Part shown: piece after piece, positions 1-64,000 of the stretch
Layout: each line of letters opens with the position of its first letter
Numbering within the stretch: position 1 is the stretch's first letter
Source: an uncultured Methanosarcinales archaeon
GTDB lineage: Archaea; Nanobdellota; Nanobdellia; Woesearchaeales; SKGA01
Length of the DNA stretch: 64,000 nucleotides
Reading direction: 5' to 3'
NCBI GenBank assembly: GCA_964428395.1
Contig: CAYRYB010000006.1
Span: forward strand, 8,453 to 72,452
Made by a program: the position numbers and the translations under genes
The notes under the pieces: generated by a model
What the model was told of the DNA's origin: nothing
What the model saw: the letters and a program-made list of their open reading frames with translations, nothing else
Database searches by the model: none

Positions 1-261
1 TCAGTCAACCTGAACACCTCTTACTTCAGATTCATGGCTGGGAACGCCTCTGGAGAACCAGGATCGTTTGACTGGGCGAACTCCTTAACATCATGGGAAA
101 ACGTTCAATCATCTTATTTGAACACGGTCATTGCCCGTCTCAACTATTCTGACAGCGCCGACGAGGCAGAGGTAGAGATCGCCATCGAAGTACCTGCTAC
201 CGAAGATTCTGGCACGAAGACGTCAACGATGACCTTCACGTGGAGGGCTGCAGAAGAATGA
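1..261 (+). CDS. 3' end of a CDS that continues upstream of the window (hypothetical secreted protein; N-x-S/T sequons)
   Basis: Frame 1 is open from base 1 to the stop at 259-261, so the gene probably starts upstream of the window. GC-rich codon usage, unlike the rest of the window. Confidence 0.3.
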   Translation, partial: SVNLNTSYFRFMAGNASGEPGSFDWANSLTSWENVQSSYLNTVIARLNYSDSADEAEVEIAIEVPATEDSGTKTSTMTFTWRAAEE

Positions 262-1439
262 TTGCCACCCTAAAAAAAGGATTGTTGTTCTTCTTCCTAT
301 TCCTCTTACTCCTTTCATCAGTGAGTGCATGGGGCATCAACCCTGCACGGCAACGAGCTACTTACACGACGGAACAACAAGAGCTCTTCGTGACCATTAA
401 GAACAACGAACACCTCGAAGGATATTTCAAGGTCGAGTTCACCGGCCCACTCGCGCCGTACGCTCACTATGCCACAAAGATAATCTACCTTGATAAGGAC
501 ATCGCCAGCGTCACGGTGCCTTTCAGCCTTAAGCTTACTGATGACCTACTACCAGGCACGAACAAGCTCGCCGTAGAGTTCCACCAACTACCAGCACAGG
601 ACCAATCAACGGTGAGCAGCCTCATCGTCCTTGTCGCTGACGTCATGGTCGACGTGCCGATGAACGGGAATCACATCACCGCGAAGCTCACCATTGGCCA
701 GGGAACAACAACGAAGCCAACCCCTATCACGATTAGCATCGCAAACAAAGGGAAAGGTGATGTCGCTGTCTGGGCTGATATCATCATCAAGGGACCAACG
801 AACAAGGAATTGTCATCGTGGAAGACACCAAAACAAGTCATCGCCTATCAAAGAACGGGAAAGATAGAAACCGCTTGGGAAGAGCTAAAAGAGCCGGGGT
901 TGTACACCATCGAAGCGACACTTCACTATGATGACAAGGTCATCGTACTCAGGGACACATTCACCATCGGTAGCAAGGAAGTCATCCCAGAGAGCATCAG
1001 CTCCTCACGATTCTCGCTCGGAAGCATCGTACCCGTCGAGATCACAGTGAGGAACAAGTGGAACAAGCCCATCAAGGACGTCTTTGCGGACGTGTACGTG
1101 TTGAGCAAGAGCGGTACTATTCTGCAATCATTCAAAACCGCCTCAGAAGACGTCGATACGTTGAGCAGGAACGTGTTAACAGGCTACTGGGACACGGAGA
1201 AACTCGTCGTCGGCTCTTATGATATGAACGTTGTCGTCAACTATGATGGAGAGCAATCTCAGAAAACCTTCTCCGTTGTAGTGAAGATGAACGAGTTCAA
1301 GATGAATGAAACGACGGGCAACGTCGTTGCGCCGAGAAACGATGTAAAGAACACCTCACTCCTTGTCATCCTCATCTTCGTGCTCATCATCACGAACATC
1401 ATCATCATCGTCCACTTCAAGAGGATAAAAAAGAAATGA
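258..1439 (+). CDS. Surface or secreted protein with an N-terminal signal peptide and a C-terminal TM anchor followed by a basic tail
   Basis: ORF 240-1439. The likely start is the internal Met giving MIATLKKGLLFFFLFLLLLSSVSAWG (signal-peptide-like). The C-terminus LLVILIFVLIITNIIIIVHFKRIKKK is a TM helix plus basic tail. About 50% GC, versus about 33% for the window. Confidence 0.5.
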   Translation: MIATLKKGLLFFFLFLLLLSSVSAWGINPARQRATYTTEQQELFVTIKNNEHLEGYFKVEFTGPLAPYAHYATKIIYLDKDIASVTVPFSLKLTDDLLPGTNKLAVEFHQLPAQDQSTVSSLIVLVADVMVDVPMNGNHITAKLTIGQGTTTKPTPITISIANKGKGDVAVWADIIIKGPTNKELSSWKTPKQVIAYQRTGKIETAWEELKEPGLYTIEATLHYDDKVIVLRDTFTIGSKEVIPESISSSRFSLGSIVPVEITVRNKWNKPIKDVFADVYVLSKSGTILQSFKTASEDVDTLSRNVLTGYWDTEKLVVGSYDMNVVVNYDGEQSQKTFSVVVKMNEFKMNETTGNVVAPRNDVKNTSLLVILIFVLIITNIIIIVHFKRIKKK

Positions 1440-1602
1440 ACGCTCACATTCTTCTGGAGGAGTTTCTCCAGAGGACCCAAATACCTCAAATCTGGAACTG
1501 AGCGTCCGTGTCCTTACCCAAAGAATGCGGGTCTCACTCTTTTTTTCTTTTTCTTTAGGCACAACTATTAAATAGAATTGTCTCCTGATCATTCTTTATG
1601 AA

Positions 1603-2184
1603 ATGTTATATTGCTGGTTTTTGGTTGTTGTTCTTGTTAGTTCCTGTGAGAATTATGCAACATGGACCAGTGGCACAATGCGAGGAGTAAATTGCACTGT
1701 TGCAATGGAATACTACGATGCACCAGGAGCATGGAACATAAGTGTTCAAGCACAAGACAGCACGCCAACAGTTGCAACAAGCATTGACGCAGCAACAATG
1801 ACATACGGAACATTATATGCCTTCCAACTTACTAAAGCAACAATTACGTTCACCTCATCAGGCGCTGGAACAAACAATGTAAATGTATCAAACGACCCTC
1901 AAGTACTCAACAATACAGGGAATGGATATTTTGGAAATATCAATGTAACAGGCTATGAACTAAGCAATGGCGTAGATACTATTGGAGCAGGAAACTTTAC
2001 TATAAATGCAACTAACGATGCAAAAGGAGTTAGTATAGGTACTAACACGCATATTCCAAGTGCAACATTAAGCAGAAACAACACACAAGACTTATACGTA
2101 TGGGTAGATGTTCCTAGTGGCATCAGCAACGGTACGTACGTAACAAACAGCAGCACACAATGGATTGTTGAAGCATACACCTAA
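1603..2184 (+). CDS. Hypothetical secreted protein rich in N-glycosylation sequons
   Basis: 193-aa ORF with a hydrophobic N-terminus and many N-x-T/S motifs. A T-rich tract follows the stop. Confidence 0.35.
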   Translation: MLYCWFLVVVLVSSCENYATWTSGTMRGVNCTVAMEYYDAPGAWNISVQAQDSTPTVATSIDAATMTYGTLYAFQLTKATITFTSSGAGTNNVNVSNDPQVLNNTGNGYFGNINVTGYELSNGVDTIGAGNFTINATNDAKGVSIGTNTHIPSATLSRNNTQDLYVWVDVPSGISNGTYVTNSSTQWIVEAYT

Positions 2185-2323
2185 ATAGATTAGTTTTTTC
2201 TTTTTTCTTTTTACTTAATTTTTCTTTTTTTAATCACGTATACCTATTCGTACTCCTCTTTTTCTTTTTAAGTAATACTTTTAGCAGCTATCGTTTTTTA
2301 AAAGAAGTCGTAAATAAAGAAAG

Positions 2324-2456
2324 TGGGGACATGGGGATTTGAACCCCAATCTGCCGGTGTCTTCCACAGGAATAATCATTGCCAAACACATAACGTGTCG
2401 ACTCATCGCTCCAATGACTGGAGCCGGCCATTCTAGCCGGATTATACTATGCCCCC
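2324..2456 (-). tRNA. Intron-containing tRNA gene (133 nt), anticodon probably CCA (Trp) with an intron of about 60 nt after position 37
   Basis: Minus-strand sequence GGGGGCA...TGGGG-TTCAAAT-CCCCA-TGTCCCC-A. The 7-bp acceptor stem pairs, with one G-U. The T-arm GGGG/TTCAAAT/CCCC is canonical. An anticodon stem GCCGG/CCGGC encloses CTCCAG followed by a long insert. The insert contains TGGAG, which can pair with CTCCA as in a bulge-helix-bulge intron. The D-arm could not be folded cleanly by eye. Confidence 0.55.
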
Positions 2457-2723
2457 AAAATAAGACCTGTTTAAAACTAGAACAGAAAGTCCCTTTATAA
2501 AAATTACCCTCAAGAGGTCCTGTTTAAACTAGTAAACGTGCTCATACTGCGAAACAGAATTCTCACGTTGTTGCGATACAACTAACCGTGAAACAGAAGT
2601 ATTTTGATGCTTCAACCAACATGAATTTTACATAAAACTATTCTATAACAAATAACTATTTTATAACAAATAAACAAACTCTTTTGGACCTTTAAAAGGA
2701 GAAATAAAAGAAAAAAGAGAGAA

Positions 2724-5300
2724 TTAGTTCTTTGGAGATTGAGATTTCTTTTCTACACTCTTAAACAAGGTTTTTGAAGGAAATTTTGATGAAGATTTTA
2801 CTATTAACTTTTTTGGTCTTGCTGATGCTCTTGCCTTTTCTTTTCTTTTTGCTTCTCGCTCTTTTGCTTTTCTTTCTCGTTCTTCTTCTCGTTTCTTTTT
2901 TGCCGCTTCTTGATTTGCTTTTGCCAACTCTTTTCTATAAAGAAGTTCTTTTTTTCTTTCTCGCAAAGAAAAAGTAACAAAAATAAGAATTGCTAAAAAT
3001 AATAATAAAAGCAAGTCAAAATAAACACAAGTCTTTTTGAAAAACTGCACTAACGTATAATCCTCAACAGGTAATACCTCAACGAAAACATCTGGACTTT
3101 GCGCAACTACATCATAGCTATCAACAGCAAAAAGATGCAGAATAGTTGTTCCAGACCAATCCTTTGCAGGAATAAGTTTTAATGTACTACCACGAAGCTT
3201 ATACGTAAGAACATCAGTAGAAATGTTACTTACACCAAAAGAAACTATATCATTATCAGGATCAGAAAAGAAATTATTTAAATCATAGGTTGCAGGTGTA
3301 TCCTCTGCTAATCGCAAATACGTAGTGGAATTCGTATTAAGATTATACGTCGTATAATAATTACTGTACTGAGGAATACCCCAAATTAAAAACACCAACA
3401 CCGATGCAACAATCATCAAGCCTAACAAAATAAAACCGCTCGTTTTCCTTGAGCGAAAAATTCTTCTTAACGATAAGCGAATAATAAAAAGCAATAAGAA
3501 AACAACAACTGCTAACGCCAAAATAAAAAACAATAGTGTGCAACGAGATTGTGCTTTAATAGCATCCCAAGAATACTTAAACCAAGAATAATCTGTAAAG
3601 GTGATTTGAAGAGGATAAGTAAATGTTAATCCAGAACCCAAATGAGTAAGCGTTATTGAAGTATTTAGCGTATACCCAATTAAAGATTTGTTTTCTTGTG
3701 CTAGCTTTAAAAATAAAGCTTCTTTGTTAATGAGAAACGAAACTGGTTTAGATTCTGATCTGCCCAAATCAATACGTGATTCTTGTGCTTGCACTATTGG
3801 CGATGAAATATTTATAGCATACCAACCATACCGTGTACCATCATTTCGAATCATCAAATCAAAATTATCGTTTGTATAACGAAGAGCAAGACTTTCACGT
3901 TCTGGTGCTGCCACATAACATTCTTGAGCAGTTGTAACGTGAACATTAAATGATTGTTTTGCAACAACGTCGCCACGAAAATAAGAGGTAAGCGTTATAG
4001 GATAACGTTCCGTCTTGTTATACACATCATGAAATAAAATATACTCTGAAACACGGTCTTTTGGAGCTAACACGGGCATTGAATTGTTCAGTTGCATAAA
4101 ATCAGGTGCTGTTAATACGAGTTCCACTTGAACAGGTGCTTCGCCATTGTTTTGCAATGCAAACGGACGAGCATCATTATCTAAACCACAAAGATAAATG
4201 TCCTTGTAAGGCACGTCCAAATGATTTTTAAAATTATAACAATCAAGAACAGTAATTGAAGTAGTTAATTCTTTACTTACACCGCCATTTAAAGACGTTG
4301 CAGTAAGAGTAAATGTGTGATTTCCAAAAGATTTTTTTCCTTTAGGCATTACGTGAACAATAACTTCTTTTGATTGATGAGGAGGAACTTGCAATGCATC
4401 CAAAGACGCGTTTGACAAATTGGCAAGTGATAACGTAACAAAAGAAGGCCCGTCTAAAGAAAGTTTAAATGAGTCAGTAAAATTATTATTGTTTGTTACT
4501 ACAACAGCATATTGCGAATCTTCTTTCTCACACATATTCTTTACTGCTTGCTTTGCTACTAAAGAGAAATTATATGATTGATTAATAAACAATTTTTGAG
4601 AAAAGCGCGCTTCTTGATTATTTTTTCTTGCAGTAACGCTATAATCAAGCACTTGGTTTCCATACACGTTGCAAGGAAGCGCATAATGAACAGATATTTT
4701 AGCACTTGTTCCTGCTGGAAGTGTTATTGCATTCGCATCACTTGTTGCAAACTCAGAGAAAGAATTAACATGCACATCATATGTTTCTGTAAAACTTCCA
4801 ACATTAGTTATGTTAAACGATGTTACAAAAGGTTCACAGACTCCAGTGGATACTACAGAATCAAATAATTCTACTTTAGTATTTTTACAATCAGTAAATA
4901 CAACACGTTGCTCAATTGTTTTTGTCACACCATATATGGACGAAACGGTTACTTGCAATACATCAGAACCTCCTTTGTTACAAGGTGCTGTAATATATAA
5001 GGGGATAGAAGTTGTTTTTCCAGATTCTAGTTGTAGAGAACTTGCACCCAACAGCACATAGGGTTTGTTTACTGCCAACGAATACTTAGCAGTAAAACTT
5101 CCTGTATTAGTTAGCGTTAACAAATCAGCAGTTGTTCCGCATTGACAAACAGAAAGACTTTGCGTTGGAAGTGTTGCGACAAAATCATTTGAAGTATTAA
5201 CTACTGTAATAATCATAGTTTGCTCTGCTAGGGCAACGGAAGACACTAAAAGAATAATTGCTGCTATAAAGACGATGCTTACTACTATTTTATTCATCAT
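2724..5300 (-). CDS. Large surface or membrane protein (858 aa) with a signal peptide, a C-proximal TM segment and a Lys/Glu/Arg-rich cytoplasmic tail
   Basis: N-terminus MMNKIVVSIVFIAAIILLVSSVALAEQ. An internal TM stretch LLFFILALAVVVFLLLFIIRL. A tail rich in KKKREEERERKAKEREAKRKEK. Many N-x-S/T sequons. Confidence 0.5.
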   Translation of the reverse strand: MMNKIVVSIVFIAAIILLVSSVALAEQTMIITVVNTSNDFVATLPTQSLSVCQCGTTADLLTLTNTGSFTAKYSLAVNKPYVLLGASSLQLESGKTTSIPLYITAPCNKGGSDVLQVTVSSIYGVTKTIEQRVVFTDCKNTKVELFDSVVSTGVCEPFVTSFNITNVGSFTETYDVHVNSFSEFATSDANAITLPAGTSAKISVHYALPCNVYGNQVLDYSVTARKNNQEARFSQKLFINQSYNFSLVAKQAVKNMCEKEDSQYAVVVTNNNNFTDSFKLSLDGPSFVTLSLANLSNASLDALQVPPHQSKEVIVHVMPKGKKSFGNHTFTLTATSLNGGVSKELTTSITVLDCYNFKNHLDVPYKDIYLCGLDNDARPFALQNNGEAPVQVELVLTAPDFMQLNNSMPVLAPKDRVSEYILFHDVYNKTERYPITLTSYFRGDVVAKQSFNVHVTTAQECYVAAPERESLALRYTNDNFDLMIRNDGTRYGWYAINISSPIVQAQESRIDLGRSESKPVSFLINKEALFLKLAQENKSLIGYTLNTSITLTHLGSGLTFTYPLQITFTDYSWFKYSWDAIKAQSRCTLLFFILALAVVVFLLLFIIRLSLRRIFRSRKTSGFILLGLMIVASVLVFLIWGIPQYSNYYTTYNLNTNSTTYLRLAEDTPATYDLNNFFSDPDNDIVSFGVSNISTDVLTYKLRGSTLKLIPAKDWSGTTILHLFAVDSYDVVAQSPDVFVEVLPVEDYTLVQFFKKTCVYFDLLLLLFLAILIFVTFSLRERKKELLYRKELAKANQEAAKKKREEERERKAKEREAKRKEKARASARPKKLIVKSSSKFPSKTLFKSVEKKSQSPKN

Positions 5301-5337
5301 TTTCCCCCATCAAGACATAGGTAACAGCTATATATTT

Positions 5338-5364
5338 AAAAAAAAATAAAAAAAATAAAAAACC
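5338..5364 (-). terminator. Oligo-T terminator (minus strand) with a short hairpin, downstream of gene 5365-6678
   Basis: The plus-strand A-run AAAAAAATAAAAAAAATAAAAAA is a minus-strand T-run. The adjacent AACCT...AGGTT can form a hairpin. Archaeal terminators are oligo-T tracts. Confidence 0.4.
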
Positions 5365-6678
5365 TTAGTAGTAGGTTTTTGCATCTTCGTCATCATCATC
5401 GCCAGAGCCACGTAGTTTATTAAAACCAACTACAAGACCAATGAGGATTAAGATAATAACCAAAATGATTAAACCAATTTCAAGAGTTTTCTTCAAACCA
5501 TCCCATTCTTTAACGTTCGTATTTCCTTGTGAGACAACAGCTGTTAAAGGAACTTGTTTTGACATATTATCACTAACTATGGATAATTGAAACACCTTAC
5601 TACCAGCTTGAACGTCATCATTTGCATTTACGTAAAGAAAGACGGTCTGTGATTCTCCAGGTTGCACAATAACTGATGCACTTGGATCAACACGTGCGGT
5701 TCCCCAACCATCAACACCTTGAACGCTAATCATATATGATTTTGCACTTTTACCAGCGTTGTTAATCATAATAGGGTATACTGCTCCTGAATCTCCTGCG
5801 ATATTTTGTGTACTAGGAACCGTGATAAATGATTTATCATTGTCCTTTGCCGCACAACCATCTGCACAAGGATCTGCCTTAACTTCTACAGTGTCTGTTT
5901 TAACAACACTATAATAATTATCGAATGTTACCTTATATTGAATGGTATATGTTCCAGGAATTGTACTTGCAGGGAAACGTAAAACTGTTTCTTCAAACGT
6001 AGCTTTTTCTCCAGCATCTAAACTATCAAGCGTTTCTGTATCTTGGATGTGTAGTTTTGGAACACTAACAATTAATGTTGCATCATCAAGATCATAATCA
6101 CCAACATTTTCAACTTTAACAAGTGCTGAAAGTGCTCGACCAGCTAATACTTCATTTGAAGGATTAAGATATGCTTCTTTAATAACAACTGCATGTTCTC
6201 GTTCTACGCCTTGCACATCTAGATTGTACTCAAACACTTTTACAAGATCTGCACGGTCTGTAACAAAAATACGAAGTTTTGTTGGAACTGCGCCCGTTGC
6301 ATCGTTTTTCATATCAACAGGAATTTGCAAAGACATATCAACATTTTCTTCTCGTCCTGCTTCTAAATCAAACGTTTTCGTTTGCTGAAGAACTTTATTC
6401 GTTTCAAATTGGCTGTATTGATAACCAGAAATGGTTGCAACAATTTGTGCATCCTTCACATCGCTGTCTGCTGCTATGCGAACTCTGATTGGCAATGTTT
6501 CGCCACGTCGTACTTGTAAGACGTTTTCAGTTACATCATTGTACACATTATGAACTTCACCATCAATTTTGATGTAAAGAACATTAAGGTCTACAGGATT
6601 TTCTGCCGCGACAAAGCTTGGAAGCATTGCTACTGCTAACAGAACAACCACTAAAATACTCAAAAATTTTATTTTCAT
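5365..6678 (-). CDS. Surface protein (437 aa) with a signal peptide, a C-terminal TM anchor and an acidic tail
   Basis: N-terminus MKIKFLSILVVVLLAVAMLPSFVAAENP. C-terminus LIILVIILILIGLVVGFNKLRGSGDDDDEDAKTYY. Confidence 0.5.
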   Translation of the reverse strand: MKIKFLSILVVVLLAVAMLPSFVAAENPVDLNVLYIKIDGEVHNVYNDVTENVLQVRRGETLPIRVRIAADSDVKDAQIVATISGYQYSQFETNKVLQQTKTFDLEAGREENVDMSLQIPVDMKNDATGAVPTKLRIFVTDRADLVKVFEYNLDVQGVEREHAVVIKEAYLNPSNEVLAGRALSALVKVENVGDYDLDDATLIVSVPKLHIQDTETLDSLDAGEKATFEETVLRFPASTIPGTYTIQYKVTFDNYYSVVKTDTVEVKADPCADGCAAKDNDKSFITVPSTQNIAGDSGAVYPIMINNAGKSAKSYMISVQGVDGWGTARVDPSASVIVQPGESQTVFLYVNANDDVQAGSKVFQLSIVSDNMSKQVPLTAVVSQGNTNVKEWDGLKKTLEIGLIILVIILILIGLVVGFNKLRGSGDDDDEDAKTYY

Positions 6679-6803
6679 GATTCATTCCTCCCCATATTTA
6701 TAGAGCTTTAATTTACAATTCCGAAAAAACAAACAATTTATTTAAATGTTTCGGATAAATAACCATTTTTAAGTAAAAACAAAGAGTTTTCCCTCTATAA
6801 TCC

Positions 6804-9656
6804 TTACTTTTCTGTCACCTCTAAGTAACCAATTTTTACTCGATGAATATCGTTATTAGAGACTGAAATTTCTGGATAATACACACCAGACATAATGTAA
6901 TTAGGTACGTAAGCAAGTATTCGCAACGTAGTTTTCTCACCATCAGCAATATCTACTTCTGCACTCTTAAAGCGAATACCAAAGTCCGGAAGTGAGAATG
7001 TTGCATGAACATCCTTAACATCATATCCCATTGTGTTTGTAATAGTAACATAGATACGGATGTCTTCTCCTACTCTCGCTTTTTCATAACCCGAATTACT
7101 AATAATTTGAACACTGTTCACCTGCAAATTTCTGTTTGTAGCTGTCTGCTCATTACTGCACGTGCCATTAGTAATACGTAATGAAGCAGTCTTTTTATCA
7201 AAGCGACCATCCTCATCAGCAACAAGAAGCGTTACCGAATAAGAACCTTCATCATGCAATGAAGTGGAAATAGTTTTTCCATAAAGCATCTGCACAATAG
7301 TTCCATGAACATCTTTGATAGTCCATTGATATTTTACAATATGCTTTTCTGGATCTGCAGTTGATTGACTTGCATCAAAAGAGAATGTTTCGCATGCGCT
7401 TGCCGTGTCCGGTCCAGAGATAACTGCAACAGGAGTAGCAATGGTGTGAAGAACATGCACAATTATTTTTGCTTTGGATTCATACATTCCATCACTAACA
7501 ACAAGCGTAACACTTGTTGTACCAATACCTTGCAACATGCACGTAAGAGCATTATTATCTAAAGCGCACGTAACGATGTTGTTATCCGTTTCGCTTGTAT
7601 CCAAACCGTATGTAAGCGCGTCACCATCAGGATCATATCCATACGTAGTGACATCAGTAAGCAACACTTTTACAAGAGAAGGAACATACTCATACGTAAA
7701 AGATGAAGGAACATTTCTTAGTTCTGGCGCGCGGTTAGCAGGAACATCAGTTACAACATGAACAACAATCTGAGCAGTAGCAACAGCCTTCCCATCAGAA
7801 ACCTCAACAACAGCAGAAGTAAAACCAACACGATGAGGAACACAAGAAAACAAAGAATCAGCACCAACACGACAAGAAGCAACACCATCAGCACTATTAC
7901 TAACCAAACGAAAAGAAAGACCATCAGAATCAACATCAAAAGCATACCTATCAAGATACACCAACGAAGCAATACCATCCTCCAAACGAATAGTAAACGA
8001 ATCAGCCAAACCAGAAAAATAAGGAGGATGATTAGGAAGAATATTTGTAATAACCTGAATAGTAACAGCACCATTTGCAGATAACTTGCCATCACTTACA
8101 CGCAAAGAAATATTTGTTACACCAACCTTAAAAGGAGAACAAACGAGAACGTTAGATGAGGCATCAATAGAGCAATCAGCAACAGATGGTTCTTCATTAC
8201 CTGTTATTGAAAAGTGAAGTGTGTCATCATCAGGGTCCGTTGCTATTGTATCTAAATCAACAAGTGATTGCGTTCCATTTTCTAAAACCATAACATATTT
8301 TGGTGTTGCGGTAAAGTAAGGTGCGCGATTACAAGGCACATCAGTTACAACATGAACAACAATCTGAGCAGTAGCAACAGCCTTCCCATCAGAAACCTCA
8401 ACAACAGCAGAAGTAAAACCAACACGATGAGGAACACAAGAAAACAAAGAATCAGCACCAACACGACAAGAAGCAACACCATCAGCACTATTACTAACCA
8501 AACGAAAAGAAAGACCATCAGAATCAACATCAAAAGCATACCTATCAAGATACACCAACGAAGCAATACCATCCTCCAAACGAATAGTAAACGAATCAGC
8601 CAAACCAGAAAAATAAGGAGGATGATTCTGTGGAGTGTCATTATACACTGTAATGTACAGCGTTGCGCGTCTTGTAAATTCGTTGTCACTTACAAGAACA
8701 TCAAGTTGTGTTTGCCCAACAGATAAAAGATTACAATGTAATGTTGTCTGCTCTAATGAACAGTCGATGATGTTTGGATTTGTTAATGAAGTGTCCAATG
8801 AGAATGATAACGCATCACCATCAGGGTCCTTTGCAAAATTTGCAAGATTTACAACATCAACACTACGCGCATCATCAATATCATAACGATAATGATCTTG
8901 TAGATTATCAAAATAAGGCGGATGATTTGTTGGCGTTGTCATATTTATTACAGTAATAAAAACCTGAATAGGCACTGGAAATTCTCCATCACTTGCAATA
9001 AGCGTTACATAGGTTCTTCCAACTGCGTAAAACTCACAAGCAAGGGTGCCTTCTTTATTATTATACACGTCACAATCAAGAATTGAAGAATTCATGCCGG
9101 ACTTATCAAGTGTAAACGTTAATGAATCATTATCAGGATCTCTTGCATAGTCTGCAGCGTTAAGCACATTCGCTTGCGTTTGATGAGCAATATCAAACGT
9201 GAACTCATCCATCGCTAAAAAATAAGGAGGGTGATTTGTCGTATCTGTTTTGTTGCTTTTTACAAAAAACTCAAGAAGAGATGTCCAATTTGCGCCGTTG
9301 ATTAAGTCATATGCCGTTCCTTGAATAATATAATGTCCTTGTGTCAAATGACTGGTATCAATAGTATATATTCCACTTGTTCCTTGCATACTTACATTCC
9401 AAACAAGATTAGCAACAGGATTGTCTGCTTCACCTCGAAAGAGGAGATTAATATCTGTCTCAACCATGTGTGTTGCTTTGTGATCATAACTTTCGTATGT
9501 GAAAGAAAGAGGTTGTCCTGCAGTAACTTCTCTGTAACGAACGGTGCCATCAGTCCATGACTGCGTATAGTACACTGTTGCAGATGCTATTGACGCACTT
9601 ACAAAAAGAAGTGCTAAAGCCATAAAAACAAAAAGTAATTTGTTCATTTTGTCCAC
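6804..9656 (-). CDS. Adhesin-like surface protein (950 aa) with at least six tandem ~99-aa He_PIG/cadherin-like domains and a signal peptide
   Basis: Repeated NHPPYF / NRAPYF domain starts. Recurrent D-P-D-G-D-x-L-T/S-F/Y-x-L motifs (DPDNDSLTFTLD, DPDGDALSFSLD, DVDSDGLSFRL, DPDDDTLHFSI, DPDGDALTYGLD) typical of He_PIG/cadherin-like Ca-binding Ig-like domains. N-terminal signal MDKMNKLLFVFMALALLFVSASIASA. Confidence 0.6.
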   Translation of the reverse strand: MDKMNKLLFVFMALALLFVSASIASATVYYTQSWTDGTVRYREVTAGQPLSFTYESYDHKATHMVETDINLLFRGEADNPVANLVWNVSMQGTSGIYTIDTSHLTQGHYIIQGTAYDLINGANWTSLLEFFVKSNKTDTTNHPPYFLAMDEFTFDIAHQTQANVLNAADYARDPDNDSLTFTLDKSGMNSSILDCDVYNNKEGTLACEFYAVGRTYVTLIASDGEFPVPIQVFITVINMTTPTNHPPYFDNLQDHYRYDIDDARSVDVVNLANFAKDPDGDALSFSLDTSLTNPNIIDCSLEQTTLHCNLLSVGQTQLDVLVSDNEFTRRATLYITVYNDTPQNHPPYFSGLADSFTIRLEDGIASLVYLDRYAFDVDSDGLSFRLVSNSADGVASCRVGADSLFSCVPHRVGFTSAVVEVSDGKAVATAQIVVHVVTDVPCNRAPYFTATPKYVMVLENGTQSLVDLDTIATDPDDDTLHFSITGNEEPSVADCSIDASSNVLVCSPFKVGVTNISLRVSDGKLSANGAVTIQVITNILPNHPPYFSGLADSFTIRLEDGIASLVYLDRYAFDVDSDGLSFRLVSNSADGVASCRVGADSLFSCVPHRVGFTSAVVEVSDGKAVATAQIVVHVVTDVPANRAPELRNVPSSFTYEYVPSLVKVLLTDVTTYGYDPDGDALTYGLDTSETDNNIVTCALDNNALTCMLQGIGTTSVTLVVSDGMYESKAKIIVHVLHTIATPVAVISGPDTASACETFSFDASQSTADPEKHIVKYQWTIKDVHGTIVQMLYGKTISTSLHDEGSYSVTLLVADEDGRFDKKTASLRITNGTCSNEQTATNRNLQVNSVQIISNSGYEKARVGEDIRIYVTITNTMGYDVKDVHATFSLPDFGIRFKSAEVDIADGEKTTLRILAYVPNYIMSGVYYPEISVSNNDIHRVKIGYLEVTEK
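7744..8627. repeat. Two copies of a 290-bp perfectly identical segment (7744-8033 and 8338-8627), exactly 594 bp apart, inside the adhesin gene
   Basis: The identical 98-aa stretch NHPPYFSGLADSFTIRLEDG...AQIVVHVVTDVP occurs twice in the protein. Antisense ORFs 7751-8095 and 8345-8689 translate identically. The flanking domains have diverged. Confidence 0.9.
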
Positions 9657-10781
9657 CTAAAACTCGTATGTGAAGGTTACATTTCCCGTATTAAAACCCT
9701 TCATAATATCGTATGCTCCTGCTCGCAAGCCAACACGATTTTTGTTTTTTAACTGATACGTTAAGCCTGCACTTGCATCTATACCGCCATACTTAACTGT
9801 TGAAGAAGTTTCTAATTCATTGGAACGATCAGATGGTTGACGACCTAAAAAGTCACCAGATTCAACGCTATTAAAACGAATTTCATATTCCTTTTGCGTA
9901 TTCTCACTTAACTTTTCAAAGAATGGTCCTGCTGCAACTGTTGCAAAAAAGTTCTTTTTTTTATTAAGAGGAAGAGAGTATGTTGCAGCTGTAGAAAACA
10001 ACGGCATTTCTTCATTGTTTTTTGTTGTAGTAACATATTCTTGAGAACTTATTTTTCCACTTGGAGAAAGACTTTTTCTTCCCATTGGATTTTTTGTTTG
10101 TCCAAGAGATTCTTGTGATGATGGCGCGTTAAGAAAATATTCTCCTTCCACTCCAAAATTTCCAACAGAAGCTCGAAGACCTAAACCATACATGTCATTA
10201 GTAAAGTAAGAAATAACTGGTCCTAAACCAAAACCTTTTTTTGCTATAGGCTCTTTTAATTTATTTTTTTTGCTTTCGTTTGTTACTGCACCATTTTTTA
10301 ACGAGTCAATAACTTGCTCGTATAACGTTTTTTTGATTACAAGACCCATAATTGTTGAGTCGCAGTACGCAGCATCATCATTAACATAGGCTCGCAAATC
10401 TCCTTCTGTTTTATCAACAGCAATTCTTTCGCGATAAATGTCAATTGAACCATCTTTTTTGAATTCCACACCAACAAGTTTTGTTCCACCAATCGCGCTT
10501 TTTTTTGGAAGTTTTGTTTTTTCAAAAAAAGCATCTACATTTTTTGTTGCAATATCTTTTGCTGAAACTACATACGTGTCCCGTGTTGCCGTTGTATCCA
10601 CTGGTTTGACAACATAAACGCCGGGTTTTGTTGGCGCTTGACCAACTTCAAGTGTTTGTAATTTGTTTTCTAAATCTTGCTTGGTTGTCGCTGCATTTTT
10701 TGAAGTTGCACAACTGTGCAAACTAAGTGCGCCAAGACCAGCGAAAATATAAGGTAAAATCATTTGATTGAGTTTTTTCAT
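9657..10781 (-). CDS. Hypothetical lipoprotein-like or beta-strand-rich protein with a C-terminal aromatic residue (OMP-like signature), probably co-transcribed with the adhesin gene
   Basis: The probable start is the internal Met MKKLNQMILPYIFAGLGALSLHSCATSKN (signal plus Cys). The C-terminus ...GLRAGAYDIMKGFNTGNVTFTYEF has alternating hydrophobic residues and a terminal Phe. Its stop codon abuts the start of the 6804-9656 gene. Confidence 0.4.
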   Translation of the reverse strand: MKKLNQMILPYIFAGLGALSLHSCATSKNAATTKQDLENKLQTLEVGQAPTKPGVYVVKPVDTTATRDTYVVSAKDIATKNVDAFFEKTKLPKKSAIGGTKLVGVEFKKDGSIDIYRERIAVDKTEGDLRAYVNDDAAYCDSTIMGLVIKKTLYEQVIDSLKNGAVTNESKKNKLKEPIAKKGFGLGPVISYFTNDMYGLGLRASVGNFGVEGEYFLNAPSSQESLGQTKNPMGRKSLSPSGKISSQEYVTTTKNNEEMPLFSTAATYSLPLNKKKNFFATVAAGPFFEKLSENTQKEYEIRFNSVESGDFLGRQPSDRSNELETSSTVKYGGIDASAGLTYQLKNKNRVGLRAGAYDIMKGFNTGNVTFTYEF

Positions 10782-10792
10782 TTTCAAAGACC

Positions 10793-11347
10793 TCATTTGT
10801 TGTTGCATGGTTTTTTTATTTTCATGCTTCTTGTTTTGTAATGATGATCGACAAAGTTTGGTTTCACTTTTGTAGTATAATAGTTTTTTACACCTTGCCA
10901 TTCCTTTATTAATGCAGGATCCGTGGTCGCATCGTTTAATGCTCCCGGTACATTTTTTGATGATGTAATTGTTTTATCAATTGAATCAACAGCAGGCGTT
11001 AATGAATTGTGCAAAGAAGAAGAAACAACTTGTTCTTGAAGAGATGTTTTTTTTGTAGAATGCTCTTGCGCGTTTTTTCTTTGATTTGTAGAAATGTTAG
11101 GAGAAGCTTCTTTTTTTTGATAGTTTTTGTTTTCTGTAACAGATGTTCTTATGTGATTATTGTAAATAACATTTGTTTGAGGCATGTTTGCTTTGTTAGC
11201 GCAATCATGCTTCTTTGTTGCAAAGTAAGCTATTCCTGCTCCAGCAAACAATGCTGCTAACGCCCAAGGCAAAACAGTATTGCTCTTTTGTGTAGTATAG
11301 AGTGTTGCATATGATTTTTTAGGTTTTTTTGATTGTGAGTGTTTCAT
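10793..11347 (-). CDS. Hypothetical single-pass membrane protein (184 aa)
   Basis: Basic N-terminus followed by a TM helix PWALAALFAGAGIAYFA. The remainder is polar and low-complexity. Confidence 0.35.
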   Translation of the reverse strand: MKHSQSKKPKKSYATLYTTQKSNTVLPWALAALFAGAGIAYFATKKHDCANKANMPQTNVIYNNHIRTSVTENKNYQKKEASPNISTNQRKNAQEHSTKKTSLQEQVVSSSLHNSLTPAVDSIDKTITSSKNVPGALNDATTDPALIKEWQGVKNYYTTKVKPNFVDHHYKTRSMKIKKPCNNK

Positions 11348-11510
11348 TCTTTATTATCCTCCAATACATAAAGAGTTGTTCCTTTAAAGTAATAACTCTA
11401 AGTGAGCGAAATACATCATCATTTATAAACATTATTGTTTGTTGTTCCTTTTGAATGAAAACAATTTGTTCTTCAAAGGTTTTAAAAAAGAAATAAGGGA
11501 AGAAAAAAGC

Positions 11511-12593
11511 ATGGAGAGAATACTTGTAGGAGGAGGACCTATAGGCCTGTATGCTGCTTCCAGGGGCTCTAACATGGCTGTTTTTGATCAAAAAAAGCAA
11601 ATTGGATCGCCCATTCAATGCACAGGACTACTTTCTCATCAAGCACAAAAACTCCTTGATAAAAAACTTCTCAAAGAAATAACACAAAACACCATTACAA
11701 AAACAGAAATTATTGGACCAACAGCACGAGCAACCATTACGTTACGTAAAAATTATGTTATTAATAATCAATTATTCGAAGAACGCTTAGCAGATAACGT
11801 GTTACGTCAAGGCAACAAAATTCACTTAAACAAACGCTACGAAGGCTCAAAAAGCGGAAAACATCTATTTAAGGATTTAAAGACAGGTAAAAAAGAGACA
11901 TATAAAACACAAGAGCTTTTGGGAATTGACGGACCAAACTCAAACGTCAGACGCATTCATCATTGGCCCGCACAAGAACAATATATAGGTATGCAAGCAA
12001 GACTGCGCGTCAAAAAACAAGAAAATAGCATTCAATTCTTTCCTCACATAGGAGTCTACGCATGGAGCGTTCCTGAAAGCGACACCGTCGTGCGCGTTGG
12101 ACTTGCAACAAAAGGAAACGCTCAAAGACTCTTTCATGACTTTCTTAAGCGTTTTTCTGGGAAAATACTAGAGCGCTCAGGAGGACGAATTCCCCTGTAC
12201 AAACCACGATCAAAAACAGTAAAACAGCTCGCATCTTATCGCGTTGTCCTTTTGGGAGATGCCGGCGGACAAATAAAAAATACAACGGGAGGAGGATTAC
12301 TTCCCGGAATAACTGCAACAAACGAATATATCCAAAAACAAAATACGTACACGGGATTATCTCGCACACTTAGGCAAGAATTATACACCCATTTCCTGGT
12401 GCATAACCTTTTGAAAACGGCAACACGCACACAATGGGATAAAATCATTCTTTCAGCACAAAAACAACAACAATTGTTCAAAGAAATTAATAGAGATGAA
12501 ACCAGAAAAATGATAAAAACCTTTGCGAGCAACAAGACCTTTCTCTCCTATAGTCTTCTCAAACTCATAACCGGAAAAGTAAAACTATTTTGA
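11511..12593 (+). CDS. FAD-dependent geranylgeranyl reductase family oxidoreductase (candidate dolichol/polyprenol reductase)
   Basis: MERILVGGGPIGLYAASRG is a GxGxxG FAD-binding motif. Length and overall pattern match the archaeal geranylgeranyl reductase family. It sits immediately upstream of aglB. Confidence 0.55.
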   Translation: MERILVGGGPIGLYAASRGSNMAVFDQKKQIGSPIQCTGLLSHQAQKLLDKKLLKEITQNTITKTEIIGPTARATITLRKNYVINNQLFEERLADNVLRQGNKIHLNKRYEGSKSGKHLFKDLKTGKKETYKTQELLGIDGPNSNVRRIHHWPAQEQYIGMQARLRVKKQENSIQFFPHIGVYAWSVPESDTVVRVGLATKGNAQRLFHDFLKRFSGKILERSGGRIPLYKPRSKTVKQLASYRVVLLGDAGGQIKNTTGGGLLPGITATNEYIQKQNTYTGLSRTLRQELYTHFLVHNLLKTATRTQWDKIILSAQKQQQLFKEINRDETRKMIKTFASNKTFLSYSLLKLITGKVKLF

Positions 12594-12651
12594 GAAATTA
12601 TATAAAGAGAAGCAGAGTCTTCTCACAAGCAAAGAAAAGGCGAAATAACAA

Positions 12652-15459
12652 ATGAGCAAAAAACATTATTCACAGCATAAAAAAGAAATAACTCATAAAA
12701 AAGAAATAGCGCCAGAAGAAACAACACAACAGCCCATTCTTAAAGAAAAACAACACAAGAAAACGAGTTGGAAACATCTACTCTTCTCAGAAACCACCTT
12801 AATTGTTCTCTTACTCCTTATCGCAATCACGATAAGTACTGTCTTTCGCATGTATCCTTCATCATTACAAACAACCAATACATGGGCACAAGCAACAATT
12901 GAAAATCAAATTAAAAGTAACGTTGCACAACAAGTAGCGCAACAATTTCCTCATTTACCACAAACGCAACGTGATGAATATGTCAATAAACAACTACAAG
13001 ATGTGTTGCAAACACAAAAAGCAACAATAGACACGCAACAAAAGCAACTTGCAACGCAATTTAAATCACGAATGCAAGATGAGCACAACAACACCTACCT
13101 TTTAGCAATAGACCCCTATGTTTGGTTATCCTACGCAAGAAATCTAGAAACCTATGGTCATTTTGGTAACGAGATTGTGAACAACACAGATTGGTATACC
13201 CTGCGAAATGGTCGATTCGGTTCAAAAGCAAATTTTCACCTTCATCCCTATCTCACCGTTCAAGTTCATAAATTTCTACGAATATTTAATCCAGATATTA
13301 CTTTAGAACGAGCAGCATTTCTTATGCCCGTTCTTATTATTATTTTAGCAATTATTGCAGCATTCTTTTTAGGAAGAAAAATATCAGGCAACGTTGCAGG
13401 ATTTGTTGCAGGACTTATTATTGCACTTAATACCGCATTATTAGGACGAACTCCTGCGGGTTTTTCAGATACTGACGCATACCTCATCTTTTTTCCCTTA
13501 CTTATCTCATGGATGTATTTAGAAGTTTTAACCAGTAAAACATGGAAACGAAGAACAATATTTTTATTACTCTCAACAGCATTTACTGTCCTCTTTTCAA
13601 AAGCATGGACGAAATGGTGGTATATTGTTAGTATTCTTATGGCCATGACAGCAATATACTTTGTGTACACCTTATACATTGAAAGGAAGAAACTCAAAAA
13701 ATTGCTGCGCAAACCAAAACAATTATTCACACAAACAAGAAGTGGACAAACTATTATAGATGTTTTAGCGTTCTTTGCAATACTACTCGTGCTCGCAAGC
13801 ATATTTTATAGCAGTGTTGGCAGTCCACAAGGATTTTTTAAACCTCTACGAGATATCATAATAAGCCCTTTGGGCGTTCTTAATGTGAAAAGCGTTGCAA
13901 CAGCAAATATTTGGCCAAACGTCTTAACAACCGTAGCAGAACTTAACGCGGGCAGTTGGGGACAAATAATAGGCTCGTTAGGTGGAAGACTATTCTTTAT
14001 CATAGGTGCTTTAGGAGTGCTTCTCACCTTCTTTTTACGAACAAAAGAAGATACTTTTGAAATACGTTACGCTGCATTACTTGTTATCTGGTTTTTTGGG
14101 TTAAGCCTTGTTGGTGTTATGAGTTCTCGATTCATAGCACTTCTTGCAGCACCGTTTGCCATTGCCTTTGGCGTATTCTTTGGCATACTTTGGACAAAGG
14201 GGTCTGAATTATTAAGTAGAGAAGTGAGCGTTCCAATGCTCGCAACAAAAATAGGAATTGCAATTATTATATTGCTCTTATTTATTGCACCAATAAAAGC
14301 AGCACATACTGTTGCATTAAACGAAGTTCCTAGCATGAATGATGGATGGTATACTAGTCTTATAACCATACAACAAAATTGTAGTGATGGCATCATTACC
14401 AGTTGGTGGGATTTTGGTCATTGGTTTACCAACATCGCGCAACGTCGCGTCACGTTTGATGGTGGTGACCAAGGAAAGAGAATTTATTGGGTTGGAAAAA
14501 GTCTCATGACCGACAATGCAACAGAAAACAAAGATATTCTTCGCATGCTTAATTGCGGACAAAACAAAGGATATGAAATACTCGCTAAAAAACTTAATGA
14601 TAGCTATCAAGCAACACAACTCATTAACAAAATTGCATACGAGACAAAATCAGAAGCAAAAGCAACATTACAACACGCTGCTCTTTCAGACAACGTTATT
14701 GTCAGCATACTCAATTATACTCATTGTAGTAATGAAGATTTACTAGATCAATATTACATTGTGTCACAAGATATGATAGGAAAATCCAACGTATGGGCAC
14801 ATTTTGGTGATTGGAATTTTAGCAAAGCATACATTTACTATTTATCAAAACATGACACCTATGATGAAGCAGTCAAGAAAATGCAAGATGAAATAGGAAT
14901 AAGTAAAGATACAGCAAACAAACTATACTTTGATGCAACCAGTTTAAACACGAACAGAGAAGTTGATACATGGATTAGTCCTTGGCCATCATACATCACC
15001 ATAAACTCTAAAGCTTGTGAAAAAGGAAACGAAACAATAACTTGCACCATTAATCAAAAAATTGGTGAACAACAAGGTCAAAGCATAATTATTGATAAAG
15101 CAATTGTACCATTGCAAAACGTTAATGAAACAAAACTTACCGTCATAGCAAGTGCTAATGGTATTGCAAGAAGTGTTGATCCCATCATTCCAAAAGCAGT
15201 TAATCTTCCTGCCAAAGATAATTTTGTGCAAACAAGGATGCCAAAAACAACTTTTCCTTATGAACTTACTATTGGAAAAACTGCAGATGGAACATATCGC
15301 GCAATACTCTCAGATAGCATTTTAGCCCGCTCAACATTCACAAAACTATTTTATTTTGATGGATTATACATGAATGACTACACAAAATTAAGTGATATAA
15401 CAACATTTAGAGGCGAGCGCATTATTGTCTATAAGGTAAACTTAACAAACAAATATTAA
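12652..15459 (+). CDS. aglB: Archaeal oligosaccharyltransferase AglB (STT3 family)
   Basis: 935 aa. A polytopic N-terminal membrane domain and a large C-terminal soluble domain. The WWDFGHW motif is the WWDYG signature of STT3/AglB/PglB. Confidence 0.8.
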   Translation: MSKKHYSQHKKEITHKKEIAPEETTQQPILKEKQHKKTSWKHLLFSETTLIVLLLLIAITISTVFRMYPSSLQTTNTWAQATIENQIKSNVAQQVAQQFPHLPQTQRDEYVNKQLQDVLQTQKATIDTQQKQLATQFKSRMQDEHNNTYLLAIDPYVWLSYARNLETYGHFGNEIVNNTDWYTLRNGRFGSKANFHLHPYLTVQVHKFLRIFNPDITLERAAFLMPVLIIILAIIAAFFLGRKISGNVAGFVAGLIIALNTALLGRTPAGFSDTDAYLIFFPLLISWMYLEVLTSKTWKRRTIFLLLSTAFTVLFSKAWTKWWYIVSILMAMTAIYFVYTLYIERKKLKKLLRKPKQLFTQTRSGQTIIDVLAFFAILLVLASIFYSSVGSPQGFFKPLRDIIISPLGVLNVKSVATANIWPNVLTTVAELNAGSWGQIIGSLGGRLFFIIGALGVLLTFFLRTKEDTFEIRYAALLVIWFFGLSLVGVMSSRFIALLAAPFAIAFGVFFGILWTKGSELLSREVSVPMLATKIGIAIIILLLFIAPIKAAHTVALNEVPSMNDGWYTSLITIQQNCSDGIITSWWDFGHWFTNIAQRRVTFDGGDQGKRIYWVGKSLMTDNATENKDILRMLNCGQNKGYEILAKKLNDSYQATQLINKIAYETKSEAKATLQHAALSDNVIVSILNYTHCSNEDLLDQYYIVSQDMIGKSNVWAHFGDWNFSKAYIYYLSKHDTYDEAVKKMQDEIGISKDTANKLYFDATSLNTNREVDTWISPWPSYITINSKACEKGNETITCTINQKIGEQQGQSIIIDKAIVPLQNVNETKLTVIASANGIARSVDPIIPKAVNLPAKDNFVQTRMPKTTFPYELTIGKTADGTYRAILSDSILARSTFTKLFYFDGLYMNDYTKLSDITTFRGERIIVYKVNLTNKY

Positions 15460-15470
15460 TGGCTTGAGCA

Positions 15471-15845
15471 ATGCGACGAAAACATAGACCCATTACAACG
15501 TCAAAGAAGAAACCATATATCTTATTAATGATTCTAAGCACTCTTTTTATTGCAAGTGGACAGTTATTATTTTCTCATGCATACAGCACACCCTCATCTC
15601 TTATTTTTTCTCTTTTACCAGTAAACATTTTTTCTCTTAGCGCAATACTTGCGTATGGGCTGGGCGCAATACTCTTTGTTCTTGCAATAGGTAAAGGCGC
15701 AGTAAGTAGCGTGTATCCTTTAAGTTCACTTTCCTATGTTTGGGCAACACTTGGCGCAATACTATTATTACATGAGCACGCCAGCATACAAAAACTTTCT
15801 ATACTTCTTATTCTTGGAGGCATCGTGCTTATCACGAGGGAATAA
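15471..15845 (+). CDS. SMR/EamA-like 4-TM half-transporter (ArnF/ArnE-like; candidate lipid-linked sugar flippase subunit)
   Basis: 124 aa with four predicted TM helices and a DMT/SMR-like pattern. Paired with the adjacent 112-aa paralogue, as in the ArnE/ArnF heterodimer. Confidence 0.45.
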   Translation: MRRKHRPITTSKKKPYILLMILSTLFIASGQLLFSHAYSTPSSLIFSLLPVNIFSLSAILAYGLGAILFVLAIGKGAVSSVYPLSSLSYVWATLGAILLLHEHASIQKLSILLILGGIVLITRE

Positions 15846-15848
15846 AAA

Positions 15849-16187
15849 ATGATGAGCATATACATAGGATTATTTTTAGCACTTCTTTCAACATTATTTG
15901 GTGCAAGCTCATCAATTATCATAAAAAAAAGTTTACAAAAAGGAATACAAAATAGCTGGAAAGCAAAAATAACACTCCTTGCTGGTTTAGGAATTATGGG
16001 AATCGGTGTTCTTATGGTTTTTATCGCGTTAAAATTTGGGGAAGTAAGTATTATTTATCCTGTCACTGCAATAACCTTTGTTTGGACAACCCTTTTTGGA
16101 AAAAAATATTTACAAGAAACAATTACCACAACAAAAATTATCGGCGTTGCTATCATAATTATCGGCGTTGCTTTGCTTACCATATAA
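15849..16187 (+). CDS. SMR/EamA-like 4-TM half-transporter (ArnE/ArnF-like; second subunit)
   Basis: 112 aa with four TM helices. Adjacent to its paralogue and to the GT2 and GT-C genes. Confidence 0.45.
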   Translation: MMSIYIGLFLALLSTLFGASSSIIIKKSLQKGIQNSWKAKITLLAGLGIMGIGVLMVFIALKFGEVSIIYPVTAITFVWTTLFGKKYLQETITTTKIIGVAIIIIGVALLTI

Positions 16188-16254
16188 CAATTACAATTAG
16201 TAATAATTAAGAAATAAATGCATAGAAAAGGTCTTGAAAAATGAGCGATAAAAA

Positions 16255-17034
16255 ATGAATAAAGAAAAAAAAGAAGATGTTTATTATAGTGTCTTTATGC
16301 CGTTTTATAATGAGGAAACGATTGTCAAAAAAAATGCGCAACGAGTGATAAAAGAATTACGCGCACTTAAAAGAACGTTCGAACTTGTCCTCATCGACGA
16401 TAACTCTACAGATGATAGTTTGCAACAAGCAACAGAGCTTGCAAAAAAAGAAAAAGAAGTAAAAATACTACACTACGAAAAAGGACCGAGTAGGCGAGAA
16501 AATCTTGCAAAAAGTTTCCTGCAAGCAAGAGGAAAAATTGTTGCGTATATGGATTATGATTTAGCAACAAGCTTAACGCATCTAAAAAGACTCTTAAACG
16601 AAGCAGAAACCTGCGATGTAGTCATAGGATCTCGCTATAAAAAAGAATCGCACTTACAACGTGAATGGTGGCGACTACTCATTAGCAAAGTGTATAACTT
16701 TACTATCCGCCTGCTTTTTGGTACACAAATAAGTGATCATCAATGCGGGTTTAAAGCGTTTCAACAAAAAACTATCAGAAAACTTGTTCGCAAATTAGGA
16801 TATGATTCCAAATTTCAACGAGGATGGTTTTGGGATGTTTCATTATTAGTATATGCAAAAAAAATGCAATTTTGTATAAAAGAAATTCCCGTGACATGGC
16901 AACCAGGGGAAAAAACAAGTTTTAGTTTTAAACGAGAACTTAAAATGATACCTCAAATACTACGTTTATACTGGCAAACAAGAAAATTATCATTTAAAAA
17001 AGTGCGAGAAAACCACTATGAAAACCATTACTAA
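16255..17034 (+). CDS. GT2 polyprenol/dolichol-phosphate sugar synthase (DPM1/ArnC/GtrB-like)
   Basis: VFMPFYNEE...LVLIDDNSTDDS...YMDYD are GT2 (GT-A) motifs. 259 aa, soluble. Confidence 0.7.
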   Translation: MNKEKKEDVYYSVFMPFYNEETIVKKNAQRVIKELRALKRTFELVLIDDNSTDDSLQQATELAKKEKEVKILHYEKGPSRRENLAKSFLQARGKIVAYMDYDLATSLTHLKRLLNEAETCDVVIGSRYKKESHLQREWWRLLISKVYNFTIRLLFGTQISDHQCGFKAFQQKTIRKLVRKLGYDSKFQRGWFWDVSLLVYAKKMQFCIKEIPVTWQPGEKTSFSFKRELKMIPQILRLYWQTRKLSFKKVRENHYENHY

Positions 17035-18517
17035 AGTAACAAAAAAGAAAACAAAAAAGACAAATAAGATTGGTCTAAGCATTACTTCTCAACAAAAAAA
17101 AACACTCAATATCCTGCTCCTTGCAGGAATCATCGTTCTCTTACTTGTGTACATAGGTAGTATTCAAAAGTTTCCTTACACGTGGGTTGATGAAGGATGG
17201 GCTGCTGAACCAGCATATAATCTCGTATATCATCATAGTTTTACCATGCCTAGTCAAACAGGATGGGCCGGTCAAGAAATTGCAACATACTCATGGCCTC
17301 CTTTCACCTATCTGGCTATTGCAAGTTCTTATCTGCTCTTTGGATTTGGCATCGTGCAAACAAGACTCGTGAGTCATGTTGCGTTACTTGCGCTTCTTTT
17401 CTTTAGCTACCTTTTTGGCAAGAAAATAACGGGCAAAAAAGAAACGGGACTTCTTACTGCGTTTCTTTTACTTGTTAATCATCTCGTCTTTTACATCTTT
17501 CACTCTCCACGACCAGACGTGTTTGCAGGACTTTTCATCCTCTTAGGCACATATGAATATTATCTTTGGAAACAAAAGCCAACCAGAAAAAATATTTTTT
17601 TATCAGGATTATTCTTTGGATTAAGCGTAGCTAGTCATGCCATTGGCGCTATCAGTGCCGTGGGAGTTGGTATTTTACTTCTTGTGCAAAAAACAAACTA
17701 TACTAAAAAGTTGCAATCACTTGGTTGGTATATTTTAGGAGGTTTGCTTATTGCACTTCCTTATGGAGCATATATCCTTAAACATCCAAAACTGTTCTTA
17801 CTACAACTCTTTGGCATGCACGAAACAACATCTGCATCTTTTCTAAAAGAACATCTCTTAAGAGAGTATGTACGATATGCTAACACATTACATTTTTATT
17901 GGCATTTTTTTCTCCTCCTTTTCATCATCGGTATTGTTGCTTTATTTCTACAAAAAAAAACAAAAGAGCTCGGCTATCTTGCTGTACTCAATATTATCGG
18001 TCTTGCCATCCTGCTTCCTAACAAATCAGCAAGTCAATATCTCATAGCAATACTTCCGTTGGCAACTCTTGGATTTGTACTGCTTTTTGACAAACAAATA
18101 ATTCAGAAAAAATTTCTACGCGTTGGAATATATATCGTTTTAGCTGGTTGCATTATTACAGGACTCGGAGCGCAAACGTTCATTGTTTATCAGCATCATA
18201 GCTATCAACCGTATACTGTACAAGAATCCTTTTTGCCAATCATACAAAACGCAAGCGTTATTGCACCATTAACCTATTATTATTACTTTCCTAAGCAACT
18301 CATATCACTTGATAATATTGAAACGCAAATGAAACTATTTAATAAGACGCCAGGATACCTTGCTCGAGAGTTTAATGCAACATACATAATTATAGACTCG
18401 CAAAATCCAGAAAAAACAACACCTATACAAACATTTCTTGAAACGCATACAACAAAAGTCAAAGAAATAAAAGAAGGATACAATATCTCACTTTATAAAA
18501 TAGAAGAAAAGACATAA
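17018..18517 (+). CDS. GT-C fold glycosyltransferase of the ArnT/PMT (GT39/GT83) type, a lipid-phosphate-sugar-dependent transferase
   Basis: 499 aa with about 11 TM helices. The first extracytoplasmic loop carries YTWVDEGW (a DE motif like PMT/ArnT). It overlaps the GT2 gene's stop. Confidence 0.6.
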   Translation: MKTITKVTKKKTKKTNKIGLSITSQQKKTLNILLLAGIIVLLLVYIGSIQKFPYTWVDEGWAAEPAYNLVYHHSFTMPSQTGWAGQEIATYSWPPFTYLAIASSYLLFGFGIVQTRLVSHVALLALLFFSYLFGKKITGKKETGLLTAFLLLVNHLVFYIFHSPRPDVFAGLFILLGTYEYYLWKQKPTRKNIFLSGLFFGLSVASHAIGAISAVGVGILLLVQKTNYTKKLQSLGWYILGGLLIALPYGAYILKHPKLFLLQLFGMHETTSASFLKEHLLREYVRYANTLHFYWHFFLLLFIIGIVALFLQKKTKELGYLAVLNIIGLAILLPNKSASQYLIAILPLATLGFVLLFDKQIIQKKFLRVGIYIVLAGCIITGLGAQTFIVYQHHSYQPYTVQESFLPIIQNASVIAPLTYYYYFPKQLISLDNIETQMKLFNKTPGYLAREFNATYIIIDSQNPEKTTPIQTFLETHTTKVKEIKEGYNISLYKIEEKT

Positions 18518-18565
18518 GTTTTATTAAGAACAGCAACATTTAACCTTTAAGAGGAGAAAATTACA

Positions 18566-19219
18566 TTGAACGTCGCTGTCATCATTCCAGCTTATAATGA
18601 AGCAAAACATATTTCTGCTATTGTAGAGCGAACGAAAAAGATAATTTCTGATGTTATTGTCGTAGATGATGGTAGTATTGATGATACTGCAGAACTCGCT
18701 TACAAAGAAGGAGCAATAATACTTCGTCATCTTGTGAACTTAGGTAAGGGCGCAGCAGCAAAAACGGGGTGTGATTATGCCTACAAAACCAATCATGATG
18801 TTCTTATACTCATGGATGCAGACGGACAACACTTACCTGAAGATATTCCTCGATTTCTTAGCGCGCTACAAAACAAGGACATTGTTTTTAGTTATAGAAC
18901 CTCAAAACAACAAGCACCATTTCTTTTACGCGTTGGAAACTGGGGATTAAGTTTTCTGAGCAACATTCTTTTTCACATAGCAATTTATGACACTCAATCA
19001 GGGTTTCGCGCGTTCACAAAAAAAGCATATCGACAAATTCGTTGGAGCGCAACAGATTATGCTATGGAATCAGAAATGATTTATAGATCAAGAGGTTTGC
19101 GATTTACACAAATAGCTATTGAGCGCATCTATTTAGATAATGTGAAAGGAACAACCGTTCCTCTTGGATTCTCAATTGGCTGGCAAATGATAAAGTGGAA
19201 ATTCTTTGGAGGTATATAA
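18566..19219 (+). CDS. GT2 glycosyltransferase (GtrB/DPM1-like), probable TTG start
   Basis: VAVIIPAYNEAKHI...VVDDGSIDDT...LMDADGQH. GT2 with the DXD motif. Confidence 0.65.
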   Translation: MNVAVIIPAYNEAKHISAIVERTKKIISDVIVVDDGSIDDTAELAYKEGAIILRHLVNLGKGAAAKTGCDYAYKTNHDVLILMDADGQHLPEDIPRFLSALQNKDIVFSYRTSKQQAPFLLRVGNWGLSFLSNILFHIAIYDTQSGFRAFTKKAYRQIRWSATDYAMESEMIYRSRGLRFTQIAIERIYLDNVKGTTVPLGFSIGWQMIKWKFFGGI

Positions 19220-19222
19220 AAA

Positions 19223-19600
19223 ATGATTATAGGCATACAATTATTAGGAATTCTCTTTGGTATCATTATGATATATTTTTCAATTCTTTATTATAAAAAG
19301 AAAAATTACAATAAAAAATCACTTACGCTTTGGCTCATAACATGGTTTGCAGTAATTATCATTTTTGCAATACCAGAAATCATTTATCGGTTTATGGACT
19401 TGTTAGCAATACAGCGAACAGCAGATTTTTTTACTGCAGGAGCAATCATTTTTCTCACAACTATCGTCTTTTATCTTTATACTGTTGTTAAAAAAACTCA
19501 ATATAAAATGGAACATCTTGTTAGAGAACTTGCCATCAAAGAAGCAAAACAACAACCTATTGCAAAAAGGAACACTAAGAGAACAACAACTAAAAAATGA
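19223..19600 (+). CDS. Small membrane protein (3-4 TM) partnered with GT2 genes, possibly DUF2304/GtrA-like
   Basis: 125 aa, hydrophobic, with a basic C-terminal tail. Sandwiched between two GT2 genes with ATGA-type overlaps. Confidence 0.35.
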   Translation: MIIGIQLLGILFGIIMIYFSILYYKKKNYNKKSLTLWLITWFAVIIIFAIPEIIYRFMDLLAIQRTADFFTAGAIIFLTTIVFYLYTVVKKTQYKMEHLVRELAIKEAKQQPIAKRNTKRTTTKK

Positions 19601-20637
19601 ATAAAAAACGCAAACAAGAAGTTCTCGTGTCTATTATTGTTGCTGTTCGCAACGAAGAAGAACACATAGAAGAATGCATACAATCACTTCTAAAGCAAAC
19701 CTTTACCGATTTTGAGATACTTCTTATTGATGGAGAAAGCAATGATAAAACGCTTCAAATACTACAACAATACGCTAAAAAATATCCTCTCAAAATTCGC
19801 TCGTTTAGCAATAGAGAACAAAAAGTTGCGCAAGGAAGAAACATTGGCTTTGCCCATGCAAAAGGAGTATACATTGGATTTCTTGACGGCCATAGCTATG
19901 CCAATAAAAATTGGCTTAAAACACTTATAGATGCCTTAGAATCCTCTAATGAAACTGTTGGTGGAATTGGCAGTGTTCATTATAATGCCGATAAAAAACT
20001 TTTCACCATAGCAACAACACTTGTTATGAGTAGCATACTTGGCGGAGGAGGAACAAGCTATAAACCAGGAAAGAAACTAAGAGAAGTGCCAACAGCTTAT
20101 GCCTGTTTGTATAAAAAAGAAGCACTCTTAGCAATAAAAAAAGGAGAAGAATATTATAATCCTTATTTTATTAAAGGGCAAGATGCGGAAATGAACATTC
20201 GCCTTAAGAAAGCAGGCTATAAAATCCTTCGGCATCCAAAAGCCAAAACATATTACTACAAACGACCAAATCTTAAAGCATTCTGGCGACAAATGGTCAA
20301 TGCAGGATTCTGGCGAGTAAAAATCATAAAGCATCATCCTGATACTATAAGAAAAACATGGACTGTGTTTGCACCAGCAATATTCTTTACAATTAGCGTT
20401 CTATTACTCTTGTTTGGATTTATTCATCCTCTTTTTGCAATAGGTGGAATTGGATTATTAGGAACATATATTGGAATTAGTATTTTATTTGGTTTAAGTC
20501 AAATAATTAAAAAAAGAAAAGTATATTATGGTATAACAACAATATTACTTTTAGCTTTACATGTAAGCTATACTATAGGACTCATCAAAGGAATTTTTAA
20601 ACGAAATATAAACATAATTGACCGGGTGAAACAATGA
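19597..20637 (+). CDS. GT2 glycosyltransferase with a C-terminal membrane anchor
   Basis: VSIIVAVRNEEEHIEECIQSLLKQTF...ILLIDGESND. GT2. The C-terminal ~90 aa are hydrophobic. Confidence 0.65.
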   Translation: MNKKRKQEVLVSIIVAVRNEEEHIEECIQSLLKQTFTDFEILLIDGESNDKTLQILQQYAKKYPLKIRSFSNREQKVAQGRNIGFAHAKGVYIGFLDGHSYANKNWLKTLIDALESSNETVGGIGSVHYNADKKLFTIATTLVMSSILGGGGTSYKPGKKLREVPTAYACLYKKEALLAIKKGEEYYNPYFIKGQDAEMNIRLKKAGYKILRHPKAKTYYYKRPNLKAFWRQMVNAGFWRVKIIKHHPDTIRKTWTVFAPAIFFTISVLLLLFGFIHPLFAIGGIGLLGTYIGISILFGLSQIIKKRKVYYGITTILLLALHVSYTIGLIKGIFKRNINIIDRVKQ

Positions 20638-21674
20638 ATATCTACAATTTCTTAGGATTTTTTCTTAGACAAAAAAAAACAAAGCATCAAAAGATTACCC
20701 ACTTAAAAAAGATCTTAGTTATTAATCTGCAAGGTATGGGCGATGTATTAATGACCACGCCAATCATTCATTCTCTAGCAAAACACGCAACAATAGATGT
20801 TTTGGTTTTTGGGAAGCTAAAATCAATCATACTTAAAGAAAATAAGGATGTTAACAAAACTATTTTGTTTCAAGGTCTAAAAACCATCAAAACAATTAAC
20901 AAGAAAAGCTACGATCTTATATTTTTAGCCCATGGAGCAGGACTTAAATCAGGAATTTTTTTCAAATTTCTTAAAGCTAAACATAAAGCAAGTCATCATT
21001 ATACCTTAGGTGGATGGAAAACAGCTTTTGGTGCAGATATTGTGCTACCATTAAGTCCAAAAATGCATCGAATAGATGAAAATAAAAAATTATTACAAGA
21101 ATTAAACTTTCCTTTAGAAAAACAAAAATATCAATATACTATTCCAACAAAAAGTAAGCAACAAATTGAAGAATTTATACAAAAAAATAACTTAACACAT
21201 AAAAAAATAATCTGTATTCATCCTGGAGGAGACAAAAACAATCCTCAAAAAAGATTTTCACTCAAAGAATACGTACGACTTTCTAATTCACTTCCAGAAA
21301 TATATGAAATAATTTTCTTATTGGGGCCTGATGAAATTGAATTACAAGAAAAACTTAAAAAACTCATTAGCAAAAATAATCAACAAATTTTTACTGATAA
21401 CATCCAAAATACTGCTGCATTAATTGCCCGTAGCGAGCTTCTCATTCATTCAGATTCAGGCTTAGGTCATCTCGCGGCAGCTGTTGGAACACCAACAAGA
21501 ACAATAGTTGGACCAACTAATTGGTATAGAACAAGACCATATGGACCAAAAGATGTGCTAATTAAAAGTAAATATTGTCCAGAGCCAAAAGAAGAATATA
21601 TGGAAAAAGGATTTATTAGAAAGAAAAATTACTTTCCAAAAAAAATCAATAGTGAAGACATTCTCCTTAATTAA
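20634..21674 (+). CDS. GT9 family glycosyltransferase (heptosyltransferase-like)
   Basis: LVINLQGMGDVLMTTPIIHSL and HSDSGLGHLAAAVGTPTRTIVGPT match the conserved GT9 motifs. Confidence 0.6.
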   Translation: MNIYNFLGFFLRQKKTKHQKITHLKKILVINLQGMGDVLMTTPIIHSLAKHATIDVLVFGKLKSIILKENKDVNKTILFQGLKTIKTINKKSYDLIFLAHGAGLKSGIFFKFLKAKHKASHHYTLGGWKTAFGADIVLPLSPKMHRIDENKKLLQELNFPLEKQKYQYTIPTKSKQQIEEFIQKNNLTHKKIICIHPGGDKNNPQKRFSLKEYVRLSNSLPEIYEIIFLLGPDEIELQEKLKKLISKNNQQIFTDNIQNTAALIARSELLIHSDSGLGHLAAAVGTPTRTIVGPTNWYRTRPYGPKDVLIKSKYCPEPKEEYMEKGFIRKKNYFPKKINSEDILLN

Positions 21675-22819
21675 AAGAAATCAGTTGGTTTCTTTTTTTG
21701 TAAAACTTTAGGGGTGAAAGGCTCAAGTGTTTGAAATTGACGCGGATCAAGACCTATTTTTGTTCGCTCAAATTGTTTAAATTTTTTAAATTTAGGATTT
21801 CTTCTAATAGCCAAGAGTAATGCAACATTAAAATACCAATCAGAATGAATATATAATTTATTTCTAAAACCCTTTTTGATTAACCAAACACCATATTCTA
21901 AAGCACTGTTAAGAATTGACTCATCTAAAGAAGAATATTGATGAATAACTTCTAAATATAACCAATTGCAAAAATGATAATGCGGTCCAGGTTGATGTAG
22001 CGCTCGTTTTAGAAATCCTCTTTTTGTTAGAAATGAAGCTTGTTTAGCCATTTTTCTAAATGAGAAAAAAGCCATCGGCGTCGGTAAACATCCTAATAAG
22101 CGAGGACGGCCAATTAGGTATCTATCAAAACAAAAATAGTTGTTCTTGTCCTTTTTTTCAAAAAGATAGTTTAAGTACGCAACGCCTTTTTTAGCTCCTT
22201 CTGCATACTTATTTATTTTTGTATATTGACTAACAAGAAAAAGAGCCACAATTGTTGATGCATGTGTATTTAATACGAACTCATTTTTTCCTGAATTTAG
22301 TTCCAAAGTATCATGAGGAAACCAAAATAATGTTTCTCCTCTGATTTTTTCTTCAAAACGAGATGCTAAAAGAAAATCAGCAGCCTTTTTTGCTGCTGTA
22401 AGAAATTTTTGCTCCTTGAATAAATTGTAGGCGTTAATGAGAGTAAAAATTGCGGCATCGTGAAGCGCGAATTGATCTTCATTATTGTGCTCATTATGAT
22501 TATATTTTCCGTTTTTCTCAAGAGAATTCACGCAAAATAAAGCCGCTCGGTATGCAAGTTCTTTTGCCTGTTCATTTTTCTTGTTTTTGAGATATTCTAC
22601 TTGTGCAATATTGAATATGCTTTCTGCTAAATTATGATTAGCAACAGCCCGATACGGCTTTCTAAAGAAGAATTTATGAAAAATATGAAGCAGAGGATTG
22701 TTAATTATAGATTTCACATAATCAGGAGGCATACGAACAAAGCCTTTATCGTCAAAATACCGCTCAAGCTCATCAAGAGAAGAAATCTTTTTGTAGGAAT
22801 GAAGAAAATAAGAGTTCAT
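21671..22819 (-). CDS. Hypothetical protein (382 aa) in the glycan locus
   Basis: Long ORF convergent with the GT9 gene. No motif recognised. Confidence 0.35.
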   Translation of the reverse strand: MNSYFLHSYKKISSLDELERYFDDKGFVRMPPDYVKSIINNPLLHIFHKFFFRKPYRAVANHNLAESIFNIAQVEYLKNKKNEQAKELAYRAALFCVNSLEKNGKYNHNEHNNEDQFALHDAAIFTLINAYNLFKEQKFLTAAKKAADFLLASRFEEKIRGETLFWFPHDTLELNSGKNEFVLNTHASTIVALFLVSQYTKINKYAEGAKKGVAYLNYLFEKKDKNNYFCFDRYLIGRPRLLGCLPTPMAFFSFRKMAKQASFLTKRGFLKRALHQPGPHYHFCNWLYLEVIHQYSSLDESILNSALEYGVWLIKKGFRNKLYIHSDWYFNVALLLAIRRNPKFKKFKQFERTKIGLDPRQFQTLEPFTPKVLQKKKPTDFF

Positions 22820-22872
22820 AACAGGAAGAAAAATTCAGCAAGTTTATAAATATTAAGGAAAGCAGAAAAGAC

Positions 22873-23628
22873 ATGACCCGTACTCTTGGTAGAGTCCGAC
22901 TTGCTTATCAATGGATTCCAAAAAATACAAACAAACTCTTGGATGCAGGATGTGCCAGCGGAGAAGGAACTAATCTATTTTCACAAAAAGCAAAAGACAC
23001 TGTTGGCATTGACATTAGTGAAAAGCTTCTTAACGTTGCAAAGGAAAACTACCCTTCTATAACATTTAAGAAACGATTAATTGAGAAAACTGACTTCACA
23101 AAAGATACTTTTGATGTAATTATACTTAATGATATATTAGAACACACCCAAAATGAAATAGATACCTTAAATGAAATGTTCAGAATTTTAAAACCGAATG
23201 GAACAATAATAATTACCACACCCCATAAAGGATTATTTTCTTTTTTAGATGTTGATAATTATACATACTATGCAAAAAAGTTTTTCCCAAGGGTCTATGA
23301 AAAAATATTTAAAATAAGAACAGGGAAGAAGCCAGAACAACGGACTGGATACACGAATAAGCATCATCATTATTCAAAAAAAAATTTTATAAAGTTCCTT
23401 AACGATTCTTCATTTAAAAAAAGTTATCAAATTGAAAAAGTGTTTAGATCTGGTTTTTTAATAGGGCCTCTTGTTAACAATATTAACTTTATATTAGAAG
23501 TTTTTATTGGCAGAAAAATAGCGAGAAAAACAACTAACATATTAAATATTTTCAAGAATCTGGAATATCAAATTCCTTTTTGGATATTATCATATAATAT
23601 TGCAATAAAAATTAAGAAGACAAAATGA
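22873..23628 (+). CDS. Class I SAM-dependent methyltransferase
   Basis: LLDAGCASGEGT (motif I) and DVIILNDILEHT...LKPNGTIIITTP (motifs II/III). Confidence 0.6.
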   Translation: MTRTLGRVRLAYQWIPKNTNKLLDAGCASGEGTNLFSQKAKDTVGIDISEKLLNVAKENYPSITFKKRLIEKTDFTKDTFDVIILNDILEHTQNEIDTLNEMFRILKPNGTIIITTPHKGLFSFLDVDNYTYYAKKFFPRVYEKIFKIRTGKKPEQRTGYTNKHHHYSKKNFIKFLNDSSFKKSYQIEKVFRSGFLIGPLVNNINFILEVFIGRKIARKTTNILNIFKNLEYQIPFWILSYNIAIKIKKTK

Positions 23629-24506
23629 AAGAAAAACTTGTTTCCATTGTCATCCCTTCTTGGGATGGTTCTCGAGGAGGGAAAACACAAAAGCTCCTTA
23701 AACAACTAAAAGAACAAAGTTACAAGAAAAAGGAAGTTATCGTAGTAAAACACGTCAAACCTGTTGGAAAAGCAAGAAATATTGGAACAAAAAAAGCAAA
23801 AGGAGATATCATTATCTATATGGATGATGATATTGAATTTGGACATAAAGATGTCCTAAAGAATCTTGTTGAGGGAATCAATAAAGATAAAAAAAGAGGT
23901 ATCGTTGGTTGTTCTTACATTCCTCCAAAAAATGCTAACGCTTTCCAAAAAAAAATTGCAAAGCAATCACGTATGAGCGTTTCTATTAAAAAAAAAGATG
24001 AAGAAACTGATGAAGTCTGCTCTATGTGTTTTGCAATGAGAAAGGAAGTAATTAAACAAATTGGGTTTTGGAACGAAAAAATAACTTCAGCCACAGATAC
24101 AGAACTTCGATTTCTTGTAAAAAAGTTTGGATATAAAACAATTATTCCTGCAAACACATGGATATATCATCCTCCGCCAGAAAACTTAAAAGCCTATTTA
24201 AGAAAAGCATACTGGTACGGTTTAGGATCTGTGCAAGTTGTTAGAACAAATCGTGTTGAGATTCCTAGTCTTGGCTTTCTAAAGGATAGAGTAATTTTAT
24301 TTTACATTTTCTTTCGATTCATAACGATTCCATTAGAACTTTTTTTCCCAAGAGCAAGAAAAATCGCAGAAAAGAAAAGAATCACATTTAAAGATTTTTT
24401 CAGGTTTGATTTTCTACTTGCATTAAGTCAATATTACAGTCTTTTTGGAGTAGTTGAAGGATTTTTGAAAAAAAATAACAAAAAAACGTTCAGAAGAATC
24501 GTATAA
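23625..24506 (+). CDS. GT2 glycosyltransferase
   Basis: VSIVIPSWDG...IYMDDDIEF. GT-A fold with the DXD motif. Confidence 0.6.
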   Translation: MKEKLVSIVIPSWDGSRGGKTQKLLKQLKEQSYKKKEVIVVKHVKPVGKARNIGTKKAKGDIIIYMDDDIEFGHKDVLKNLVEGINKDKKRGIVGCSYIPPKNANAFQKKIAKQSRMSVSIKKKDEETDEVCSMCFAMRKEVIKQIGFWNEKITSATDTELRFLVKKFGYKTIIPANTWIYHPPPENLKAYLRKAYWYGLGSVQVVRTNRVEIPSLGFLKDRVILFYIFFRFITIPLELFFPRARKIAEKKRITFKDFFRFDFLLALSQYYSLFGVVEGFLKKNNKKTFRRIV

Positions 24507-24527
24507 AAAAAAATATGAGCATCAATC

Positions 24528-25301
24528 ATGACAGCCCAGTTTAAACATCTACTAATCACTCGATTTAACCTCTTATTTGATGACCCCTTATTTCAAAAAA
24601 CAAAAAAAGAAAGAGAAAAATGGTTAGTAAATAGAATAGCAAAATTTAGACCTTGCTATGAAAGTGTCAAGAATCAAAATAACAAAAACTTTGAATGGTT
24701 GCTTTACTTAGATGACAGTACACCTGTAACAATAAGAAACATTTTAAAAGAAATGTTAAAAACTCATAAAAACTTTAGAACAATTTATATAAACAAGAAA
24801 GGTGCAAAAAAAAATAGTTTTTTTTGCTACGATTTTAATAGGGACTTTATACAAAGAATCGGGAAATTACCACCTTTCTTAATAACAACAAGATTGGACT
24901 CAGACGATGTTGTTTTTCCAGATTTCATCGATAGAATACAAAAAGAGTTTAAACAACAAGACAACGTCGCGATAAACCTTTCTAGAGGAATTATCTATAA
25001 TATTAAAAAGAACAAAAAAAGACAAATCATCGAGCTGAGCAACCCATTTATTAGTTTCATTGAAGAAACAAATAAAAACATCAAAACAGTTTATCATTGG
25101 CAGCACCCAGACGTTAGATTTAAAGTTCCAACAAAACAAATAATATATAAACCCCACTGGATTCAAATTGTTCATGGAGGAAATGTTGGAAATCATATAA
25201 AAAAAATACACAAATACATGCATTTTTTCCTTAACATCATAACAAGTAAAAATACAAAAAAAACAGTAAAAACAATACTAAATAAAGATAATAAAAAATG
25301 A
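24528..25301 (+). CDS. Hypothetical protein, possible DXD-motif glycosyltransferase
   Basis: ITTRLDSDDVVFPDF resembles a sugar-transferase DXD motif. Otherwise unassigned. Confidence 0.3.
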   Translation: MTAQFKHLLITRFNLLFDDPLFQKTKKEREKWLVNRIAKFRPCYESVKNQNNKNFEWLLYLDDSTPVTIRNILKEMLKTHKNFRTIYINKKGAKKNSFFCYDFNRDFIQRIGKLPPFLITTRLDSDDVVFPDFIDRIQKEFKQQDNVAINLSRGIIYNIKKNKKRQIIELSNPFISFIEETNKNIKTVYHWQHPDVRFKVPTKQIIYKPHWIQIVHGGNVGNHIKKIHKYMHFFLNIITSKNTKKTVKTILNKDNKK

Positions 25302-25960
25302 GAAAAAAGAAATCAGAAATAAAAGACCTGAATAAACAATCTTCTAAAAAAATATATTATGAAGATTATGATGGGTTACTTAGATTTATATCATACTTTT
25401 ATCAAATAGATTTAGTAAAAAAAATAAAACCAAAAAAAGTTCTAGAAATTGGCGTTGGAAATAAAACAACTAGCAATTATTTAAAACAAAGAGGTATAAA
25501 CATTACAACATGTGATTTTGATGAAAAATTGAAACCCGATTTTGTCGCAGATATTAGAAATCTTCCTTTTAAAAATAATTCTTATGATTTAGTTATGGCC
25601 TGCGAAATTATTGAACATATACCTTGGAAAGATATTCCTAAAGCATTAAGTGAACTTCAAAGAGTTTCTAAAAAAAATGTTTTGATTTCAATTCCCTATT
25701 CTTCAGCAGGATTTGAACTCATTCTTCGTGTTCCTAGAACACACAAAATAACAAAAAAAGGATTTTTTAGCTTCTTTTTTAGAATTCCGTACTTTTTTAT
25801 GAAAATGAGATTTGATGGATATCATTATTGGGAAATGGGACGTAAAAACTATTCAATAAAAAAAATCAGGAGAACCTTCAGAAAATATTTTAAAATAATT
25901 AAAGAAGTAAGGCCTGCGCTAGATCATTATCATCATTTTTTTGTTCTTAAAAAAAAGTGA
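25298..25960 (+). CDS. Class I SAM-dependent methyltransferase
   Basis: VLEIGVGNKTT (motif I) and YDLVMACEIIEHIPWKD (motif II). Confidence 0.55.
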   Translation: MRKKKSEIKDLNKQSSKKIYYEDYDGLLRFISYFYQIDLVKKIKPKKVLEIGVGNKTTSNYLKQRGINITTCDFDEKLKPDFVADIRNLPFKNNSYDLVMACEIIEHIPWKDIPKALSELQRVSKKNVLISIPYSSAGFELILRVPRTHKITKKGFFSFFFRIPYFFMKMRFDGYHYWEMGRKNYSIKKIRRTFRKYFKIIKEVRPALDHYHHFFVLKKK

Positions 25961-26207
25961 ATAATGGTTCAAGATTTTCTTTTTAAAATTCGGTTAAACA
26001 AATCGTTTATTTCTGAAAAGTCAAACAAACCAAGTAAAAAAGAAACGCCTAAATAAATTAAAAAAGATATCGCTAAAATAACAAAAATCTTTGGAAAGAG
26101 AGATAAATCAATAACTTTCCGTAGTAAAAAAATAAGTCCTTCAAAAGCGTTAAACTCCAAAAAAGAAGATATATTTAAATAACTTAATTAATTTCAAAAA
26201 AACAAGC

Positions 26208-26687
26208 ATGAAAAAATTGAATTTGGGAGCTCAATCAGGTTTGCAAAACAAAGGTTGGGATACTATTGATTTTTTTAAATCATACAATCCTACCATACTA
26301 CACAACTTAGAAAAAATTCCATATCCTATAAAAGATAAAACGTATGATTTAATAACGGGCTTTGATGTCTTAGAACACTTGAACAATCCGATAGACGTTC
26401 TAAAAGAATTACATAGAATAACAAAGCAAGAAGGAAAAATACATTTAAAAGTTCCCTTTTGGAACCACGCTTTTGCACACGGCAATTGCCAACACGTGAC
26501 TTATTTTGGATACGGTTGGTTCGAGCACTTTGTAAAAACATACAATATATATGAAATAAAAAAGATAAAATATGTTCCTTTCAGTATCTTTTCTTGGTTG
26601 TTGCCACACCCAAGAATTAGGAAATACGCATCATACTTTTTTGGAAGCATAATACGAGAAATAGATGTTATTCTTGTCAAAAAATAA
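26208..26687 (+). CDS. Methyltransferase-domain protein (Methyltransf_11-like)
   Basis: YDLITGFDVLEHLNNPIDVLKELHRITKQEGKIHLKVP is a class I MTase motif II / post-II region. The N-terminus LNLGAQSG stands in place of the glycine-rich motif I. Confidence 0.45.
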   Translation: MKKLNLGAQSGLQNKGWDTIDFFKSYNPTILHNLEKIPYPIKDKTYDLITGFDVLEHLNNPIDVLKELHRITKQEGKIHLKVPFWNHAFAHGNCQHVTYFGYGWFEHFVKTYNIYEIKKIKYVPFSIFSWLLPHPRIRKYASYFFGSIIREIDVILVKK

Positions 26688-26717
26688 CAAAAAGAAGAGT
26701 TTATAAAGTAAATTCTT

Positions 26718-27349
26718 TTGCTAAAAGAAAAAAGAGAAAAAATGTTTAAGAAAAAAATAAGTTATACTACAAAACCATACACTTACAAAGGATTTCACAA
26801 CATCGTCAGCAACGATGTCAATAAACATATAAACTTAAAGACAATATACCTTTCATTAAAGCAGATCTCAACAAAGACTTTTCTAAAAAATTTAAAGATA
26901 CATACGATGTTGTAGTAGCATTAGAACTCATAGAACATTTATATTCCCCATTTCATTTTCTTGTGGAAATAAGAAAACTTGTAAAACCAAAAGGTATCGT
27001 AATAGTTTCTACGCCGAATTTGCAAAGTTATCAATCTAGAATTACTTATGCATTATTTGGATTCCCAAACACCTTCAATGAAGAAATAAAAAAATACGGT
27101 CATGTTAGTCCTATTTTTAAAAATACATTTAGATTTATATCTAAAGAAACGAAGTTTAGTATAGTAAAAAGAGAAGGTGTCGGAACATACATACAATTCT
27201 TTTGGTGGCGTCCTTTTCATATTATGGTTCCTTATTTTCTCATTCGCATGCTCTTTTCCATTCTTTTATTTTCAACAAGAGTATTTAATAGAAAGTTGTT
27301 AAAAGGTTTTAGCGCCGTTTATGTTCTTAAAAAGAAAATAAATAAATGA
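26718..27349 (+). pseudogene. Methyltransferase-domain gene split across two frames (frameshift near 26825-26915), a paralogue of 26208-26687
   Basis: Frame A (26718-26915) encodes MFKKK...NDVNKHINLKTIYL. Frame B (from about 26825) encodes ...KADLNKDFSKKFKDTYDVVVALELIEHLYSPFHFLVEIRKLVKPKGIVIVSTPN... through to 27349 and has no ATG of its own. Together they align to the neighbouring MTase-like protein. Confidence 0.35.
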
Positions 27350-27368
27350 TAGTTCTATAAACAATTAT

Positions 27369-28859
27369 TTAGAAGTCAACAGACCTTCTAATAAATTCTT
27401 TTGCTTCTTTTAAATCAAAAAGACCTAAGAAATAACAAACAAGTAAATAGAAAGCATATGCCAAAATCAGAATAAATGTTACTTCAAAAAATAAAGGAAA
27501 GTGAAATACTTGTTTTAAGAAAAAAATTGTCAACAAGAAAAAAGTCCCTGCAAAAAAAGCTTTCAACCAAGAAAACCAAGGCAAGCGAACCTTAGTTAAA
27601 AAAGAAAGTTTTTTTGCAGAAAGAATCAAAAGAATAAAATAAGATATTGCTGTTGTTAGAGCTGCACCTACTAAGCCCCAAACAGGAATTAAAAAAACAT
27701 TTGCGATTGCATTAAAAGTTGCCGCTATAAGAAAAATCTTCATGATGAAACGAGGATGACCGAGCGCAATAAGAATATTATTTATGATGTGTGCAATAAT
27801 AAAAAAGAGAATACCAATTAGTAGTATCCTAAAAGGAACAACGCCTGAAACATATTTTCTGCCAAAAGTTAGAACCAAGAACTGATTTGCAAAAGCAAAA
27901 AACGTAAGCATCAAAGGGAGTGTCAAGACAAGAATATATTTGTAAATCAACTGAATTCCTTTTTTTATCTCGAAGAGTTTTTTTTCTGCATGCAACTCTG
28001 AGAACAAAGGAAAAAGAATTGTTGATACGCTTGACCCAAGAATAAGAAATATCATTGCTGTTGGGAGCACTACATTGTAAATTCCAACGGCCGTTAGACC
28101 CATAAAAAAAGTTATGAGTAAAACATCAAGTTGATTTATTACCATGTTTCCAAATCCCCCAAACATAATGGGCGCTCCAAAGGAAACAAGTTTTTTTAGA
28201 GTAAACCAAACTTTGTTTGTTCTATACTTAAAAATAAACCAAAATTTTCTAGAAAAAAATACCATCACAAAAAAGGATAAAAGAGAACCAAAACCAAAGC
28301 CCCAAACAGGAGCAAGAATTCCTGCATGAAGATGAAAAAATAGCAACGTAAATACTAAAACACCAGAAACTCTTATTGGCTCTGCCCAAGAATATGCTTT
28401 TTCTTTTTGAAAACCCCTTAATAAGAGCAATGGAATAGCTCCCAACATGTGCACTACAAAATAGAAAAGGAAAGAAACAATCACTTTTTTAGCCAAAATA
28501 CTTGAAAAGTAATGCACCGAAAGAAATTGAGCGCTAAAAAACAATACTAACGAAAGAAAGGTGGTTGTAAATAAAAAGAATATAAATTGAGCAACAATAA
28601 TTGTTTTTACTTGATTATAATCTTTCTTGGTGACTGAAGCAACAACAAATCGAACAGAAGCTTCAGAAACTCCTAAAACTCGAAAAACATTAACAAAGAG
28701 AAGCAAAGAAAGCACTGCAAAAACAAGGCCATACTCAGCGACAGATAACTCTCTTGCAACATAAATTCTGAAAGCATAAGTGACTATACTTGCAATAAGA
28801 CCTGTCAAAAATATCAAAAATGATCCCCGTATTACTTTTCTGATATAATCAACCATCAC
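27369..28859 (-). CDS. Wzx-like oligosaccharide/polysaccharide flippase (MOP superfamily)
   Basis: 496 aa, with about 12-14 TM helices throughout. Lies within the glycosyltransferase locus. Confidence 0.55.
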   Translation of the reverse strand: MMVDYIRKVIRGSFLIFLTGLIASIVTYAFRIYVARELSVAEYGLVFAVLSLLLFVNVFRVLGVSEASVRFVVASVTKKDYNQVKTIIVAQFIFFLFTTTFLSLVLFFSAQFLSVHYFSSILAKKVIVSFLFYFVVHMLGAIPLLLLRGFQKEKAYSWAEPIRVSGVLVFTLLFFHLHAGILAPVWGFGFGSLLSFFVMVFFSRKFWFIFKYRTNKVWFTLKKLVSFGAPIMFGGFGNMVINQLDVLLITFFMGLTAVGIYNVVLPTAMIFLILGSSVSTILFPLFSELHAEKKLFEIKKGIQLIYKYILVLTLPLMLTFFAFANQFLVLTFGRKYVSGVVPFRILLIGILFFIIAHIINNILIALGHPRFIMKIFLIAATFNAIANVFLIPVWGLVGAALTTAISYFILLILSAKKLSFLTKVRLPWFSWLKAFFAGTFFLLTIFFLKQVFHFPLFFEVTFILILAYAFYLLVCYFLGLFDLKEAKEFIRRSVDF

Positions 28860-28969
28860 TTACTTTGTTAGTGTTGTTCTTTAAAAAGTTTCGCAAGGAT
28901 ACTATCAGAATTTTTTGAACAAACAAGAAATAAGGATAACAAAACTATCACAAAGAAGCATTCTTAAAG

Positions 28970-30034
28970 CTATCTAAGAAACATATAAATTTTTTTTACT
29001 AAAGTTTCCCAGCTATGATTCTTCAAAATTGTTCTTTTTGTCTCATCTTGATCTTTCTTTAACTTGGAAGGGTTATTTACGTAAGAAAGAATGGCTTTTT
29101 TCATAGTAGAAGGATCATCAACAGCACATAAACCCCCATGTTTTCCTTCTTGCGTTATTTCTCTTGCACCACCGACATTAGTACTTATAAGAACATTATG
29201 AAAGTACCCTGCCTCAGAGAAGACATTAGGAAATCCTTCTTCATTAGAATTGAAAAGGAAAATTTTGCTCTCTAGGAAAAGTTTGTACAGTTTTTCGCGA
29301 TTATAAATTTGTCCTGTAAACTTGACAAGCGAATCTACATTGTTTTCACGTATAATCTGTTCCACTTCAGATTGGATTTCTTTATAATTTCCTACGAACA
29401 GCATTTTCCAACCGCGCAAATCTGACTTTAATGCTATTAGAAGTTTTAGTAATTGCAAAGTTCTTTTTCTTGGCTGACTCAAATTAGAAACAGTTAGCAT
29501 TTGTTTTTTTTCATTCACAGAAGGAAGCTGCTTTTTTAGAGAAAAACCATTGGGAATATGAAGTATTCTATTCTTACAACACAAATTCTTAGACATAAAC
29601 GCAAATATTTCCTTATCTTCAAAACTTAGTAAGTCTATCAATCTTAATAAGAAATTTATTTTCATGAAATGCAAGTATTTTTTAAATTTCCTTTTCTTTT
29701 TTATTTTTTCTACCTGACAAAGGCCATAATCTGCTTTCACATAAATTTTCTTTTTATAAGGAAGCAAGCGCATCAGAAAAACATTAAAAAAAGTTTTTCT
29801 ATTTATATGAAAGAACATTATTCGCTCAGGTCTTGTTTTCCAAGCATAAAAAAAGAAATTTTTTACCGTTACAATCTTTATAGAATTTATTTTTAAGTCA
29901 GGAAAAGACGTATCTTTTGTTTTTGTTGCTATTTCGCATGTGTAAAATTTTTCTAAGAATGCAGGTATATAGCCAACATCTTTTGTAAGATGAATGTTTT
30001 TTAAGTCCCTAAAATATAAACAAAATCGTTTCAT
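28970..30034 (-). CDS. GT4 (GT-B fold) glycosyltransferase
   Basis: C-terminal EEGFPNVFSEAGYFHNVLISTNVGGAREI matches the GT4 E-x7-E sugar-nucleotide-binding motif. Confidence 0.6.
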   Translation of the reverse strand: MKRFCLYFRDLKNIHLTKDVGYIPAFLEKFYTCEIATKTKDTSFPDLKINSIKIVTVKNFFFYAWKTRPERIMFFHINRKTFFNVFLMRLLPYKKKIYVKADYGLCQVEKIKKKRKFKKYLHFMKINFLLRLIDLLSFEDKEIFAFMSKNLCCKNRILHIPNGFSLKKQLPSVNEKKQMLTVSNLSQPRKRTLQLLKLLIALKSDLRGWKMLFVGNYKEIQSEVEQIIRENNVDSLVKFTGQIYNREKLYKLFLESKIFLFNSNEEGFPNVFSEAGYFHNVLISTNVGGAREITQEGKHGGLCAVDDPSTMKKAILSYVNNPSKLKKDQDETKRTILKNHSWETLVKKIYMFLR

Positions 30035-30103
30035 AATTATCTACATAGTAAACAACTATGAGGATTTAAAAACATTTGTAAAAGAAAATAAAAAAGTAGA
30101 CCT

Positions 30104-30337
30104 CTAAGCGAGGTCTTCAGCTTCTACAACCATTGGGTCGTCTGCTAATGTCTTTTGTACTTCAGCATCATCAACAGATCCTACGCTTGCAGCTATTTTT
30201 TCAAAATACGCTGTCGGACGAATCGTTGTAATGGTCGTTTTATGAACGATGTATTTTCCGTCCTTACTTTTTCTAAACTTCGTTTCAATAAGCGGCATTC
30301 GCCGCAACTGTTCTTCTTTTTTATTGGTTAAACCCAT
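30104..30337 (-). CDS. Small hypothetical protein (77 aa)
   Basis: ORF only. Basic N-terminus and acidic C-terminus. Confidence 0.25.
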   Translation of the reverse strand: MGLTNKKEEQLRRMPLIETKFRKSKDGKYIVHKTTITTIRPTAYFEKIAASVGSVDDAEVQKTLADDPMVVEAEDLA

Positions 30338-30414
30338 TATGTATCACCAAAAAGTATCTTGCAGAAAGCCTTTAAAGAAACTAACGCAAAAAAAACCGAA
30401 ATTTTTTCGGAAAG

Positions 30415-31584
30415 TCACTTTTTTTGAAGAACTAAAAGAGTCTCCACGTGACTTGTTTGTGGAAACATATCATACCCTTGCAGAAAAACTTCTCTATAAT
30501 TTTCTTGAAAAAACTCCATATCTATTTTTTGTGTTTTCGGATTACACGACATGTAAATAATTGTTTCTGGAGTACTGGCAATAATTTTTTCTGCAACCTT
30601 TCTGCCTAAGCCACTTCTGGGTGGATCAACGATAATTGTGTTTACTTCTAAAGGCGCGACATCGGTAAACTTTTTCATGGGCGCTGTAAAAAACAATGCT
30701 TTCTTCTTATTTATCTTCGCGTTCTCTCTTGCTAAAAGTACTGCTTGCTCAACTTCTTCAACACCTATGACTGATGTTGCTTTATCAGCGACAAAAAGGG
30801 TTATTGCGCCAACACCTGAACATAAATCAACGGTATTGCCATGCACAAACTCTTTAATCTTTTCAAAAATTATAGTTACCATTTTACTATTTGCTTGAAA
30901 GAAACTTTGTGGCGCAATAGCTAAAGAAATATCGTTAAGCTGCTCTGTTATTGTTTTTTTACCAAGCACAAAATATGGCTTTGTAAAAGGCACGGACACA
31001 TCAGTAATACTGTCATTAACAAACCAGTATATGCTTACTGCCTCTGCTTGCAATTGTGAGAACACCTTACGCAAGGATTCTTCCTGCATGGCAGTTGGTG
31101 TTGTTGAAGTAAAAATTACCATGAGTTCTTTTGAAGAAGGCGCAAAGCGAAACGTAACATAACGCAAAAACCCACTATGTTCTAAAAAATCATAAGAAGC
31201 AATGTTGTGTTCTTGTAATACTTCTTTTACATGAGAAAATACTTTGCGAGGAAATGAAGGCAGTAAAAGACATTCATCAATAGCAACGACTTCTCGAAAA
31301 TTGCCTCTTTTGCGAAGACCTAATTTGCCAAAAGCGTACACAAAATCCATACGATTGCGATACCCTAAACCTGAAGGCGCCATCGTTACCACAACCTTTT
31401 TCTTAAACAAGTCTTGTAAGTAAGCTTCCTTTAATGCAATTTGACTCTCACACGCAACATCTTGAAATCTACAACCACCACACGCAGGAAAATGCTTACA
31501 CGCAGGAGACCTAAGCTGTAATGCCTCTTTATTTATTGCATCAAAGAAATCCTTTTTCTTATGTTTTTTTGGTCTTCTAGACAT
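30415..31584 (-). CDS. RNA (uracil-5)-methyltransferase of the TrmA/RlmD (RumA) family with an Fe-S cysteine cluster
   Basis: N-terminal C-x5-CGGC (ACKHFPACGGCRFQ) cluster. A class I MTase core (VDLCSGVGAITL) and a C-terminal IYMSCNPKT motif typical of m5U methyltransferases. Confidence 0.7.
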   Translation of the reverse strand: MSRRPKKHKKKDFFDAINKEALQLRSPACKHFPACGGCRFQDVACESQIALKEAYLQDLFKKKVVVTMAPSGLGYRNRMDFVYAFGKLGLRKRGNFREVVAIDECLLLPSFPRKVFSHVKEVLQEHNIASYDFLEHSGFLRYVTFRFAPSSKELMVIFTSTTPTAMQEESLRKVFSQLQAEAVSIYWFVNDSITDVSVPFTKPYFVLGKKTITEQLNDISLAIAPQSFFQANSKMVTIIFEKIKEFVHGNTVDLCSGVGAITLFVADKATSVIGVEEVEQAVLLARENAKINKKKALFFTAPMKKFTDVAPLEVNTIIVDPPRSGLGRKVAEKIIASTPETIIYMSCNPKTQKIDMEFFQENYREVFLQGYDMFPQTSHVETLLVLQKK

Positions 31585-31608
31585 AATACCTATAGAACTA
31601 ATACCTGC

Positions 31609-32520
31609 TTATAAGCGTTTCTTGAGTTTTGCAATAAAAAATCCTTGCGTTCCTGTTTTATGTGACCAAAAACGCTTAGTCAAAGAAAGCTCCTTAGAAA
31701 GTTTTTTACCAAAAACGTCTGTATATCCTGCGTCACCAATTTGAAGAGAAATCGGTTCTAGCTTTAAATCAGCATATTTTTGCAATGCCCAATCAATGAT
31801 AAATTCATCTTCTTCAGGCTCTAAAGAACATGTCGAATAAACAAGCGTACCGCCCTTTTTAAGCACTCTATACGCAGATTTGAGTAATTCCTTTTGCAAA
31901 TTAGCTCGCTCCTTAAAATCAAGAGGCATCCTTTTTGTAAAAAAGTCTTTCTCAACACAAAAATTTCCAGAACAAGGTGCGTCTAAAAGAACATAATCAA
32001 ATAAGAGTCCAATATCATCGGCGAATCGAGCATCTTTTTTAAAAACAACAACGGACGTGATACCTAATCGTTCCACATTACTCTTAAGCGCATCAAGACG
32101 AGGCATGTTATTATCAAGAGCAATAATTGTTGCTTTATCATCAGTGAGCGCTGCGAGTTGTGTTGTTTTTGAACCAGGAGCGGCACACATATCAAGAATA
32201 GTTATAGAAGTCAATGGAATAGTTTTTGTTAGAACATCAGATAATAATATGTGAGCAGGAATCTGACTTGCTACTTCTTGCAGATAAAAGAGTCCTGAAA
32301 GGTATTCAATAGTTGATGCAAGGGAGAAGTCTGCCTCATAAAAAAACGCGTCAGGAAGAAAAGAAACGGGCTCTAAACGAATACCTTTCGCGGAGAGTTT
32401 TTTATGCAACTCTGCAACAGATATTTTTAACGTATTTACACGCAAGGACGGTTTAAGCAGAACATCTTCTGGAAGAAAATGTTCTCCAAGGTTCTCGTAC
32501 CGTTTTAAAAAAAAATTCAT
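31609..32520 (-). CDS. NOL1/NOP2/Sun family RNA (cytosine-C5)-methyltransferase
   Basis: ILDMCAAPGSKT (motif I), LLDAPCSGNF (motif IV with the catalytic Cys) and TLVYSTCSLEPEEDE (motif VI TC-S). Start taken at the internal Met MNFFLKRY. Confidence 0.7.
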   Translation of the reverse strand: MNFFLKRYENLGEHFLPEDVLLKPSLRVNTLKISVAELHKKLSAKGIRLEPVSFLPDAFFYEADFSLASTIEYLSGLFYLQEVASQIPAHILLSDVLTKTIPLTSITILDMCAAPGSKTTQLAALTDDKATIIALDNNMPRLDALKSNVERLGITSVVVFKKDARFADDIGLLFDYVLLDAPCSGNFCVEKDFFTKRMPLDFKERANLQKELLKSAYRVLKKGGTLVYSTCSLEPEEDEFIIDWALQKYADLKLEPISLQIGDAGYTDVFGKKLSKELSLTKRFWSHKTGTQGFFIAKLKKRL

Positions 32521-32524
32521 TTTT

Positions 32525-33646
32525 TCACTCCACATTAACAAAAATAGAGCCTGTTTTCTCATCAATGCGCTCAATTATGTCAATGTCTTTAGTTAATTCT
32601 TTAATCTCGCTCCAAGAAGCAACTTTTCGAAGCTGGGTAACCTTATCCAAAACAAGTTTTATTTCAGCGTAATGAGTATACAAAAGCTCTCCCTTATGCT
32701 GATTTTCTTTTTCTTTTCTTTCTAATCCTTGCAGAGCTTGCTCTTGCAGAGCAATAATTTTTCCTGTTTTAGAAAGTTGCGATGTTGCCTCTTTATTAGC
32801 AGTTTCCTTTTCCTGACTTGTTAAATCTGCAAGCGCAATTTGCGCTACTGCCTCATTAAACGACCCTTTAAACGCATTCTCTTGACTTAATCCCGCAAGA
32901 GCTAAAGGAAATGCTTCATTATTAAAAATAAAAGCTTCCGTTTTTTGAGCAAAAAGCTCGTGTAATGCAGCGTATACTTTTTGAGTGTTTTCATCGCTAA
33001 GCTTTGCAGGTGATTGATTTTTTTCAACACCTGCACGATGCACAACTTCCTCAGCATAGACTCCTCCTAAACTACATTCTATTGCCAAAAACTTCACTAA
33101 AGATTCTTTTTTACTTTGCTTTATTAATTCTGTAAACTGCAAAAGAGAAAGAGCTGCAGGATCGAGTTGTTGTGGAGGAAAAGCATATTGTTTTGCAGGC
33201 AAGAGTCTTCTTTGCTCACTCCAAATCTTGGGATGAAGCACAGAAAGAATTTTGTTTTCCTCATTTACTAAAATAATATTCCCTGGAGAAAGAAACTCTA
33301 TAATTAGCGTGCTTGGTCCTTGCTTTGTCATCAAACCAATTTTTACAATTCTTTCAAAATGATGTTGAGAAATAGCAGTGATACGCGCATTAGTTATTTT
33401 CCTTCGCAAGCCCGTACAAAAACCCGGTGGCGCAAGAGGAAACACTGGTTTAAAAGAACTTAAACAGATAACTTTTGGAAGTGAGAGGAAAAGATATTGT
33501 TTTCCCTTACCAGGAATATGCAAACTAAAAAGAAAATCATCAATAGGCTTTTCCTGTTGAAAAATTTTTTCTATTTTTCCTCCTACCAAGAATTGTAGTT
33601 CTTCTATCACGCGACGCAATTCAAAAGAAGATAAAGAGCCTTTCAT
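32525..33646 (-). CDS. NFACT-N domain protein (Rqc2/FbpA-like), short form
   Basis: N-terminus MKGSLSSFELRRVIEELQFLVGGKIEKIFQ matches the NFACT-N start. 373 aa, shorter than typical archaeal NFACT proteins. Confidence 0.45.
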   Translation of the reverse strand: MKGSLSSFELRRVIEELQFLVGGKIEKIFQQEKPIDDFLFSLHIPGKGKQYLFLSLPKVICLSSFKPVFPLAPPGFCTGLRRKITNARITAISQHHFERIVKIGLMTKQGPSTLIIEFLSPGNIILVNEENKILSVLHPKIWSEQRRLLPAKQYAFPPQQLDPAALSLLQFTELIKQSKKESLVKFLAIECSLGGVYAEEVVHRAGVEKNQSPAKLSDENTQKVYAALHELFAQKTEAFIFNNEAFPLALAGLSQENAFKGSFNEAVAQIALADLTSQEKETANKEATSQLSKTGKIIALQEQALQGLERKEKENQHKGELLYTHYAEIKLVLDKVTQLRKVASWSEIKELTKDIDIIERIDEKTGSIFVNVE

Positions 33647-33909
33647 ATATGTAGTAGAACACTTTGCTTCTTTTTATACATTTGCGTCAAAAACTATGCA
33701 AAAGGGAACATATGCTCAAAACAAAAACAGATGTAACAGTATATCCTAACAAAATCCTAACAAAACATCCTTAGAAGAACACAGAGAACGTGCTTTCAAT
33801 AGTATATCATCTATATGACTACAAGAATATCTATATTAAAAAACAATATGTTCTAACATCATATATGACGCAACACAAATATATTTAAAGAAATCAACCT
33901 ATAGCAAAT

Positions 33910-33957
33910 ACACTACATATAGTGTTGTGTGAACAAATAGAACACTACCCGTAGTGT
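33910..33957. promoter_or_regulatory. Pair of NrdR-box-like 16-bp palindromes (ACACTACATATAGTGT at 33910-33925 and ACACTACCCGTAGTGT at 33942-33957), centres 32 bp apart, upstream of the adenosyltransferase gene
   Basis: Two imperfect ACACTA-N4-TAGTGT palindromes directly upstream of the 33980 GTG start. The same motif and the same spacing recur upstream of nrdJ at 37115-37162. Confidence 0.6.
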
Positions 33958-33979
33958 TTTTTCAAAAAAGAGAATACGA

Positions 33980-34561
33980 GTGATTAAGGCGTTAAAAGTG
34001 GCAATAACAACTAAAATCGGCGACAAAGGAAAAACGAACATTCTTTTTGGTCATCAAATAGACAAAACAAGTCCAATTTTAGAAGTAACGGGAACAGTAG
34101 ATGAACTTAACGCAGCTATTGGTATTGCTCGCTCATCAGTAACCGCTCCAGGTCTCAAAGAAGAATTACTCTCCTTACAACATTCCCTTTTTGTCATTGG
34201 TGCTGAAGTTGCCACATTACCAGAAGATTTTTCAAAACTCAAAAGAACTATCACAAAAGAAAATATCAATATGATTGAGAAGAGCATTACACAACTTGAG
34301 AAATATAATGACATAGATAACTGGTTTATTCCCGGAGAATCGCCAAGTTCAGCACATCTGGAATTAGCAAGAACCATTGCAAGAAGACTAGAACGACGAT
34401 TGCTTCAGATTCAACACCATAACGAGCACACAAGAATATTTGTCAACAGACTTTCAGATTATCTTTGGCTCCTCAGTCAAAAAGAAGAATATTACATACG
34501 CGGTATTGAACGAAAAAGCACAGAAGAAACAAGTATTACAGAACAACAAACAACCATTTAA
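33980..34561 (+). CDS. ATP:cob(I)alamin adenosyltransferase, PduO/MMAB type
   Basis: VAITTKIGDKGKTNILFGHQIDKTSPILEVTGTVDELNAAIG matches the PduO-type ATR N-terminal signature (TGDxGxT...GTVDELN). 193 aa. GTG start. Confidence 0.75.
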   Translation: MIKALKVAITTKIGDKGKTNILFGHQIDKTSPILEVTGTVDELNAAIGIARSSVTAPGLKEELLSLQHSLFVIGAEVATLPEDFSKLKRTITKENINMIEKSITQLEKYNDIDNWFIPGESPSSAHLELARTIARRLERRLLQIQHHNEHTRIFVNRLSDYLWLLSQKEEYYIRGIERKSTEETSITEQQTTI

Positions 34562-34707
34562 TGATTTCTTAACGCGACTAAAAAAACTGTTAATAAACGT
34601 AAAACGAATTTTTCTTAGAACAAACAAGATATTTTTAAAACAACTTTTCTTTAAAGAAATACAAAGAAAAAATAAAGAAAAATAGAAAAAATAAAGAAAA
34701 ACTTCAC

Positions 34708-37083
34708 TTAATGCATATCGCAGCCACCAGTAAAACCACAACCAGCATCACACTCGGTGCAACCGCCAACCTTAATCATTGTACCTTTCTTACACATCGG
34801 ACAACGATTGCCAACTTCAGAACCATACACAACACCTTCTTCGTCTTCCTCATCATTTTCACCTTTTACAGAAGATGAATCTTCTACAGGTAAATCTTTC
34901 ATAGACGAAGAATCCTGCGACGTTGTCTCAGCTGGTGGAGCTGATTGCTTATTAGACGAAGCGTTAGGTGTGTGATCTGCAACGTTTTTTTCTCCGGTTG
35001 TAACGTCCGTTGATAAAATTTGTTCATCTCTGGAACCATCACGATAAATAGTTACTCCCTTGCAACCCAAATCAAAAGCGTACTCATACAATTTCATCGT
35101 TTGTTCTACTGTAAAATCCGCAGGAACATTCGCCGTCTTTGAAATTGAAGAATCAGTCCAGCGCTGAATGGTTGCCTGCAATTTTACATGATCTTCTGGA
35201 CCCATGCTCATCGCACTCACAAAAAAAGAAGGTAGTGAGCCATCTGGATTTTTCTTATATTCTTTCACCAAATCAATTTCGACCTCATGAAAACCAAGAC
35301 GACTCTGCTGATAATATTTAAACGCATAAAAAGGTTCAATACCTGTTGATGTTCCCAGCATAGAACCAACCGTACCTGTTGGTGCCTGTGTTAAAAGGGC
35401 AACATTACGAATACCTTTTTTTCGAATAGCTTCATGCACTTGAACAGGCATATGCTTCATAAAACCGCTTTGTAAAAACTTGTCTGTGACAAATTCAGGA
35501 AAGGAACCTTTCTCCTCAGCAATATCTGTTGAGGTTAAATACGCCCGAACAGCAATACGTTTGTAAAGCTTATCAACAAACTCGTTTGCCTTATCACTAC
35601 CAAACGGCAAACGCATACGCACTAAGACTTCAGCAAGGCCAAGCGTTCCGCAACCAACACGACGCTCTTTTAACTGATTCTGTTTAATCTCATCAAAAAT
35701 GTATGGTGTTAAATCAATAATATCATCTAAGAAACGAACAAGTGTTGCTGTTGCATCCTCAAGCGCATCCCAATCAAAGTCAAACAAAGGACCAATCTCA
35801 TCCTCGCCTGTCTTATATACAAAATTATTCAATGCCAAATGCGCAAGATTACAAACACCCCATGCGGGAAGACCTTGTTCTCCACAAGGATTTGTACAAA
35901 TAATATTATTATAATAATAAGAATTACTTAAGTCATTATACCTTCCTGAAAAAACAACGCCTGGCTCAGCACTTTTCCACGCAGAACTAATAAGTCTACT
36001 CCATAAATCCTTTGCGCGAACTGATTTATGCACAACTGTTTTACGCCCTTTTTTCTTCCAGCCAAGTAAGTCGCCATCCCATTCTTTATCATAAATCTCT
36101 TTTGTTTTCTTATCGGCAATGTCAGGAAATTCTAACTGCCATTCCCTGTCCTGTTTTACTGCATCCATAAACTCATTAGAAACCAGAACAGAAAGATTCG
36201 CATTATCTAAAAAACCTATTTGATGCTTCGCGTCAATAAATTCTTCAATATCAGGATGCCAATCAGCAAGCATGAGCATGAGCGCACCTCTACGCGAACC
36301 CCCCTGCTCTATAAGACCTGTTGCGTTAGAATATAAATTTCCCCACGAAACAGAACCACTCGATTTACCATTTACTCCTTTAATGTATGCATACCGAGGA
36401 CGAAGTGTACTTAAATTAATACCAACACCACCCCCACGACTAAAAATTTCTACCATTTGATACAGTGTATCTTTAATAATTGATTTTCTTGAATCACCAG
36501 GAGAAGGAATAACAAAACAATTATACAATGTTAAATTAGATGTGTAGTTTCCCGTCTCATCAACATTGGCTCCCGCCATTATCCGTCCAGCTGGCTGAAT
36601 ATAACCCTTTAAAAGCGTTTGCGTAAATTTTTCTTTATAGAAGGCAGAGTCTTTTTCCACGCTTGCTGTGGCTCGGCCAACTCGTTCATATGCATCATAA
36701 ATGCTCTCTGTAGGTTTATCACATTGTAACTTACTTACCAAAAGAGGTTCTTTACTTTCAGCATACACGCCAGTAATCATGCGAAGTTTCCACTCAGAAC
36801 CCTGACTTGCAACAATAATTCCCAAATCCTTTTTTGGATACTTAGGATGCATTTTTGAAACTACAACAACCAAATCGCCAATAGCAATATTTTCTCGCAA
36901 ATCCTTAATGGCATATCTATCCATAAAAATAATAAGACCCATTTCCTTTAGGAATGTTGAGTTGTTAAGAATATCAATTGCCTTGGCGTTTAATAAAACA
37001 CCTTCCTTTTTTAGTTGACGAACTAAGGGAGCATCAGTTGTTGCTCGCTGTAAATTTGATCCAGAATGTTCATTTGGTTTCAT
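34708..37083 (-). CDS. nrdJ: Class II (adenosylcobalamin-dependent) ribonucleotide reductase NrdJ, catalytically canonical, with a C-terminal zinc ribbon
   Basis: TNPCGEQGLPAWGVCNLAHL (N-x-C-x-E thiyl-radical motif and second redox Cys). NCFVIPSPGDS (first redox Cys). GGGVG. C-terminal CPMCKK...CTECDAGCG after an acidic, Ser-rich linker. Confidence 0.85.
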   Translation of the reverse strand: MKPNEHSGSNLQRATTDAPLVRQLKKEGVLLNAKAIDILNNSTFLKEMGLIIFMDRYAIKDLRENIAIGDLVVVVSKMHPKYPKKDLGIIVASQGSEWKLRMITGVYAESKEPLLVSKLQCDKPTESIYDAYERVGRATASVEKDSAFYKEKFTQTLLKGYIQPAGRIMAGANVDETGNYTSNLTLYNCFVIPSPGDSRKSIIKDTLYQMVEIFSRGGGVGINLSTLRPRYAYIKGVNGKSSGSVSWGNLYSNATGLIEQGGSRRGALMLMLADWHPDIEEFIDAKHQIGFLDNANLSVLVSNEFMDAVKQDREWQLEFPDIADKKTKEIYDKEWDGDLLGWKKKGRKTVVHKSVRAKDLWSRLISSAWKSAEPGVVFSGRYNDLSNSYYYNNIICTNPCGEQGLPAWGVCNLAHLALNNFVYKTGEDEIGPLFDFDWDALEDATATLVRFLDDIIDLTPYIFDEIKQNQLKERRVGCGTLGLAEVLVRMRLPFGSDKANEFVDKLYKRIAVRAYLTSTDIAEEKGSFPEFVTDKFLQSGFMKHMPVQVHEAIRKKGIRNVALLTQAPTGTVGSMLGTSTGIEPFYAFKYYQQSRLGFHEVEIDLVKEYKKNPDGSLPSFFVSAMSMGPEDHVKLQATIQRWTDSSISKTANVPADFTVEQTMKLYEYAFDLGCKGVTIYRDGSRDEQILSTDVTTGEKNVADHTPNASSNKQSAPPAETTSQDSSSMKDLPVEDSSSVKGENDEEDEEGVVYGSEVGNRCPMCKKGTMIKVGGCTECDAGCGFTGGCDMH

Positions 37084-37114
37084 AGTATCACTTCAAACAG
37101 TATAAGTAGTGTAA

Positions 37115-37162
37115 ACACTATATGTAGTGTTTTTTCTTTTCCTCACACACTACATCTAGCTT
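37115..37162. promoter_or_regulatory. Pair of NrdR-box-like palindromes (ACACTATATGTAGTGT at 37115-37130, degenerate ACACTACATCTAGCTT at 37147-37162), centres 32 bp apart, immediately upstream of nrdJ
   Basis: Box 1 matches the bacterial NrdR-box consensus acaCwAtATaTwGtgt at 15 of 16 positions. It overlaps a second palindrome, TAGTGT-AA-ACACTA, at 37107-37124. Confidence 0.6.
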
Positions 37163-37244
37163 TTTGAAAGGTAACTGTTTAAATAATTAACGTGCGTAAA
37201 ATACAACTATCAGAACATAGATACTTTAAAGCATAGACTAAAAA

Positions 37245-39035
37245 CTACTCTTTTGATTCTTGAAATGCAGAAAGTCTCGTTTGTTTTTTTATAGCAAGCG
37301 CTTGATCCTCTCGACAACCATCCCTATAAAGAGTAATACCCTTACAATGAAGCTCATGCGCCAAGAAAATAATGGACGCTACATCCTCTCTTGTTGCATC
37401 ATTAGGAAGATTAATTGTTTTAGAAATAGAATTATCTACAAACTCCTGAAAGGCCGCCATGACCGCAAGGTGCTCTTTAGCACTAATATCCATCGCTGTT
37501 CTATACACTCTTTTAAAATCGTCATCAAGCCAAGAAATGTTTTGTACTGAGTCAACAAATTGTAATTGAATCTTTGCTGTTCTGTCAATAGGTAACGCAT
37601 CAATTGCCTCTTTGAACGATTGATTAAGAATGGTAAACTGTTCTCCCTCACTTGTTTTCGTAGTAAAAGAAAATGCATACACTGGTTCAATAGATTGAGA
37701 TGCACCAGCAATAATACTTGTACTGCCTGTTGGTGCAATAGACGTTATAGAAGCATGACGCATTTGTTTTTTGAAAACAGAATCATGAAAATCGGGAAAA
37801 GGTCCTCGTTGCAAAGCCAGTGCGTGCGATACACTTTGCGATTCTTCCTGAATAATACTCATCAATTTACGAATCACCACCAACGATTTGTCAGAACCGT
37901 ACGCAATATCCATCTTAAAAAGCATATCCGCAAAACCTAAAACGCCCAACCCTATCTTTCTTGAGGCCTTCGTCTTTTTTTCTAAAACGTCATTGATATA
38001 CCTATGCATATCAATACAATTATCAAGAAAATGAACAATGGTGCGAACAAGAGAACGAAGCTTTGTCTCATCGATAACATAAGCACCATTTTTTTGCACG
38101 AGAATCTTTAATAAATTAAGATGTGCATAAGGAACGCCCTCAAAAGATTCTAATTCATACTGACCACATGAGCCTGTACAAAGCACGCGTCTATTCTTAA
38201 AAGGATATTTCTTATTCATTTCATCAATAAAAATTACTCCTGGATCGCCTGTCTGCCAAGATTGCTCAACAATTGCATCAAACAACAATTTAGCTTGAAC
38301 AGAACGCACAACTTTACCATTACGAGGATTGATAAGAGGAAATTCTTTGTTATTCTCAACCGCTTGCATGAACTCATCTGTTACGGCAACAGAAAGATTA
38401 AAATTTTGCAGGGCGCGTAAATCTTGTTTTGCCTCAATAAAAGACATTATGTCTGGATGAGAAATATGCAATACTGCCATGTTCGCACCATTACGACGAC
38501 CGCCTTGAATGATAGCGCTAAAAGAGGTATCGAAAATTTTCATTACACTCATAGGACCAAAAGCAACATTTTTCATTCCAGAAACAGAATCCTTTCGGGG
38601 ACGAATTTTTGAGAAACTAAAGCCGACACCGCCACCTTGCTGTTGAATAGTTGCGCCAAGTTTAAGCACATCAAAAATTTCCTCAACAGAATCAGGCACG
38701 TCAAGAGCATGATCTGAAAATAAGAATTGAAACGTGTTACCTGCATTCATAAGAATAGGAGATGCAGGAATAAAATCCAAATTCACTAAGTGATTAAAAA
38801 AAACTTGCTCAGTTCCCTTCACATTGCCACCGTATTTCTTGTCAGCTAATGCAATGTTTTTTGCAACACGATACAGCATGCCAACACAATCTTCAACAAT
38901 CTCTCCGTCATTATTTCGTCGTAAATAACGCATACGAAGCAAATCCTGAGCAATAGGACTGAGTGTTAAACGTCTCTTATATTCCTTATAATGAGGAATG
39001 CTTGCTTCGTAGTCCGGTGGTAAAACATCCTCCAT
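37245..39035 (-). CDS. Class II RNR-like paralogue (596 aa) lacking the canonical catalytic residues (candidate pseudo-enzyme)
   Basis: Full-length similarity to NrdJ (LRMRYL..., GGGVGFSFSKIRPR, ITLYRDG). The active-site region reads CTGSCGQYELESFEGVPYAHL instead of TNPCGEQ...CNL. The first redox Cys is absent (LFSDHALDVPDS) and there is no C-terminal Zn ribbon. Confidence 0.7.
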   Translation of the reverse strand: MEDVLPPDYEASIPHYKEYKRRLTLSPIAQDLLRMRYLRRNNDGEIVEDCVGMLYRVAKNIALADKKYGGNVKGTEQVFFNHLVNLDFIPASPILMNAGNTFQFLFSDHALDVPDSVEEIFDVLKLGATIQQQGGGVGFSFSKIRPRKDSVSGMKNVAFGPMSVMKIFDTSFSAIIQGGRRNGANMAVLHISHPDIMSFIEAKQDLRALQNFNLSVAVTDEFMQAVENNKEFPLINPRNGKVVRSVQAKLLFDAIVEQSWQTGDPGVIFIDEMNKKYPFKNRRVLCTGSCGQYELESFEGVPYAHLNLLKILVQKNGAYVIDETKLRSLVRTIVHFLDNCIDMHRYINDVLEKKTKASRKIGLGVLGFADMLFKMDIAYGSDKSLVVIRKLMSIIQEESQSVSHALALQRGPFPDFHDSVFKKQMRHASITSIAPTGSTSIIAGASQSIEPVYAFSFTTKTSEGEQFTILNQSFKEAIDALPIDRTAKIQLQFVDSVQNISWLDDDFKRVYRTAMDISAKEHLAVMAAFQEFVDNSISKTINLPNDATREDVASIIFLAHELHCKGITLYRDGCREDQALAIKKQTRLSAFQESKE

Positions 39036-39256
39036 ACAGTATCTAAAGAGAGCAGAATATAAAAATATTTGTAAAGATTAACCGAAAATGCTGGCTTTTT
39101 CCCATAAAAGAGGAGCATATTAACTCAATGTTGCTCACACTTACTAAATTGCCATCAGAGATGCGCAAAGTAACTTGCTTAGAAAGATTTCTTCGTTTCA
39201 ATGATACTATACAATCTTTTCCATCGGCCATAACTAAAGAAAAGTTTTCTACTGAA

Positions 39257-39676
39257 TCACTCGCCAATAATCTTAATGATAACGCGTTTACTGCGTCTGC
39301 CATCAAACTCAGCATAAAATATCTGCTCCCAAGGACCCAAATCTAATTTTCCTTTTGTTATTGCCATCGTTACCTGGTGGCCTAATAATTGGCGCTTTAA
39401 GTGAGCATCAGCATTGTCCTCGCCAGTTAAATGATGTTTATAATCAGATTTTTTTGGAGCAAGAGTTTCAAGTAAGTCAGAAAAATCCTGCAATAATCCA
39501 CTTTCTGCATCATTAACAAATACCGCAGCAGTAATATGCATTGGATTAATAAGAACTAGACCTTCTTTTATTGCAGATTCTTGCACAGCAGATTCAACAT
39601 CGGAAGTAATATTTACAAAATCATAACGATCTTTTGTATGCATAACAAGATAGTGTGTGTAAGATTTCACGTTCAA
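39257..39676 (-). CDS. YjbQ/UPF0047 family protein
   Basis: 139 aa. [18 protein letters not shown]...[15 protein letters not shown] matches the YjbQ family. Confidence 0.65.
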
Positions 39677-39715
39677 TCACCTCAAAAAAAGTTTAACAAA
39701 ACAGATAAAAAAAAT

Positions 39716-40456
39716 TTAATCATTATCTACTCGTGGTGCAAGAACAAAAGAAAGCTCTAACTTGTTTTGCACGAGATACTCTAAGCGAAGAGGATAATCA
39801 CGACTAAATTTTATTTGCACAACATCAGCAAGCTTTGCACCTTGCATCATCTTTTTTAGGTACTCGATAGAATATTTTGCTTTAATACCGTCTTCTTGAC
39901 AAACAATTTTTGTGCTTTTATCTGCAGGAATGTCAACGGCTGCCTTCGTTAAATCCCCTTTGCTGCTAATAGAAAACGTATCGCTGGATACTGCAAAGTT
40001 TACACTCTCGCCAACAACATCAACATCATCAATAGCATCAATTAACAAACTAGATTGCGCAACAATAGTTGCTGCAAAGGAAAGGTCTGGAACGCGTTGC
40101 TCTTTATCCTCAATGTCAATAAGTGGCAAATGAAATGTTCTTTTGCTTGTCGATTGCAATGTTATCTTAAGTTTATTTTCTTCAAGCTCCAATGTTAATA
40201 CATCGTTGCTTTTCACGCGACGAAGAACTTGCTTTAGATTATTCAAATTGATGGTGATGTTTGTTGGTCCATCAAGCTCATACGTCACAAACGAAGAAGA
40301 TAATAATTTGAAAATGACTAGCGCAACATTTGCTGGATCCATCGCTACAAGCTCAACAGCTTCTGAAGTAATCTTTAATGTAGCCTCCGTAACAATTTCA
40401 GAAATAATTGCGACACTTTCCTTAAGATATTTTGGCTCTGCCAGTGTTAATTTCAT
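39716..40456 (-). CDS. pcn: DNA polymerase sliding clamp PCNA
   Basis: 246 aa. The N-terminal MKLTL...AIISEIV...ATLKITSEAVEL...MDPANVALV pattern and the C-terminal LAPRV box are typical of archaeal PCNA. Confidence 0.8.
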   Translation of the reverse strand: MKLTLAEPKYLKESVAIISEIVTEATLKITSEAVELVAMDPANVALVIFKLLSSSFVTYELDGPTNITINLNNLKQVLRRVKSNDVLTLELEENKLKITLQSTSKRTFHLPLIDIEDKEQRVPDLSFAATIVAQSSLLIDAIDDVDVVGESVNFAVSSDTFSISSKGDLTKAAVDIPADKSTKIVCQEDGIKAKYSIEYLKKMMQGAKLADVVQIKFSRDYPLRLEYLVQNKLELSFVLAPRVDND

Positions 40457-40570
40457 CCACGTAACCCCCTTAGTAGTACAAAAAAGAAAATAGACCCTGC
40501 GTATATAAATATTGTGCTCTAATGTGCTCTAGAGTTTATAAAACGAGTGTAAACGACTATAAGAGAGCCT

Positions 40571-41884
40571 TTATGAGAACGTTTTGCGCTCACCAACAGA
40601 AAGCACAACTACCTTGCTTCCTGCTTGCATCAAGACAATTTCTTTCATTGCAGCAGTCATGTTTGGCTCTCCGTGAACAGGAAGAACAAAAGATGGTTGC
40701 AAAAGCGCAAGTAATACCTTATGATCTTTAGCAAAAGCGTGACCAGAAACATGAATGTTAGTAAATAATTTTACTTTTTTTAAAATCAGTTTATCCTCCA
40801 AGATTTTTCTATTCTTAATAGATGTTGGAACCGGAATTGTTTGACAAGAAAAAACGACCACGTCATTTTCAGTAAAAGAAAATAAGCCATCAGCCATTCT
40901 ATTTAACACTGCTCGTGGTTCTCCTTGATGGCCAGTCACTATAAAAAAATATTCTTCGGGATGCAAAAGCTTTGCAAAAAATCTTCGTGCTTCTCCTGAA
41001 TATTTTAAAAGTGTGCCTCGCTGTGTTAAGTCAATAACTCCTGCATTTTTTGCTGCATCAATATATTTTGCTAAAGATCGTCCAACAAAAACAACTTTTC
41101 TTTGAAGCGTGTCTGCAACATCACATAACTCTTGCAAGCGATAAAGATGCGATGAAAACGTAGAAGCAATGATTGCTCTGTGAACAGATAAGTCTGGAAT
41201 TAACGTTGCTAGTTTTTCTTGCGCAATACGTTCAGAAGGAGAGTACTCATCTCTTGGCGCATAAAGCGAGTCAAGTAACAATAATTTTACTTTTCCCTTT
41301 AATTCTGCAAGTCGAGTCATATCTGTTGGCGCTTGAAAAAGAGGAGTTTGATCATTTTTAAAATCGTTTGCATAAAGAACAATACCATTTGGCGTGTATA
41401 CTGCAACAACAACACTTTGTGGTGTTGAGTGCGCAACAGGAATAAATTCTATCTTAATATCTGCAATAAAAAAAGTGCTTTTTTGCGCATGTTCAACTAC
41501 AGAAACATTGCTATTTCTCTCTTTTACTAATGAGCGAATAAGATGTGCTGTAAAAGGCGTTGCATGCACCTTACAAGAAAACTGTTTTGCAAGAAAAGGA
41601 ATCGCCCCAACGTGATCAAGATGCGCATGAGAGCAAACAATACCAACAACATCTTTTTTTCTTTTGCGAAGAAGACGAATATCGGGCAATGCGCCAGAAG
41701 ATACTAATTTTCTTAATGAATGCTTTTTAGTTGGAAAGTCTGTTTCTGTCACTTTAATAAAACGTTCTAAGTGAAAACCCATATCAAGAATGATAATTTT
41801 TCCATCAACATCTAGTGCAAAAGAATTTCTACCAACTTCTTGAACACCTCCGAGAGGAATAAGTGTGCATGTCATATTTTTCAC
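40571..41884 (-). CDS. Metallo-beta-lactamase/beta-CASP ribonuclease (RNase J / aCPSF-like)
   Basis: HAHLDHVGAIP (HxHxDH motif). 437 aa, the length typical of archaeal RNase J. Confidence 0.65.
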   Translation of the reverse strand: MKNMTCTLIPLGGVQEVGRNSFALDVDGKIIILDMGFHLERFIKVTETDFPTKKHSLRKLVSSGALPDIRLLRKRKKDVVGIVCSHAHLDHVGAIPFLAKQFSCKVHATPFTAHLIRSLVKERNSNVSVVEHAQKSTFFIADIKIEFIPVAHSTPQSVVVAVYTPNGIVLYANDFKNDQTPLFQAPTDMTRLAELKGKVKLLLLDSLYAPRDEYSPSERIAQEKLATLIPDLSVHRAIIASTFSSHLYRLQELCDVADTLQRKVVFVGRSLAKYIDAAKNAGVIDLTQRGTLLKYSGEARRFFAKLLHPEEYFFIVTGHQGEPRAVLNRMADGLFSFTENDVVVFSCQTIPVPTSIKNRKILEDKLILKKVKLFTNIHVSGHAFAKDHKVLLALLQPSFVLPVHGEPNMTAAMKEIVLMQAGSKVVVLSVGERKTFS

Positions 41885-41939
41885 AATACTGCTAAACAGA
41901 GAAAAACCTCTGCTTTACTGGATTTCTTTATAAGAAACC

Positions 41940-42023
41940 TGCGGGGAAAGGGATTCGAACCCATGTAGGCACTAAGCCAACAGATTTTGAGTCTGCCCCG
42001 TTTGTCCACTCCGGCATCCCCGC
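41940..42023 (-). tRNA. tRNA-Leu (anticodon CAA), class II long variable arm
   Basis: Minus strand GCGGGGA-TG-CCGGAGTGGACAAACGG-GGCAGACTCAAAATCTGTT-GGCTTAGTGCCTAC-ATGGGTTCGAATCCCTT-TCCCCGC-A. Canonical stems throughout. Anticodon loop CT-CAA-AA. Confidence 0.8.
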
Positions 42024-42118
42024 AAAATTAAGCAAATAAGAAGAAAGAATAAGAAATTGTTTATAAAAACTTCTACGAAACCTATGAAATGAAAACGTGA
42101 GAAAGAAAACTATTATAC

Positions 42119-42496
42119 CTATAAATCCAAACTCTGAATTTTCTTTTCAATAAGAGACAATGCCTCTTGCAATTTATCCATCTTATGAGATGATGCCGAT
42201 ATAGGAGCTATTGGTTCATGCACCACCTTTGCAGAAGCAGAAGCGTCCGGCGACTGAGAAGGCGCCCTTTTTGAAAGCAATTCTTGGTGAGGAAGAACTT
42301 TTTCTAATTGATGAAAAAGCTGCTCAATAGATTTCATTTGATCTTTAAGGTGCGCAGTGTAGTTTGCTTTTCTTAAACGAACATCGTTTAGGGTGATATA
42401 TGCAGCAGAAGAAAGAAGTATGTGTTGAGCAGTTTGTAATCGACGTAGTTCTATACTTTTCGCGTCATCAATTCTTACAAAATAATCTTCTGTCAT
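42119..42496 (-). CDS. Hypothetical coiled-coil protein (125 aa)
   Basis: Heptad-rich sequence. The last gene of a three-gene minus-strand run. Confidence 0.3.
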   Translation of the reverse strand: MTEDYFVRIDDAKSIELRRLQTAQHILLSSAAYITLNDVRLRKANYTAHLKDQMKSIEQLFHQLEKVLPHQELLSKRAPSQSPDASASAKVVHEPIAPISASSHKMDKLQEALSLIEKKIQSLDL

Positions 42497-42516
42497 TATT
42501 TATACGACCATCTTTA

Positions 42517-42753
42517 CTATGCTTCTGGTTCAAACAAGGACTTATCCAATTCAAGAAGTTTAGATTCTGCTTCTTGAACATTCTTTTCCCAATTTGAAAG
42601 CGTTTGTTCTTCTTCATTTCGAAGTTTCTTTATTTCTTCAAGAGTATTGCGAACATCACCTAACTCGGTTTTTAGGTTGTCAATAGTTTCCAATACTTGT
42701 TTGTACTCCTCAATTTTGATAAATACTGGTGATTTTTCATTCATTCTTAACAC
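42517..42753 (-). CDS. Hypothetical small coiled-coil protein (78 aa)
   Basis: Charged heptads (LEEIKKLRNEEEQTLSNWEKNVQEAESKLLELDK). Confidence 0.3.
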   Translation of the reverse strand: MLRMNEKSPVFIKIEEYKQVLETIDNLKTELGDVRNTLEEIKKLRNEEEQTLSNWEKNVQEAESKLLELDKSLFEPEA

Positions 42754-43601
42754 CTTTTATGCAACACATCTATCGTCATAACTTGCTTAAACAGCTCGCT
42801 TAACAGCGTTTCTTCTTTTTCTAAGTTATGAACAATGCTCTCTTGCACTTGCAAGAGTCGTTCTTCATTTGATAATTGTACGTGTAATCCTTCACGATTC
42901 TCCTTTAGCATAGTTAACAATTCAACGTAGCGTTCCTTTCGTACGTAAATTCCTTCAAATATTTTACCTGAACCGGGAGCACCAGGATATGCAACCACAT
43001 CAGGAATTTCTTCTTGACGTGAAGAAACACTGTTTTTAATATTTTTTACTTCTTGTCGAACATCAACCACATCAGGTCTTCGTATTGGTTCTGATGGTGG
43101 TGTTGGTGGTGCTTGAGATTGTATTTTTTGAAATTCTTTTTTTTCAGGTTTTTTTTCTGGCAATATATTTGAATTTGACATAACAACATTGTGCTTTGTA
43201 GGAGAAGAAGGAATTTCTTGCTTTAAAGACGAAGAATCCTTAGGCATGAAAGAATGAAATAATTTTTGTACAGGTGAAGGGGGTGCAGAAGATGTTGTTA
43301 TTTGTTCTGACTGGGAAACGGGATCTACTGAAGAGTGTGAGAAAGATGTATTTAAAGAAGATGAAGCAGAAACGGGAGCATTGGAAGTGGATTCTAGTAA
43401 AGAAGCTTCTTCATCCTCTGCTTGCAATTGTGATGCTTCATTGGAAACCGGCCGAGACGAAGGAATAGGATTAGGTGCGGCTTCTTGTGGCAAAGAAACA
43501 CTAGAAGAAGTGGGAGGAATATCTGGCAGAGGAGCAATGATTTGCTCGTTTACAACGGGCTCGACTTCTTTTTTATTGAATAATTGTTTGAGAAATGACA
43601 T
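42747..43601 (-). CDS. Hypothetical Ser/Pro-rich protein with a C-terminal coiled coil (284 aa)
   Basis: The N-terminal 190 aa are low-complexity S/P/T-rich. The C-terminal ~90 aa are helical. Its start overlaps the next ORF. Confidence 0.3.
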   Translation of the reverse strand: MSFLKQLFNKKEVEPVVNEQIIAPLPDIPPTSSSVSLPQEAAPNPIPSSRPVSNEASQLQAEDEEASLLESTSNAPVSASSSLNTSFSHSSVDPVSQSEQITTSSAPPSPVQKLFHSFMPKDSSSLKQEIPSSPTKHNVVMSNSNILPEKKPEKKEFQKIQSQAPPTPPSEPIRRPDVVDVRQEVKNIKNSVSSRQEEIPDVVAYPGAPGSGKIFEGIYVRKERYVELLTMLKENREGLHVQLSNEERLLQVQESIVHNLEKEETLLSELFKQVMTIDVLHKRC

Positions 43602-43748
43602 GTTAACGTCCTCTTTTTAAATAGAAAAAAGCCCAACAGAGTATTAAAAGTTTTTTCACCCCTTAAAAGAAACAAATGAAAGTATCTTCGGAAATTTTTC
43701 GGAAAAAAGACCTTAAGAGATTTTAAGAGAGAATAAAAAAGAACTTGT

Positions 43749-45341
43749 ATGAAAAATATGTTGTCAAAAAAGAGTGCATTTTTTGTTATAAGCGTACTTC
43801 TTTTTCTTATTCTCATGCATTCTAGTAAAGCAGTACTTTTTTACGAAGAAAACGAAACAATTAATATTTCTTTACTTAATCAACGGGTTTGTGGCACTTT
43901 AGAAAACATTTATCATATCCAAAGACTTAATTACACAACGGGTAACGCGTCATTAACTATAACCTATCAACACATAATCAAATTACAAAATAAGACTCTT
44001 TCTAATAAAACAATAACAAAAACCATACATAAATACAGTTCTACGAAAACAGGATTCCTTAACATTACAACAAATAAAACGTACGAAAGCATCATTGTTT
44101 TTAACAATCAAACAACAAGCTGGACTCTTTTTGGAAACTGCACCTATGACGATACTATGAGCATAAATTCTACTAGTACATCAAGAGAAAATAATAGCTC
44201 ACACGATAGTATTATTATTTCAAACAATACTTCTTTAAACAATACATTAGCGAATAGCTCAAGCGATACGAATTATACTAGCTTGCCCAACGTTACCATT
44301 TCAAACACTTCTTTACAAAACTTCTCAAAAAACAACACACAAAATAATTCTTTAGCAAACAATATAACTATTGAAAACAAGAGTGCATCTAAAAGAAATG
44401 AAGAAAAAAAGTGTGCTACTATTTTTAAAATATATATAAATAAAGAAGTGTTTTCGCCTCAAGAACAAATAAGAATTCAATTTTACATAAGTCCTATAAA
44501 CAATAACTTTAGCATCAATTATTGGATTGAAGATTTGCAAGGAACTATTGTTAAAAAAAAGCATGTCACTACCAATTTGCTTAAAAAAACATACACCTTT
44601 AAAACAATCACTCAAAAAGAAAAAGCATATTTTATTAAGGCAACATATAATGATTCTTGCGGTAAAAAGCAACAACAAAAACTCGTGGTCGTAAAGAATT
44701 CTCAAAATACAAGCCAGAAAAGTCTTGAAGAAAAATTATTTGTGGATAAAATTGAAATAAAAAATGATTTGGCACTTGTCACCCTTTTTGCAGAAAAAGG
44801 AAGCACCACTAAAAGTGTTGTTACTTGCAACTACCTTGATGAAAAAAGAAAGAAGTTAAAGAATGAACTAAAATTTAAATTGCTTTCTTCACAGCAAGAA
44901 ATAAGAATTATACTTCCATTAGAACGCCATGATAAAAATGAAACAGTTCTTATTTGCGATGGATTGGGAAAGCATATTCAAAAAGAGATTGTTTTTCCAT
45001 ACAAAAAAACAGCTCAAAAAAAAGTAACTAAAAAAACAGCAATGAACAAAAGTAAAACAGAAAAAACAGAAATAAAAACAGAGCAAGAAAAAATAATCGA
45101 TGAAAAAAATAAATTAAATACAAAAAAAGAAGTTAACAGCAGTTATCTTTTAGAAAGAGCAAAAAACATTCAAGAGCCACAACAAAGAATAACTGGAATG
45201 AGTATTTTAAGCAATATGCAAAAGAAACAAACAGTGGTTAAAAACGGCGTTGCCCTATTTATTGGACTTTTTAGCATCGCTTTTATACTAAAGCAAGCTT
45301 ATGAGCACAGCATAAAACGAAAAAAGAAAGCAGACCAATAG
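43749..45341 (+). CDS. Secreted/membrane glycoprotein (530 aa) with an extreme density of N-x-S/T sequons
   Basis: Signal peptide MLSKKSAFFVISVLLFLILMHSSKA. More than 40 N-x-S/T motifs. A C-terminal TM helix (GVALFIGLFSIAFIL) and a basic tail. Confidence 0.45.
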   Translation: MKNMLSKKSAFFVISVLLFLILMHSSKAVLFYEENETINISLLNQRVCGTLENIYHIQRLNYTTGNASLTITYQHIIKLQNKTLSNKTITKTIHKYSSTKTGFLNITTNKTYESIIVFNNQTTSWTLFGNCTYDDTMSINSTSTSRENNSSHDSIIISNNTSLNNTLANSSSDTNYTSLPNVTISNTSLQNFSKNNTQNNSLANNITIENKSASKRNEEKKCATIFKIYINKEVFSPQEQIRIQFYISPINNNFSINYWIEDLQGTIVKKKHVTTNLLKKTYTFKTITQKEKAYFIKATYNDSCGKKQQQKLVVVKNSQNTSQKSLEEKLFVDKIEIKNDLALVTLFAEKGSTTKSVVTCNYLDEKRKKLKNELKFKLLSSQQEIRIILPLERHDKNETVLICDGLGKHIQKEIVFPYKKTAQKKVTKKTAMNKSKTEKTEIKTEQEKIIDEKNKLNTKKEVNSSYLLERAKNIQEPQQRITGMSILSNMQKKQTVVKNGVALFIGLFSIAFILKQAYEHSIKRKKKADQ

Positions 45342-45365
45342 GTTTATAAAAACCAAGTTATTAGA

Positions 45366-45968
45366 GTGGCCAATATGAAAGATAAGGAAATTAAGGAATA
45401 TTTGGACAAAAAATACTTACACACACGCATCATGTTTGAAGTTGTTGGCAGACCAAAAGAACACATTCAGACAACAATAAAGCAATATATTGAACGTATA
45501 AAACAGGATAAGGAACTTGTTTTTATTGCAGAAGAATTCGATGACGCAGAAGAGGTCGAAGAAGGAGTTTTTGGAGCTGTTGCAGAAGTTGAAATTTTAA
45601 TAAAAGATACTACAAAACTCACTTGGCTCTGTATTAACTTTTCTCCTGCATCAGTAGAAATCTTGGATCCACCACAATTGCTCATTCAACAAAAAGAAAT
45701 TACTGACTGGTATAACGATTTACTAGCACGACTTCATGAGATAGGTATTGCTCAAAAAACACTTAGCAGTCAACAAGAGGGACTTATTAGAAATTTTAAT
45801 GCGATGACAAGAAATGCTATACTTCTTGTCCTTAAAGAACCTGCGGAAATGGATCAAATATCCAAACGAATAGGTATGACAAACGAACATACAGAAAAGT
45901 TTCTTGAGGCACTCATAAAAGAGAAAAAAATTAAAAAGGACAAAAATAAATATCACCTTATAGTATGA
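45366..45968 (+). CDS. Hypothetical protein upstream of scpB, possibly a divergent ScpA-like kleisin partner
   Basis: 200 aa. The C-terminal region resembles a winged helix. Sits immediately 5' of scpB with an 8-bp gap. No direct motif match. Confidence 0.3.
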   Translation: MANMKDKEIKEYLDKKYLHTRIMFEVVGRPKEHIQTTIKQYIERIKQDKELVFIAEEFDDAEEVEEGVFGAVAEVEILIKDTTKLTWLCINFSPASVEILDPPQLLIQQKEITDWYNDLLARLHEIGIAQKTLSSQQEGLIRNFNAMTRNAILLVLKEPAEMDQISKRIGMTNEHTEKFLEALIKEKKIKKDKNKYHLIV

Positions 45969-45975
45969 GATTACG

Positions 45976-46797
45976 ATGAATGAATTATGCAATCGTGTTG
46001 AAGCAATCCTTTTTGCATCAGGCAAGGGTGTCACAGAAGAAGAACTCATTAATTATTGTCAAGTAAAACCACAGGCAATAAAAAAAGCATTAGCAACACT
46101 ACAACAAAACATGGAAGACCGAGAGGGAAGCCTCATTATTTCTTTACACAACAATCGTTGGAAAATGACTGTTAAAGGAAAATATCTTAAAGATGTTGAG
46201 AGTATTGTAAGTGAAACTGAATTGCCCTCAACCATTCTTAAAACATTAGCAATGATTGCTTATAAAAGTCCCGTTCTTCAGTCAGACATTATTCGTATGC
46301 GAGGACAAAGTGCATACGAACACATTAAAGAACTCGTTAAACAAAAATTTGTTACAAAAGAAGAAAGAGGAAGAAGTTTTCTTTTAAAAATCACCGATAA
46401 ATTTTACACCTATTTTGATGTTAAAGGCGATGAAGAAATACAAGAAGTTTTTTCAAAACTTCGTGAAAAGCAAAAAACGTTGGGAAACTTATTGATAGTT
46501 GATACAACAACGCAAGAAAAGTCTTCTACTACATCAAAAGAAGATAAAGAACAATTAGGTGAACTAGATATTGTGAATGTTGCCCCTAAAACAAAAGAAA
46601 GAACAAAAGAGGATGAAGAAAAAGAAAAAGAATTCTTAAATCATATTGATACTAAAATAAACGCTCTTAGTAAGCGAGTTATTGCTCAAGAACTTCCGAA
46701 AAGAGAACAAACAAAGCCAGAAGAAGAAGACCCCTTAAAAGTTATAGAAAAACTTGCTAAAGAACATAAAGAAAAAGAAAAAGATGACTATTTATGA
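45976..46797 (+). CDS. scpB: Segregation and condensation protein B (ScpB) with a Lys/Glu-rich C-terminal extension
   Basis: VEAILFASGKGVTEEEL...SETELPSTILKTLAMIAYKSPVLQSDIIRMRGQSAYEHIKELV is the tandem winged-helix ScpB pattern. Confidence 0.65.
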   Translation: MNELCNRVEAILFASGKGVTEEELINYCQVKPQAIKKALATLQQNMEDREGSLIISLHNNRWKMTVKGKYLKDVESIVSETELPSTILKTLAMIAYKSPVLQSDIIRMRGQSAYEHIKELVKQKFVTKEERGRSFLLKITDKFYTYFDVKGDEEIQEVFSKLREKQKTLGNLLIVDTTTQEKSSTTSKEDKEQLGELDIVNVAPKTKERTKEDEEKEKEFLNHIDTKINALSKRVIAQELPKREQTKPEEEDPLKVIEKLAKEHKEKEKDDYL

Positions 46798-46943
46798 TTA
46801 TTCTTGTGCGCTGTCCACATTGCAAACAACGTATGCGATACCAACCGCAAAATAACCTTATTTCTAAAAGGAAAACATGTGTATATTGTGGACGTAGTTT
46901 TGCAATAAATGAGGACACGGTAATAAAAATTGAGAAACCTTGA
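46794..46943 (+). CDS. Small zinc-ribbon protein (49 aa), start overlapping the scpB stop (ATGA)
   Basis: MIILVRCPHCKQRMRYQ...KTCVYCGRSF has a CxxC-N18-CxxC arrangement. Not in the ORF track because it is under 60 aa. Confidence 0.35.
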   Translation: MIILVRCPHCKQRMRYQPQNNLISKRKTCVYCGRSFAINEDTVIKIEKP

Positions 46944-47014
46944 AAGCAGTCAAGAAAAGCTTCTGAAAGGGTCTATCCGCAACACTTATAAAGACCTTCT
47001 TATTCTGTTTTCAT

Positions 47015-49480
47015 GTGAAAAAAGACCAGCAAACAGCAGATAAAAACAACCTATTCGGTGATGAAAAGCAAGAACACATTCGTCCTGTAATCATTGAAAA
47101 TGAAATGAAAACAGCATACTTAGATTATGCAATGTCTGTTATTGTCGGTCGAGCATTACCTGATGTCCGAGACGGCTTAAAACCAGTTCATCGACGTATA
47201 CTTTTTGCTATGAATGAAATGGGTATTACGTTTTCTAAGTCAACGAAAAAATCAGCAAGAATAGTTGGAGAAGTATTGGGTAAATATCATCCTCACGGCG
47301 ATAGCGCAGTTTATGAAAGTTTAGTTCGTATGGCACAAGATTTTTCTCTACGATATCCTCTCATTAAAGGACAAGGAAACTTTGGAAGTGTCGATGGTGA
47401 TAGTGCAGCAGCAATGAGATACACTGAAGCAAAACTTGCCAAAATTAGCACTAGCATGCTTGCAGATATTGAAAAAGAAACTGTTGATTTTCGACCAAAC
47501 TTTGATGATAGTTTAAAAGAACCTGTTGTTTTACCAGCAGGATTACCAAATCTTTTAGTTAATGGATCAAACGGTATTGCCGTAGGAATGGCAACAAACA
47601 TGCCTCCACACAATCTTAATGAAATTAGCGATGCAATAATTGCACTTATTGATGATGAAAGCATTGGTATAACAGAACTTTGCACATACGTACAAGGTCC
47701 TGACTTTCCAACCGGAGCAAATATCATTGGAATTGCAGGAGCACAACGAGCATATCATACGGGACGAGGAAAGGTTCTTGTCCGAGCAAGTCTACATATC
47801 GAAGAAGTTCGTGGACGACAAGCAGTTATCATTACAGAAATACCTTATCAAGTTAATAAAACTGCATTAATTGAACAAATTGCAGAAGCTGTTCGTGATG
47901 GACGTATAGAATACGTTAGTGACATTAGAGATGAATCAGACAGAACGGGCATGCGTATCGTTATTGAACTTAAAAAAAATGCAAACCTTGACGTCGTGCA
48001 AAATCAACTTCTTAAACATTCCAGACTACAGACAACGTTGAGCATGATTTCCTTAGCAATTGTTGATGAGCAGCCAAGAGTACTTAATCTTAAAGAACTC
48101 ATGCAACAATTCATTGCTCATCGAAAAGAAGTTATTACAAGAAGAACAACATTCGATCTTCGCAAAGCAGAAAAAAAAGTACACCTCTTAGAAGGTCTAA
48201 CAAAAGCGCTTGATAACATTGATGCAATTATTTCACTTATTAAAAAAGCAAAGGCTGCTCAAGACGCAAAAGAGCAATTGATACGCAATTATTCTTTTAG
48301 TGATGAACAAGCACAAGCAATCTTAGATATGAAATTACAACGACTCACCAATCTTGAACAAGGAAAGATTAGAGAAGACTATAAAGCAACAATAGAACTC
48401 ATTAAAGAATTTAAAAATATTTTAGCAAGTGAAGAAAAAATAAAGAATATTGTTAAAGAAGAGCTTCAAATAATTAAAGGACAGTATGGTGATGCCCGAA
48501 GAACAAAAATAGAACTTGTTGAAGACGAAGAGATAGATGATGAGGACCTTATTCCAAAAGAGGATCAAATAATCACCATCACCAATTCTGGTTATGCAAA
48601 ACGCTCACCAATAGACACCTATAAAGTTCAAAATAGAGGGGGAAAAGGAGTAATAGGAGCCAGTATGAAAGAAGAAGATGTTATTGAGCACCTCTTTATT
48701 GCAAACACACATTCACACTTACTTATTTTTACCGATAAAGGAAAGGTATATTGGCTTAAAGTATATCGCATACCTGAAAGTTCACGACAAGCGAAAGGAA
48801 AAGCCATTGTTAACTTGGTACAACTATCATCAGAAGAAAAAATAGCCGCGGTTATACCTGTAAAAGAATTTTTAGCAACTAATTACTTACTGCTTGTCAC
48901 AAAAAAAGGCGTCATAAAAAAAACAAGCCTTGAAGCATATTCTCATCCTCGACAAACAGGAATTATTGGAATTACACTTGATGAAGGTGATCGAGTCATA
49001 CGCGTTCTTAAAACAAATGGTTCACAAAATATTCTTTTAGCAAGCAGACAAGGTCAAGCAATACGATTCAACGAACAAGATGCGCGACCAATCGGGCGTA
49101 CAAGTAGAGGAGTACGAGGAATGCTATTGAAAAAAGATGATAGTATCATAGGTGCAGTCATTGCTAAAGACGAAAATACCCTATTAACCGTTACCGAAAA
49201 TGGATATGGAAAAAGAACACCTGTTACTGATTACAGACTCATCAATCGAGGGGGAAAAGGAGTACGCAATATTATTTGTAATGCGCGTAATGGAAATGTA
49301 GCCAGCATTCGTACAGTGGCTGGCGATGAAGAAATGCTACTTATTTCGCGAAAAGGAATTATTATCAGAACATCAGTAAATCAAATTAGCATTATCGGTC
49401 GAAATACACAAGGTCTGCGCGTTATGAGACTCACAGAAGGCGATCAAGTAAAGGCAACAGCACTTGTACAGCTTGAATAA
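47015..49480 (+). CDS. gyrA: DNA gyrase subunit A
   Basis: [26 protein letters not shown], the AAMRYTEA active-site Tyr region, and a C-terminal beta-pinwheel repeat region. 821 aa. Confidence 0.9.
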
Positions 49481-49544
49481 AACTTACAAAGAAAAAAGTC
49501 CTTTTAAAAGAAAGTTTTTTAAATTCTAAGAAAAAATATATACT

Positions 49545-50057
49545 ATGCGATTACAAGAGAAGAAACTTCGGGAAAAAGGATGGACTGAAGAAGAAATAGA
49601 ACAAACCAGAGAAATTCTTGTACAAGCCGAAGAAAAAAGGCATCCCCAAAAAATTGCTCTTGAAAAAACACTTTATTGGTTCATGTTGCTTATAACCGTC
49701 ATAGGAACCATTGCTGGTGCTTGGGCTATTGAACCCATACTTCTTGTTGCAACAACAATTCAAGCAGTCATTGCAATGGTTGTTTTTGGATTATTATTTG
49801 GAAGTTTAGCAACAATTCTGTTTAGAGATATAGATGAGTTAACAATACAACATCATATCATCACATCAATTATTATTCCTTTGACAGCAATTATTACAGG
49901 TAGCATCATCACTCGTCAAGCAGCAAGACTAGCAACAGCATTGACATTAAAGACAGCGCACAATCCTCTGCTCTTGGGTATTGTATATAGTGTTGGTGCG
50001 CTATTGCCTTATTTGATTTTTATTAGCATACAGAGGAAAGAACATGCAACTTCGTGA
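49545..50057 (+). CDS. Hypothetical membrane protein (4 TM)
   Basis: 170 aa with four hydrophobic helices. Confidence 0.35.
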   Translation: MRLQEKKLREKGWTEEEIEQTREILVQAEEKRHPQKIALEKTLYWFMLLITVIGTIAGAWAIEPILLVATTIQAVIAMVVFGLLFGSLATILFRDIDELTIQHHIITSIIIPLTAIITGSIITRQAARLATALTLKTAHNPLLLGIVYSVGALLPYLIFISIQRKEHATS

Positions 50058-50439
50058 GTGGATTTCTCATTATATTGTTTTTAAAGACGCCATAAAAAAG
50101 CAAATTGTAGATATTCAAGAAAAACAAGACGTTATTTTGGTAAGAGAAAAAGGAGGAGAAAAAACATATTACATCAATACGGACCTCACGCAGCTTCTTA
50201 AGAAAAAAAATAAGGGAAAGACATATTATGTGTGCCTTAACAATAAACATAATGTTGGCGTACTCCTGCGTTATTGGGAAACACTTATAGATAATAAGCA
50301 ACTTACAATTTTATTCGTGCATCCTTCTCTAAATGAAGTGTGGATGATTAGCCCTACAACGCATGAACTCATCAGCGAAAAAGAAAGTCTAAAAGAAGGA
50401 ATACTGACTTTACATAAGAGTATTACAGTTATGGATTAA
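50044..50439 (+). CDS. Hypothetical protein (131 aa)
   Basis: ORF overlapping the previous stop by 14 nt. No motif recognised. Confidence 0.3.
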   Translation: MQLREWISHYIVFKDAIKKQIVDIQEKQDVILVREKGGEKTYYINTDLTQLLKKKNKGKTYYVCLNNKHNVGVLLRYWETLIDNKQLTILFVHPSLNEVWMISPTTHELISEKESLKEGILTLHKSITVMD

Positions 50440-50441
50440 AA

Positions 50442-51155
50442 ATGGAAACTAAAGTAAGTACGGGAACAGAAGCATTTGATTGGCTTTTAGAAGGTGGATA
50501 TGAAAAAGAGGTCATAACAACCATATACGGTCCTGCCGGTTGTGGAAAAACAAACCTTTGCTTGCTTTATACATGCACGTTTAAAAATAAAAAAGTCATT
50601 TATGTTGATACTGAAGGGTCGTTCTCTCTCTCACGATTTCGCCAAATTAGCGATAATTACAAAGAAGCATTAAAGAACATACTTTTGCTTAAACCAACAA
50701 CATTTCAAGAACAAAAGAAAGCTTTTGAGAAGCTTCGTTTACTCGTAAACAAAAATGTTGGTGCAATAATCGTTGACAGTATTGCTATGCTTTATCGATT
50801 AGAGATGGGAAAAACAAAAAATGTCTATGAAGTAAACAAACAACTCGGAATTCAACTATCCTTTTTAACAGAAATTGCAAGAAAAAACGGCATACCTGTT
50901 CTTATTACCAATCAAGTTTATCAAGACTTTGACAACAAAGAGAAAGTCAACATTGTAGGGGGAGACTTATTAAAGTATCAAAGTAAATGCCTTATTGAGT
51001 TACAAAAAAATAATGATGGAACCCGAACGGCGATCATTCGTAAACACCGATCAATAGAAGAAGATAAACAAATCAAATTCAAAATAACCGATTTAGGAAT
51101 AGAACAAGTACCTGAGGAAGCATCACAAAAAAACGATGATACTGAAATCAATTAA
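50442..51155 (+). CDS. radB: RadB (RadA paralogue, KaiC/RecA-like ATPase)
   Basis: 237 aa. Walker A GPAGCGKTNLCL and Walker B-like IIVDSIA. The short RecA-core-only architecture is typical of RadB. Confidence 0.65.
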   Translation: METKVSTGTEAFDWLLEGGYEKEVITTIYGPAGCGKTNLCLLYTCTFKNKKVIYVDTEGSFSLSRFRQISDNYKEALKNILLLKPTTFQEQKKAFEKLRLLVNKNVGAIIVDSIAMLYRLEMGKTKNVYEVNKQLGIQLSFLTEIARKNGIPVLITNQVYQDFDNKEKVNIVGGDLLKYQSKCLIELQKNNDGTRTAIIRKHRSIEEDKQIKFKITDLGIEQVPEEASQKNDDTEIN

Positions 51156-51252
51156 CAACGATTTAGAGCAAATCGTTGAATGTTGACATAATGTCAACAT
51201 AACAACAAGTAAGAATAAAAAAAATAAAAATTATTTCTTTAAAACATTACGT

Positions 51253-51852
51253 TTACTCTTCAGTAAATTGATCAACATCATATTCGAAAGCTTGACCTTT
51301 ATTTTTTAAACCTTTAAGTTCTAAAAAAGTTTTTGCAAGTAACCAAAAAACAAGACCTAAACTCTTCTTGCCTTTGTTATTACAAGGAATGACAAAATCA
51401 ATATTATTCACTTGATTATTTGTATCACAAAGTGCAACAATAGGAATACCAACACTTAATGCATCTTTTACTGCGTTTTTATCAGGACCTGCATCCGTTA
51501 TGATTATTATTTTCGCTTGCGTGAAATTTTTTAATTGCACATTAGTGAGAATGCCTGGCGGATAACGCCCTGGAAAACAGTTTGCACCTGTCGCTTTTGC
51601 AAACATTCGAATAGGTCTCCAACCATTTTCTCGACGAGAAACAATCAAAATATCTTCTGGTTCATAATAGGAAAGTAAATTTGCTGCAATTCTAATTCGA
51701 TTATCAATCTGTTTGATGTTAAGAACAGAAAGTCCATCAGGACGAGTTTTATAAATAAAGTTTTCCATATATTTTGTGCGAAATTTTGTTCCAATGTGAA
51801 TTCCACTCTTTAGATATTCTTCGTTTGAAATTAATAATTCTTCTTCTGACAT
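51253..51852 (-). CDS. rps2: 30S ribosomal protein uS2
   Basis: LLKSGIHIGTKFRTKYMENFIY...GLSVLNI...IIITDAGPDKNAVKDALSVGIPIVALCDTNN is the uS2 pattern. Confidence 0.85.
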   Translation of the reverse strand: MSEEELLISNEEYLKSGIHIGTKFRTKYMENFIYKTRPDGLSVLNIKQIDNRIRIAANLLSYYEPEDILIVSRRENGWRPIRMFAKATGANCFPGRYPPGILTNVQLKNFTQAKIIIITDAGPDKNAVKDALSVGIPIVALCDTNNQVNNIDFVIPCNNKGKKSLGLVFWLLAKTFLELKGLKNKGQAFEYDVDQFTEE

Positions 51853-52090
51853 ACTACTCCCTCAGTTTGCACAGAAAACGTAATTCTCTGCACTTTTTTA
51901 TTACCCAGCGCAAAACCATTTGGTTTTTTTGTGAACCACTTAAACGACTTAAAACGTCGCCAAAACCATTGTCTTTAAAGCTCACAAATAGGTATTGGTT
52001 GAGAAGAATCAAAGTTCATTTATAAAGATTGTTGTAAAACAACACAAATCACATTTTTCTACGTTAGTTCTTCTTTAAAAGCGAGCAGTA

Positions 52091-52429
52091 TTATTGTTCG
52101 TCTTCTTCTCCAAAATCCTCAGAATCCCCTTCAGTAGTTAAGAAATGTGAAACATCTTCTTTTTGCTTTTGAACTTTTGGCTTTGGTGCAAAATCTTCCT
52201 TTGTAGGCTCTTTTAATTTTTCAATCAGTTCGCCAAAAGATACTTTTGCCAAAACTTTTGTTATTCTAACCTTTACAAATTCTCCTTTTTTTACTCCAGG
52301 GACGAACACAACAAAACCTTTTATTCGAAGAACACCATCACCTTTTTCACCAACTGCATCAATGATACCAGTATACTCTCCTCCTGCATTAATTGGTGGA
52401 GATTGGTTTTGAGAAAATTTTGATTTCAT
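52091..52429 (-). CDS. TRAM-domain protein with an acidic tail
   Basis: GEYTGIIDAVGEKGDGVLRIKGFVVFVPGVKKGEFVKVRITKV is a stand-alone TRAM domain. Confidence 0.6.
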   Translation of the reverse strand: MKSKFSQNQSPPINAGGEYTGIIDAVGEKGDGVLRIKGFVVFVPGVKKGEFVKVRITKVLAKVSFGELIEKLKEPTKEDFAPKPKVQKQKEDVSHFLTTEGDSEDFGEEDEQ

Positions 52430-52493
52430 TAGTATTCACAAAGAGAGGATTGTTTTGTTTAAATAATTTTGCTTCATAGAAGCACAAAATGGT

Positions 52494-52521
52494 AAAAAAA
52501 TAAAAAAAAATAAAAAATAAT
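52494..52521 (-). terminator. Oligo-T tract terminator (minus strand) downstream of the TrmB-like gene
   Basis: The plus-strand A-run AAAAAAATAAAAAAAAATAAAAAATAAT is a minus-strand T-run. Nearly identical to the tract at 5338-5364. Confidence 0.35.
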
Positions 52522-52523
52522 AT

Positions 52524-53333
52524 TTATGCCTTCAATTTAAGCGTTTTCCAGGCTAACTCGAAGAGTTGCTCAAGAGCTGCAGAAAAGAACGGTGTATTTA
52601 CCCAAATACCAATATCATATGTTGGGTGTACTTCTTCATCGTTCATCACCATAAAAATTACTTCAGCACCATCAACAATAATAAATCGTGCAGAAATACT
52701 CTCTAGATTACGAACCTCAGCAATTCCTTCTAAATCTTTTGCAGCTGCCTTTGCTTCATCAGATTTTAACGGTGCTGCAATGCGAATTTTCACGCCTCGC
52801 TTTACTAGCTCTTCAAACAAGGGACGAAGACCCTCTGCTTTTCGCACAAGACCCTGCGTTGTTGTTATCATCGTTACTGACTTTTCCGCGCTTCGAATGG
52901 TAAACTCAATATGGTTGTACAAATTAAGACGTCCTTTCAAAGAACCCGAAAGATCTGTTGGCTCAACAAGTTCAACACCTTGTGTATGCAATGAATTTAA
53001 TTCATTAATAAGATCTGTTCCCTTAAGCTCATCAAGTTTCTTTATATGTGAGTCTGTTGCCGTTATTAAGTTCTTTTTTACTCGCTCTAAAACTTCTTTT
53101 GGTGGCACTGCAATATACTTGATTGGTTTTCCAATCTTCATTACTACAAAACCCTTTTTTTCCAGCGACTCTAAGACATCATAGCTTCGTGACCTTGGCA
53201 CGTTAGCAATATCTGAAAGTTCACCAGCGGTACTCACCCCTCTAGAAAGAAGAGCTGTCCACACTTTAGCTTCATATAAATTTAATGAGAAGTAGCGTCG
53301 TAGCTTGCTCAAAAACTCTTCCTTAACTATCAT
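52524..53333 (-). CDS. TrmB family transcriptional regulator
   Basis: N-terminal wHTH LNLYEAKVWTALLSRGVSTAGELSDIANVPRSRSYDVLESLEKKGFV, followed by a coiled coil and a C-terminal sensor-like domain. Start taken at the internal Met MIVKEEF. Confidence 0.6.
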   Translation of the reverse strand: MIVKEEFLSKLRRYFSLNLYEAKVWTALLSRGVSTAGELSDIANVPRSRSYDVLESLEKKGFVVMKIGKPIKYIAVPPKEVLERVKKNLITATDSHIKKLDELKGTDLINELNSLHTQGVELVEPTDLSGSLKGRLNLYNHIEFTIRSAEKSVTMITTTQGLVRKAEGLRPLFEELVKRGVKIRIAAPLKSDEAKAAAKDLEGIAEVRNLESISARFIIVDGAEVIFMVMNDEEVHPTYDIGIWVNTPFFSAALEQLFELAWKTLKLKA

Positions 53334-53545
53334 ATTTACCCTCCAAAAAAGGAACCTCACCCTTTTCAATTGTTCAATGGTGATTAACTACTATTTATAT
53401 GTTACTATTGTTTATCTCACAAAAATGGTTACACACAAAAAACCATACTGGCTTCTAAAACAAGTGAAAACAAGGAATAGAGAGAACGAATAATTACTTC
53501 TGACAAGGTAGAAAAAGAGAGAAGAACTCGCGAGTAACAAGTCAT

Positions 53546-54373
53546 TTACTTCTTAACAACAAGATAAAATAGTTCATTGGGAATTTGTATGGTCTGAAAA
53601 GTCCAACCCTGTTTAACACAAAATTTTTCAAACCAAGAACGCCTTGACACCGCAATAATTTTCTTGCCTCCAAGAGTACGAAGTGCAAAAGAAACTACCA
53701 AAAAACGCGAGGGAATAGCGGTGAGAATTGCTTTTGAACTGTTTCTCTTCCGCAGTTCAAACGAATCAAGAGCTTTAAACAGAAAAGATACATCTGTTTT
53801 TTGTAAAACAACCCAACTTAAGAACTCTTCACTAAGAACATCAATAGCTTTTACAGAGCCAATTTGTTTTTCTTTCTTAAAAAAAGCTAAAATGAGTTGC
53901 ATATCCAAAGAAGACAAATCGCAAGCCGTATACTTTTTTGGACGCACAGGAAAATAAGAAAGTGAAAAAGGTGTAAAACCGCACGCAACATCCAATAAAG
54001 AAAAATCCTTTGTTAGACCTAAGGCAAAAAGTTTATCAAAAAGTAAAGCATAAACAGAGGGTAAATAATCAAACCGTTCTTGTGTTGATTGGTGTGACTG
54101 TAAAATTGTATCAATAGGACTATCACATACTTTAGCAAGTGGTCTTTTAATAAAAACGCCATAAACTTCACGAAGTTCTTTTCGCGTGCGAGAAACTATT
54201 TTTTTACAAAGAGCACTTTTTTTAAACTGAGCGAAAGATGCGTACTTTTCAGGAATAGCGGGATTAAATTTAATAATCATCTTGCGCACAAAAGCATCAT
54301 CAAGAGAGGATAACTCTGGTTTTTCTTTAACAAGAGAAATTAAATCTTCAAAAAAGTTCACTCTGTTTTCCAT
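53546..54373 (-). CDS. Putative SAM-dependent methyltransferase-like protein
   Basis: LLDVACGFTPFSL resembles a degenerate motif I. Otherwise unassigned. Confidence 0.3.
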   Translation of the reverse strand: MENRVNFFEDLISLVKEKPELSSLDDAFVRKMIIKFNPAIPEKYASFAQFKKSALCKKIVSRTRKELREVYGVFIKRPLAKVCDSPIDTILQSHQSTQERFDYLPSVYALLFDKLFALGLTKDFSLLDVACGFTPFSLSYFPVRPKKYTACDLSSLDMQLILAFFKKEKQIGSVKAIDVLSEEFLSWVVLQKTDVSFLFKALDSFELRKRNSSKAILTAIPSRFLVVSFALRTLGGKKIIAVSRRSWFEKFCVKQGWTFQTIQIPNELFYLVVKK

Positions 54374-55404
54374 CGTAATATTCCTACAATCCCGCCAAGT
54401 CCATTTATTATTTTTGTCGCTTCTTCTGTGTGAAGGAATAACACCTTTCCTTTTGCAGCATGCACTGTTTTAAGCATGTCATCTAGTTGGTTATATGATT
54501 CATCTTGTTTGGATTGGTCAAGAAATTTTTCTGTTACACCAAGTTCTTGAATAGCGCCTGCTTTAGATGCCTTTTGTACATCAGAAAATCCATATGAAAC
54601 GAAATCAGCATCTAATTTTTTAAGAACAAGGGCAACAAATGCTTGCTCCTTTTGCAATCGCTGATTTGCGAAAAGTTGATGTAATTCTGGGCGCATGAGA
54701 AGTTTTCTCACACTTGATTTTGCAACCTCTGGAGTTGAAATAAATGTGCTTATGCGTTTTAGCGTTGCAGGTAATTTTTCTTGTACATAAGGTCTCCAAA
54801 AATCAGCACTCGCAAAAACTATTCCACTTATTTTGTGCGTTTGCAAATAATCATTTACTTTTACGAGAATTTGTTCATATAAAGAAGTATTAGCAGACTG
54901 AACATATTGTTTTTTTGGAACAGTCACTTTGAGTTCTGCAACATGTTTTATTCCTGTTTGCTTAATAAGGGAAAATAATGCGTGTTCTCTATCATATTGG
55001 ACTACTAGTGTTGTTTGCGCACTGTTGGTGAGTGCCTCATTAAGTCTGTCGATAAGTAATGGTGACCAAACATTTTTGTGTAAAGTAAATGAGTCATTGA
55101 TACGAATGCCAAATGTGTGATAAACACCGTGAGGTACTTCTTCTGGTCCTGATAAAACTATTCCTTTTGTACGTAATTCTTCTGCCTCAGATAAGTCAAT
55201 TGATTCAATACGAAGTGTTAGCACCATTTGTTTTCGTACATTTTTTGCGTTCGTCTCGGAACTACCAATTTTTAGCTTTCGCTCAGTCTTCATGGTCATC
55301 TCATCACCTGGCGCGATGAGGTGAGTTAAGTACCATAAGTCATCTGAGAGAGTAACTTTTAAAGAGACATTTCCGTGCTGAAAATCCTTTTTCAGAGGTA
55401 TCAT
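54358..55404 (-). CDS. pelA: Pelota/Dom34 mRNA surveillance protein
   Basis: 348 aa, the typical three-domain length. The N-terminal beta-rich domain and a central/C-terminal eRF1-like fold pattern. Confidence 0.7.
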   Translation of the reverse strand: MIPLKKDFQHGNVSLKVTLSDDLWYLTHLIAPGDEMTMKTERKLKIGSSETNAKNVRKQMVLTLRIESIDLSEAEELRTKGIVLSGPEEVPHGVYHTFGIRINDSFTLHKNVWSPLLIDRLNEALTNSAQTTLVVQYDREHALFSLIKQTGIKHVAELKVTVPKKQYVQSANTSLYEQILVKVNDYLQTHKISGIVFASADFWRPYVQEKLPATLKRISTFISTPEVAKSSVRKLLMRPELHQLFANQRLQKEQAFVALVLKKLDADFVSYGFSDVQKASKAGAIQELGVTEKFLDQSKQDESYNQLDDMLKTVHAAKGKVLFLHTEEATKIINGLGGIVGILRWKTE

Positions 55405-55457
55405 ACTAAAAGAAAAAGAAAGAAGAAGTATAAAAATGTAAGTAAAAAAAAGAAAAA

Positions 55458-56390
55458 TTAAACGTCTTGAAGACCCTCATTTGTTACCTGATAAATACAT
55501 TCTGCATCAGCTAAGTTTGGCGCATCAACAAGTTTAGCAACACGAGTTCCTTTTTTCCCCTTTCGCAAATAAATGCGAAAAGTACTATTATGCGCGACAA
55601 TGTTTCCGCCAATTGCTTCTGTAGGATCACCAAAAAACGCGTCTGGCTTTGACATTACCTGATTTGTTACAAATACACAAAGATTGTGCAAATCCGCAAG
55701 TTTCGCTAAGACATGCATGTGTTTATTGAGTTTTTGCTGGCGTTCTGCAAGGGTTCCTCGACCAACAAACTCTGCTCTAAAATGAGCTGTTAATGAGTCG
55801 ACTACAACAAGACGAACATTATCTCCTTCTTTTACTAAATCATCAACTTTCTCTGCAAGAAGCATTTGATGATCTGAATTAAAAGCTCGTGCTACACGAA
55901 TGTTTTTAAGAACAAGCTCTGGTTCAAGGCCAAATCCTTTTGCAATTTGAATTATTCGTTCTGGTCGAAACGTGTTTTCAGTATCAATGTAAACAGCAAT
56001 TGCATCGGGCGTGTCAACCTGACAACTCACACAAAGAACGTGAGCAATTTGTGTCTTAGAACTACCATACTGTCCAAAACATTCACTAATAGCACCCGTC
56101 TCAAAACCGCCATCAAGCATATCATCAAAGCCCTTTGCACCAGTAGATATTTTAATAACTTTTTCTCGTTTAGCAAGCAAGTCTTCGCCGGACTGAAAAC
56201 CCATATCCATCATACTACGCGCAGCCTGAATCATCTTTCTTGCAGCAGTTTCTGTAACACCACTAGCATTCACTAACTCTGCAGGTGTCGCAACAGCAAT
56301 CGCCATAAGATTGTCAAAACCTCCAGCCTGTAATTTCTCAACTGTGGCTGCACCAACGCCAGGCAAGTCCTCTATTTTTGGGTCTCCCAT
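55458..56390 (-). CDS. radA: DNA repair and recombination protein RadA
   Basis: N-terminal HhH (LPGVGAATVEKLQAGGF), Walker A GQYGSSKTQ, and Walker B LVVVDSLTAHFRAEF. 310 aa. Confidence 0.9.
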   Translation of the reverse strand: MGDPKIEDLPGVGAATVEKLQAGGFDNLMAIAVATPAELVNASGVTETAARKMIQAARSMMDMGFQSGEDLLAKREKVIKISTGAKGFDDMLDGGFETGAISECFGQYGSSKTQIAHVLCVSCQVDTPDAIAVYIDTENTFRPERIIQIAKGFGLEPELVLKNIRVARAFNSDHQMLLAEKVDDLVKEGDNVRLVVVDSLTAHFRAEFVGRGTLAERQQKLNKHMHVLAKLADLHNLCVFVTNQVMSKPDAFFGDPTEAIGGNIVAHNSTFRIYLRKGKKGTRVAKLVDAPNLADAECIYQVTNEGLQDV

Positions 56391-56392
56391 TT

Positions 56393-56716
56393 TCAGTCTT
56401 CTCCTATAATTTCTCCTTCTTCTTTGATATTTACATATTCAAATGCTTTGTTTAGCACTAAAACTGCTTTTGGCAAATCATTTACTCGCAAAGAATTCGT
56501 TGTTTTCCAAGCATCTTGCTTGTCTTTATAGGTGCGCTCTAACGTTATAGTGCGAAATAAGTTTGTTGCACCATCTTTTCCTTTTGCTTCATTTGTCCAA
56601 ATCGTTGCTGTTATTGGACTTGCTCGAAATTTTCGCTCGGGTGTATTCTTATTCACGTTTATGTTTTCCATGGTAATAACCTCCTTGGTTTCCCTTTTTA
56701 TTTCACTCATCGACAC
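56393..56716 (-). CDS. Hypothetical protein immediately upstream of radA and co-oriented with it
   Basis: 107-aa ORF. Its stop lies 2 bp from the radA start. No motif recognised. Confidence 0.3.
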   Translation of the reverse strand: MSMSEIKRETKEVITMENINVNKNTPERKFRASPITATIWTNEAKGKDGATNLFRTITLERTYKDKQDAWKTTNSLRVNDLPKAVLVLNKAFEYVNIKEEGEIIGED

Positions 56717-56805
56717 GTTTGATGAGGGGGTTTGTTAAAAGAGAGATTGACGGAGATGTTTATATACGTTATGTGAACTTGACCAGTGCACACCCTTTTT
56801 AGAAC

Positions 56806-56993
56806 CGTAGTCTCAAAGTAGTCTCAATACAGTCTCAGTCTCAAAAAGGTCAGTCTCAAAGGTAAAAACTGAGACTGACGCATACCCCCTTGTTTCCTGT
56901 GGAAACAAATATTTTACAGTCTCAAAAATCAAAAACCGTCTCAAAAACAGTCTCAAGACAGTCTCAAGACAGACTCTGAGACTCTGAGACTGG
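56806..56993. repeat. Array of about 9 direct GTCTCA(A/G)A and 3 inverted TGAGAC short repeats flanking an ORB-like dyad
   Basis: gtagtctcaaa / gtagtctcaata / cagtctcagtctcaaaaa / cagtctcaaag / ctgagactgacg / cagtctcaaaaa / ccgtctcaaaaa / cagtctcaagaca x2 / ctctgagactctgagactgg. The central 56890-56908 is TTGTTTCC-TGT-GGAAACAA (perfect 8-bp inverted repeat), with CCCCC adjacent. Confidence 0.85.
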
Positions 56994-57031
56994 AGAAAAT
57001 TTTAAATAAAGAAGAAGATTTCTTACACCTA

Positions 57032-57532
57032 ATGAAAGATTTGTTTCTTCGAAAAGAATTAAAACAACCTGCAAGTAAAGAACTTCATAAGCTCGTAAAA
57101 CGCGTAGAACAGCTTAAAAAAACACTTCTAGAGCTTGAACAAACAACAGCAAACGAACCGGAATCTAATGAAAGCGCATTAGAACTTCCTCTTGAAGAAC
57201 CAATACTCATGGAAGAAGAACCAGAATATATTGTTCTAAAAAGCCCAAAACAAAAGCAAAACACTCACACAGCTAGTTTAGAGCAAGAAGCTATTGCAAC
57301 AGTTACAAAAAACAAGAAACACATTATTAAACAAAAAATCATTGGCGTTATCAGTAAAAACAAGGTTACCACAAAACAACTAAAAGAAATTATTGTAGAT
57401 AAACATCGTTATTGCTCAAAAGCAACATATTATCGTTATGTACATGAACTAAAAGCAGAAAATCTGTTAGAATCAATTATTGTTAATCAAAAAGAATACT
57501 TATATGGTATTCAAAAAGAATACCATATCTAA
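57032..57532 (+). CDS. Hypothetical protein with a C-terminal HTH-like region
   Basis: 166 aa with a charged N-terminal half. The C-terminus KATYYRYVHELKAENLLESIIVNQKEY suggests a wHTH. Lies immediately downstream of the repeat array. Confidence 0.35.
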   Translation: MKDLFLRKELKQPASKELHKLVKRVEQLKKTLLELEQTTANEPESNESALELPLEEPILMEEEPEYIVLKSPKQKQNTHTASLEQEAIATVTKNKKHIIKQKIIGVISKNKVTTKQLKEIIVDKHRYCSKATYYRYVHELKAENLLESIIVNQKEYLYGIQKEYHI

Positions 57533-57981
57533 GCTTGAACTGTTTTTACTGCTTTTTCTGTAGATTTCTTCTTTAATGAAACACTCTTGCTCTTGCTTTT
57601 TTTCTGTTTAGACATTGTTCTCTTAGCAACCGGTTTTGCTGTTGCCTTTTTTGGTGTAGATGAGAGTATCTTAATATTTATTGCGTCAAACTCTTTTACT
57701 ACAGCGTCATGGCTCGCATTCTTCTTTAGAGGAAGCGATGTTGTAAGGGGTTCTAGATGAGCAACATTGCACTTTCTTCTTCTCGTTTCTCCATCAATAA
57801 GAACATAGACATCATCAAGAACATCAACAATGACGCATTTTTTACCAGCATCTCTGCCCGCTAGTTTTACACAAATTCGTCCAATCTCATATAACATTTT
57901 AACTTCTCCTTCACCTAAAAACACAGAGTTGGTCGCCCATAAACTCTTGTGATGGATGAAAACTTGTTTACTGCGTTTCAC
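57529..57981 (-). CDS. rpl14e: 50S ribosomal protein eL14 with a Lys-rich C-terminal extension
   Basis: EIGRICVKLAGRDAGKKCVIVDVLDDVYVLIDG is the eL14 KOW region. The C-terminal ~50 aa are K/S/A-rich. Confidence 0.75.
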   Translation of the reverse strand: MKRSKQVFIHHKSLWATNSVFLGEGEVKMLYEIGRICVKLAGRDAGKKCVIVDVLDDVYVLIDGETRRRKCNVAHLEPLTTSLPLKKNASHDAVVKEFDAINIKILSSTPKKATAKPVAKRTMSKQKKSKSKSVSLKKKSTEKAVKTVQA

Positions 57982-58240
57982 GCGCTTCTTCCTTAATAAC
58001 CTGTCGTGAAGCTTTACTTCCTAAAACGCCGCCATAAGGTCTTTGAGGTCGTCTCTTTGTCTTAGATAACTTTGCTACATCTGAAGGTAATTTACGGGGA
58101 ATACCATGTAATGGCTCACCAGTTATGGCGCAATGGGCTACACGCGGCTTCCGCTGCTCGTAACGCTTTACCGTAGTTCCTCCAGGTACGCGTTTAGTTA
58201 CGCGACGAAGTGTTTTTGATCTAAACATTCCTCTTGGCAT
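57968..58240 (-). CDS. rpl34e: 50S ribosomal protein eL34
   Basis: MPRGMFRSKTLRRVTKRVPGGTTVKRYEQRKPRVAHCAITGEPLHG is the eL34 pattern, including the C-x2-... zinc-site remnant. Confidence 0.8.
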   Translation of the reverse strand: MPRGMFRSKTLRRVTKRVPGGTTVKRYEQRKPRVAHCAITGEPLHGIPRKLPSDVAKLSKTKRRPQRPYGGVLGSKASRQVIKEEARETQ

Positions 58241-58348
58241 AGAAAAGGAGAAACAAAGATTCCTTTATAAAGGTTGTCTTCGGGACAAACTGCTTATCAG
58301 GCACTCTTGGAACAAAAAATGAGTCTACGGCGCATAGGAGAAATACTC

Positions 58349-59134
58349 TTAAGCCAATTTAAGCGCTTTTCTAAGTGACATTGAAAAAATCAATGAGAAA
58401 ATAATGTATGCACCTAACCAACCCATATTTTTTATGATGGGTAATTCTTTAAAAAAGAAAATGTTCTTGAACATATAGAGTTTCTTATTACCAATATGTA
58501 CTTGCTTAAAAACATCTGAGTCAAAAGAAACAAGAGGTTCTTTATACGCATAATTTTTAGTAATTATAATAGGGAAAAATTGTTCTTCGCCAGAAGGTTC
58601 ATGACGGACTGATAACTCATATGTTCCAACAGGACCCTCTACACCTTTCCATTCAACAGAATTATTAGAAATTTGCTGCGAAACATTACTTAAGAGAGTA
58701 AAATTTTCAGGAAGAATTAATGAAACGGAACCTGAGACATTATTTTGCGTAGTTAGCGAAATTGAAAATGGTTCTCCTGGAAGAAGCGGTAAAAAAGCAA
58801 GATTTGCTCCCAACCAACCAAAAAAAATGAGTAAAGGAATAATAGTATAAAAAGTTGTTTTGAAAGATGATTTCATAAATTCTCCATTAAGTTTCATTAG
58901 GTCTTTTTGTACCTTCATCGCTTTCTCAGGATTATCTTTTAACGTCTTAAGTTTGTTTTGATACCGTTTCATATCCGCTTTAAGATGCTTTAATCTCTCT
59001 TGATTTGTAGCATACTTGTAAATTAATGTTGTAAAAATAGAAACAATAAGACTTACAATAAGTAACGTAAGAAAGGGACCTGTACTTTGAAGTAATGGCC
59101 CAAACAAAGGATCAAGAATATGTTGTAGCGTCAT
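58349..59134 (-). CDS. DUF106/EMC3/TMCO1-like membrane protein (archaeal Oxa1/YidC-superfamily insertase homologue)
   Basis: 261 aa. TM1 is followed by a charged coiled coil (KHLKADMKRYQNKLKTLKDNPEKAMKVQKDLMKL), then TM2-3. Lies directly downstream of secY, the conserved position of the archaeal DUF106 genes. Confidence 0.55.
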   Translation of the reverse strand: MTLQHILDPLFGPLLQSTGPFLTLLIVSLIVSIFTTLIYKYATNQERLKHLKADMKRYQNKLKTLKDNPEKAMKVQKDLMKLNGEFMKSSFKTTFYTIIPLLIFFGWLGANLAFLPLLPGEPFSISLTTQNNVSGSVSLILPENFTLLSNVSQQISNNSVEWKGVEGPVGTYELSVRHEPSGEEQFFPIIITKNYAYKEPLVSFDSDVFKQVHIGNKKLYMFKNIFFFKELPIIKNMGWLGAYIIFSLIFSMSLRKALKLA

Positions 59135-59138
59135 CGTG

Positions 59139-60485
59139 TTATTTTCCCATCATTTTGCGAAGCATCGGATTCATATCTTCCATATGTTGCTTAGCAATGT
59201 CTTCATATAATTTATAGATTATCATAACGGTAAGAAGTAAACCTGTTCCACTACCAAATGTTCCTGCCATATTTGCAATAGCCGCAAGAAAACCAATGAA
59301 AAGTCCACCCATGATAGTTAAAGGGTAAATATATTTTTTAAGTAAGCGCTCAAGCACTCGCTGATCTTTTCTAAAGCCAGGAATCTGCAAACCAGACGCC
59401 ATCATTTGTTTAGCTTGTGAACGTGGATCAAGACCTGACGTCTGCATCCAAAACCAACTAAAGAGCATAGAAGCGGCCATGAAGAAAATGAGATAGCTCA
59501 CGCTCTGCGCAATGAGTAAACCGGTCGTGTTTCCTTCAATAATGTGCTGTAAAAGATTGGTATTTGTTAAAAAAGGAATAATGTGTGAACTAAACCAGCT
59601 TGTTCCTCCACCAAGTGAACTAAACAATCGCAAATTTGCAACAAGTGCAGAAACAAGTATTACAGGTAAAACATTTGTGTACACAAAATTTAATGGCCAA
59701 CGAATACCTTGCCCTCTTATACGACCAAACGATAAGGGAATTTCTACTTTCATCGCTTGCGCATAAACGACAATCGCAAAAACGAGTAATGTTGCAACAA
59801 GAGCACCAATTTCAAGACCTGCCGTTGTTGCCTGCCCGCTTGACAATGCTTGTAATAACTTTGGAATTGCACCTACATAGGCATCATGATTTACAATACC
59901 TGTTGCTTCTATTGGGTGCAAGGGACTTAATGCTTGAATAAAAATTCGTTGAGATACGCCTGCAGCAATGAAAAGTGAAACACCACTTCCAAAACCCCAC
60001 TTATTAAGAAGGTCATCTAAAAACACAATAATGGTTCCACCAATAAACAATTGCAGTATAACTGCTCCAGCATAACCAGAGACTGGTTGCAAACCACCCA
60101 TCTTCACATAAATAATTCCTTCTAGCAAAATAAAAAAATAGGTTAAAAGTTTTTGTGTACCTTGAAACAAAACTTTTCCTTCAGAGGTTGAAGTGTCAAT
60201 ACCTATGAGACCAGAACCAGCCAGTAATTGTAAGACGATGGATGCTGTTACAATAGGTCCAATACCTAGAGAAATAATTGAACCAAAACTTGCCCCAAGC
60301 ACAACAGAAAGAAATTGAAAATTACGTAAAGGAGCAGCGTCTAAACCAAAAATAGGAACTGCACCCAAGATAAAAAAAATAAGCAGAACAAGACCTGTCC
60401 AAATGAGCTTCTGCTTAAAAGAGAGATGCTTTTGTGTTGGCGATTTTACTTCCGGAAGGAAGCGAAGTAAGTCTTTATAACCCAT
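59139..60485 (-). CDS. secY: Preprotein translocase subunit SecY
   Basis: 448 aa with 10 TM helices and a SecY/Sec61alpha pattern. Lies at the end of the uL15 operon. Confidence 0.9.
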   Translation of the reverse strand: MGYKDLLRFLPEVKSPTQKHLSFKQKLIWTGLVLLIFFILGAVPIFGLDAAPLRNFQFLSVVLGASFGSIISLGIGPIVTASIVLQLLAGSGLIGIDTSTSEGKVLFQGTQKLLTYFFILLEGIIYVKMGGLQPVSGYAGAVILQLFIGGTIIVFLDDLLNKWGFGSGVSLFIAAGVSQRIFIQALSPLHPIEATGIVNHDAYVGAIPKLLQALSSGQATTAGLEIGALVATLLVFAIVVYAQAMKVEIPLSFGRIRGQGIRWPLNFVYTNVLPVILVSALVANLRLFSSLGGGTSWFSSHIIPFLTNTNLLQHIIEGNTTGLLIAQSVSYLIFFMAASMLFSWFWMQTSGLDPRSQAKQMMASGLQIPGFRKDQRVLERLLKKYIYPLTIMGGLFIGFLAAIANMAGTFGSGTGLLLTVMIIYKLYEDIAKQHMEDMNPMLRKMMGK

Positions 60486-60553
60486 CCTGTTATCCCTTAT
60501 TATACTTCAGTTAAAAAAACTTCCCATTCAACAAACGCTTACTTAAATGGCGT

Positions 60554-61072
60554 TTAGTCTACTTTTTTTGAACTAGGAATTATTTTTTCTACTGAAGCTG
60601 ATTCTTTAACTAACTCTTTAGCTTTATGTATAACAACAGTTCCTTTTGCTGATTCTATCTTTTTAATTGCACCGGGCGTAGCAACCGCAATAATAATATC
60701 ATACGCTACCAATGGTTTACCCGTTCCTAAAAGCTTATTGTACTTTGTTGTTGTGAAATCAACACTGAATTTGTTTGGACTGTTTTTATCTTGCTTTGCA
60801 ACACCTAACCTAACAAATTTTTCAATAGAAACATTAAGTTGAGCGATAGATATTGCAGTAACTTTTTTTGTTGTTGGATTAGTAAAACCAAACTTGCCTG
60901 CCATACGCTTGTCTTTCCAAAAGGAAGGCTTTTTTGCATCCCCTCGCTTACCAGAACCTGCATTACCTCGACCACCGCGATGACCAGCTCCACGATGCTT
61001 TTTCTTTTCACCGTGACCGTGAGTCCAAGATCCTCTTTGCCTACTGTTTTTTTTACGAAGATTATCAGTCAT
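60554..61072 (-). CDS. rpl15: 50S ribosomal protein uL15
   Basis: Gly/Arg/His-rich N-terminus (GHGEKKKHRGAGHRGGRGNAGSGKRG), typical of uL15. Confidence 0.8.
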   Translation of the reverse strand: MTDNLRKKNSRQRGSWTHGHGEKKKHRGAGHRGGRGNAGSGKRGDAKKPSFWKDKRMAGKFGFTNPTTKKVTAISIAQLNVSIEKFVRLGVAKQDKNSPNKFSVDFTTTKYNKLLGTGKPLVAYDIIIAVATPGAIKKIESAKGTVVIHKAKELVKESASVEKIIPSSKKVD

Positions 61073-61084
61073 TATGTATCACAT

Positions 61085-61447
61085 TCACATCATTTTTTTA
61101 AGTAATTCATTAATTGCTTCCTTACGGTTACCTAAAACACCACCAGTAACAAAAGATTTTTTAATACCCTTTCTTTCAAAGCCACCAATAGGAGGAGCTA
61201 GAAAAAATATTCTATTCTCTTTGCTTTTTTTCCCTCGCTTTGTAATAAGTTCTTTAAGCACTTCTTCGGATATGGGCCCAAACGTAATGTAATCTTGCGA
61301 CTTCTTGAGCATACCACGAATAGTTGGTGAGTCTTCTACAATTACACAAGCATGTTTTTTTCTAAGATTGAGAAATGCAAGTGTTTCTTTGATGTTCCTA
61401 TTTATTCCTACAAGACCGCGAATGAGAATTACTGCTAATTTACTCAT
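61085..61447 (-). CDS. rpl30: 50S ribosomal protein uL30
   Basis: MSKLAVILIRGLVGINRNIKETLAFLNLRKKHACVIVEDSPTIRGML is the uL30 pattern. Confidence 0.8.
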   Translation of the reverse strand: MSKLAVILIRGLVGINRNIKETLAFLNLRKKHACVIVEDSPTIRGMLKKSQDYITFGPISEEVLKELITKRGKKSKENRIFFLAPPIGGFERKGIKKSFVTGGVLGNRKEAINELLKKMM

Positions 61448-62429
61448 CCTGCTTCACCTCTTTAGAAGTAGATTGTTTTTTAATTGTAGACGAAACAACC
61501 TTTTTTTTGGTACTTGCTTTTTTTGCAACTTTGCCTTTTGTTTTCCCCAAGTCTTTTTTCGTTTCTTTTTTGGAAGCGCTTTTGGAAGTCCCTTTGGCTT
61601 TTTCTTTAGCATTCTCTTTAGCATTTTCTTCTTTTGCTTCTTTTTCTGTTGAAACAGGGACTGCTGCTAAATTCTCTTCTACTTCAATAAACAAAGGTTT
61701 TTCTGTTTCACCATAAGAACCATCTACAACTGCCAACACGTCTCTTTGTGAAGGTTGCACGGTTACTTGTGAAAGCTTTCGCAGTGCTTGCATTGTTGCT
61801 TTAATAACATTGATTTTATTTTTCTTTTGACCAAAGCTTTTTGACCAAACATTTTGGATACCAGCTAGCTTGAGAATCTTCGCAACTTCTTTATCGCAAA
61901 TAAGCCCTTTACCTTTTGGCGCAGGAAGAAGTTTAATAATATATGAACCACACTTCCCCTCGACAGCAAAGGGAATAGAATGGGGTTCTACACTTTGATC
62001 TTCCCAAGAACCAGTTCCACGTCTAATGAGCATGATATTTAATTTTGCTTGACGAAACGCTTTTTCTCTTGCGGGAACAGTTTCTTTTGACTTGCCATAA
62101 CCAACACCCACATGTCCATTGCCATCCCCTGCAACAGCAAAAGTTGCAAATTTTGGTCTATTTCCTTCTCTCGTCTTTTTTTGCGTTTGACGAAAAACTC
62201 TTCGTTGACCACCACCAAATTTTCCTTTGGCCTGACCAATAAGTAAAAGTTCTGATTCTGTCTTGAGTAAGGCGTCAACAATCTCTGTTTCTAAAATTCT
62301 TTTACCACTACCCAGAATTTCATCAATGTCTTTTATTTCTCCTGATTTTACTTTTCTACCTATCTCTGTTTTTGGTTGCCAAGAAGTGATATCAAATATT
62401 TTTTTTAAGTTTTCAGCCATGAAAGTCAC
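61440..62429 (-). CDS. rps5: 30S ribosomal protein uS5 with a ~100-aa Lys/Glu-rich C-terminal extension
   Basis: FATFAVAGDGNGHVGVGYGKSKETVPAREKA...KLLPAPKGKGLICDKEVAKILKLAGIQNVWSKSFG is the uS5 core. The tail EKEAKEENAKENAKEKAKGTSKSASKKETKKD... Confidence 0.8.
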   Translation of the reverse strand: MTFMAENLKKIFDITSWQPKTEIGRKVKSGEIKDIDEILGSGKRILETEIVDALLKTESELLLIGQAKGKFGGGQRRVFRQTQKKTREGNRPKFATFAVAGDGNGHVGVGYGKSKETVPAREKAFRQAKLNIMLIRRGTGSWEDQSVEPHSIPFAVEGKCGSYIIKLLPAPKGKGLICDKEVAKILKLAGIQNVWSKSFGQKKNKINVIKATMQALRKLSQVTVQPSQRDVLAVVDGSYGETEKPLFIEVEENLAAVPVSTEKEAKEENAKENAKEKAKGTSKSASKKETKKDLGKTKGKVAKKASTKKKVVSSTIKKQSTSKEVKQDE

Positions 62430-62978
62430 CTATGATACTATTTTTTTCTTTACTCCATCGATTGTTTGAGAAAGCTTTTTTACATCAAGTTTCTTTTTTT
62501 CGTATCCTGAGAAATCAGCTTTCGTGTTTTCTTGAATGTGCTTGCCACTTAAGCGGTCTTCTGATGGAAAAATCTCTTTTGAACTAGGAACAATGATACC
62601 TGCATCAATAACTCCTTTTAATGCAGCATAAATTCTAGACCCTGCTTTTGGTGTTTGCAAACCAATATCTAAAATCGCTTCTTTAATATTTTTCTTGACT
62701 GCTTGGGATCCTGCAACAAGACCTGCTAAATAGCAGGCGGGCAATGAATTTTTAGAATATGACCAACCAAAGTCTTCTAGTTTTTTAGAGTGAAACGTTA
62801 AAAGCACTTTATCTCCATTTGGATGATAATTGATAAATTGAATAATAACAGCGGTATTTGAACGACGAATAACAAGACGGGTCTTTTTACTTTTCAGTAA
62901 TTCAAGACGCTTTTTATAATTAGTTTTGCCTTCTCTTTTTCTCCTAAATGCTAATGTGTAAATAGCGTTCTTTGCCAT
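62430..62978 (-). CDS. rpl18: 50S ribosomal protein uL18
   Basis: FRRKREGKTNYKKRLELLKSKKTRLVIRRSNTAVIIQFI is the archaeal uL18/eL5-type N-terminus. Confidence 0.8.
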   Translation of the reverse strand: MAKNAIYTLAFRRKREGKTNYKKRLELLKSKKTRLVIRRSNTAVIIQFINYHPNGDKVLLTFHSKKLEDFGWSYSKNSLPACYLAGLVAGSQAVKKNIKEAILDIGLQTPKAGSRIYAALKGVIDAGIIVPSSKEIFPSEDRLSGKHIQENTKADFSGYEKKKLDVKKLSQTIDGVKKKIVS

Positions 62979-62979
62979 T

Positions 62980-63438
62980 TTATTGCTCCTTTTTCCTCGT
63001 GAGATTCTGTTCTTTTATGTAAACTTTAATGTGACGGCGATTACGAAAGAAACCGCCCTTTGCTTTTCTGTAAAGTGATTTGTATACTTTTTCTGTTACT
63101 ACTTTTCCTTCACGCAGACTTGCTAATAACAAACGTTGTGCTCGTATCTTAGCAATCCAAGATTCCTTTCTGGAAATAATTGCTGTTTTTTTTCCTTTCC
63201 GTTTTCCCGGACCTCGTTGCAAACCCTTACCTCTTTGAATTGCACGATGATTTGCTCTTACTCGAGAGATTCCTTTTTTTTGTTCTTTTGCAATGACGCC
63301 CTCACTTATCAATGCTCTAATATCTGCTTTTGTGATTGCCTCTTTAATATCTGCTAATCTATTAGGTGCAAACCACACTCTTTTAAGTGAACACTTAAGT
63401 ATGCTCGCTGCCAGTCGTTTTTGTACGTTTAGTTTCAT
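62980..63438 (-). CDS. rpl19e: 50S ribosomal protein eL19
   Basis: MKLNVQKRLAASILKCSLKRVWF...RGKGLQRGPGKRKGKK is the eL19 pattern. Confidence 0.85.
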   Translation of the reverse strand: MKLNVQKRLAASILKCSLKRVWFAPNRLADIKEAITKADIRALISEGVIAKEQKKGISRVRANHRAIQRGKGLQRGPGKRKGKKTAIISRKESWIAKIRAQRLLLASLREGKVVTEKVYKSLYRKAKGGFFRNRRHIKVYIKEQNLTRKKEQ

Positions 63439-63449
63439 CTCTTAAGCAC

Positions 63450-63962
63450 CTATTCTTTCTTTGTAAGAACTTTATCATGTTCTTTTTTCTCTTCTAGCTT
63501 AACATCTTTTTTTGTGTTCTCTTTATCTGAAGGCAAGACTTTGTCTGCTAGTTCTGCTTTTACAGTCTTAGCAGTTTCTGCTTTTTTCTCATCTGCTTTT
63601 TTAGCTTCTGCTTTCGCCGCCTTCGCCTTTGCCCTTTTTGATTCTTTTCGCTTTAAGATATCCTTTTTCCTAGCCTTTTTACTAAGAAGTTTTTTACTAA
63701 TGGAATCTCTTACTTTTTTTATGTCAAGATTTAAAATAGTAAATTTGTTTTTTTCTGCGAAAGCAACTAAGCTCAAACGCTTTTTGTCGCCAACAGTACC
63801 TGCAATAATTATGCCATCTTTTGTTGCATCTAACGATGAAAAATCTTTAAGATTGGCAACAATGTTTTGCGAAAGACCCTGTATTGAAAGATTTCTTACT
63901 GCTACTGGTGAACCATAACCTGTTGATCTGCCTCTAGCGTACCCTTTTTTGTGAAGACGCAT
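63450..63962 (-). CDS. rpl32e: 50S ribosomal protein eL32 with a Lys/Ala/Glu-rich C-terminal extension
   Basis: HKKGYARGRSTGYGSPVAVRN...IIIAGTVGDKKRLSLVAFAEKNKFTILN is the eL32 core. The C-terminal ~80 aa are KAKAAKAEAKKADEKK-like. Confidence 0.75.
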   Translation of the reverse strand: MRLHKKGYARGRSTGYGSPVAVRNLSIQGLSQNIVANLKDFSSLDATKDGIIIAGTVGDKKRLSLVAFAEKNKFTILNLDIKKVRDSISKKLLSKKARKKDILKRKESKRAKAKAAKAEAKKADEKKAETAKTVKAELADKVLPSDKENTKKDVKLEEKKEHDKVLTKKE

Positions 63963-64000
63963 CTTGTTTTGTCTTCCCGTCGGTCTTCTCCAGACCGTTC

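Follow-up and report, generated by a model that had tools for sequence, protein, structure and literature searches.

What is the function of the four genes that lie directly 3′ of aglB, the gene for an archaeal oligosaccharyltransferase, in the genome of a low-GC DPANN-type archaeon? The stretch of DNA analysed here (the window, 64,000 nucleotides) was initially annotated as carrying at this point a complete module that makes a lipid-linked monosaccharide, flips it and transfers it on the outer face of the membrane. In our analysis the families of all components stood up, and the flippase role and the acceptor stay putative. On balance, we consider it probable that the genes form a three-component extracytoplasmic glycosylation module. 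Most likely, the gene set charges a membrane lipid with a sugar, moves the sugar to the outer side and links it to a target at the surface, and it is plausibly the archaeal counterpart of a scheme well known from bacteria. The genes concerned, with their genomic surroundings, are as follows:

11439..12593, + strand: geranylgeranyl-reductase-family flavoprotein, directly 5′ of aglB (context)
12652..15459, + strand: aglB, STT3-type oligosaccharyltransferase, 935 aa; opens the co-directional block
15471..15845, + strand: EamA-type 4-TM half-transporter 1, 124 aa; predicted N-in, ArnF-like orientation
15849..16187, + strand: EamA-type 4-TM half-transporter 2, 112 aa; predicted N-out, ArnE-like
16255..17034, + strand: GT2a, TM-less polyprenyl-phosphate glycosyltransferase-type GT2 (AglD/DPM1/ArnC/GtrB-like), 259 aa
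17018..18517, + strand: GT-C glycosyltransferase, ArnT/PMT-like, 499 aa
18566..19219, + strand: GT2b, second polyprenyl-phosphate-sugar-synthase-type GT2 (PpgS/AglJ-like), 217 aa
19223..19600, + strand: small membrane protein of the DUF2304 family, 125 aa, paired with GT2b
27369..28859, − strand: Wzx/MOP-type flippase candidate, in the same glycosylation island but outside the module

All four ORFs proposed 3′ of aglB were found at their assigned positions and are co-directional with aglB. From aglB through the DUF2304 gene, seven + strand genes are tightly packed with spacing between −17 and 67 nt (successively 11, 3, 67, −17, 48 and 3 nt, the negative value denoting an overlap); the 67-nt gap, between the second EamA half and GT2a, is AT-rich. 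The arrangement is not due to chance, as independent genomes show this gene order again.

The first enzyme, GT2a, matches the GT2 family PF00535 with 90.6 bits (cutoff 23.3, E=1.4e-25); the second GT2 of the block reaches 75.7 bits. The best matches of GT2a in PDB are ArnC (9hwj, 1.1e-11), Pyrococcus furiosus DPMS (5mlz, 2.2e-11) and GtrB (5ekp, 5.1e-11), so that its annotation as a Dol-P-sugar synthase of the DPM1/ArnC type held at the level of family, as judged from its nearest solved relatives. The top NCBIfam matches are PgfS and ArnC; every score is far under its equivalog cutoff, and matches extend to many GT2 families. Homologs of GT2a carry the JGI name AglD. Across 34 orthologs, D100-x-D102 and D161-HQCGFK are invariant, the latter aligning on GDYGCMLR of ArnC. 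GT2a has no TM segment, and its C-terminal stretch is basic and hydrophobic. Human DPM1 is likewise TM-less and needs DPM2/DPM3.

The 499-aa protein was predicted to be a multi-TM GT-C transferase with an ArnT/PMT-like DE loop, and this prediction was confirmed. Its scores exceed the Pfam cutoffs for both PMT_2 (PF13231, 41.5 bits against 26.1) and PMT (PF02366, 28.0 bits against 22.7). The AF2 model (pLDDT 91.3, pTM 0.91) was most similar in a Foldseek search to ArnT (5ezm, E=3.1e-8, TM 0.60), followed by STT3, ALG12, PglB, AftA, ALG9 and Pmt4; the detection of STT3/AglB structures indicates a superfamily shared with AglB. When the family profile was compared with E. coli ArnT by hhalign (96.3% probability), VDEGW was aligned on PDETR, placing the DE motif of the archaeal protein at D58-E59, encoded by nt 17189-17194, within the first loop on the outer side, after TM1. 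The catalytic loop is conserved on alignment: among 50 GT-C homologs, D58 is at least 90% conserved, E59 is the majority residue and R165 is invariant. The N-terminus is cationic, with 10 Lys/Arg within residues 1-30, ahead of TM1, and the DE loop is therefore predicted to lie outside the membrane, as the initial annotation had expected. A soluble C-terminal domain extends from about residue 398 to 499. The NCBIfam search returned one weak match, to the LIC_10190 family, and no match to any archaeal glycosylation family.

The two small proteins encoded between aglB and GT2a are paralogs (28% identical), both showing four hydrophobic segments in hydropathy profile and alignment; the AF2 monomer of half 2 also has four helices, with a low pLDDT of 65. 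They had been described as SMR/EamA-like halves with the size and pairing of ArnE/ArnF. The EamA/ArnE-like part of this description was borne out, but membership in the SMR family PF00893 was not: neither half matched it at E≤0.01, and E. coli ArnE itself reaches only 25.6 bits. For EamA (PF00892, cutoff 28.2), half 2 scored 40.0 bits and half 1 only 17.8, an asymmetry paralleled by E. coli ArnE and ArnF, whose scores are nearly equal to these (40.9 and 16.7 bits). The best-scoring curated NCBIfam family for both halves is ArnE (half 2, E=1.5e-11, 44.4 bits; half 1, E=2.4e-8, 34.2 bits), with ArnF scoring 23.8 and 23.0 bits (half 1, E=8.2e-5). Neither half reaches the NCBIfam equivalog cutoff for ArnE (92) or ArnF (99). 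By these sequence comparisons, the halves are related to ArnE/ArnF but are not their orthologs.

Could the pair be a generic small-molecule transporter of the DMT type, moving a metabolite, nucleotide sugar or cation and flipping no lipid-linked sugar? GT2a and GT-C would still cooperate in that case, with flipping done by the Wzx-type or another protein, or occurring spontaneously or by scramblase. The generic EamA score of half 2 is indeed near its ArnE score, and the halves also weakly match NIPA Mg transporters and a sugar-transport family. On the other hand, a profile of eight archaeal halves, half 2 included, matched E. coli ArnE over its full length (hhalign, 97.6% probability, E=3e-12, 102 columns), whereas the matches of the same profile to EmrE were partial and of low probability (only 15.6%). 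Half 1 shares with E. coli ArnE the motifs AxGQ in TM1 and YPLxSLxYVW in TM3. A YPxxxxxxxW pattern is conserved in TM3 of the halves and aligns to AYPMLSLNFVW of ArnE, with the TM3 switch Tyr and Trp retained. According to the alignment, TM1 of both halves lacks any Asp or Glu. The acidic TM1 residue is the proton/substrate-binding site of coupled SMRs and is usually missing from lipid SMRs (PMC9574504), so this feature also speaks against a DMT transporter. The partners have opposite Lys/Arg biases (half 1, +7; half 2, −6), as do E. coli ArnF (+2) and ArnE (−7). Among pairs in relatives, the biases are +2/−10 in one locus (L002), and +3/−7 and 0/−7 in another (L006). Opposite bias between partners is also found in paired SMRs (PMC9574504). 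At the sequence level, the pair is ArnE-like and not EmrE-like.

The same question can be addressed through gene neighbourhoods. We collected 80 loci with GT2a orthologs from species-representative genomes (GTDB), of which 67 have an unfused ortholog. A PMT_2-type GT-C gene lies within 150 nt of the ortholog in 30 of these 67 loci and within 5 kb in 41. In the remaining 13 of the 80 loci the ortholog is fused to an MprF-type flippase-like domain (LPG_synthase_TM / TIGR00374), which is the AglD architecture, and in 4 further loci this domain is encoded by an adjacent gene. The domain has been predicted to be a flippase (Makarova et al. 2015, PMC5898192); its fusion or adjacency to GT2a orthologs suggests that the product of GT2a needs flipping. 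The EamA pair is much less common. An EamA half was found within 2 kb of GT2a in only one of the 80 GTDB loci, and an EamA pair beside a GT2 in only four independent genomes, so that the pair appears lineage-restricted and its association rests on few cases. The absence of an EamA half from most loci with GT2a and GT-C could favor a DMT transporter, as could the failure of genomic context to provide any clue for the archaeal short EamA proteins (arCOG03426/03427) in the survey of Makarova et al. (PMC5898192). However, wherever a relative was seen to carry the pair, the pair is immediately 5′ of a Dol-P-sugar-synthase-type GT2. The closest relatives repeat the order aglB, EamA pair, GT2. In L002, the C-terminus of AglB, two EamA halves and GT2a are encoded in that order. 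In L006 and its near-identical copy L007 (Nanoarchaeia), the order is AglB, EamA pair, GT2b, DUF2304, EamA pair, GT2a, with a PMT_2 GT-C 2.5 kb away; in other words, one pair is positioned ahead of each of two such GT2 genes. A micrarchaeotal locus (L025) has a single EamA half immediately 5′ of GT2a. In the relatives that carry pairs (L002, L006 and L007), the pairs are thus linked to glycosylation genes, between aglB and GT2 genes of the Dol-P-sugar-synthase type, and we regard a small-molecule transporter as unlikely.

Alternatively, the pair may serve AglB or GT2b, flipping the Dol-P-linked N-glycan precursor or the GT2b product for use by AglB, with GT2a and GT-C forming a separate two-gene unit. 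The pair is closer to aglB (11 nt) than to GT2a (67 nt), and the first pair of L006 precedes GT2b-DUF2304 and not GT2a. GT2b also has the stronger AglJ-type match (3.9e-25), and AglJ-type enzymes start Dol-P-linked N-glycans. Yet the L002 pair, the second L006 pair and the single half of L025 are all immediately 5′ of GT2a orthologs. Moreover, the known ArnE/F-type flippases carry monosaccharide-P-polyprenols, and for oligosaccharides the Wzx-type gene is available. This assignment of the pair therefore seems quite unlikely to us. Even less convincing is a scheme in which GT2a is a cytoplasmic GT2 extending a lipid-linked glycan and GT-C is polymerase/ligase-like or a second oligosaccharide-using protein glycosyltransferase: although the unspecific NCBIfam scores of GT2a would allow it, and a GT-C fold fits users of either Dol-P-monosaccharides or Dol-PP-oligosaccharides (STT3 and PglB being high in the Foldseek ranking), it is rendered very unlikely by the three best solved relatives of GT2a, all polyprenyl-phosphate monosaccharide synthases, by the orthologs with a flippase-like domain fused, by the tight adjacency of GT2a and GT-C across phyla, which fits a pair of donor-maker and donor-user, and by the use of polyprenyl-P-monosaccharides in the PMT_2/ArnT-like class.

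The preferred three-component module would operate in three steps. At the cytoplasmic face, GT2a would load dolichyl phosphate with a single sugar taken from a nucleotide sugar, a chemistry proposed from its family and modelled on ArnC, DPM1, GtrB and AglD. The two EamA halves, inserted in opposite orientations, would then form an antiparallel ArnE/ArnF-like heterodimer that may carry the Dol-P-sugar to the outer leaflet. Finally, GT-C, with its fold and outward DE loop, would pass the sugar on to an extracellular acceptor. Because the module adjoins aglB, a protein-bound N-glycan is the likeliest acceptor, following AglS-like logic; the main alternative would be direct O-glycosylation of Ser/Thr.

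Among characterized systems, the Arn core of E. coli and Salmonella (ArnC, ArnE/ArnF, ArnT) has a detectable homolog of each of its three components in the window. Clustered genes and a split pair of paralogs, the flippase or its candidate, with opposite Lys/Arg bias are common to both. In contrast to the Arn core, the archaeal module adjoins aglB and is not part of a lipid A modification operon, its acceptor cannot be lipid A, the sugar-tailoring genes ArnA/B/D are absent, and GT2a has no counterpart of the C-terminal TM helices of ArnC. As the host is archaeal, the carrier is presumably dolichyl phosphate. With scores far under the equivalog cutoffs, the window components are distant relatives of the Arn proteins and not orthologs.

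An archaeal precedent is the AglD/AglR/AglS branch of Haloferax (PMC3871713). The logic in Haloferax volcanii is the same, and GT2a orthologs in other archaea show the AglD-type fusion to the PF03706 domain. GT2a itself, unlike AglD, has no membrane domain, and the flippase candidate in the window is an ArnE/F-like split pair instead of the Wzx-like AglR or the C-terminal domain of AglD. Furthermore, Haloferax aglD lies apart from the agl cluster, whereas in the window everything abuts aglB.

A related neighbourhood has been described that combines an AglD-like GT (arCOG00897), a PMT/STT3-like protein (arCOG00563) and an MprF-like flippase (arCOG00899), for example, MJ_1079/MJ_1080 (PMC5898192). 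Our GTDB survey independently recovered the GT2 and GT-C part of it, along with the flippase-domain fusions. PF03706 is absent from the window and from close relatives, which have the short EamA pair in its place. Bacterial three-component systems such as GtrB/GtrA/Gtr*, CsbB/GtcA/YfhO, GacI/GacJ/GacL and Citrobacter ORF15/ORF14/ORF12 likewise bring together a lipid-P-sugar synthase, of GT2 or another type, with a GT-C and a small flippase (PMC11127046). Citrobacter ORF14 also has 4 TM helices and is EmrE/ArnE-like. These Gtr-type systems differ in their acceptors, which are bacterial polysaccharides or teichoic acids, and the archaeal module contains no GtrA-family protein. Since both the AglD-like GT2, GT-C and flippase neighbourhoods (Makarova et al. 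2015) and bacterial Arn-type systems are known, the module is not a new kind of system. The contribution of the window is to give the short EamA proteins of archaea a genomic context.

Among the surrounding genes, aglB encodes a protein with two Pfam matches, to STT3 (E=2.4e-29) and, more weakly, to STT3-PglB_core (E=2e-4), and with a WWDFG motif at residue 585. The flavoprotein encoded upstream of it matches NCBIfam GG-red-SF (E=7.3e-33, under cutoff) and possibly has a role in polyprenol/dolichol saturation. In the initial annotation, the split heterodimer was thought to stand in for a Wzx-type flippase. The split pair is there, but so is a Wzx-type candidate on the opposite strand (Pfam Polysacc_synt, E=4.9e-26, with weaker MurJ and MatE matches), so the pair would supplement and not replace a Wzx-type protein.

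The second pair of a GT2 and a small membrane protein, noted right behind the module, is real. The NCBIfam matches of GT2b, to PpgS (E=1.1e-31), AglJ and dolichyl-phosphate hexose transferase (E=3.6e-17), are all sub-threshold; its partner belongs to DUF2304 (Pfam, 70.2 bits) and has three hydrophobic segments. The pairing is kept in L006/L007, and we take it to resemble the GacI/GacJ and PpgS/Rv3632 pairs. In the proposed scheme, GT2b and the DUF2304 protein would together be another Dol-P-sugar synthase (PpgS/AglJ type), probably supplying either the pathway of GT2a and GT-C or the initiation of N-glycan assembly.

The four ORFs that the initial annotation had assigned to a module of synthase, split flippase and GT-C transferase directly downstream of aglB appear in the ORF list at exactly the same coordinates, all on the forward strand. 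They and the genes around them are as follows:

11439-12593, +, geranylgeranyl-reductase-family flavoprotein (NCBIfam GG-red-SF, 7.3e-33), 58 nt upstream of aglB
12652-15459, +, AglB, 935 aa (Pfam STT3, E=2.4e-29; WWDFG motif at residue 585)
15471-15845, +, EamA half 1, 124 aa
15849-16187, +, EamA half 2, 112 aa
16255-17034, +, GT2a, 259 aa
17018-18517, +, GT-C, 499 aa
18566-19219, +, GT2b, 217 aa
19223-19600, +, DUF2304 small membrane protein, 125 aa
19597-20637, GT2 with C-terminal TM segments, the next gene of the block
20634-21674, +, GT9, LPS-heptosyltransferase-like (Pfam, 2.4e-24), part of the block
21671-22819, -, D-glucuronyl C5-epimerase-like gene of the glycosylation island
27369-28859, -, Wzx/MOP-type gene, farther along the island

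From aglB through the DUF2304 gene, the intergenic gaps are, in order, 11, 3, 67, -17, 48 and 3 nt. The rest of the island contains methyltransferases and additional GT2 and GT4 genes. The geranylgeranyl-reductase-family flavoprotein may serve to saturate the polyprenol/dolichol carrier.

GT2a has no hydrophobic segment. Among proteins of solved structure, it is closest to ArnC (9hwj), the Dol-P-Man synthase of P. furiosus (5mlz) and GtrB (5ekp), each of which is a polyprenyl-phosphate monosaccharide synthase. Homologs are numerous (40-51% identical, ~235-240 aa), come chiefly from DPANN MAGs and in some cases are labelled AglD by JGI; the DxD and D-HQCGFK motifs are invariant in the family. 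The second GT2 of the block, GT2b, gives sub-threshold NCBIfam matches to PpgS (1.1e-31) and AglJ (3.9e-25), and its pairing with DUF2304 resembles the PpgS/Rv3632 and GacI/GacJ pairs. Together, GT2b and its DUF2304 partner may either start the N-glycan in an AglJ-like manner or provide a second flipped donor.

The GT-C sequence gave no match against PDB, and its structural relatives came from a fold search with an AF2 model (pLDDT 91.3, pTM 0.91). ArnT was the top Foldseek match (E=3.1e-8, TM 0.60), followed by STT3, ALG12, PglB, AglB, AftA, ALG9 and Pmt4. In an alignment of 50 homologs, P53, D58, H207, F260, Q263, R286 and P347 are conserved at ≥90% and R165 is invariant, with the consensus PxxxxDExW following TM1. 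Moreover, the family profile aligned with E. coli ArnT at 96.3% probability over 315 columns, placing VDEGWAAEP on ArnT PDETRYAEI. The ArnT/PMT-like DE loop proposed for this protein is thus borne out by the fold match, by the alignment of its DE on that of ArnT and by the conservation of D58. The loop is predicted to face outward because 10 K/R residues fall within the first 30 residues. Residues from about 398 to 499 form a C-terminal α/β domain.

Homologs of GT-C are distant, at no more than about 34% identity, with 884 detected at E≤1e-3 among 1.84 billion representatives. A word-indexed search for close homologs in 5.8 billion proteins returned only the query itself for GT-C and, for half 2, a single 56%-identical protein on a 1.25-kb contig. 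Judging by these searches, the lineage of the window is poorly sampled. The best homologs derive from Woesearchaeota, Nanoarchaeota and Nanoarchaeia MAGs, which makes a DPANN archaeon the most probable host.

The two halves are paralogs, 28% identical over 92 residues. Half 2 passes the Pfam EamA threshold at 40.0 bits and half 1, at 17.8 bits, falls short of it, the same asymmetry as for E. coli MG1655 ArnE (40.9 bits) and ArnF (16.7 bits). For both halves the best NCBIfam family is ArnE (1.5e-11 for half 2 and 2.4e-8 for half 1), far under the equivalog cutoff. A profile of eight archaeal halves aligned with E. coli ArnE at 97.6% probability over 102 columns; ArnF was a weak match (33%), and EmrE reached 15.6% over TM4 only. 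The initial description of the pair as SMR/EamA-like and of ArnE/ArnF type therefore needs trimming: the EamA/ArnE likeness stands, but neither protein matches PF00893 (SMR) in Pfam. Half 1 had no match in PDB by sequence, and the AF2 monomer of half 2 (pLDDT 65) was left out of the fold search.

Motifs common to the aligned halves are AxGQ in TM1, YP(L/M)xSLx(F/Y)(V/I)W in TM3, an LxE turn and GxxxIxxG in TM4; the multiple alignment contains no acidic residue in TM1. In the lipid subtype of SMR proteins, the central Glu is replaced and a Tyr switch retained, and in over 95% of SMR pairs encoded side by side the two partners are oppositely biased in Arg/Lys (PMC9574504). Half 1 has a K/R bias of +7 and half 2 one of -6, and the same sign pattern is found in the L002 and L006 pairs from other genomes and in E. 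coli ArnF/ArnE. This opposite bias points to an antiparallel heterodimer as the expected assembly of the two halves.

More than 582 GT2a relatives emerged when one genome per GTDB species was scanned; they belong to DPANN lineages, Bathyarchaeia, Archaeoglobaceae, Methanomicrobia and several bacterial phyla. The best 80 loci were annotated with custom-built HMMs. A PMT_2-type GT-C lies within 150 nt of 30 of the 67 unfused GT2a orthologs and within 5 kb of 41. In the remaining 13 of 80 (L043, L052, L053, L060-L062, L064, L066, L069, L071, L077, L078 and L087; ORFs of ~525-535 aa that begin near locus position 10000), GT2a is fused to a C-terminal domain matching Pfam LPG_synthase_TM and the NCBIfam flippase-like domain TIGR00374. 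None of these 13 loci has a GT-C of the window family within 5 kb. In four further orthologs among the best 80 loci, the flippase-like domain is an adjacent gene; no PF03706-like domain occurs anywhere in the 64-kb window. The fusions, which have the AglD architecture, were observed in Archaeoglobaceae and several unclassified ('uncultured archaeon') MAGs. GT9 genes also lie near GT2a orthologs in L091 and L092.

The EamA pair is far rarer than the GT2a-GT-C adjacency. It was found in the window (L001 is the same contig), in L002 and in L006 with its near-identical copy L007. L002 has the order AglB C-terminus, EamA, EamA, GT2a, and its half 2 is 56% identical to that of the window. In L006/L007, from a Nanoarchaeia MAG, the order is AglB, EamA, EamA, GT2b, DUF2304, EamA, EamA, GT2a, flavoprotein, GT4 and, on the opposite strand, a PMT_2 GT-C; the geranylgeranyl-reductase-family gene is not at the position upstream of aglB in L006. 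In L025 (Micrarchaeota), GT2a is directly preceded by one half only, whose K/R bias is close to zero, and AglB, GT2a and a PMT_2 GT-C occur without EamA genes in L023 (Woesearchaeota). Several other candidates were uninformative or discarded: a metagenome scan with poor patterns yielded one 1.2-kb locus (L089), weak matches to the HMM of the halves in Bathyarchaeia L051 and L068 (E≈6e-5) were dropped, the L051 protein lacking a Pfam match, and two small ORFs preceding GT2a in L090 encode non-membrane proteins and span an assembly gap.

In the mechanism that we propose, GT2a would make a Dol-P-sugar on the inside, the EamA pair would flip it and GT-C would transfer the sugar outside the cell; we regard this make, flip and transfer scheme as a whole as fairly likely. 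Chance co-location of the genes is ruled out because their order recurs, and the proposed three-component module next to aglB is supported by homology and this recurrent order, though its small proteins are not PF00893 SMR members. Homology and conserved adjacency make a functional coupling of GT2a to GT-C highly probable. Membrane topology calls for a flippase, a need supported by the recurrent fusion of the GT2a family to a flippase-like domain. That the EamA pair fills this role is slightly favoured by its resemblance to ArnE, by the opposed topologies of its halves and by a few tight associations with GT2 proteins of the Dol-P-sugar-synthase type. The initial annotation had contrasted a split heterodimer with a Wzx-type protein; the EamA/ArnE-like pair is present, but so is the Wzx-type gene.

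As acceptor, an N-glycan already on protein is favoured, by analogy with AglS, because the module lies near aglB in four genomes. AglS of Haloferax, which adds a sugar to an N-glycan already on protein, is the precedent (PMC3871713). A PMT-like enzyme would fit direct O-glycosylation just as well.

The module equals the Arn core (ArnC, ArnE/F, ArnT) in composition, and the AglD/AglR/AglS and Gtr-type three-component systems in logic (PMC11127046 for Gtr-type). It is not an Arn ortholog set, as curated cutoffs are not reached. The GT2a-GT-C-flippase-domain loci recovered here match the arCOG00897/arCOG00563/arCOG00899 neighbourhood already published by Makarova, Galperin and Koonin in 2015, who also predicted the AglD C-terminal domain to be an MprF-like flippase and left short EamA proteins unassigned, genomic context offering no clue (PMC5898192). 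The module gives the first such clue for archaeal short EamA proteins, and in the literature searched, archaeal glycosylation loci with ArnE/F-like pairs were not described. Within one AglD-like GT2 family, the partner can be a fused MprF-like domain or an ArnE/F-like pair, a natural substitution that supports a flippase role for both. What is new is modest, namely this non-orthologous substitution of the flippase component, and the gain is incremental, the scheme being well established. Should the mechanism hold, surface glycans of some DPANN archaea would be completed extracellularly by members of the same three families that bacteria use in the Arn pathway.

The passage of Dol-P-sugars across membranes is unsettled in both archaea and eukaryotes (PMC12992685), and the ER translocator of Dol-P-Man/Dol-P-Glc has long been sought, its identity being open (PMC12992685; PMC9333335); a small two-gene candidate is therefore convenient for reconstitution. 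TMEM234, a eukaryotic orphan 4-TM family of the DMT clan, gave weak, sub-threshold Pfam matches to half 2 (E=4e-4), the L025 half (9532-9921; 1.3e-5) and E. coli ArnE (L088:6558-6893; 1.1e-4). It is a very long shot that the pair is a dedicated archaeal Dol-P-monosaccharide flippase, interchangeable with the AglD MprF-like domain, with TMEM234 then possibly the homologous ER translocator.

An amine-oxidase-superfamily flavoprotein is a frequent extra neighbour of GT2a orthologs and is absent from the window. Proteins of ~420 aa directly adjoin GT2a in L006 (8711-9979), L003 (5494-6735), L004 (1549-2853), L025 (8254-9531), L030 (10693-11976), L041 (10699-11994), L056 (8697-10016), L080 (8720-9991) and L091 (6714-7988); in L041 and L080 the gene sits between GT2a and GT-C. 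Their Pfam match is Amino_oxidase and their NCBIfam match PRK07233 'hypothetical protein' (456 bits); the N-terminus also weakly matches UDP-galactopyranose mutase. These proteins might modify the sugar or lipid-linked sugar. On the minus strand, opposite to the adjacent GT2a ortholog, L023 (10720-12144) and L091 (4426-5907) encode proteins, 474 and 493 aa long, that each contain about eight hydrophobic segments and carry a D-x-x-DY motif right after TM1. Neither has a Pfam match (for L091, from a precomputed record), and they may represent an undescribed GT-C-like family.

The window is chromosomal, also encoding SecY, gyrase A, RNase J, ribonucleotide reductase and one tRNA-Leu, and the same contig is present both in a Logan assembly and, as a 95-kb contig, in an NCBI MAG. 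A promoter/terminator scan with bacterial-type patterns gave counts equal to the shuffled expectation. GC content is low (about 0.28-0.38) apart from positions 1-2000 (0.47), a stretch with no rRNA or other Rfam family, whose ORFs 240-1439 and 1603-2184 have no Pfam match. The barrel domain of the ribonucleotide reductase large subunit was matched strongly by two consecutive reverse-strand ORFs, 34708-37083 (1.7e-114) and 37245-39035 (2.4e-111), which could be a duplication or one gene split by an intein or frameshift.

Follow-up and report, generated by a model that had tools for sequence, protein, structure and literature searches.

Genes and promoter elements of the nrdJ-pduO locus

The window, the whole 64-kb stretch of DNA analysed here, carries a gene for a cobalamin adenosyltransferase and a gene for a B12-dependent ribonucleotide reductase (RNR), with a gene for a second RNR-like protein next to the latter.

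33998..34561, + strand: pduO, PduO-type ATP:cob(I)alamin adenosyltransferase (TIGR00636, Pfam PF01923); alternative start GTG at 33980
34708..37083, - strand: nrdJ, adenosylcobalamin-dependent (class II) ribonucleotide reductase, 791 aa (TIGR02504, Pfam)
37245..39035, - strand: RNR paralogue, 596 aa, adjoining the nrdJ promoter on its upstream side

Both the pduO and the nrdJ assignments of the original prediction were upheld by family models. PduO scored 145.5 bits against TIGR00636 (cut-off 108.45) and 1.6e-43 against Pfam Cob_adeno_trans (PF01923), and its N-terminus, (M)AITTKIGDKG, aligned with the ATG start of the pduO product at sister locus L008. NrdJ scored 519.6 bits against TIGR02504 (cut-off 400) and 1.7e-114 against the Pfam barrel domain. 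It contains the catalytic TNPCGE (NPCGE motif) and both redox cysteines, lacks an ATP-cone and ends in a Cys-rich tail; among the matches listed, its nearest named relatives were from Woesearchaeota/Nanobdellota. The 596-aa paralogue lacks the residues aligned to the catalytic Asn and Glu and to both redox cysteines. A box-pair scan of its upstream region found none, and as far as seen it lies outside the regulon described below.

The promoters of pduO and nrdJ each contain a TATA-like element and a pair of 16-bp boxes of the pattern ACACTA-N4-TAGTGT, which are candidate binding sites for the repressor NrdR.

33880..33890, + strand: TATA-like element of the pduO promoter, TATATTTAAAG; putative function
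33910..33925, unstranded: candidate NrdR box, distal, pduO promoter; ACACTACATATAGTGT, perfect palindrome, critical positions 6/6
33942..33957, unstranded: candidate NrdR box, proximal, pduO promoter; ACACTACCCGTAGTGT, perfect arms
37097..37112, unstranded: degenerate extra box; ACAGTATAAGTAGTGT, gene strand ACACTACTTATACTGT, one mismatch to the pattern
37115..37130, unstranded: candidate NrdR box, proximal, nrdJ promoter; ACACTATATGTAGTGT, gene strand ACACTACATATAGTGT, perfect palindrome
37147..37162, unstranded: candidate NrdR box, distal, nrdJ promoter; + strand ACACTACATCTAGCTT, gene strand AAGCTAGATGTAGTGT
37178..37190, - strand: TATA-like element of the nrdJ promoter, TTAATTATTTAAA on the gene strand; putative function

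In both pairs the second box starts exactly 32 bp after the first, leaving a linker of 16 bp. This spacing and the presence of a pair at each of the two promoters, as originally predicted, were borne out by the sequence and by shuffling: the window contains three perfect palindromes, compared to none in 100 dinucleotide-preserving shuffles. The prediction of four ACACTA-N4-TAGTGT palindromes held for these three, but the fourth (37147-37162) is imperfect, with two mismatches at positions 14 and 15. ACACTA occurs 22 times in the 64-kb window, and 8 of these hexamers fall in the two box-pair stretches (approximately 65 bp each). When boxes spaced 31-32 bp apart with a total of at most 5 mismatches were sought, the window yielded two pairs only, those at pduO and nrdJ. 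The same scan of 1.48 Mb (window plus related loci) yielded 26 pairs, compared to 0.05 in shuffles, and all pairs whose position was checked lay upstream of nrdJ, nrdR or pduO. Single boxes with two mismatches allowed occurred nine times in the window (2.5 expected), five of them at the two promoters. The degenerate box at 37097-37112, a fifth box that the original prediction did not list, is probably functionless. Its mismatch hits the critical position G13/C4, it is out of helical phase with the proximal nrdJ box, at a distance of 18 bp, and no counterpart was seen at the same position in sister promoters.

Conservation of the box pairs in related lineages

The nrdJ box pair recurs in seven related Woesearchaeota lineages (NrdJ identity 69-79%) and the pduO box pair in five, so that the palindromes are kept in orthologous promoters, a point on which the original prediction had been made to depend. 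All sister pairs have a linker of 15 or 16 bp. Across six aligned lineages, mean column conservation was 0.95 in the proximal nrdJ box, compared to 0.55-0.59 in the linker and flanks; by alignment, the box pairs are phylogenetic footprints within diverging linkers and flanks. In L010 and L045, the two members of the clade that are most distant, a scan of both promoters showed no box pairs.

The placement of the boxes relative to the TATA-like elements is also similar at orthologous loci, a comparison that the original prediction had proposed. In the window, the distal pduO box begins 20 bp past the TATA-like element; in the pduO promoters of L003, L130, L005 and L008, the distal box is preceded, at 19-21 bp, by an A/T-rich TATA-like element (TATTTAAAG, TATATTTAAAT, TTTTAAAC, TATATATAAAC). 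At nrdJ of the window, a conserved TATA-like box is followed after 15 bp by the box pair, which spans the region 31-79 bp before the ATG. The nrdJ promoters of L130, L003, L005, L008 and L043 have TTAAYTATWTAAA in common, and 13-24 bp separate the TATA-like element from the distal box that follows it. Since the box pairs begin 13-24 bp downstream of a TATA-like box, each should overlie the transcription start predicted from TATA spacing, at about 33911-33913 for pduO and about 37155 for nrdJ, inside the distal boxes.

Fit of the boxes to the NrdR operator

NrdR operators consist of two 16-bp, partially palindromic boxes separated by a linker of 15-16 bp, with positions C4, A6, A8, T9, T11 and G13 critical for binding and non-AT centres tolerated in vitro (PMC13584703). 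Three of the four window boxes, among them the imperfect distal nrdJ box, have all six critical bases. The proximal pduO box (33942-33957) has a CC centre in place of AT and retains four of six; a CCCG or CCCT centre is also kept at this box in L003 and L130. The window boxes resemble E. coli and S. coelicolor boxes that have been bound experimentally (PMC13584703). Among 24 boxes of the clade, C4 was present in 24, A6, T11 and G13 in 23 each, and A8 and T9 in 20 each; variation fell at positions 1-3, 7 and 10. The distal nrdJ box of L130, L003, L005, L008 and L043 follows this pattern, with positions 1-3 variable and C4 through G13 fixed. The NrdR operator layout of the original prediction is thus supported by the 16-bp boxes, the 16-bp linker and the critical positions, and by the location of boxes in front of an RNR gene.

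These features make it likely that both palindrome pairs are operators for NrdR, a zinc ribbon and ATP-cone repressor, set on archaeal promoters. Each promoter would read, in order, TATA-like box, distal box (15-20 bp on and over the predicted start), 16-bp linker and proximal box, and NrdR would read both pairs from a gene acting in trans from another place in the genome. By analogy with S. coelicolor and E. coli, an NrdR tetramer carrying dATP and ATP would bind both boxes and exclude RNA polymerase from the start, and NrdR with ATP alone would presumably shift to non-binding oligomers and free the DNA. High dATP would then repress nrdJ and pduO jointly, and deoxynucleotide shortage would induce them jointly, matching the supply of adenosylcobalamin to newly made apo-NrdJ. 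That nrdJ and pduO are switched together by NrdR is probable; the proposal that pduO falls under the same control as nrdJ gained support from the five lineages with a pduO box pair and from the operons described next.

nrdR-nrdJ-pduO operons elsewhere in DPANN archaea

An operon nrdR-nrdJ-pduO was found behind a TATA element and the same box pair at L048, L126/127 and L128/129, and at L123 the same elements precede nrdR-nrdJ-cobA. L048 is an archaeal contig by its aMBF1 and RqcH_arch genes, and L128/129 is a Woesearchaeota MAG in NCBI. NrdR on these related archaeal contigs scored 202 bits against TIGR00244 (cut-off 125), so the boxes also precede bona fide nrdR, in agreement with the regulator originally proposed. 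All 13 NCBI-named proteins among the best 120 NrdR relatives were from DPANN archaea, and NCBI already annotates NrdR in MAGs of Woesearchaeota, Nanoarchaeota, Aenigmarchaeota and Micrarchaeia. All three loci picked via NrdR were nrdR-nrdJ-adenosyltransferase operons, from lineages outside the window clade. More broadly, an adenosyltransferase gene adjoins nrdJ in 23 of 54 AT-rich metagenomic loci. An NrdJ search of genome contigs returned two distant loci only.

These operons share with the window their boxes, TATA-to-box spacing and three functions, and NFACT/RqcH is a downstream neighbour common to both. They differ in having one operator, an autoregulated nrdR in cis and an NrdJ with an ATP-cone; the window clade has two operators, an inverted pduO, no nrdR at the locus, an NrdJ without ATP-cone and a dead RNR paralogue upstream. 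Because other Woesearchaeota and DPANN archaea carry the single-operator nrdR-nrdJ-pduO arrangement, the window appears to be a rearranged version of it. The comparison suggests that the window locus is a split form of this operon, and that pduO was inverted and given its own operator copy after the split.

Search for nrdR in the window clade

No nrdR was found in the 64-kb window by tblastn or Pfam, or at eight sister loci in the sequence flanking nrdJ (up to 10 kb per side). A profile built from approximately 120 DPANN NrdRs was compared with six-frame translations of the window and the eight sister loci (approximately 200 kb of clade DNA), and the best match had an E value of 0.4. A 784-kb sister contig had no match among the best 120 NrdR relatives listed, and proximity of NCBI accession numbers within MAGs tied no NrdR to the window clade. 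At all other DPANN loci in which nrdR was found, it immediately precedes nrdJ, so an unlinked nrdR in the window clade is an assumption. The sole transcription factor of the window, a TrmB-family protein encoded 15 kb away, was rejected as the box reader, as its linkage is not conserved.

Alternative readings of the palindromes

An unlikely alternative to NrdR control is that the boxes are operators read by a protein other than canonical NrdR, either a different factor or a strongly diverged descendant of NrdR, nrdR having been lost when an ancestral nrdR-nrdJ-pduO operon was rearranged. It draws on the searches above and on the place held by nrdR in other Woesearchaeota, upstream of nrdJ, which in the window clade is filled by the conserved, catalytically dead 596-aa RNR paralogue, together with the loss of the ATP-cone from NrdJ. 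If this clade had indeed lost nrdR and an unknown factor read the boxes at nrdJ and pduO, which we consider improbable, its regulation of dNTP synthesis would have been rewired around a pseudo-RNR. However, conservation inside the boxes tracks the NrdR-critical positions rather than mere palindromy, and the clade boxes are indistinguishable from those before true nrdR in other Woesearchaeota. At L092, where nrdR has visibly decayed to a C-terminal remnant, a box pair was looked for and none was found. The searches also covered a small part of each genome, and the best 120 NrdRs end at 58% identity.

It is very unlikely that the palindromes act instead as RNA hairpins in 5' leaders, affecting stability, termination or translation. 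A perfect box can fold into a hairpin (6-bp stem, 4-nt loop), and the SD-like GTGAT ahead of the nrdJ ATG makes it probable that the proximal boxes are transcribed as part of the leader. The distal box, on the other hand, keeps just 3-4 of its 6 self-complementary arm pairs in 9 of 12 promoters while retaining all six NrdR-critical bases in 10 of 12, and it lies across or ahead of the predicted start. The constant phasing of 31-32 bp is a hallmark of NrdR and not a trait of hairpins, and comparison of the region with Rfam gave no family match.

A generic repeat or chance occurrence unconnected to pduO and nrdJ is effectively refuted: two-mismatch single boxes in the rest of the window are about as frequent as chance predicts and an unrelated palindrome family, ACACTATAGGTAGTGT, occurs in phage contigs, but perfect boxes number three against none expected, window pairs occur at two promoters only, and pairs are kept at orthologous positions in up to seven lineages while the flanks diverge. 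That phage family accounted for 30 of the 31 matches to the perfect operator in IMG/VR, and the NrdJ, RNR596, PduO and NrdR queries matched nothing near those 30; the remaining one, L038, was the only match that looked NrdR-like.

Comparison with known NrdR systems

Repression of RNR operons through NrdR boxes is established for nrdRJ and nrdAB of S. coelicolor and for nrdAB, nrdHIEF and nrdDG of E. coli (PMC9110341, PMC13584703). With bacterial NrdR systems the window has in common the paired, partially palindromic 16-bp boxes, the linker length (15-16 bp), the critical bases and an RNR gene as target. The M. tuberculosis NrdR sites, at +15.5 and +47.5, have the 32-bp spacing of the window pairs (PMC4428469). 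In bacteria the boxes overlap the transcription start or follow it closely, a position that the window boxes would share relative to their predicted starts. The window differs in its archaeal TATA-type promoters and in its second target, a stand-alone adenosyltransferase gene; its regulator gene was not seen in the 64-kb fragment. Archaeal repressors such as MDR1, LrpA and Phr keep RNA polymerase from being recruited by binding at TATA/BRE or shortly downstream of it. The candidate operators of the window have a similar position relative to TATA, but the protein families differ and the likeness is positional only.

Coupling of an adenosylcobalamin-dependent RNR to a PduO adenosyltransferase has a published genomic precedent in the nrdJ-cbrS-cbrT-pduO cluster of Lactobacillus delbrueckii (Rodionov 2009; Santos 2018, PMC5997447). 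Unlike the window locus, that cluster is a bacterial operon that includes a B12 transporter, and NrdR control is undiscussed in the cited text (PMC5997447). With this cluster published and the adjacency recurring in the metagenomic loci above, the original statement that adenosylation had not been described as coupled to RNR does not hold for the coupling itself. As to the regulon, the literature searched contained no paper explicitly placing an adenosyltransferase in an NrdR regulon, and none on NrdR control at TATA-type promoters of DPANN archaea.

The accompanying view that NrdR is essentially bacterial, and its operator therefore unexpected in archaea, was not sustained. A reported 22% of archaeal genomes encode NrdR (PMC13584703), the protein is annotated in the DPANN MAGs mentioned above, and haloarchaeal nrdR-nrdAB/nrdBA clusters, obtained from bacteria, have been known since 2010 (Lundin 2010, PMC3019208). 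Like the DPANN operons, the haloarchaeal clusters place an archaeal nrdR next to RNR genes; unlike the window, they encode class I RNRs, belong to a different archaeal phylum and are without a cofactor gene (PMC3019208).

The window provides a comparative-genomics example of what would be NrdR control at TATA-type promoters in DPANN archaea, in which the adenosyltransferase joins the NrdR regulon of B12-scavenging archaea with small genomes. It would do so by two routes, as part of an nrdR-nrdJ-pduO/cobA operon or, as in the window, through a second operator copy once the operon was split. The locus can help to annotate regulons and exemplifies how a regulon may be maintained once its operon has broken up. 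The existing picture of how NrdR works is unchanged by the window operators, which are, as read from their sequence and context, a sound and largely expected extension of the known NrdR system.

Paired NrdR-type boxes in the pduO and nrdJ promoters

Two pairs of 16-bp NrdR-type boxes were located in the window, one ahead of the adenosyltransferase gene pduO and one within the 161-bp spacer between two minus-strand RNR genes.

Features of the two promoter regions
33910-33925, distal NrdR box of the pduO promoter, ACACTACATATAGTGT, perfect ACACTA-N4-TAGTGT palindrome
33942-33957, proximal NrdR box of the pduO promoter, ACACTACCCGTAGTGT, perfect palindrome arms
33998, probable GTG start of pduO (PduO-type adenosyltransferase), placed by its conserved N-terminus, downstream of the first box pair
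34708-37083, minus strand, nrdJ (791-aa NrdJ), with the second box pair upstream
37097-37112, degenerate fifth box with a critical base altered
37115-37130, proximal NrdR box of the nrdJ promoter, ACACTATATGTAGTGT, perfect palindrome
37147-37162, distal NrdR box of the nrdJ promoter, ACACTACATCTAGCTT, imperfect at positions 14 and 15
37245-39035, minus strand, 596-aa RNR paralogue directly upstream of nrdJ, with the second box pair downstream of it

Four palindromes had been claimed in the original prediction; three were perfect as read and the fourth (37147-37162) was not. Perfect ACACTA-N4-TAGTGT palindromes occurred only three times in 64 kb and never in 100 shuffles. Box starts lay 32 bp apart in both pairs, as predicted, and the linker was therefore 16 bp in each. 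An NrdR site consists of two partially palindromic 16-bp boxes 15-16 bp apart, both of which are required for binding (PMC13584703; PMC9110341), with C4, A6, A8, T9, T11 and G13 highly conserved (PMC13584703). All six critical bases were present in three of the window boxes; in the proximal pduO box the centre is CC, and such non-AT centres are tolerated by NrdR (PMC13584703). The degenerate box, absent from the original prediction, is 18 bp away from the proximal nrdJ box and hence out of phase with it. No counterpart was seen at the equivalent position in sister promoters, and the box is like the non-binding 'box 0' of E. coli nrdAB.

Each distal box was preceded, at a distance of 13-24 bp, by a TATA-like element (TTAAYTATWTAAA at nrdJ, TATATTTAAAG-like at pduO). 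Since the centre of an archaeal TATA box usually falls ~26 bp ahead of the transcription start, the distal box would cover the start predicted from TATA spacing and the proximal box would lie in the early transcribed region. Operators over or after the start are typical of archaeal repressors.

Conservation of the boxes across the clade

Orthologous loci were found via NrdJ homologues in eight further lineages (L130, L003, L005, L006/L044, L008, L043, L045 and L010), and the longer contigs kept the gene order RNR paralogue, nrdJ, inverted pduO, NFACT, RsmB. The comparison of orthologous promoters that had been proposed supported the operators: a box pair with 31-32 bp spacing was present upstream of nrdJ in seven lineages, window included, and upstream of pduO in five. 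The L005 pduO pair had diverged and included a symmetric ACGCTA...TAGCGC-type change, and no box pair was found at nrdJ or pduO in the two most distant lineages, L010 and L045. When six nrdJ promoters were anchored on the proximal box, column conservation reached 0.95 there, compared with 0.73 for the distal box and 0.55-0.59 for the diverging linker and flanks. Among 24 clade boxes, C4, T5, A12 and G15 were invariant, A6, T11 and G13 were each kept in 23, and A8 and T9 each in 20; positions 1-3, 7 and 10 were variable.

Genes of the locus

The window is archaeal (~35% GC; PCNA, RadA, aRF1, L34e, STT3 and SecY encoded), and the nearest named NrdJ relatives among the matches listed were Woesearchaeota, Nanoarchaeota and Nanobdellota MAGs (63-79% identity). 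It also carries a DNA gyrase subunit A gene (47015-49480, plus strand) adjoining ScpB (45976-46797). The 596-aa paralogue scored above the NrdJ HMM cut-off; TGSCGQ replaces TNPCGE, and cysteine is missing at both positions that align with the redox-active pair of T. maritima NrdJ. These substitutions were identical in all six lineages checked (L130, L003, L005, L006, L008 and L010), and by its sequence the paralogue is probably a conserved pseudo-enzyme. It occupies the place held by nrdR in other Woesearchaeota.

Clade NrdJ has no ATP-cone and ends in a Cys-rich tail (CPMCKKG...CTEC..GC....C); almost all next-closest homologues among the matches listed (P0028-P0120; DPANN and Patescibacteria, 55-59% identity) have the cone. 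The conserved PduO N-terminus, AITTKIGDKG, has GTG 33998 as its first codon in the window and ATG in L008. L003 and L130 instead have ACG at the aligned position, and an in-frame stop precedes it by two codons; these two genes may be miscalled or use a non-canonical start.

nrdR in other DPANN loci

nrdR was absent from the 64-kb window by tblastn, Pfam and NrdR profile searches. None of the nine clade members had it at the nrdJ locus, and a profile search that covered up to 10 kb on each side of nrdJ in the sister loci was also without a match. A metagenome scan with the NrdJ alignment yielded 80 loci, nine with nrdR directly upstream of nrdJ (tblastn). One of these, L048, is archaeal (aMBF1 above the equivalog cut-off; RqcH_arch the best match). 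Of the 120 closest relatives listed for its NrdR, 13 are named at NCBI, and every one of these came from DPANN archaea. NFACT and RsmB lie downstream of its operon, as in the window. Three of the 120 NrdR relatives were looked up independently, and all three lay in an nrdR-nrdJ-adenosyltransferase operon behind a box pair.

Operons with nrdR
L048, operator: TATA, ACACTACATGTGGGAA, 16-bp linker, ACACTACATATAGTGT, then nrdR
L048, operon on one strand: nrdR (TIGR00244, 202 bits), nrdJ with ATP-cone, pduO
L126/127, 1.07-Mb contig: nrdR-nrdJ-adenosyltransferase, box pair preceding
L128/129, NCBI Woesearchaeota MAG: nrdR-nrdJ-adenosyltransferase, box pair preceding
L123, 6001-9572: nrdR-nrdJ-cobA, box pair preceding; CobA-type enzyme non-homologous to PduO

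Further nrdR-nrdJ-cobA operons were seen in L067, L073, L077, L081-L084 and L090. In the cobA loci a CobA/CobO-type adenosyltransferase (TIGR00708-like) stands in the position of the PduO type, a non-orthologous displacement within the same regulon.

On the DPANN contig L092, nrdR is reduced to its final 33 codons (9584-9682), located ahead of nrdJ-pduO, and no box pair of the NrdR kind was detectable; operator and regulator appear to have disappeared together. Wherever else nrdR was found in DPANN, it immediately preceded nrdJ, which makes an unlinked nrdR in the clade an assumption. It is the most likely case because of the tight NrdR-specific box conservation and the L092 control: canonical NrdR probably reads the clade boxes, and a different factor in its place is improbable. 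Action of the boxes as an RNA hairpin is argued against by the distal box, in which just 3-4 of 6 arm pairs were self-complementary in 9 of 12 promoters, yet all six critical bases were kept in 10 of 12; NrdR-type protein recognition is therefore favoured.

Box-like palindromes at other loci

Paired ACACTATAGGTAGTGT palindromes 15-16 bp apart were seen in 30 viral contigs (IMG/VR, within L012-L042, GC ~0.43; e.g. L012, 2985-3032), with no NrdJ, RNR596, PduO or NrdR query match nearby. They are unrelated to NrdR and were rejected as its operators; their core resembles an SP6-type phage promoter, and they would contaminate naive operator searches. Separately, box pairs in which ANCCTACATCTTGTGT is followed 32 bp on by ACACTAGATGTAGTGT were seen in eight loci (L051, L061, L063, L068, L071, L072, L074 and L086; NrdJ identity 56-59%, possibly Patescibacteria). 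Their distance upstream of the NrdJ tblastn match is ~700-750 bp, which probably places them immediately ahead of N-terminal ATP-cones; nrdR was not found in the fetched flanks.

A probable NrdR regulon at a putatively rearranged locus

An NrdR-type regulon in a Woesearchaeon is well supported as real. The locus in the window resembles a Woesearchaeal nrdR-nrdJ-pduO operon after rearrangement, in which pduO would have been inverted between nrdJ and NFACT with an operator of its own, and would therefore be under the same control as nrdJ. Because the operon form is widespread, we infer that it is ancestral. An NrdR tetramer loaded with dATP/ATP would bind the operators and the ATP-only form would release them, as described for bacterial proteins (PMC9110341).

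The view that NrdR is essentially bacterial, and hence unexpected here, was not supported: reports of NrdR cover 22% of archaeal genomes (PMC13584703) and, since 2010, haloarchaea (PMC3019208), and it is already annotated in DPANN MAGs among the 120 closest relatives listed. The coupling had also been thought undescribed. For nrdJ and an adenosyltransferase, L. delbrueckii provides a published example (PMC5997447), and the pairing was frequent in the 80-locus metagenomic sample, where a PduO- or CobA-type gene adjoined 23 of 54 AT-rich nrdJ loci versus 0 of 26 GC-rich ones. Our literature search found no paper linking NrdR to an adenosyltransferase, and none on NrdR in DPANN. An explicit statement of the nrdJ-adenosyltransferase NrdR regulon, with operator duplication after the operon split, appears undescribed, though incremental. 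The position of the boxes relative to the predicted start is comparable to that of bacterial NrdR sites, and the boxes of the window come nearer the ideal palindrome than those of E. coli and S. coelicolor with demonstrated NrdR binding.

What the first reader, a model, noticed from the sequence alone, without database searches (positions are those of the whole stretch)
37245..39035. Tandem class II RNR paralogue missing all catalytic residues except the radical-cysteine position (candidate RNR pseudo-enzyme)
The downstream NrdJ (34708-37083) has the canonical active site: NCF (first redox Cys), TNPCGEQ (Asn/thiyl-Cys/Glu) and GVCNL (second redox Cys). The 596-aa paralogue directly upstream is full-length and clearly RNR-fold (GGGVGFSFSKIRPR, ITLYRDG). 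At the aligned positions, though, it reads LFSDHAL / CTGSCGQ / GVPYAHL. Asn is replaced by Gly and Glu by Gln, both redox cysteines are lost, and the C-terminal Zn-ribbon/reductant tail is absent. It therefore cannot perform ribonucleotide reduction. Its retention next to the functional enzyme suggests a different role, such as regulation, a B12 or nucleotide-binding scaffold, or heterodimer formation.
Basis: seen in the sequence. Interest (0 to 1): 0.72.

Follow-up and report, generated by a model that had tools for sequence, protein, structure and literature searches.

The report
Conserved RNR paralogue with rebuilt pocket
Next to a normal B12-dependent ribonucleotide reductase, this DPANN archaeon encodes a second, well-conserved copy that keeps only the radical-carrying cysteine and has replaced the rest of the reducing active site with a different invariant set of residues, so it is a selected protein with a new, still unknown job and not a dead gene.

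Summary
ORF 37245-39035(-) is a full-length class II RNR (NrdJ) homologue. Against T. maritima NrdJ it reads C134->D, N320->G, C322->C, E324->Q, C333->V, and it lacks the Cys/Zn-ribbon tail. It is neither a decaying gene nor a recent tandem duplicate. It belongs to a monophyletic DPANN family of at least 55 sequences (down to 49% identity). All of them show D/G(S)/C/Q/V(I) within new invariant motifs (LFSDHAL, CTG[SA]CGQY, EGVPYAH). Its dN equals that of the neighbouring canonical NrdJ. Conserved residue switches are concentrated in the substrate pocket (p=6e-11), while the phosphate loop, loop 2 and the top face are retained. The tail has become an invariant Q-T-R/K-L-x-A-F motif, which is PIP-box-like. 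The paralogue-NrdJ-adenosyltransferase synteny persists across two NrdJ subtypes, and one lineage fuses the adenosyltransferase to the paralogue. Other archaeal NrdJ-like families that lost the redox cysteines independently sit in operons with a non-homologous adenosyltransferase. Best reading (0.4): an AdoCbl/thiyl-radical protein doing non-reductive nucleotide chemistry. Main rival (0.3): a non-catalytic partner of NrdJ. I found no paper describing it, and databases annotate it as a genuine RNR.

The parts
37245..39035 (-). NrdJ-derived paralogue, 596 aa (RNR all-alpha domain + 10-stranded barrel), member of the D/G/C/Q/V clade
38703..38723 (-). Residues 105-111, LFSDHAL: the strand that carries the first redox Cys in canonical enzymes (SACF). 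Asp108 replaces the Cys. S107 and D108 are invariant in the clade.
38157..38180 (-). Residues 286-293, CTGSCGQY: finger loop. Thiyl Cys290 kept (invariant); Asn->Gly288, Pro->Ser289, Glu->Gln292 (invariant); Tyr293 clade-specific.
38121..38141 (-). Residues 299-305, EGVPYAH: the strand that carries the second redox Cys (ESCNLGS). Cys->Val301, Asn->Pro302, Leu->Tyr303, Ser->His305, all conserved in the clade.
38751..38768 (-). Residues 90-95, PASPIL: substrate-binding loop (canonical PNSPTL). The Ser is kept; Asn->Ala91 and Thr->Ile94 are conserved switches.
37716..37733 (-). Residues 435-440, PTGSTS: phosphate-binding loop, retained as in canonical NrdJ (P435, T436, G437, S440 invariant).
37263..37283 (-). 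Residues 585-591, QTRLSAF: invariant Q/L/F docking motif (PIP-box-like, Q-x-x-L-x-x-F) in a disordered C-terminal tail.
   Evidence: definition from PMC6881253
34708..37083 (-). Canonical class II RNR (NrdJ, PRK08115-like), C/N/C/E/C active site and C-terminal Zn-ribbon/Cys tail; conserved downstream neighbour.
33980..34561 (+). PduO-type ATP:cob(I)alamin adenosyltransferase (PF01923), conserved member of the neighbourhood; fused to the paralogue in P0045/L005.
37115..37162 (.). Pair of NrdR boxes (37115-37130, 1 mismatch; 37147-37162, 4 mismatches but all six key positions), 32-bp register, in the spacer between the paralogue and NrdJ. They belong to the NrdJ promoter, not to the paralogue.
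   Evidence: architecture from PMC13584703
33910..33925 (.). NrdR box (1 mismatch) upstream of the adenosyltransferase gene.

Best explanation
The ORF encodes a neo-functionalised descendant of a class II ribonucleotide reductase. SHOWN: it keeps the RNR fold, the dimer/effector helices, loop 2, the diphosphate-binding elements, the top-face CKG-T-YR strand and the thiyl-radical cysteine. The whole reducing face of the pocket has been exchanged for a different invariant set (Asp108, His109, Gly288, Gln292, Tyr293, Val301, Pro302, Tyr303, His305). The redox tail has been exchanged for a Q-T-R/K-L-x-A-F docking motif. The family is monophyletic, under purifying selection equal to that of the true enzyme, and genomically tied to NrdJ and to cob(I)alamin adenosyltransferase. 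INFERRED: it still binds a nucleoside di/triphosphate and adenosylcobalamin, still generates the Cys290 thiyl radical, and uses it for a redox-neutral (non-reductive) reaction on the sugar that needs no cysteine pair and no reductant tail. The simplest chemistry is diol-dehydratase-like: 3'-H abstraction, acid-assisted loss of the 2'-OH (Asp108 in place of the bottom-face Cys), and return of the hydrogen from Cys290 (net 1,2-shift) to give a 2'-deoxy-3'-ketonucleotide. From my own knowledge of the RNR literature, this is the documented side reaction of RNRs with 2'-chloro substrates and of bottom-face Cys mutants (Stubbe and co-workers). The tail probably docks the protein to a partner. PCNA is the obvious candidate in an archaeon.
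For: The altered signature D/G(S)/C/Q/V(I) is present in 55/55 clade members down to 49% identity, against C/N/C/E/C in 65/65 canonical hits. C290, G291 and Q292 are invariant. Of 243 columns >=90% conserved in canonical relatives, 135 are kept and 20 switched to another conserved residue; 14 of those 20 fall in 28 pocket columns (Fisher p=5.6e-11). dN equals that of canonical NrdJ over the same genome pairs (0.26 vs 0.25; 0.25 vs 0.23). The clade is monophyletic, with 100% NJ bootstrap and no long branches. The model is confident and matches T. maritima NrdJ at TM 0.86. The adenosyltransferase is fused N-terminally to the paralogue, not to NrdJ, in P0045, seen in two samples. Independent NrdJ-like families that lost both redox Cys but kept the thiyl Cys (the only Cys in P0269 and P0272) are immediately followed by a non-homologous CobA-type adenosyltransferase. 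No NrdR boxes lie upstream of stand-alone paralogue genes, whereas NrdJ and ATR have them, which suggests it is not simply another dNTP-producing RNR.
Against: No activity, cofactor-binding or expression data exist. AdoCbl-contact residues could not be mapped because no coordinates or residue lists were available. The class II-diagnostic Pro next to the thiyl Cys is replaced (S/A/C). Glu->Gln removes the base that promotes 2'-OH loss in canonical RNRs, so the proposed dehydration needs another base (His305/Tyr303), which is unverified. The product would be unstable, and no conserved downstream enzyme (for example a ketoreductase) is in the neighbourhood. The ATR linkage in most loci is confounded by the adjacent canonical NrdJ, which also needs AdoCbl. 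Tight synteny with NrdJ fits a partner role equally well.
Confidence: 0.4

Rival explanations
1. Non-catalytic alpha-prime subunit or adaptor: a nucleotide-binding but chemically inert NrdJ paralogue that pairs with the neighbouring NrdJ, by heterodimerisation or tail docking, to regulate it or tether it, for example to PCNA at the replication fork. Analogues are yeast Rnr4, the trypanosome AdoMetDC prozyme and the PCNA-coupled RNR regulator Spd1.
For: Four of five catalytic residues and the reductant tail are lost. The paralogue->NrdJ gene order is conserved in the window, L001-L004, L007-L009 and L014. In L005 the order is reversed (NrdJ then the ATR::paralogue fusion, 10-bp gap). The C-terminal Q-x-x-L-x-x-F motif is invariant in a disordered tail. 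Dimer/effector helices are conserved. Single-chain double-NrdJ proteins (tail-less copy first, tailed copy second) show that asymmetric alpha-alpha arrangements exist. PCNA-RNR regulatory coupling has a eukaryotic precedent (PMC10939359).
Against: The paralogue is only 24-31% identical to its partners and did not arise from them. The partners belong to two unrelated NrdJ subtypes (790-aa Zn-ribbon type; 1146-aa PF08471 type), which makes a co-evolved dimer interface unlikely. The P0049 subclade has no NrdJ within 8 kb. This reading does not explain the invariance of the thiyl Cys and of the rebuilt pocket, the ATR fusion, or the recurrent thiyl-only/ATR pattern elsewhere. The motif lacks the second aromatic of a canonical PIP box.
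Confidence: 0.3
2. A genuine ribonucleotide reductase that uses a non-cysteine reductant (a small molecule such as formate, as in class III enzymes, or a partner protein) instead of the active-site disulfide.
For: The pattern, with Glu replaced by an amide and no Asn or second Cys, resembles what I recall of the formate-dependent class III active site (own knowledge). The thiyl Cys and nucleotide-binding elements are retained. ATP-cone-bearing, Cys-pair-less NrdJ-like proteins with an operonic ATR and no canonical NrdJ nearby look like sole RNRs.
Against: Unlike class III enzymes, no bottom-face Cys remains to deliver the hydrogen atom. There are no NrdR boxes upstream of the paralogue in genomes that put them before NrdJ and ATR. 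A canonical NrdJ is almost always present alongside. The protein has no ATP-cone.
Confidence: 0.12
3. Adenosylcobalamin escort or store: the paralogue receives AdoCbl from the adenosyltransferase and holds it or hands it to NrdJ, analogous to the NifEN scaffold for NifDK or ATR-to-mutase cofactor delivery. This would be useful to a B12-scavenging symbiont.
For: ATR::paralogue fusion. Conserved ATR and NrdJ neighbourhood. Retained top face and nucleotide-phosphate site. In T. maritima NrdJ the phosphate site locks the cofactor in place (Larsson et al. 2010, from my own knowledge).
Against: A carrier has no need for an invariant thiyl Cys or for an invariant rebuilt ribose-face pocket far from the cofactor. 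To my knowledge, class II RNRs exchange AdoCbl freely and no chaperone is known for them. The stand-alone P0049 subclade lacks both partners nearby.
Confidence: 0.1
4. Decaying pseudogene or relaxed duplicate with no function.
For: Loss of catalytic residues.
Against: The ORF is intact in at least 55 lineages, the replacement residues are invariant, pN is far below pS with dN equal to the functional neighbour, and the fold model is confident.
Confidence: 0.01

Closest known systems
Dimeric class II (AdoCbl-dependent) ribonucleotide reductase NrdJ, T. maritima type (PDB 1XJE/3O0O; NCBIfam TIGR02504, PRK08665)
   Same: Same fold (TM 0.86). About 45% identity to canonical relatives. N-terminal all-alpha domain, GGGVG, loop 2, APTGS phosphate loop, SKTIN, CKG-T-YR strand and thiyl Cys all retained. 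Scores above the TIGR02504 cut-off (543 vs 400), so it is annotated as NrdJ in public records.
   Different: N-x-C-x-E is replaced by G-x-C-x-Q. Both redox Cys are replaced (Asp, Val). The class II-diagnostic Pro is lost. There is no Cys tail, TSCPD domain, Zn-ribbon or ATP-cone. A docking motif has been gained. NrdR boxes are absent.
Catalytically inactive RNR subunits: yeast Rnr4 (beta-prime) and betaherpesvirus R1 homologues (M45/UL45) (own knowledge)
   Same: RNR-fold proteins that lost catalytic residues yet are retained under selection for another role (heterodimer stabiliser; cell-death inhibitor).
   Different: Those are class I components in eukaryotes and viruses. Here it is a class II alpha in archaea. 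The radical Cys is kept, the pocket is rebuilt with invariant polar residues, and the gene is linked to AdoCbl synthesis.
AdoCbl-dependent diol/glycerol dehydratases (eliminases) (own knowledge)
   Same: The proposed chemistry is radical-initiated loss of water from a vicinal diol with a 1,2-hydrogen shift. It is redox-neutral, AdoCbl-dependent, and served by a dedicated adenosyltransferase.
   Different: Unrelated fold, no thiyl relay, and different substrates. The resemblance is mechanistic only and is inferred.
Archaeal PIP-box PCNA clients (Fen1, RFC-L, PolB, etc.)
   Same: The short motif Q-x-x-L-x-x-F sits at or near the extreme C-terminus in a disordered tail with a one-turn helix, as described for archaeal PIP motifs (PMC6881253).
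   Different: The second aromatic (position 8) is missing, binding is untested, and to my knowledge no RNR-family protein is known as an archaeal PCNA client.
NCBIfam PRK06948 'ribonucleotide reductase-like protein'
   Same: A named family of RNR-like proteins distinct from bona fide RNRs.
   Different: The paralogue scores 211 bits against a cut-off of 906, so it is not a member.

Membership tests
Class II ribonucleotide reductase (NrdJ), as a catalytic family | RNR ten-stranded alpha/beta barrel with finger loop, plus the N-terminal all-alpha domain | tested here: met
   Pfam PF02867 E 2e-111 and PF00317 E 3e-17; AF2 model TM 0.86 to 1XJE/3O0O
Class II ribonucleotide reductase (NrdJ), as a catalytic family | Finger-loop N-P-C-x-E motif (Asn, thiyl Cys, Glu); stated to be shared by classes O, I and II (PMC9669993) | tested here: not met
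   Reads G-S-C-G-Q. Only the Cys is retained, in 55/55 clade members
Class II ribonucleotide reductase (NrdJ), as a catalytic family | Active-site redox cysteine pair (Tm C134/C333; E. coli C225/C462) | tested here: not met
   Asp108 and Val301 at these columns; D and V/I throughout the clade apart from P0054, which keeps the second Cys (D/G/C/Q/C)
Class II ribonucleotide reductase (NrdJ), as a catalytic family | C-terminal cysteine-containing tail/domain that re-reduces the active site | tested here: not met
   The tail is Cys-free after residue 574 and ends in QTRLSAFQESKE
Class II ribonucleotide reductase (NrdJ), as a catalytic family | Adenosylcobalamin binding and Co-C homolysis coupled to the thiyl Cys | not testable with these tools
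   Only indirect evidence: thiyl Cys and top-face strand conserved; ATR neighbour and fusion
Class II ribonucleotide reductase (NrdJ), as a catalytic family | Curated HMM score above cut-off (TIGR02504 NrdJ_Z) | tested here: met
   543 bits against a cut-off of 400. This explains the public annotation as AdoCbl-dependent RNR, although the catalytic criteria fail
Pseudoenzyme partner of an active paralogue (prozyme / Rnr4 type) | Loss of residues essential for the ancestral reaction, with retention under purifying selection | tested here: met
Pseudoenzyme partner of an active paralogue (prozyme / Rnr4 type) | Physical complex with the active paralogue | not testable with these tools
   Synteny only. 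The partner subtype varies, and one subclade stands alone
PIP-box PCNA-interacting proteins | Q-x-x-[LIMV]-x-x-[FYW]-[FYW] motif | tested here: inconclusive
   Q585, L588 and F591 are invariant in 46/46. Position 8 is E/D/N or absent. Definition from PMC6881253
PIP-box PCNA-interacting proteins | Location at the extreme C-terminus in a disordered region (archaeal pattern) | tested here: met
   Residues 573-596 have pLDDT <50 with a short helix at 588-591. The motif is 0-6 residues from the end in most members
PIP-box PCNA-interacting proteins | Binding to PCNA | not testable with these tools
NrdR regulon | Two 16-bp NrdR boxes with a 15-16 bp linker in the promoter region | tested here: not met
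   No box upstream of the paralogue in the window, L001, L007, L009, L011 or L014. Boxes precede NrdJ and ATR instead. Only the L005 operon places the fusion gene behind boxes
NCBIfam PRK06948 ribonucleotide reductase-like protein | HMM score above the curated cut-off | tested here: not met
   211 bits against a cut-off of 906

The most novel reading that the evidence does not exclude
DPANN archaea harbour a radiation of adenosylcobalamin-dependent, thiyl-radical NrdJ descendants that work without the universal redox-cysteine pair. The D/G/C/Q/V clade found here would be a new AdoCbl radical enzyme with non-reductive nucleotide chemistry (for example a nucleotide 2'-dehydratase), possibly recruited to PCNA. 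The ATP-cone-bearing P0262-type proteins would be ribonucleotide reductases using a reductant other than cysteines. Either would break the N-x-C-x-E plus Cys-pair rule regarded as universal for class I/II RNRs.
Probability: 0.35. Interest if true: 0.9.

Novelty: new variant of a known kind. Interest (0 to 1): 0.74.

Why it matters
RNR chemistry is regarded as one of the most invariant in biology. Surveys state that all class I/II enzymes share N-x-C-x-E plus a redox cysteine pair, and curation pipelines discard anything else as non-functional bycatch. Here a family lacking those residues is as strongly conserved as the real enzyme. It keeps exactly the radical cysteine, is wired to B12 adenosylation, and has relatives that lost the cysteines independently. 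If it is catalytically active, it defines new AdoCbl radical chemistry on nucleotides or a thiol-independent route to deoxyribonucleotides. If it is inactive, it is the first prokaryotic class II alpha-prime subunit, possibly linking dNTP supply to the sliding clamp. In practical terms, these genes pass the NrdJ HMM cut-off and are annotated as functional RNRs, which distorts metabolic reconstructions of DPANN symbionts.

Tried and rejected
(1) Decaying pseudogene: rejected. (2) Recent tandem duplication: rejected. The pair is 30% identical, and the paralogue nests in another NrdJ subgroup. (3) Catalytic residues displaced elsewhere in the protein: not found. Cys occur only at positions 50, 286, 290, 340, 564 and 574, and the alignments to 1XJE and to 65 canonical sequences agree. 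(4) P0121 and P0122, the top hits of the exhaustive profile search, turned out to be single-chain double canonical NrdJs and not clade members. Most representatives 'lacking' the N-x-C-x-E motif have profile matches that break at the finger loop, consistent with intein insertions. (5) dN/dS ratios are unreliable because synonymous sites are saturated (pS 0.62-0.80), so I compared dN with the canonical neighbour instead. (6) The genome-contig scan with the single protein returned only 4 loci, so context came mainly from the look-up of encoding contigs. (8) A search for a positive-control PIP box in other window ORFs found none. (9) Rfam found only one tRNA and no riboswitch; the sigma-70 and terminator scans were uninformative. 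(10) Six literature searches (pseudoenzyme, NrdJ+Woesearchaeota, paralogue, PIP/archaea, catalytic residues/non-functional, DPANN/cobalamin) found no description of this family. (11) AdoCbl-contact residues could not be retrieved from the accessible papers.
Full report
1. THE OBSERVATION

Both contain the RNR all-alpha and barrel domains (Pfam PF00317 and PF02867, E 2e-111 and 2e-114 for the barrel). They are 30% identical to each other.

phmmer against the PDB aligns the 596-aa protein to T. maritima NrdJ (1XJE, E 1e-91). The catalytic positions read as follows:
- Tm C134 -> D108
- N320 -> G288
- C322 -> C290 (retained)
- E324 -> Q292
- C333 -> V301

The downstream protein has C/N/C/E/C and a Cys-rich Zn-ribbon tail. 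A confident AlphaFold2 model (pLDDT 86.9, pTM 0.89) superposes on T. maritima NrdJ with TM 0.86.

2. IT IS A FAMILY, NOT DECAY

A search of 5.8 billion proteins returned a discrete group, P0001-P0055. Full-length members are about 556-625 aa (one is a 774-aa ATR fusion, and several are fragments), 49-100% identical, from Woesearchaeota/Nanoarchaeota/Nanobdellota MAGs. Below that group there is a step down to canonical NrdJs at about 45% identity.

All 55 members read D / G(S) / C / Q / V(I) at the five catalytic columns, except one intermediate, P0054 (D/G/C/Q/C). All 65 canonical hits read C/N/C/E/C. The substitutions sit inside new, conserved motifs: LFSDHAL, CTG[SA]CGQY and EGVPYAH.

An exhaustive HMMER profile search of 1.84 billion cluster representatives found only a handful of 50%-identity representatives for the clade. 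Scores then drop from 957 to 687 bits for canonical enzymes.

In an NJ tree the clade is monophyletic (100% bootstrap). It nests among PRK08665-type NrdJs, far from its own neighbour, and has no inflated branch lengths.

Non-synonymous divergence between the window and orthologous loci equals that of the adjacent canonical NrdJ: dN 0.26 vs 0.25 (L001), 0.25 vs 0.23 (L007), 0.35 vs 0.28 (L003). Synonymous sites are saturated. The pseudogene and relaxed-duplicate readings are therefore refuted. 'Tandem paralogue' is misleading, because the two genes are not recent duplicates.

3. WHAT CHANGED AND WHAT DID NOT

Of 243 alignment columns that are >=90% conserved in the canonical relatives:
- 135 are kept and conserved in the clade. 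These include GGGVG, loop 2 (QGGRRxGANM), the phosphate loop PTGS, SKTIN and the top-face CKG-T-YR strand.
- 20 have switched to a different residue that is itself >=90% conserved: N->A91, T->I94, S->F106, A->S107, C->D108, F->H109, S->G153, S->F159, F->V164, T->F172, I->M273, I->V284, N->G288, E->Q292, S->G300, C->V301, N->P302, L->Y303, S->H305, G->S448.

Fourteen of those 20 lie in the 28 conserved columns of four segments: the substrate loop, the first-Cys strand, the finger loop and the second-Cys strand. Only 6 lie in the other 215 columns (Fisher p=5.6e-11).

This is the signature of a pocket rebuilt for a different ligand or reaction, in a protein whose nucleotide-phosphate binding, effector/dimer elements and radical-delivery face are preserved.

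4. THE TAIL

The Cys tail is gone, but the C-terminus is not free to vary. Q585, L588 and F591 are invariant in 46/46 aligned members, T586 is present in 43/46, and position 587 is always R or K. Flanking positions vary, and in the P0049 subclade the protein ends exactly at the Phe. The model predicts a disordered tail with a one-turn helix over LSAF.

The canonical PIP box is Q-x-x-psi-x-x-theta-theta, and archaeal PIP motifs are found at the very C-terminus (PMC6881253). The motif here matches positions 1, 4 and 7 and lacks the second aromatic. PCNA binding is therefore a hypothesis, not a result. A PCNA gene lies nearby (39716-40456), but that synteny is not universal.

5. GENOMIC CONTEXT

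- The window, L001-L004, L007, L009 and L014 all show paralogue -> 770-790-aa Zn-ribbon NrdJ -> PduO-type adenosyltransferase (ATR).
- In L008 the partner is an unrelated 1146-aa NrdJ subtype, again with ATR nearby.
- In L005 the order is nrdR, long nrdJ, then, 10 bp later, an ATR::paralogue fusion gene (P0045, seen in two samples).
- The deep P0049 subclade stands alone, with no NrdJ or ATR within 8 kb.

NrdR-box pairs with the canonical 32-bp register (architecture from PMC13584703) lie between the paralogue and NrdJ, and upstream of ATR. They are never directly upstream of a stand-alone paralogue.

6. A BROADER PATTERN

Among the nearest representatives are other non-canonical NrdJ-like proteins.

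The P0262 family (66-80% identical, with an ATP-cone) reads S / D / C / E / T(A,V). Its members contain 1-3 cysteines in total. In P0269 and P0272 the thiyl Cys is the only cysteine in the protein.

P0262 and the separate P0267 lineage are each followed immediately by a CobA/BtuR-type adenosyltransferase, which is non-homologous to PduO. The gap is 6 bp in one case and an 8-bp overlap in the other. No canonical NrdJ lies within 8 kb, and the contigs are archaeal.

Further variants (P0278/P0280, P0284, P0293, P0296) have lost one or both redox Cys. So losing the cysteine pair while keeping the radical Cys and staying tied to AdoCbl synthesis has happened repeatedly. That is hard to reconcile with these proteins being inert.

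7. MECHANISM

Shown:
- The protein cannot form the active-site disulfide or be re-reduced by a tail.
- It is selected.
- It retains the nucleotide-phosphate and effector elements, the top face and the thiyl Cys.
- It is linked to ATR.

Inferred (confidence 0.4): it remains an AdoCbl/thiyl-radical protein performing a redox-neutral transformation of a nucleotide sugar. The simplest option is diol-dehydratase-like 2'-dehydration with a 1,2-hydrogen shift to a 3'-keto-2'-deoxynucleotide. From my own knowledge, this chemistry is already documented as a side reaction of RNRs with 2'-halo substrates and of bottom-face Cys mutants. Asp108 would take the acid role, and His305/Tyr303 would be candidate bases now that Glu is Gln.

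Rivals:
- A non-catalytic alpha-prime adaptor or regulator of NrdJ, perhaps tethering it to PCNA (0.3). The synteny and the tail support it. The variable partner subtype, the stand-alone subclade, the invariant Cys and pocket, and the ATR fusion weaken it.
- A true RNR with a non-cysteine reductant (0.12). The absence of any bottom-face Cys and of NrdR boxes weakens it.
- An AdoCbl escort between ATR and NrdJ (0.1).
- A pseudogene (0.01).

8. COMPARISON WITH WHAT IS KNOWN, AND NOVELTY

The protein passes the TIGR02504 NrdJ cut-off (543 vs 400) and is named 'adenosylcobalamin-dependent ribonucleoside-diphosphate reductase' in public records. It nevertheless fails three tested defining catalytic features of the family: N-x-C-x-E, the redox pair and the reductant tail. 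It is not a member of the PRK06948 'RNR-like' family (211 vs 906 bits).

RNR surveys state that classes O, I and II all share N-x-C-x-E (PMC9669993). Residue-based curation tools discard non-NCEC sequences as bycatch (PASV preprint). Six literature searches found no description of this clade.

Inactive RNR subunits are known (yeast Rnr4, herpesvirus R1 homologues; own knowledge). I know of no class II alpha with a conserved rebuilt pocket, a retained thiyl Cys, ATR linkage and a docking tail. I rate it a new variant of a known kind, with interest 0.74. The exact function is unresolved, but the finding is real, conserved and directly testable.

Noticed in passing
window 37115-37130 and 37147-37162; window 33910-33925; L001 9960-10007; L009 9668-9715; L007 2992-3007 and 6437-6484; L014 9852-9899; L005 4027-4074: Bacterial-type NrdR boxes (ACACwAtATaTwGTGT), in pairs with an exact 32-bp register, precede the canonical nrdJ and the cob(I)alamin adenosyltransferase gene in these DPANN archaea. 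The B12-adenosylation gene therefore appears to belong to the NrdR regulon, while the paralogue does not.
   Followed up: partly
L015 6742-9392 (P0262) and L016 7792-10531 (P0267); proteins P0269-P0275, P0278, P0280, P0284, P0293, P0296: Other archaeal NrdJ-like families with an ATP-cone have lost one or both redox cysteines and the Asn but keep the thiyl Cys and Glu. P0269 and P0272 contain a single cysteine. P0262 and P0267 are operonic with a CobA/BtuR-type adenosyltransferase, with no canonical NrdJ within 8 kb. These are possible thiol-independent RNRs.
   Followed up: partly
proteins P0121 (1600 aa) and P0122 (1351 aa): These are single polypeptides containing two complete canonical NrdJ modules, both with NPCGE. 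The first module is tail-less and the second carries TSCPD and a Zn-ribbon. That is the same order as the paralogue/NrdJ gene pair, and it suggests covalently linked asymmetric alpha-alpha dimers.
   Followed up: partly
L005 4088-10325 (P0045): An operon of nrdR, a 1147-aa NrdJ (PF08471 + TSCPD) and an ATR::paralogue fusion with a 10-bp gap, followed 2 bp later by an MBL-fold protein. No separate ATR gene lies in the 13.7-kb locus.
   Followed up: partly
clade members P0020, P0023, P0024, P0029, P0031 (C-termini): In one subclade the Q-T-K-L-x-A-F motif is followed by a 25-35-residue acidic/hydrophobic extension (...EDDDVSESVQEVVEDLVEELI...). Its meaning is unknown.
   Followed up: no
L013 1-60: The contig carrying the intermediate form P0054 (D/G/C/Q/C) begins with Illumina adapter sequence (CAAGCAGAAGACGGCATACGAGAT...GTGACTGGAGTTCAGACGTGTGCTCTTCCGAT). 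Its 5' end, and the N-terminus of P0054, are therefore unreliable.
   Followed up: no
window 1-2000: GC content is 0.47 against about 0.35 for the rest of the window. Rfam found no rRNA there, and the only RNA hit in the window is a tRNA at 41940-42023(-).
   Followed up: no
window 39257-39676(-) and L014 5303-5716: A UPF0047/YjbQ-family gene lies just upstream of the paralogue in the window and 2.3 kb upstream in L014. It is not conserved in the other loci.
   Followed up: no
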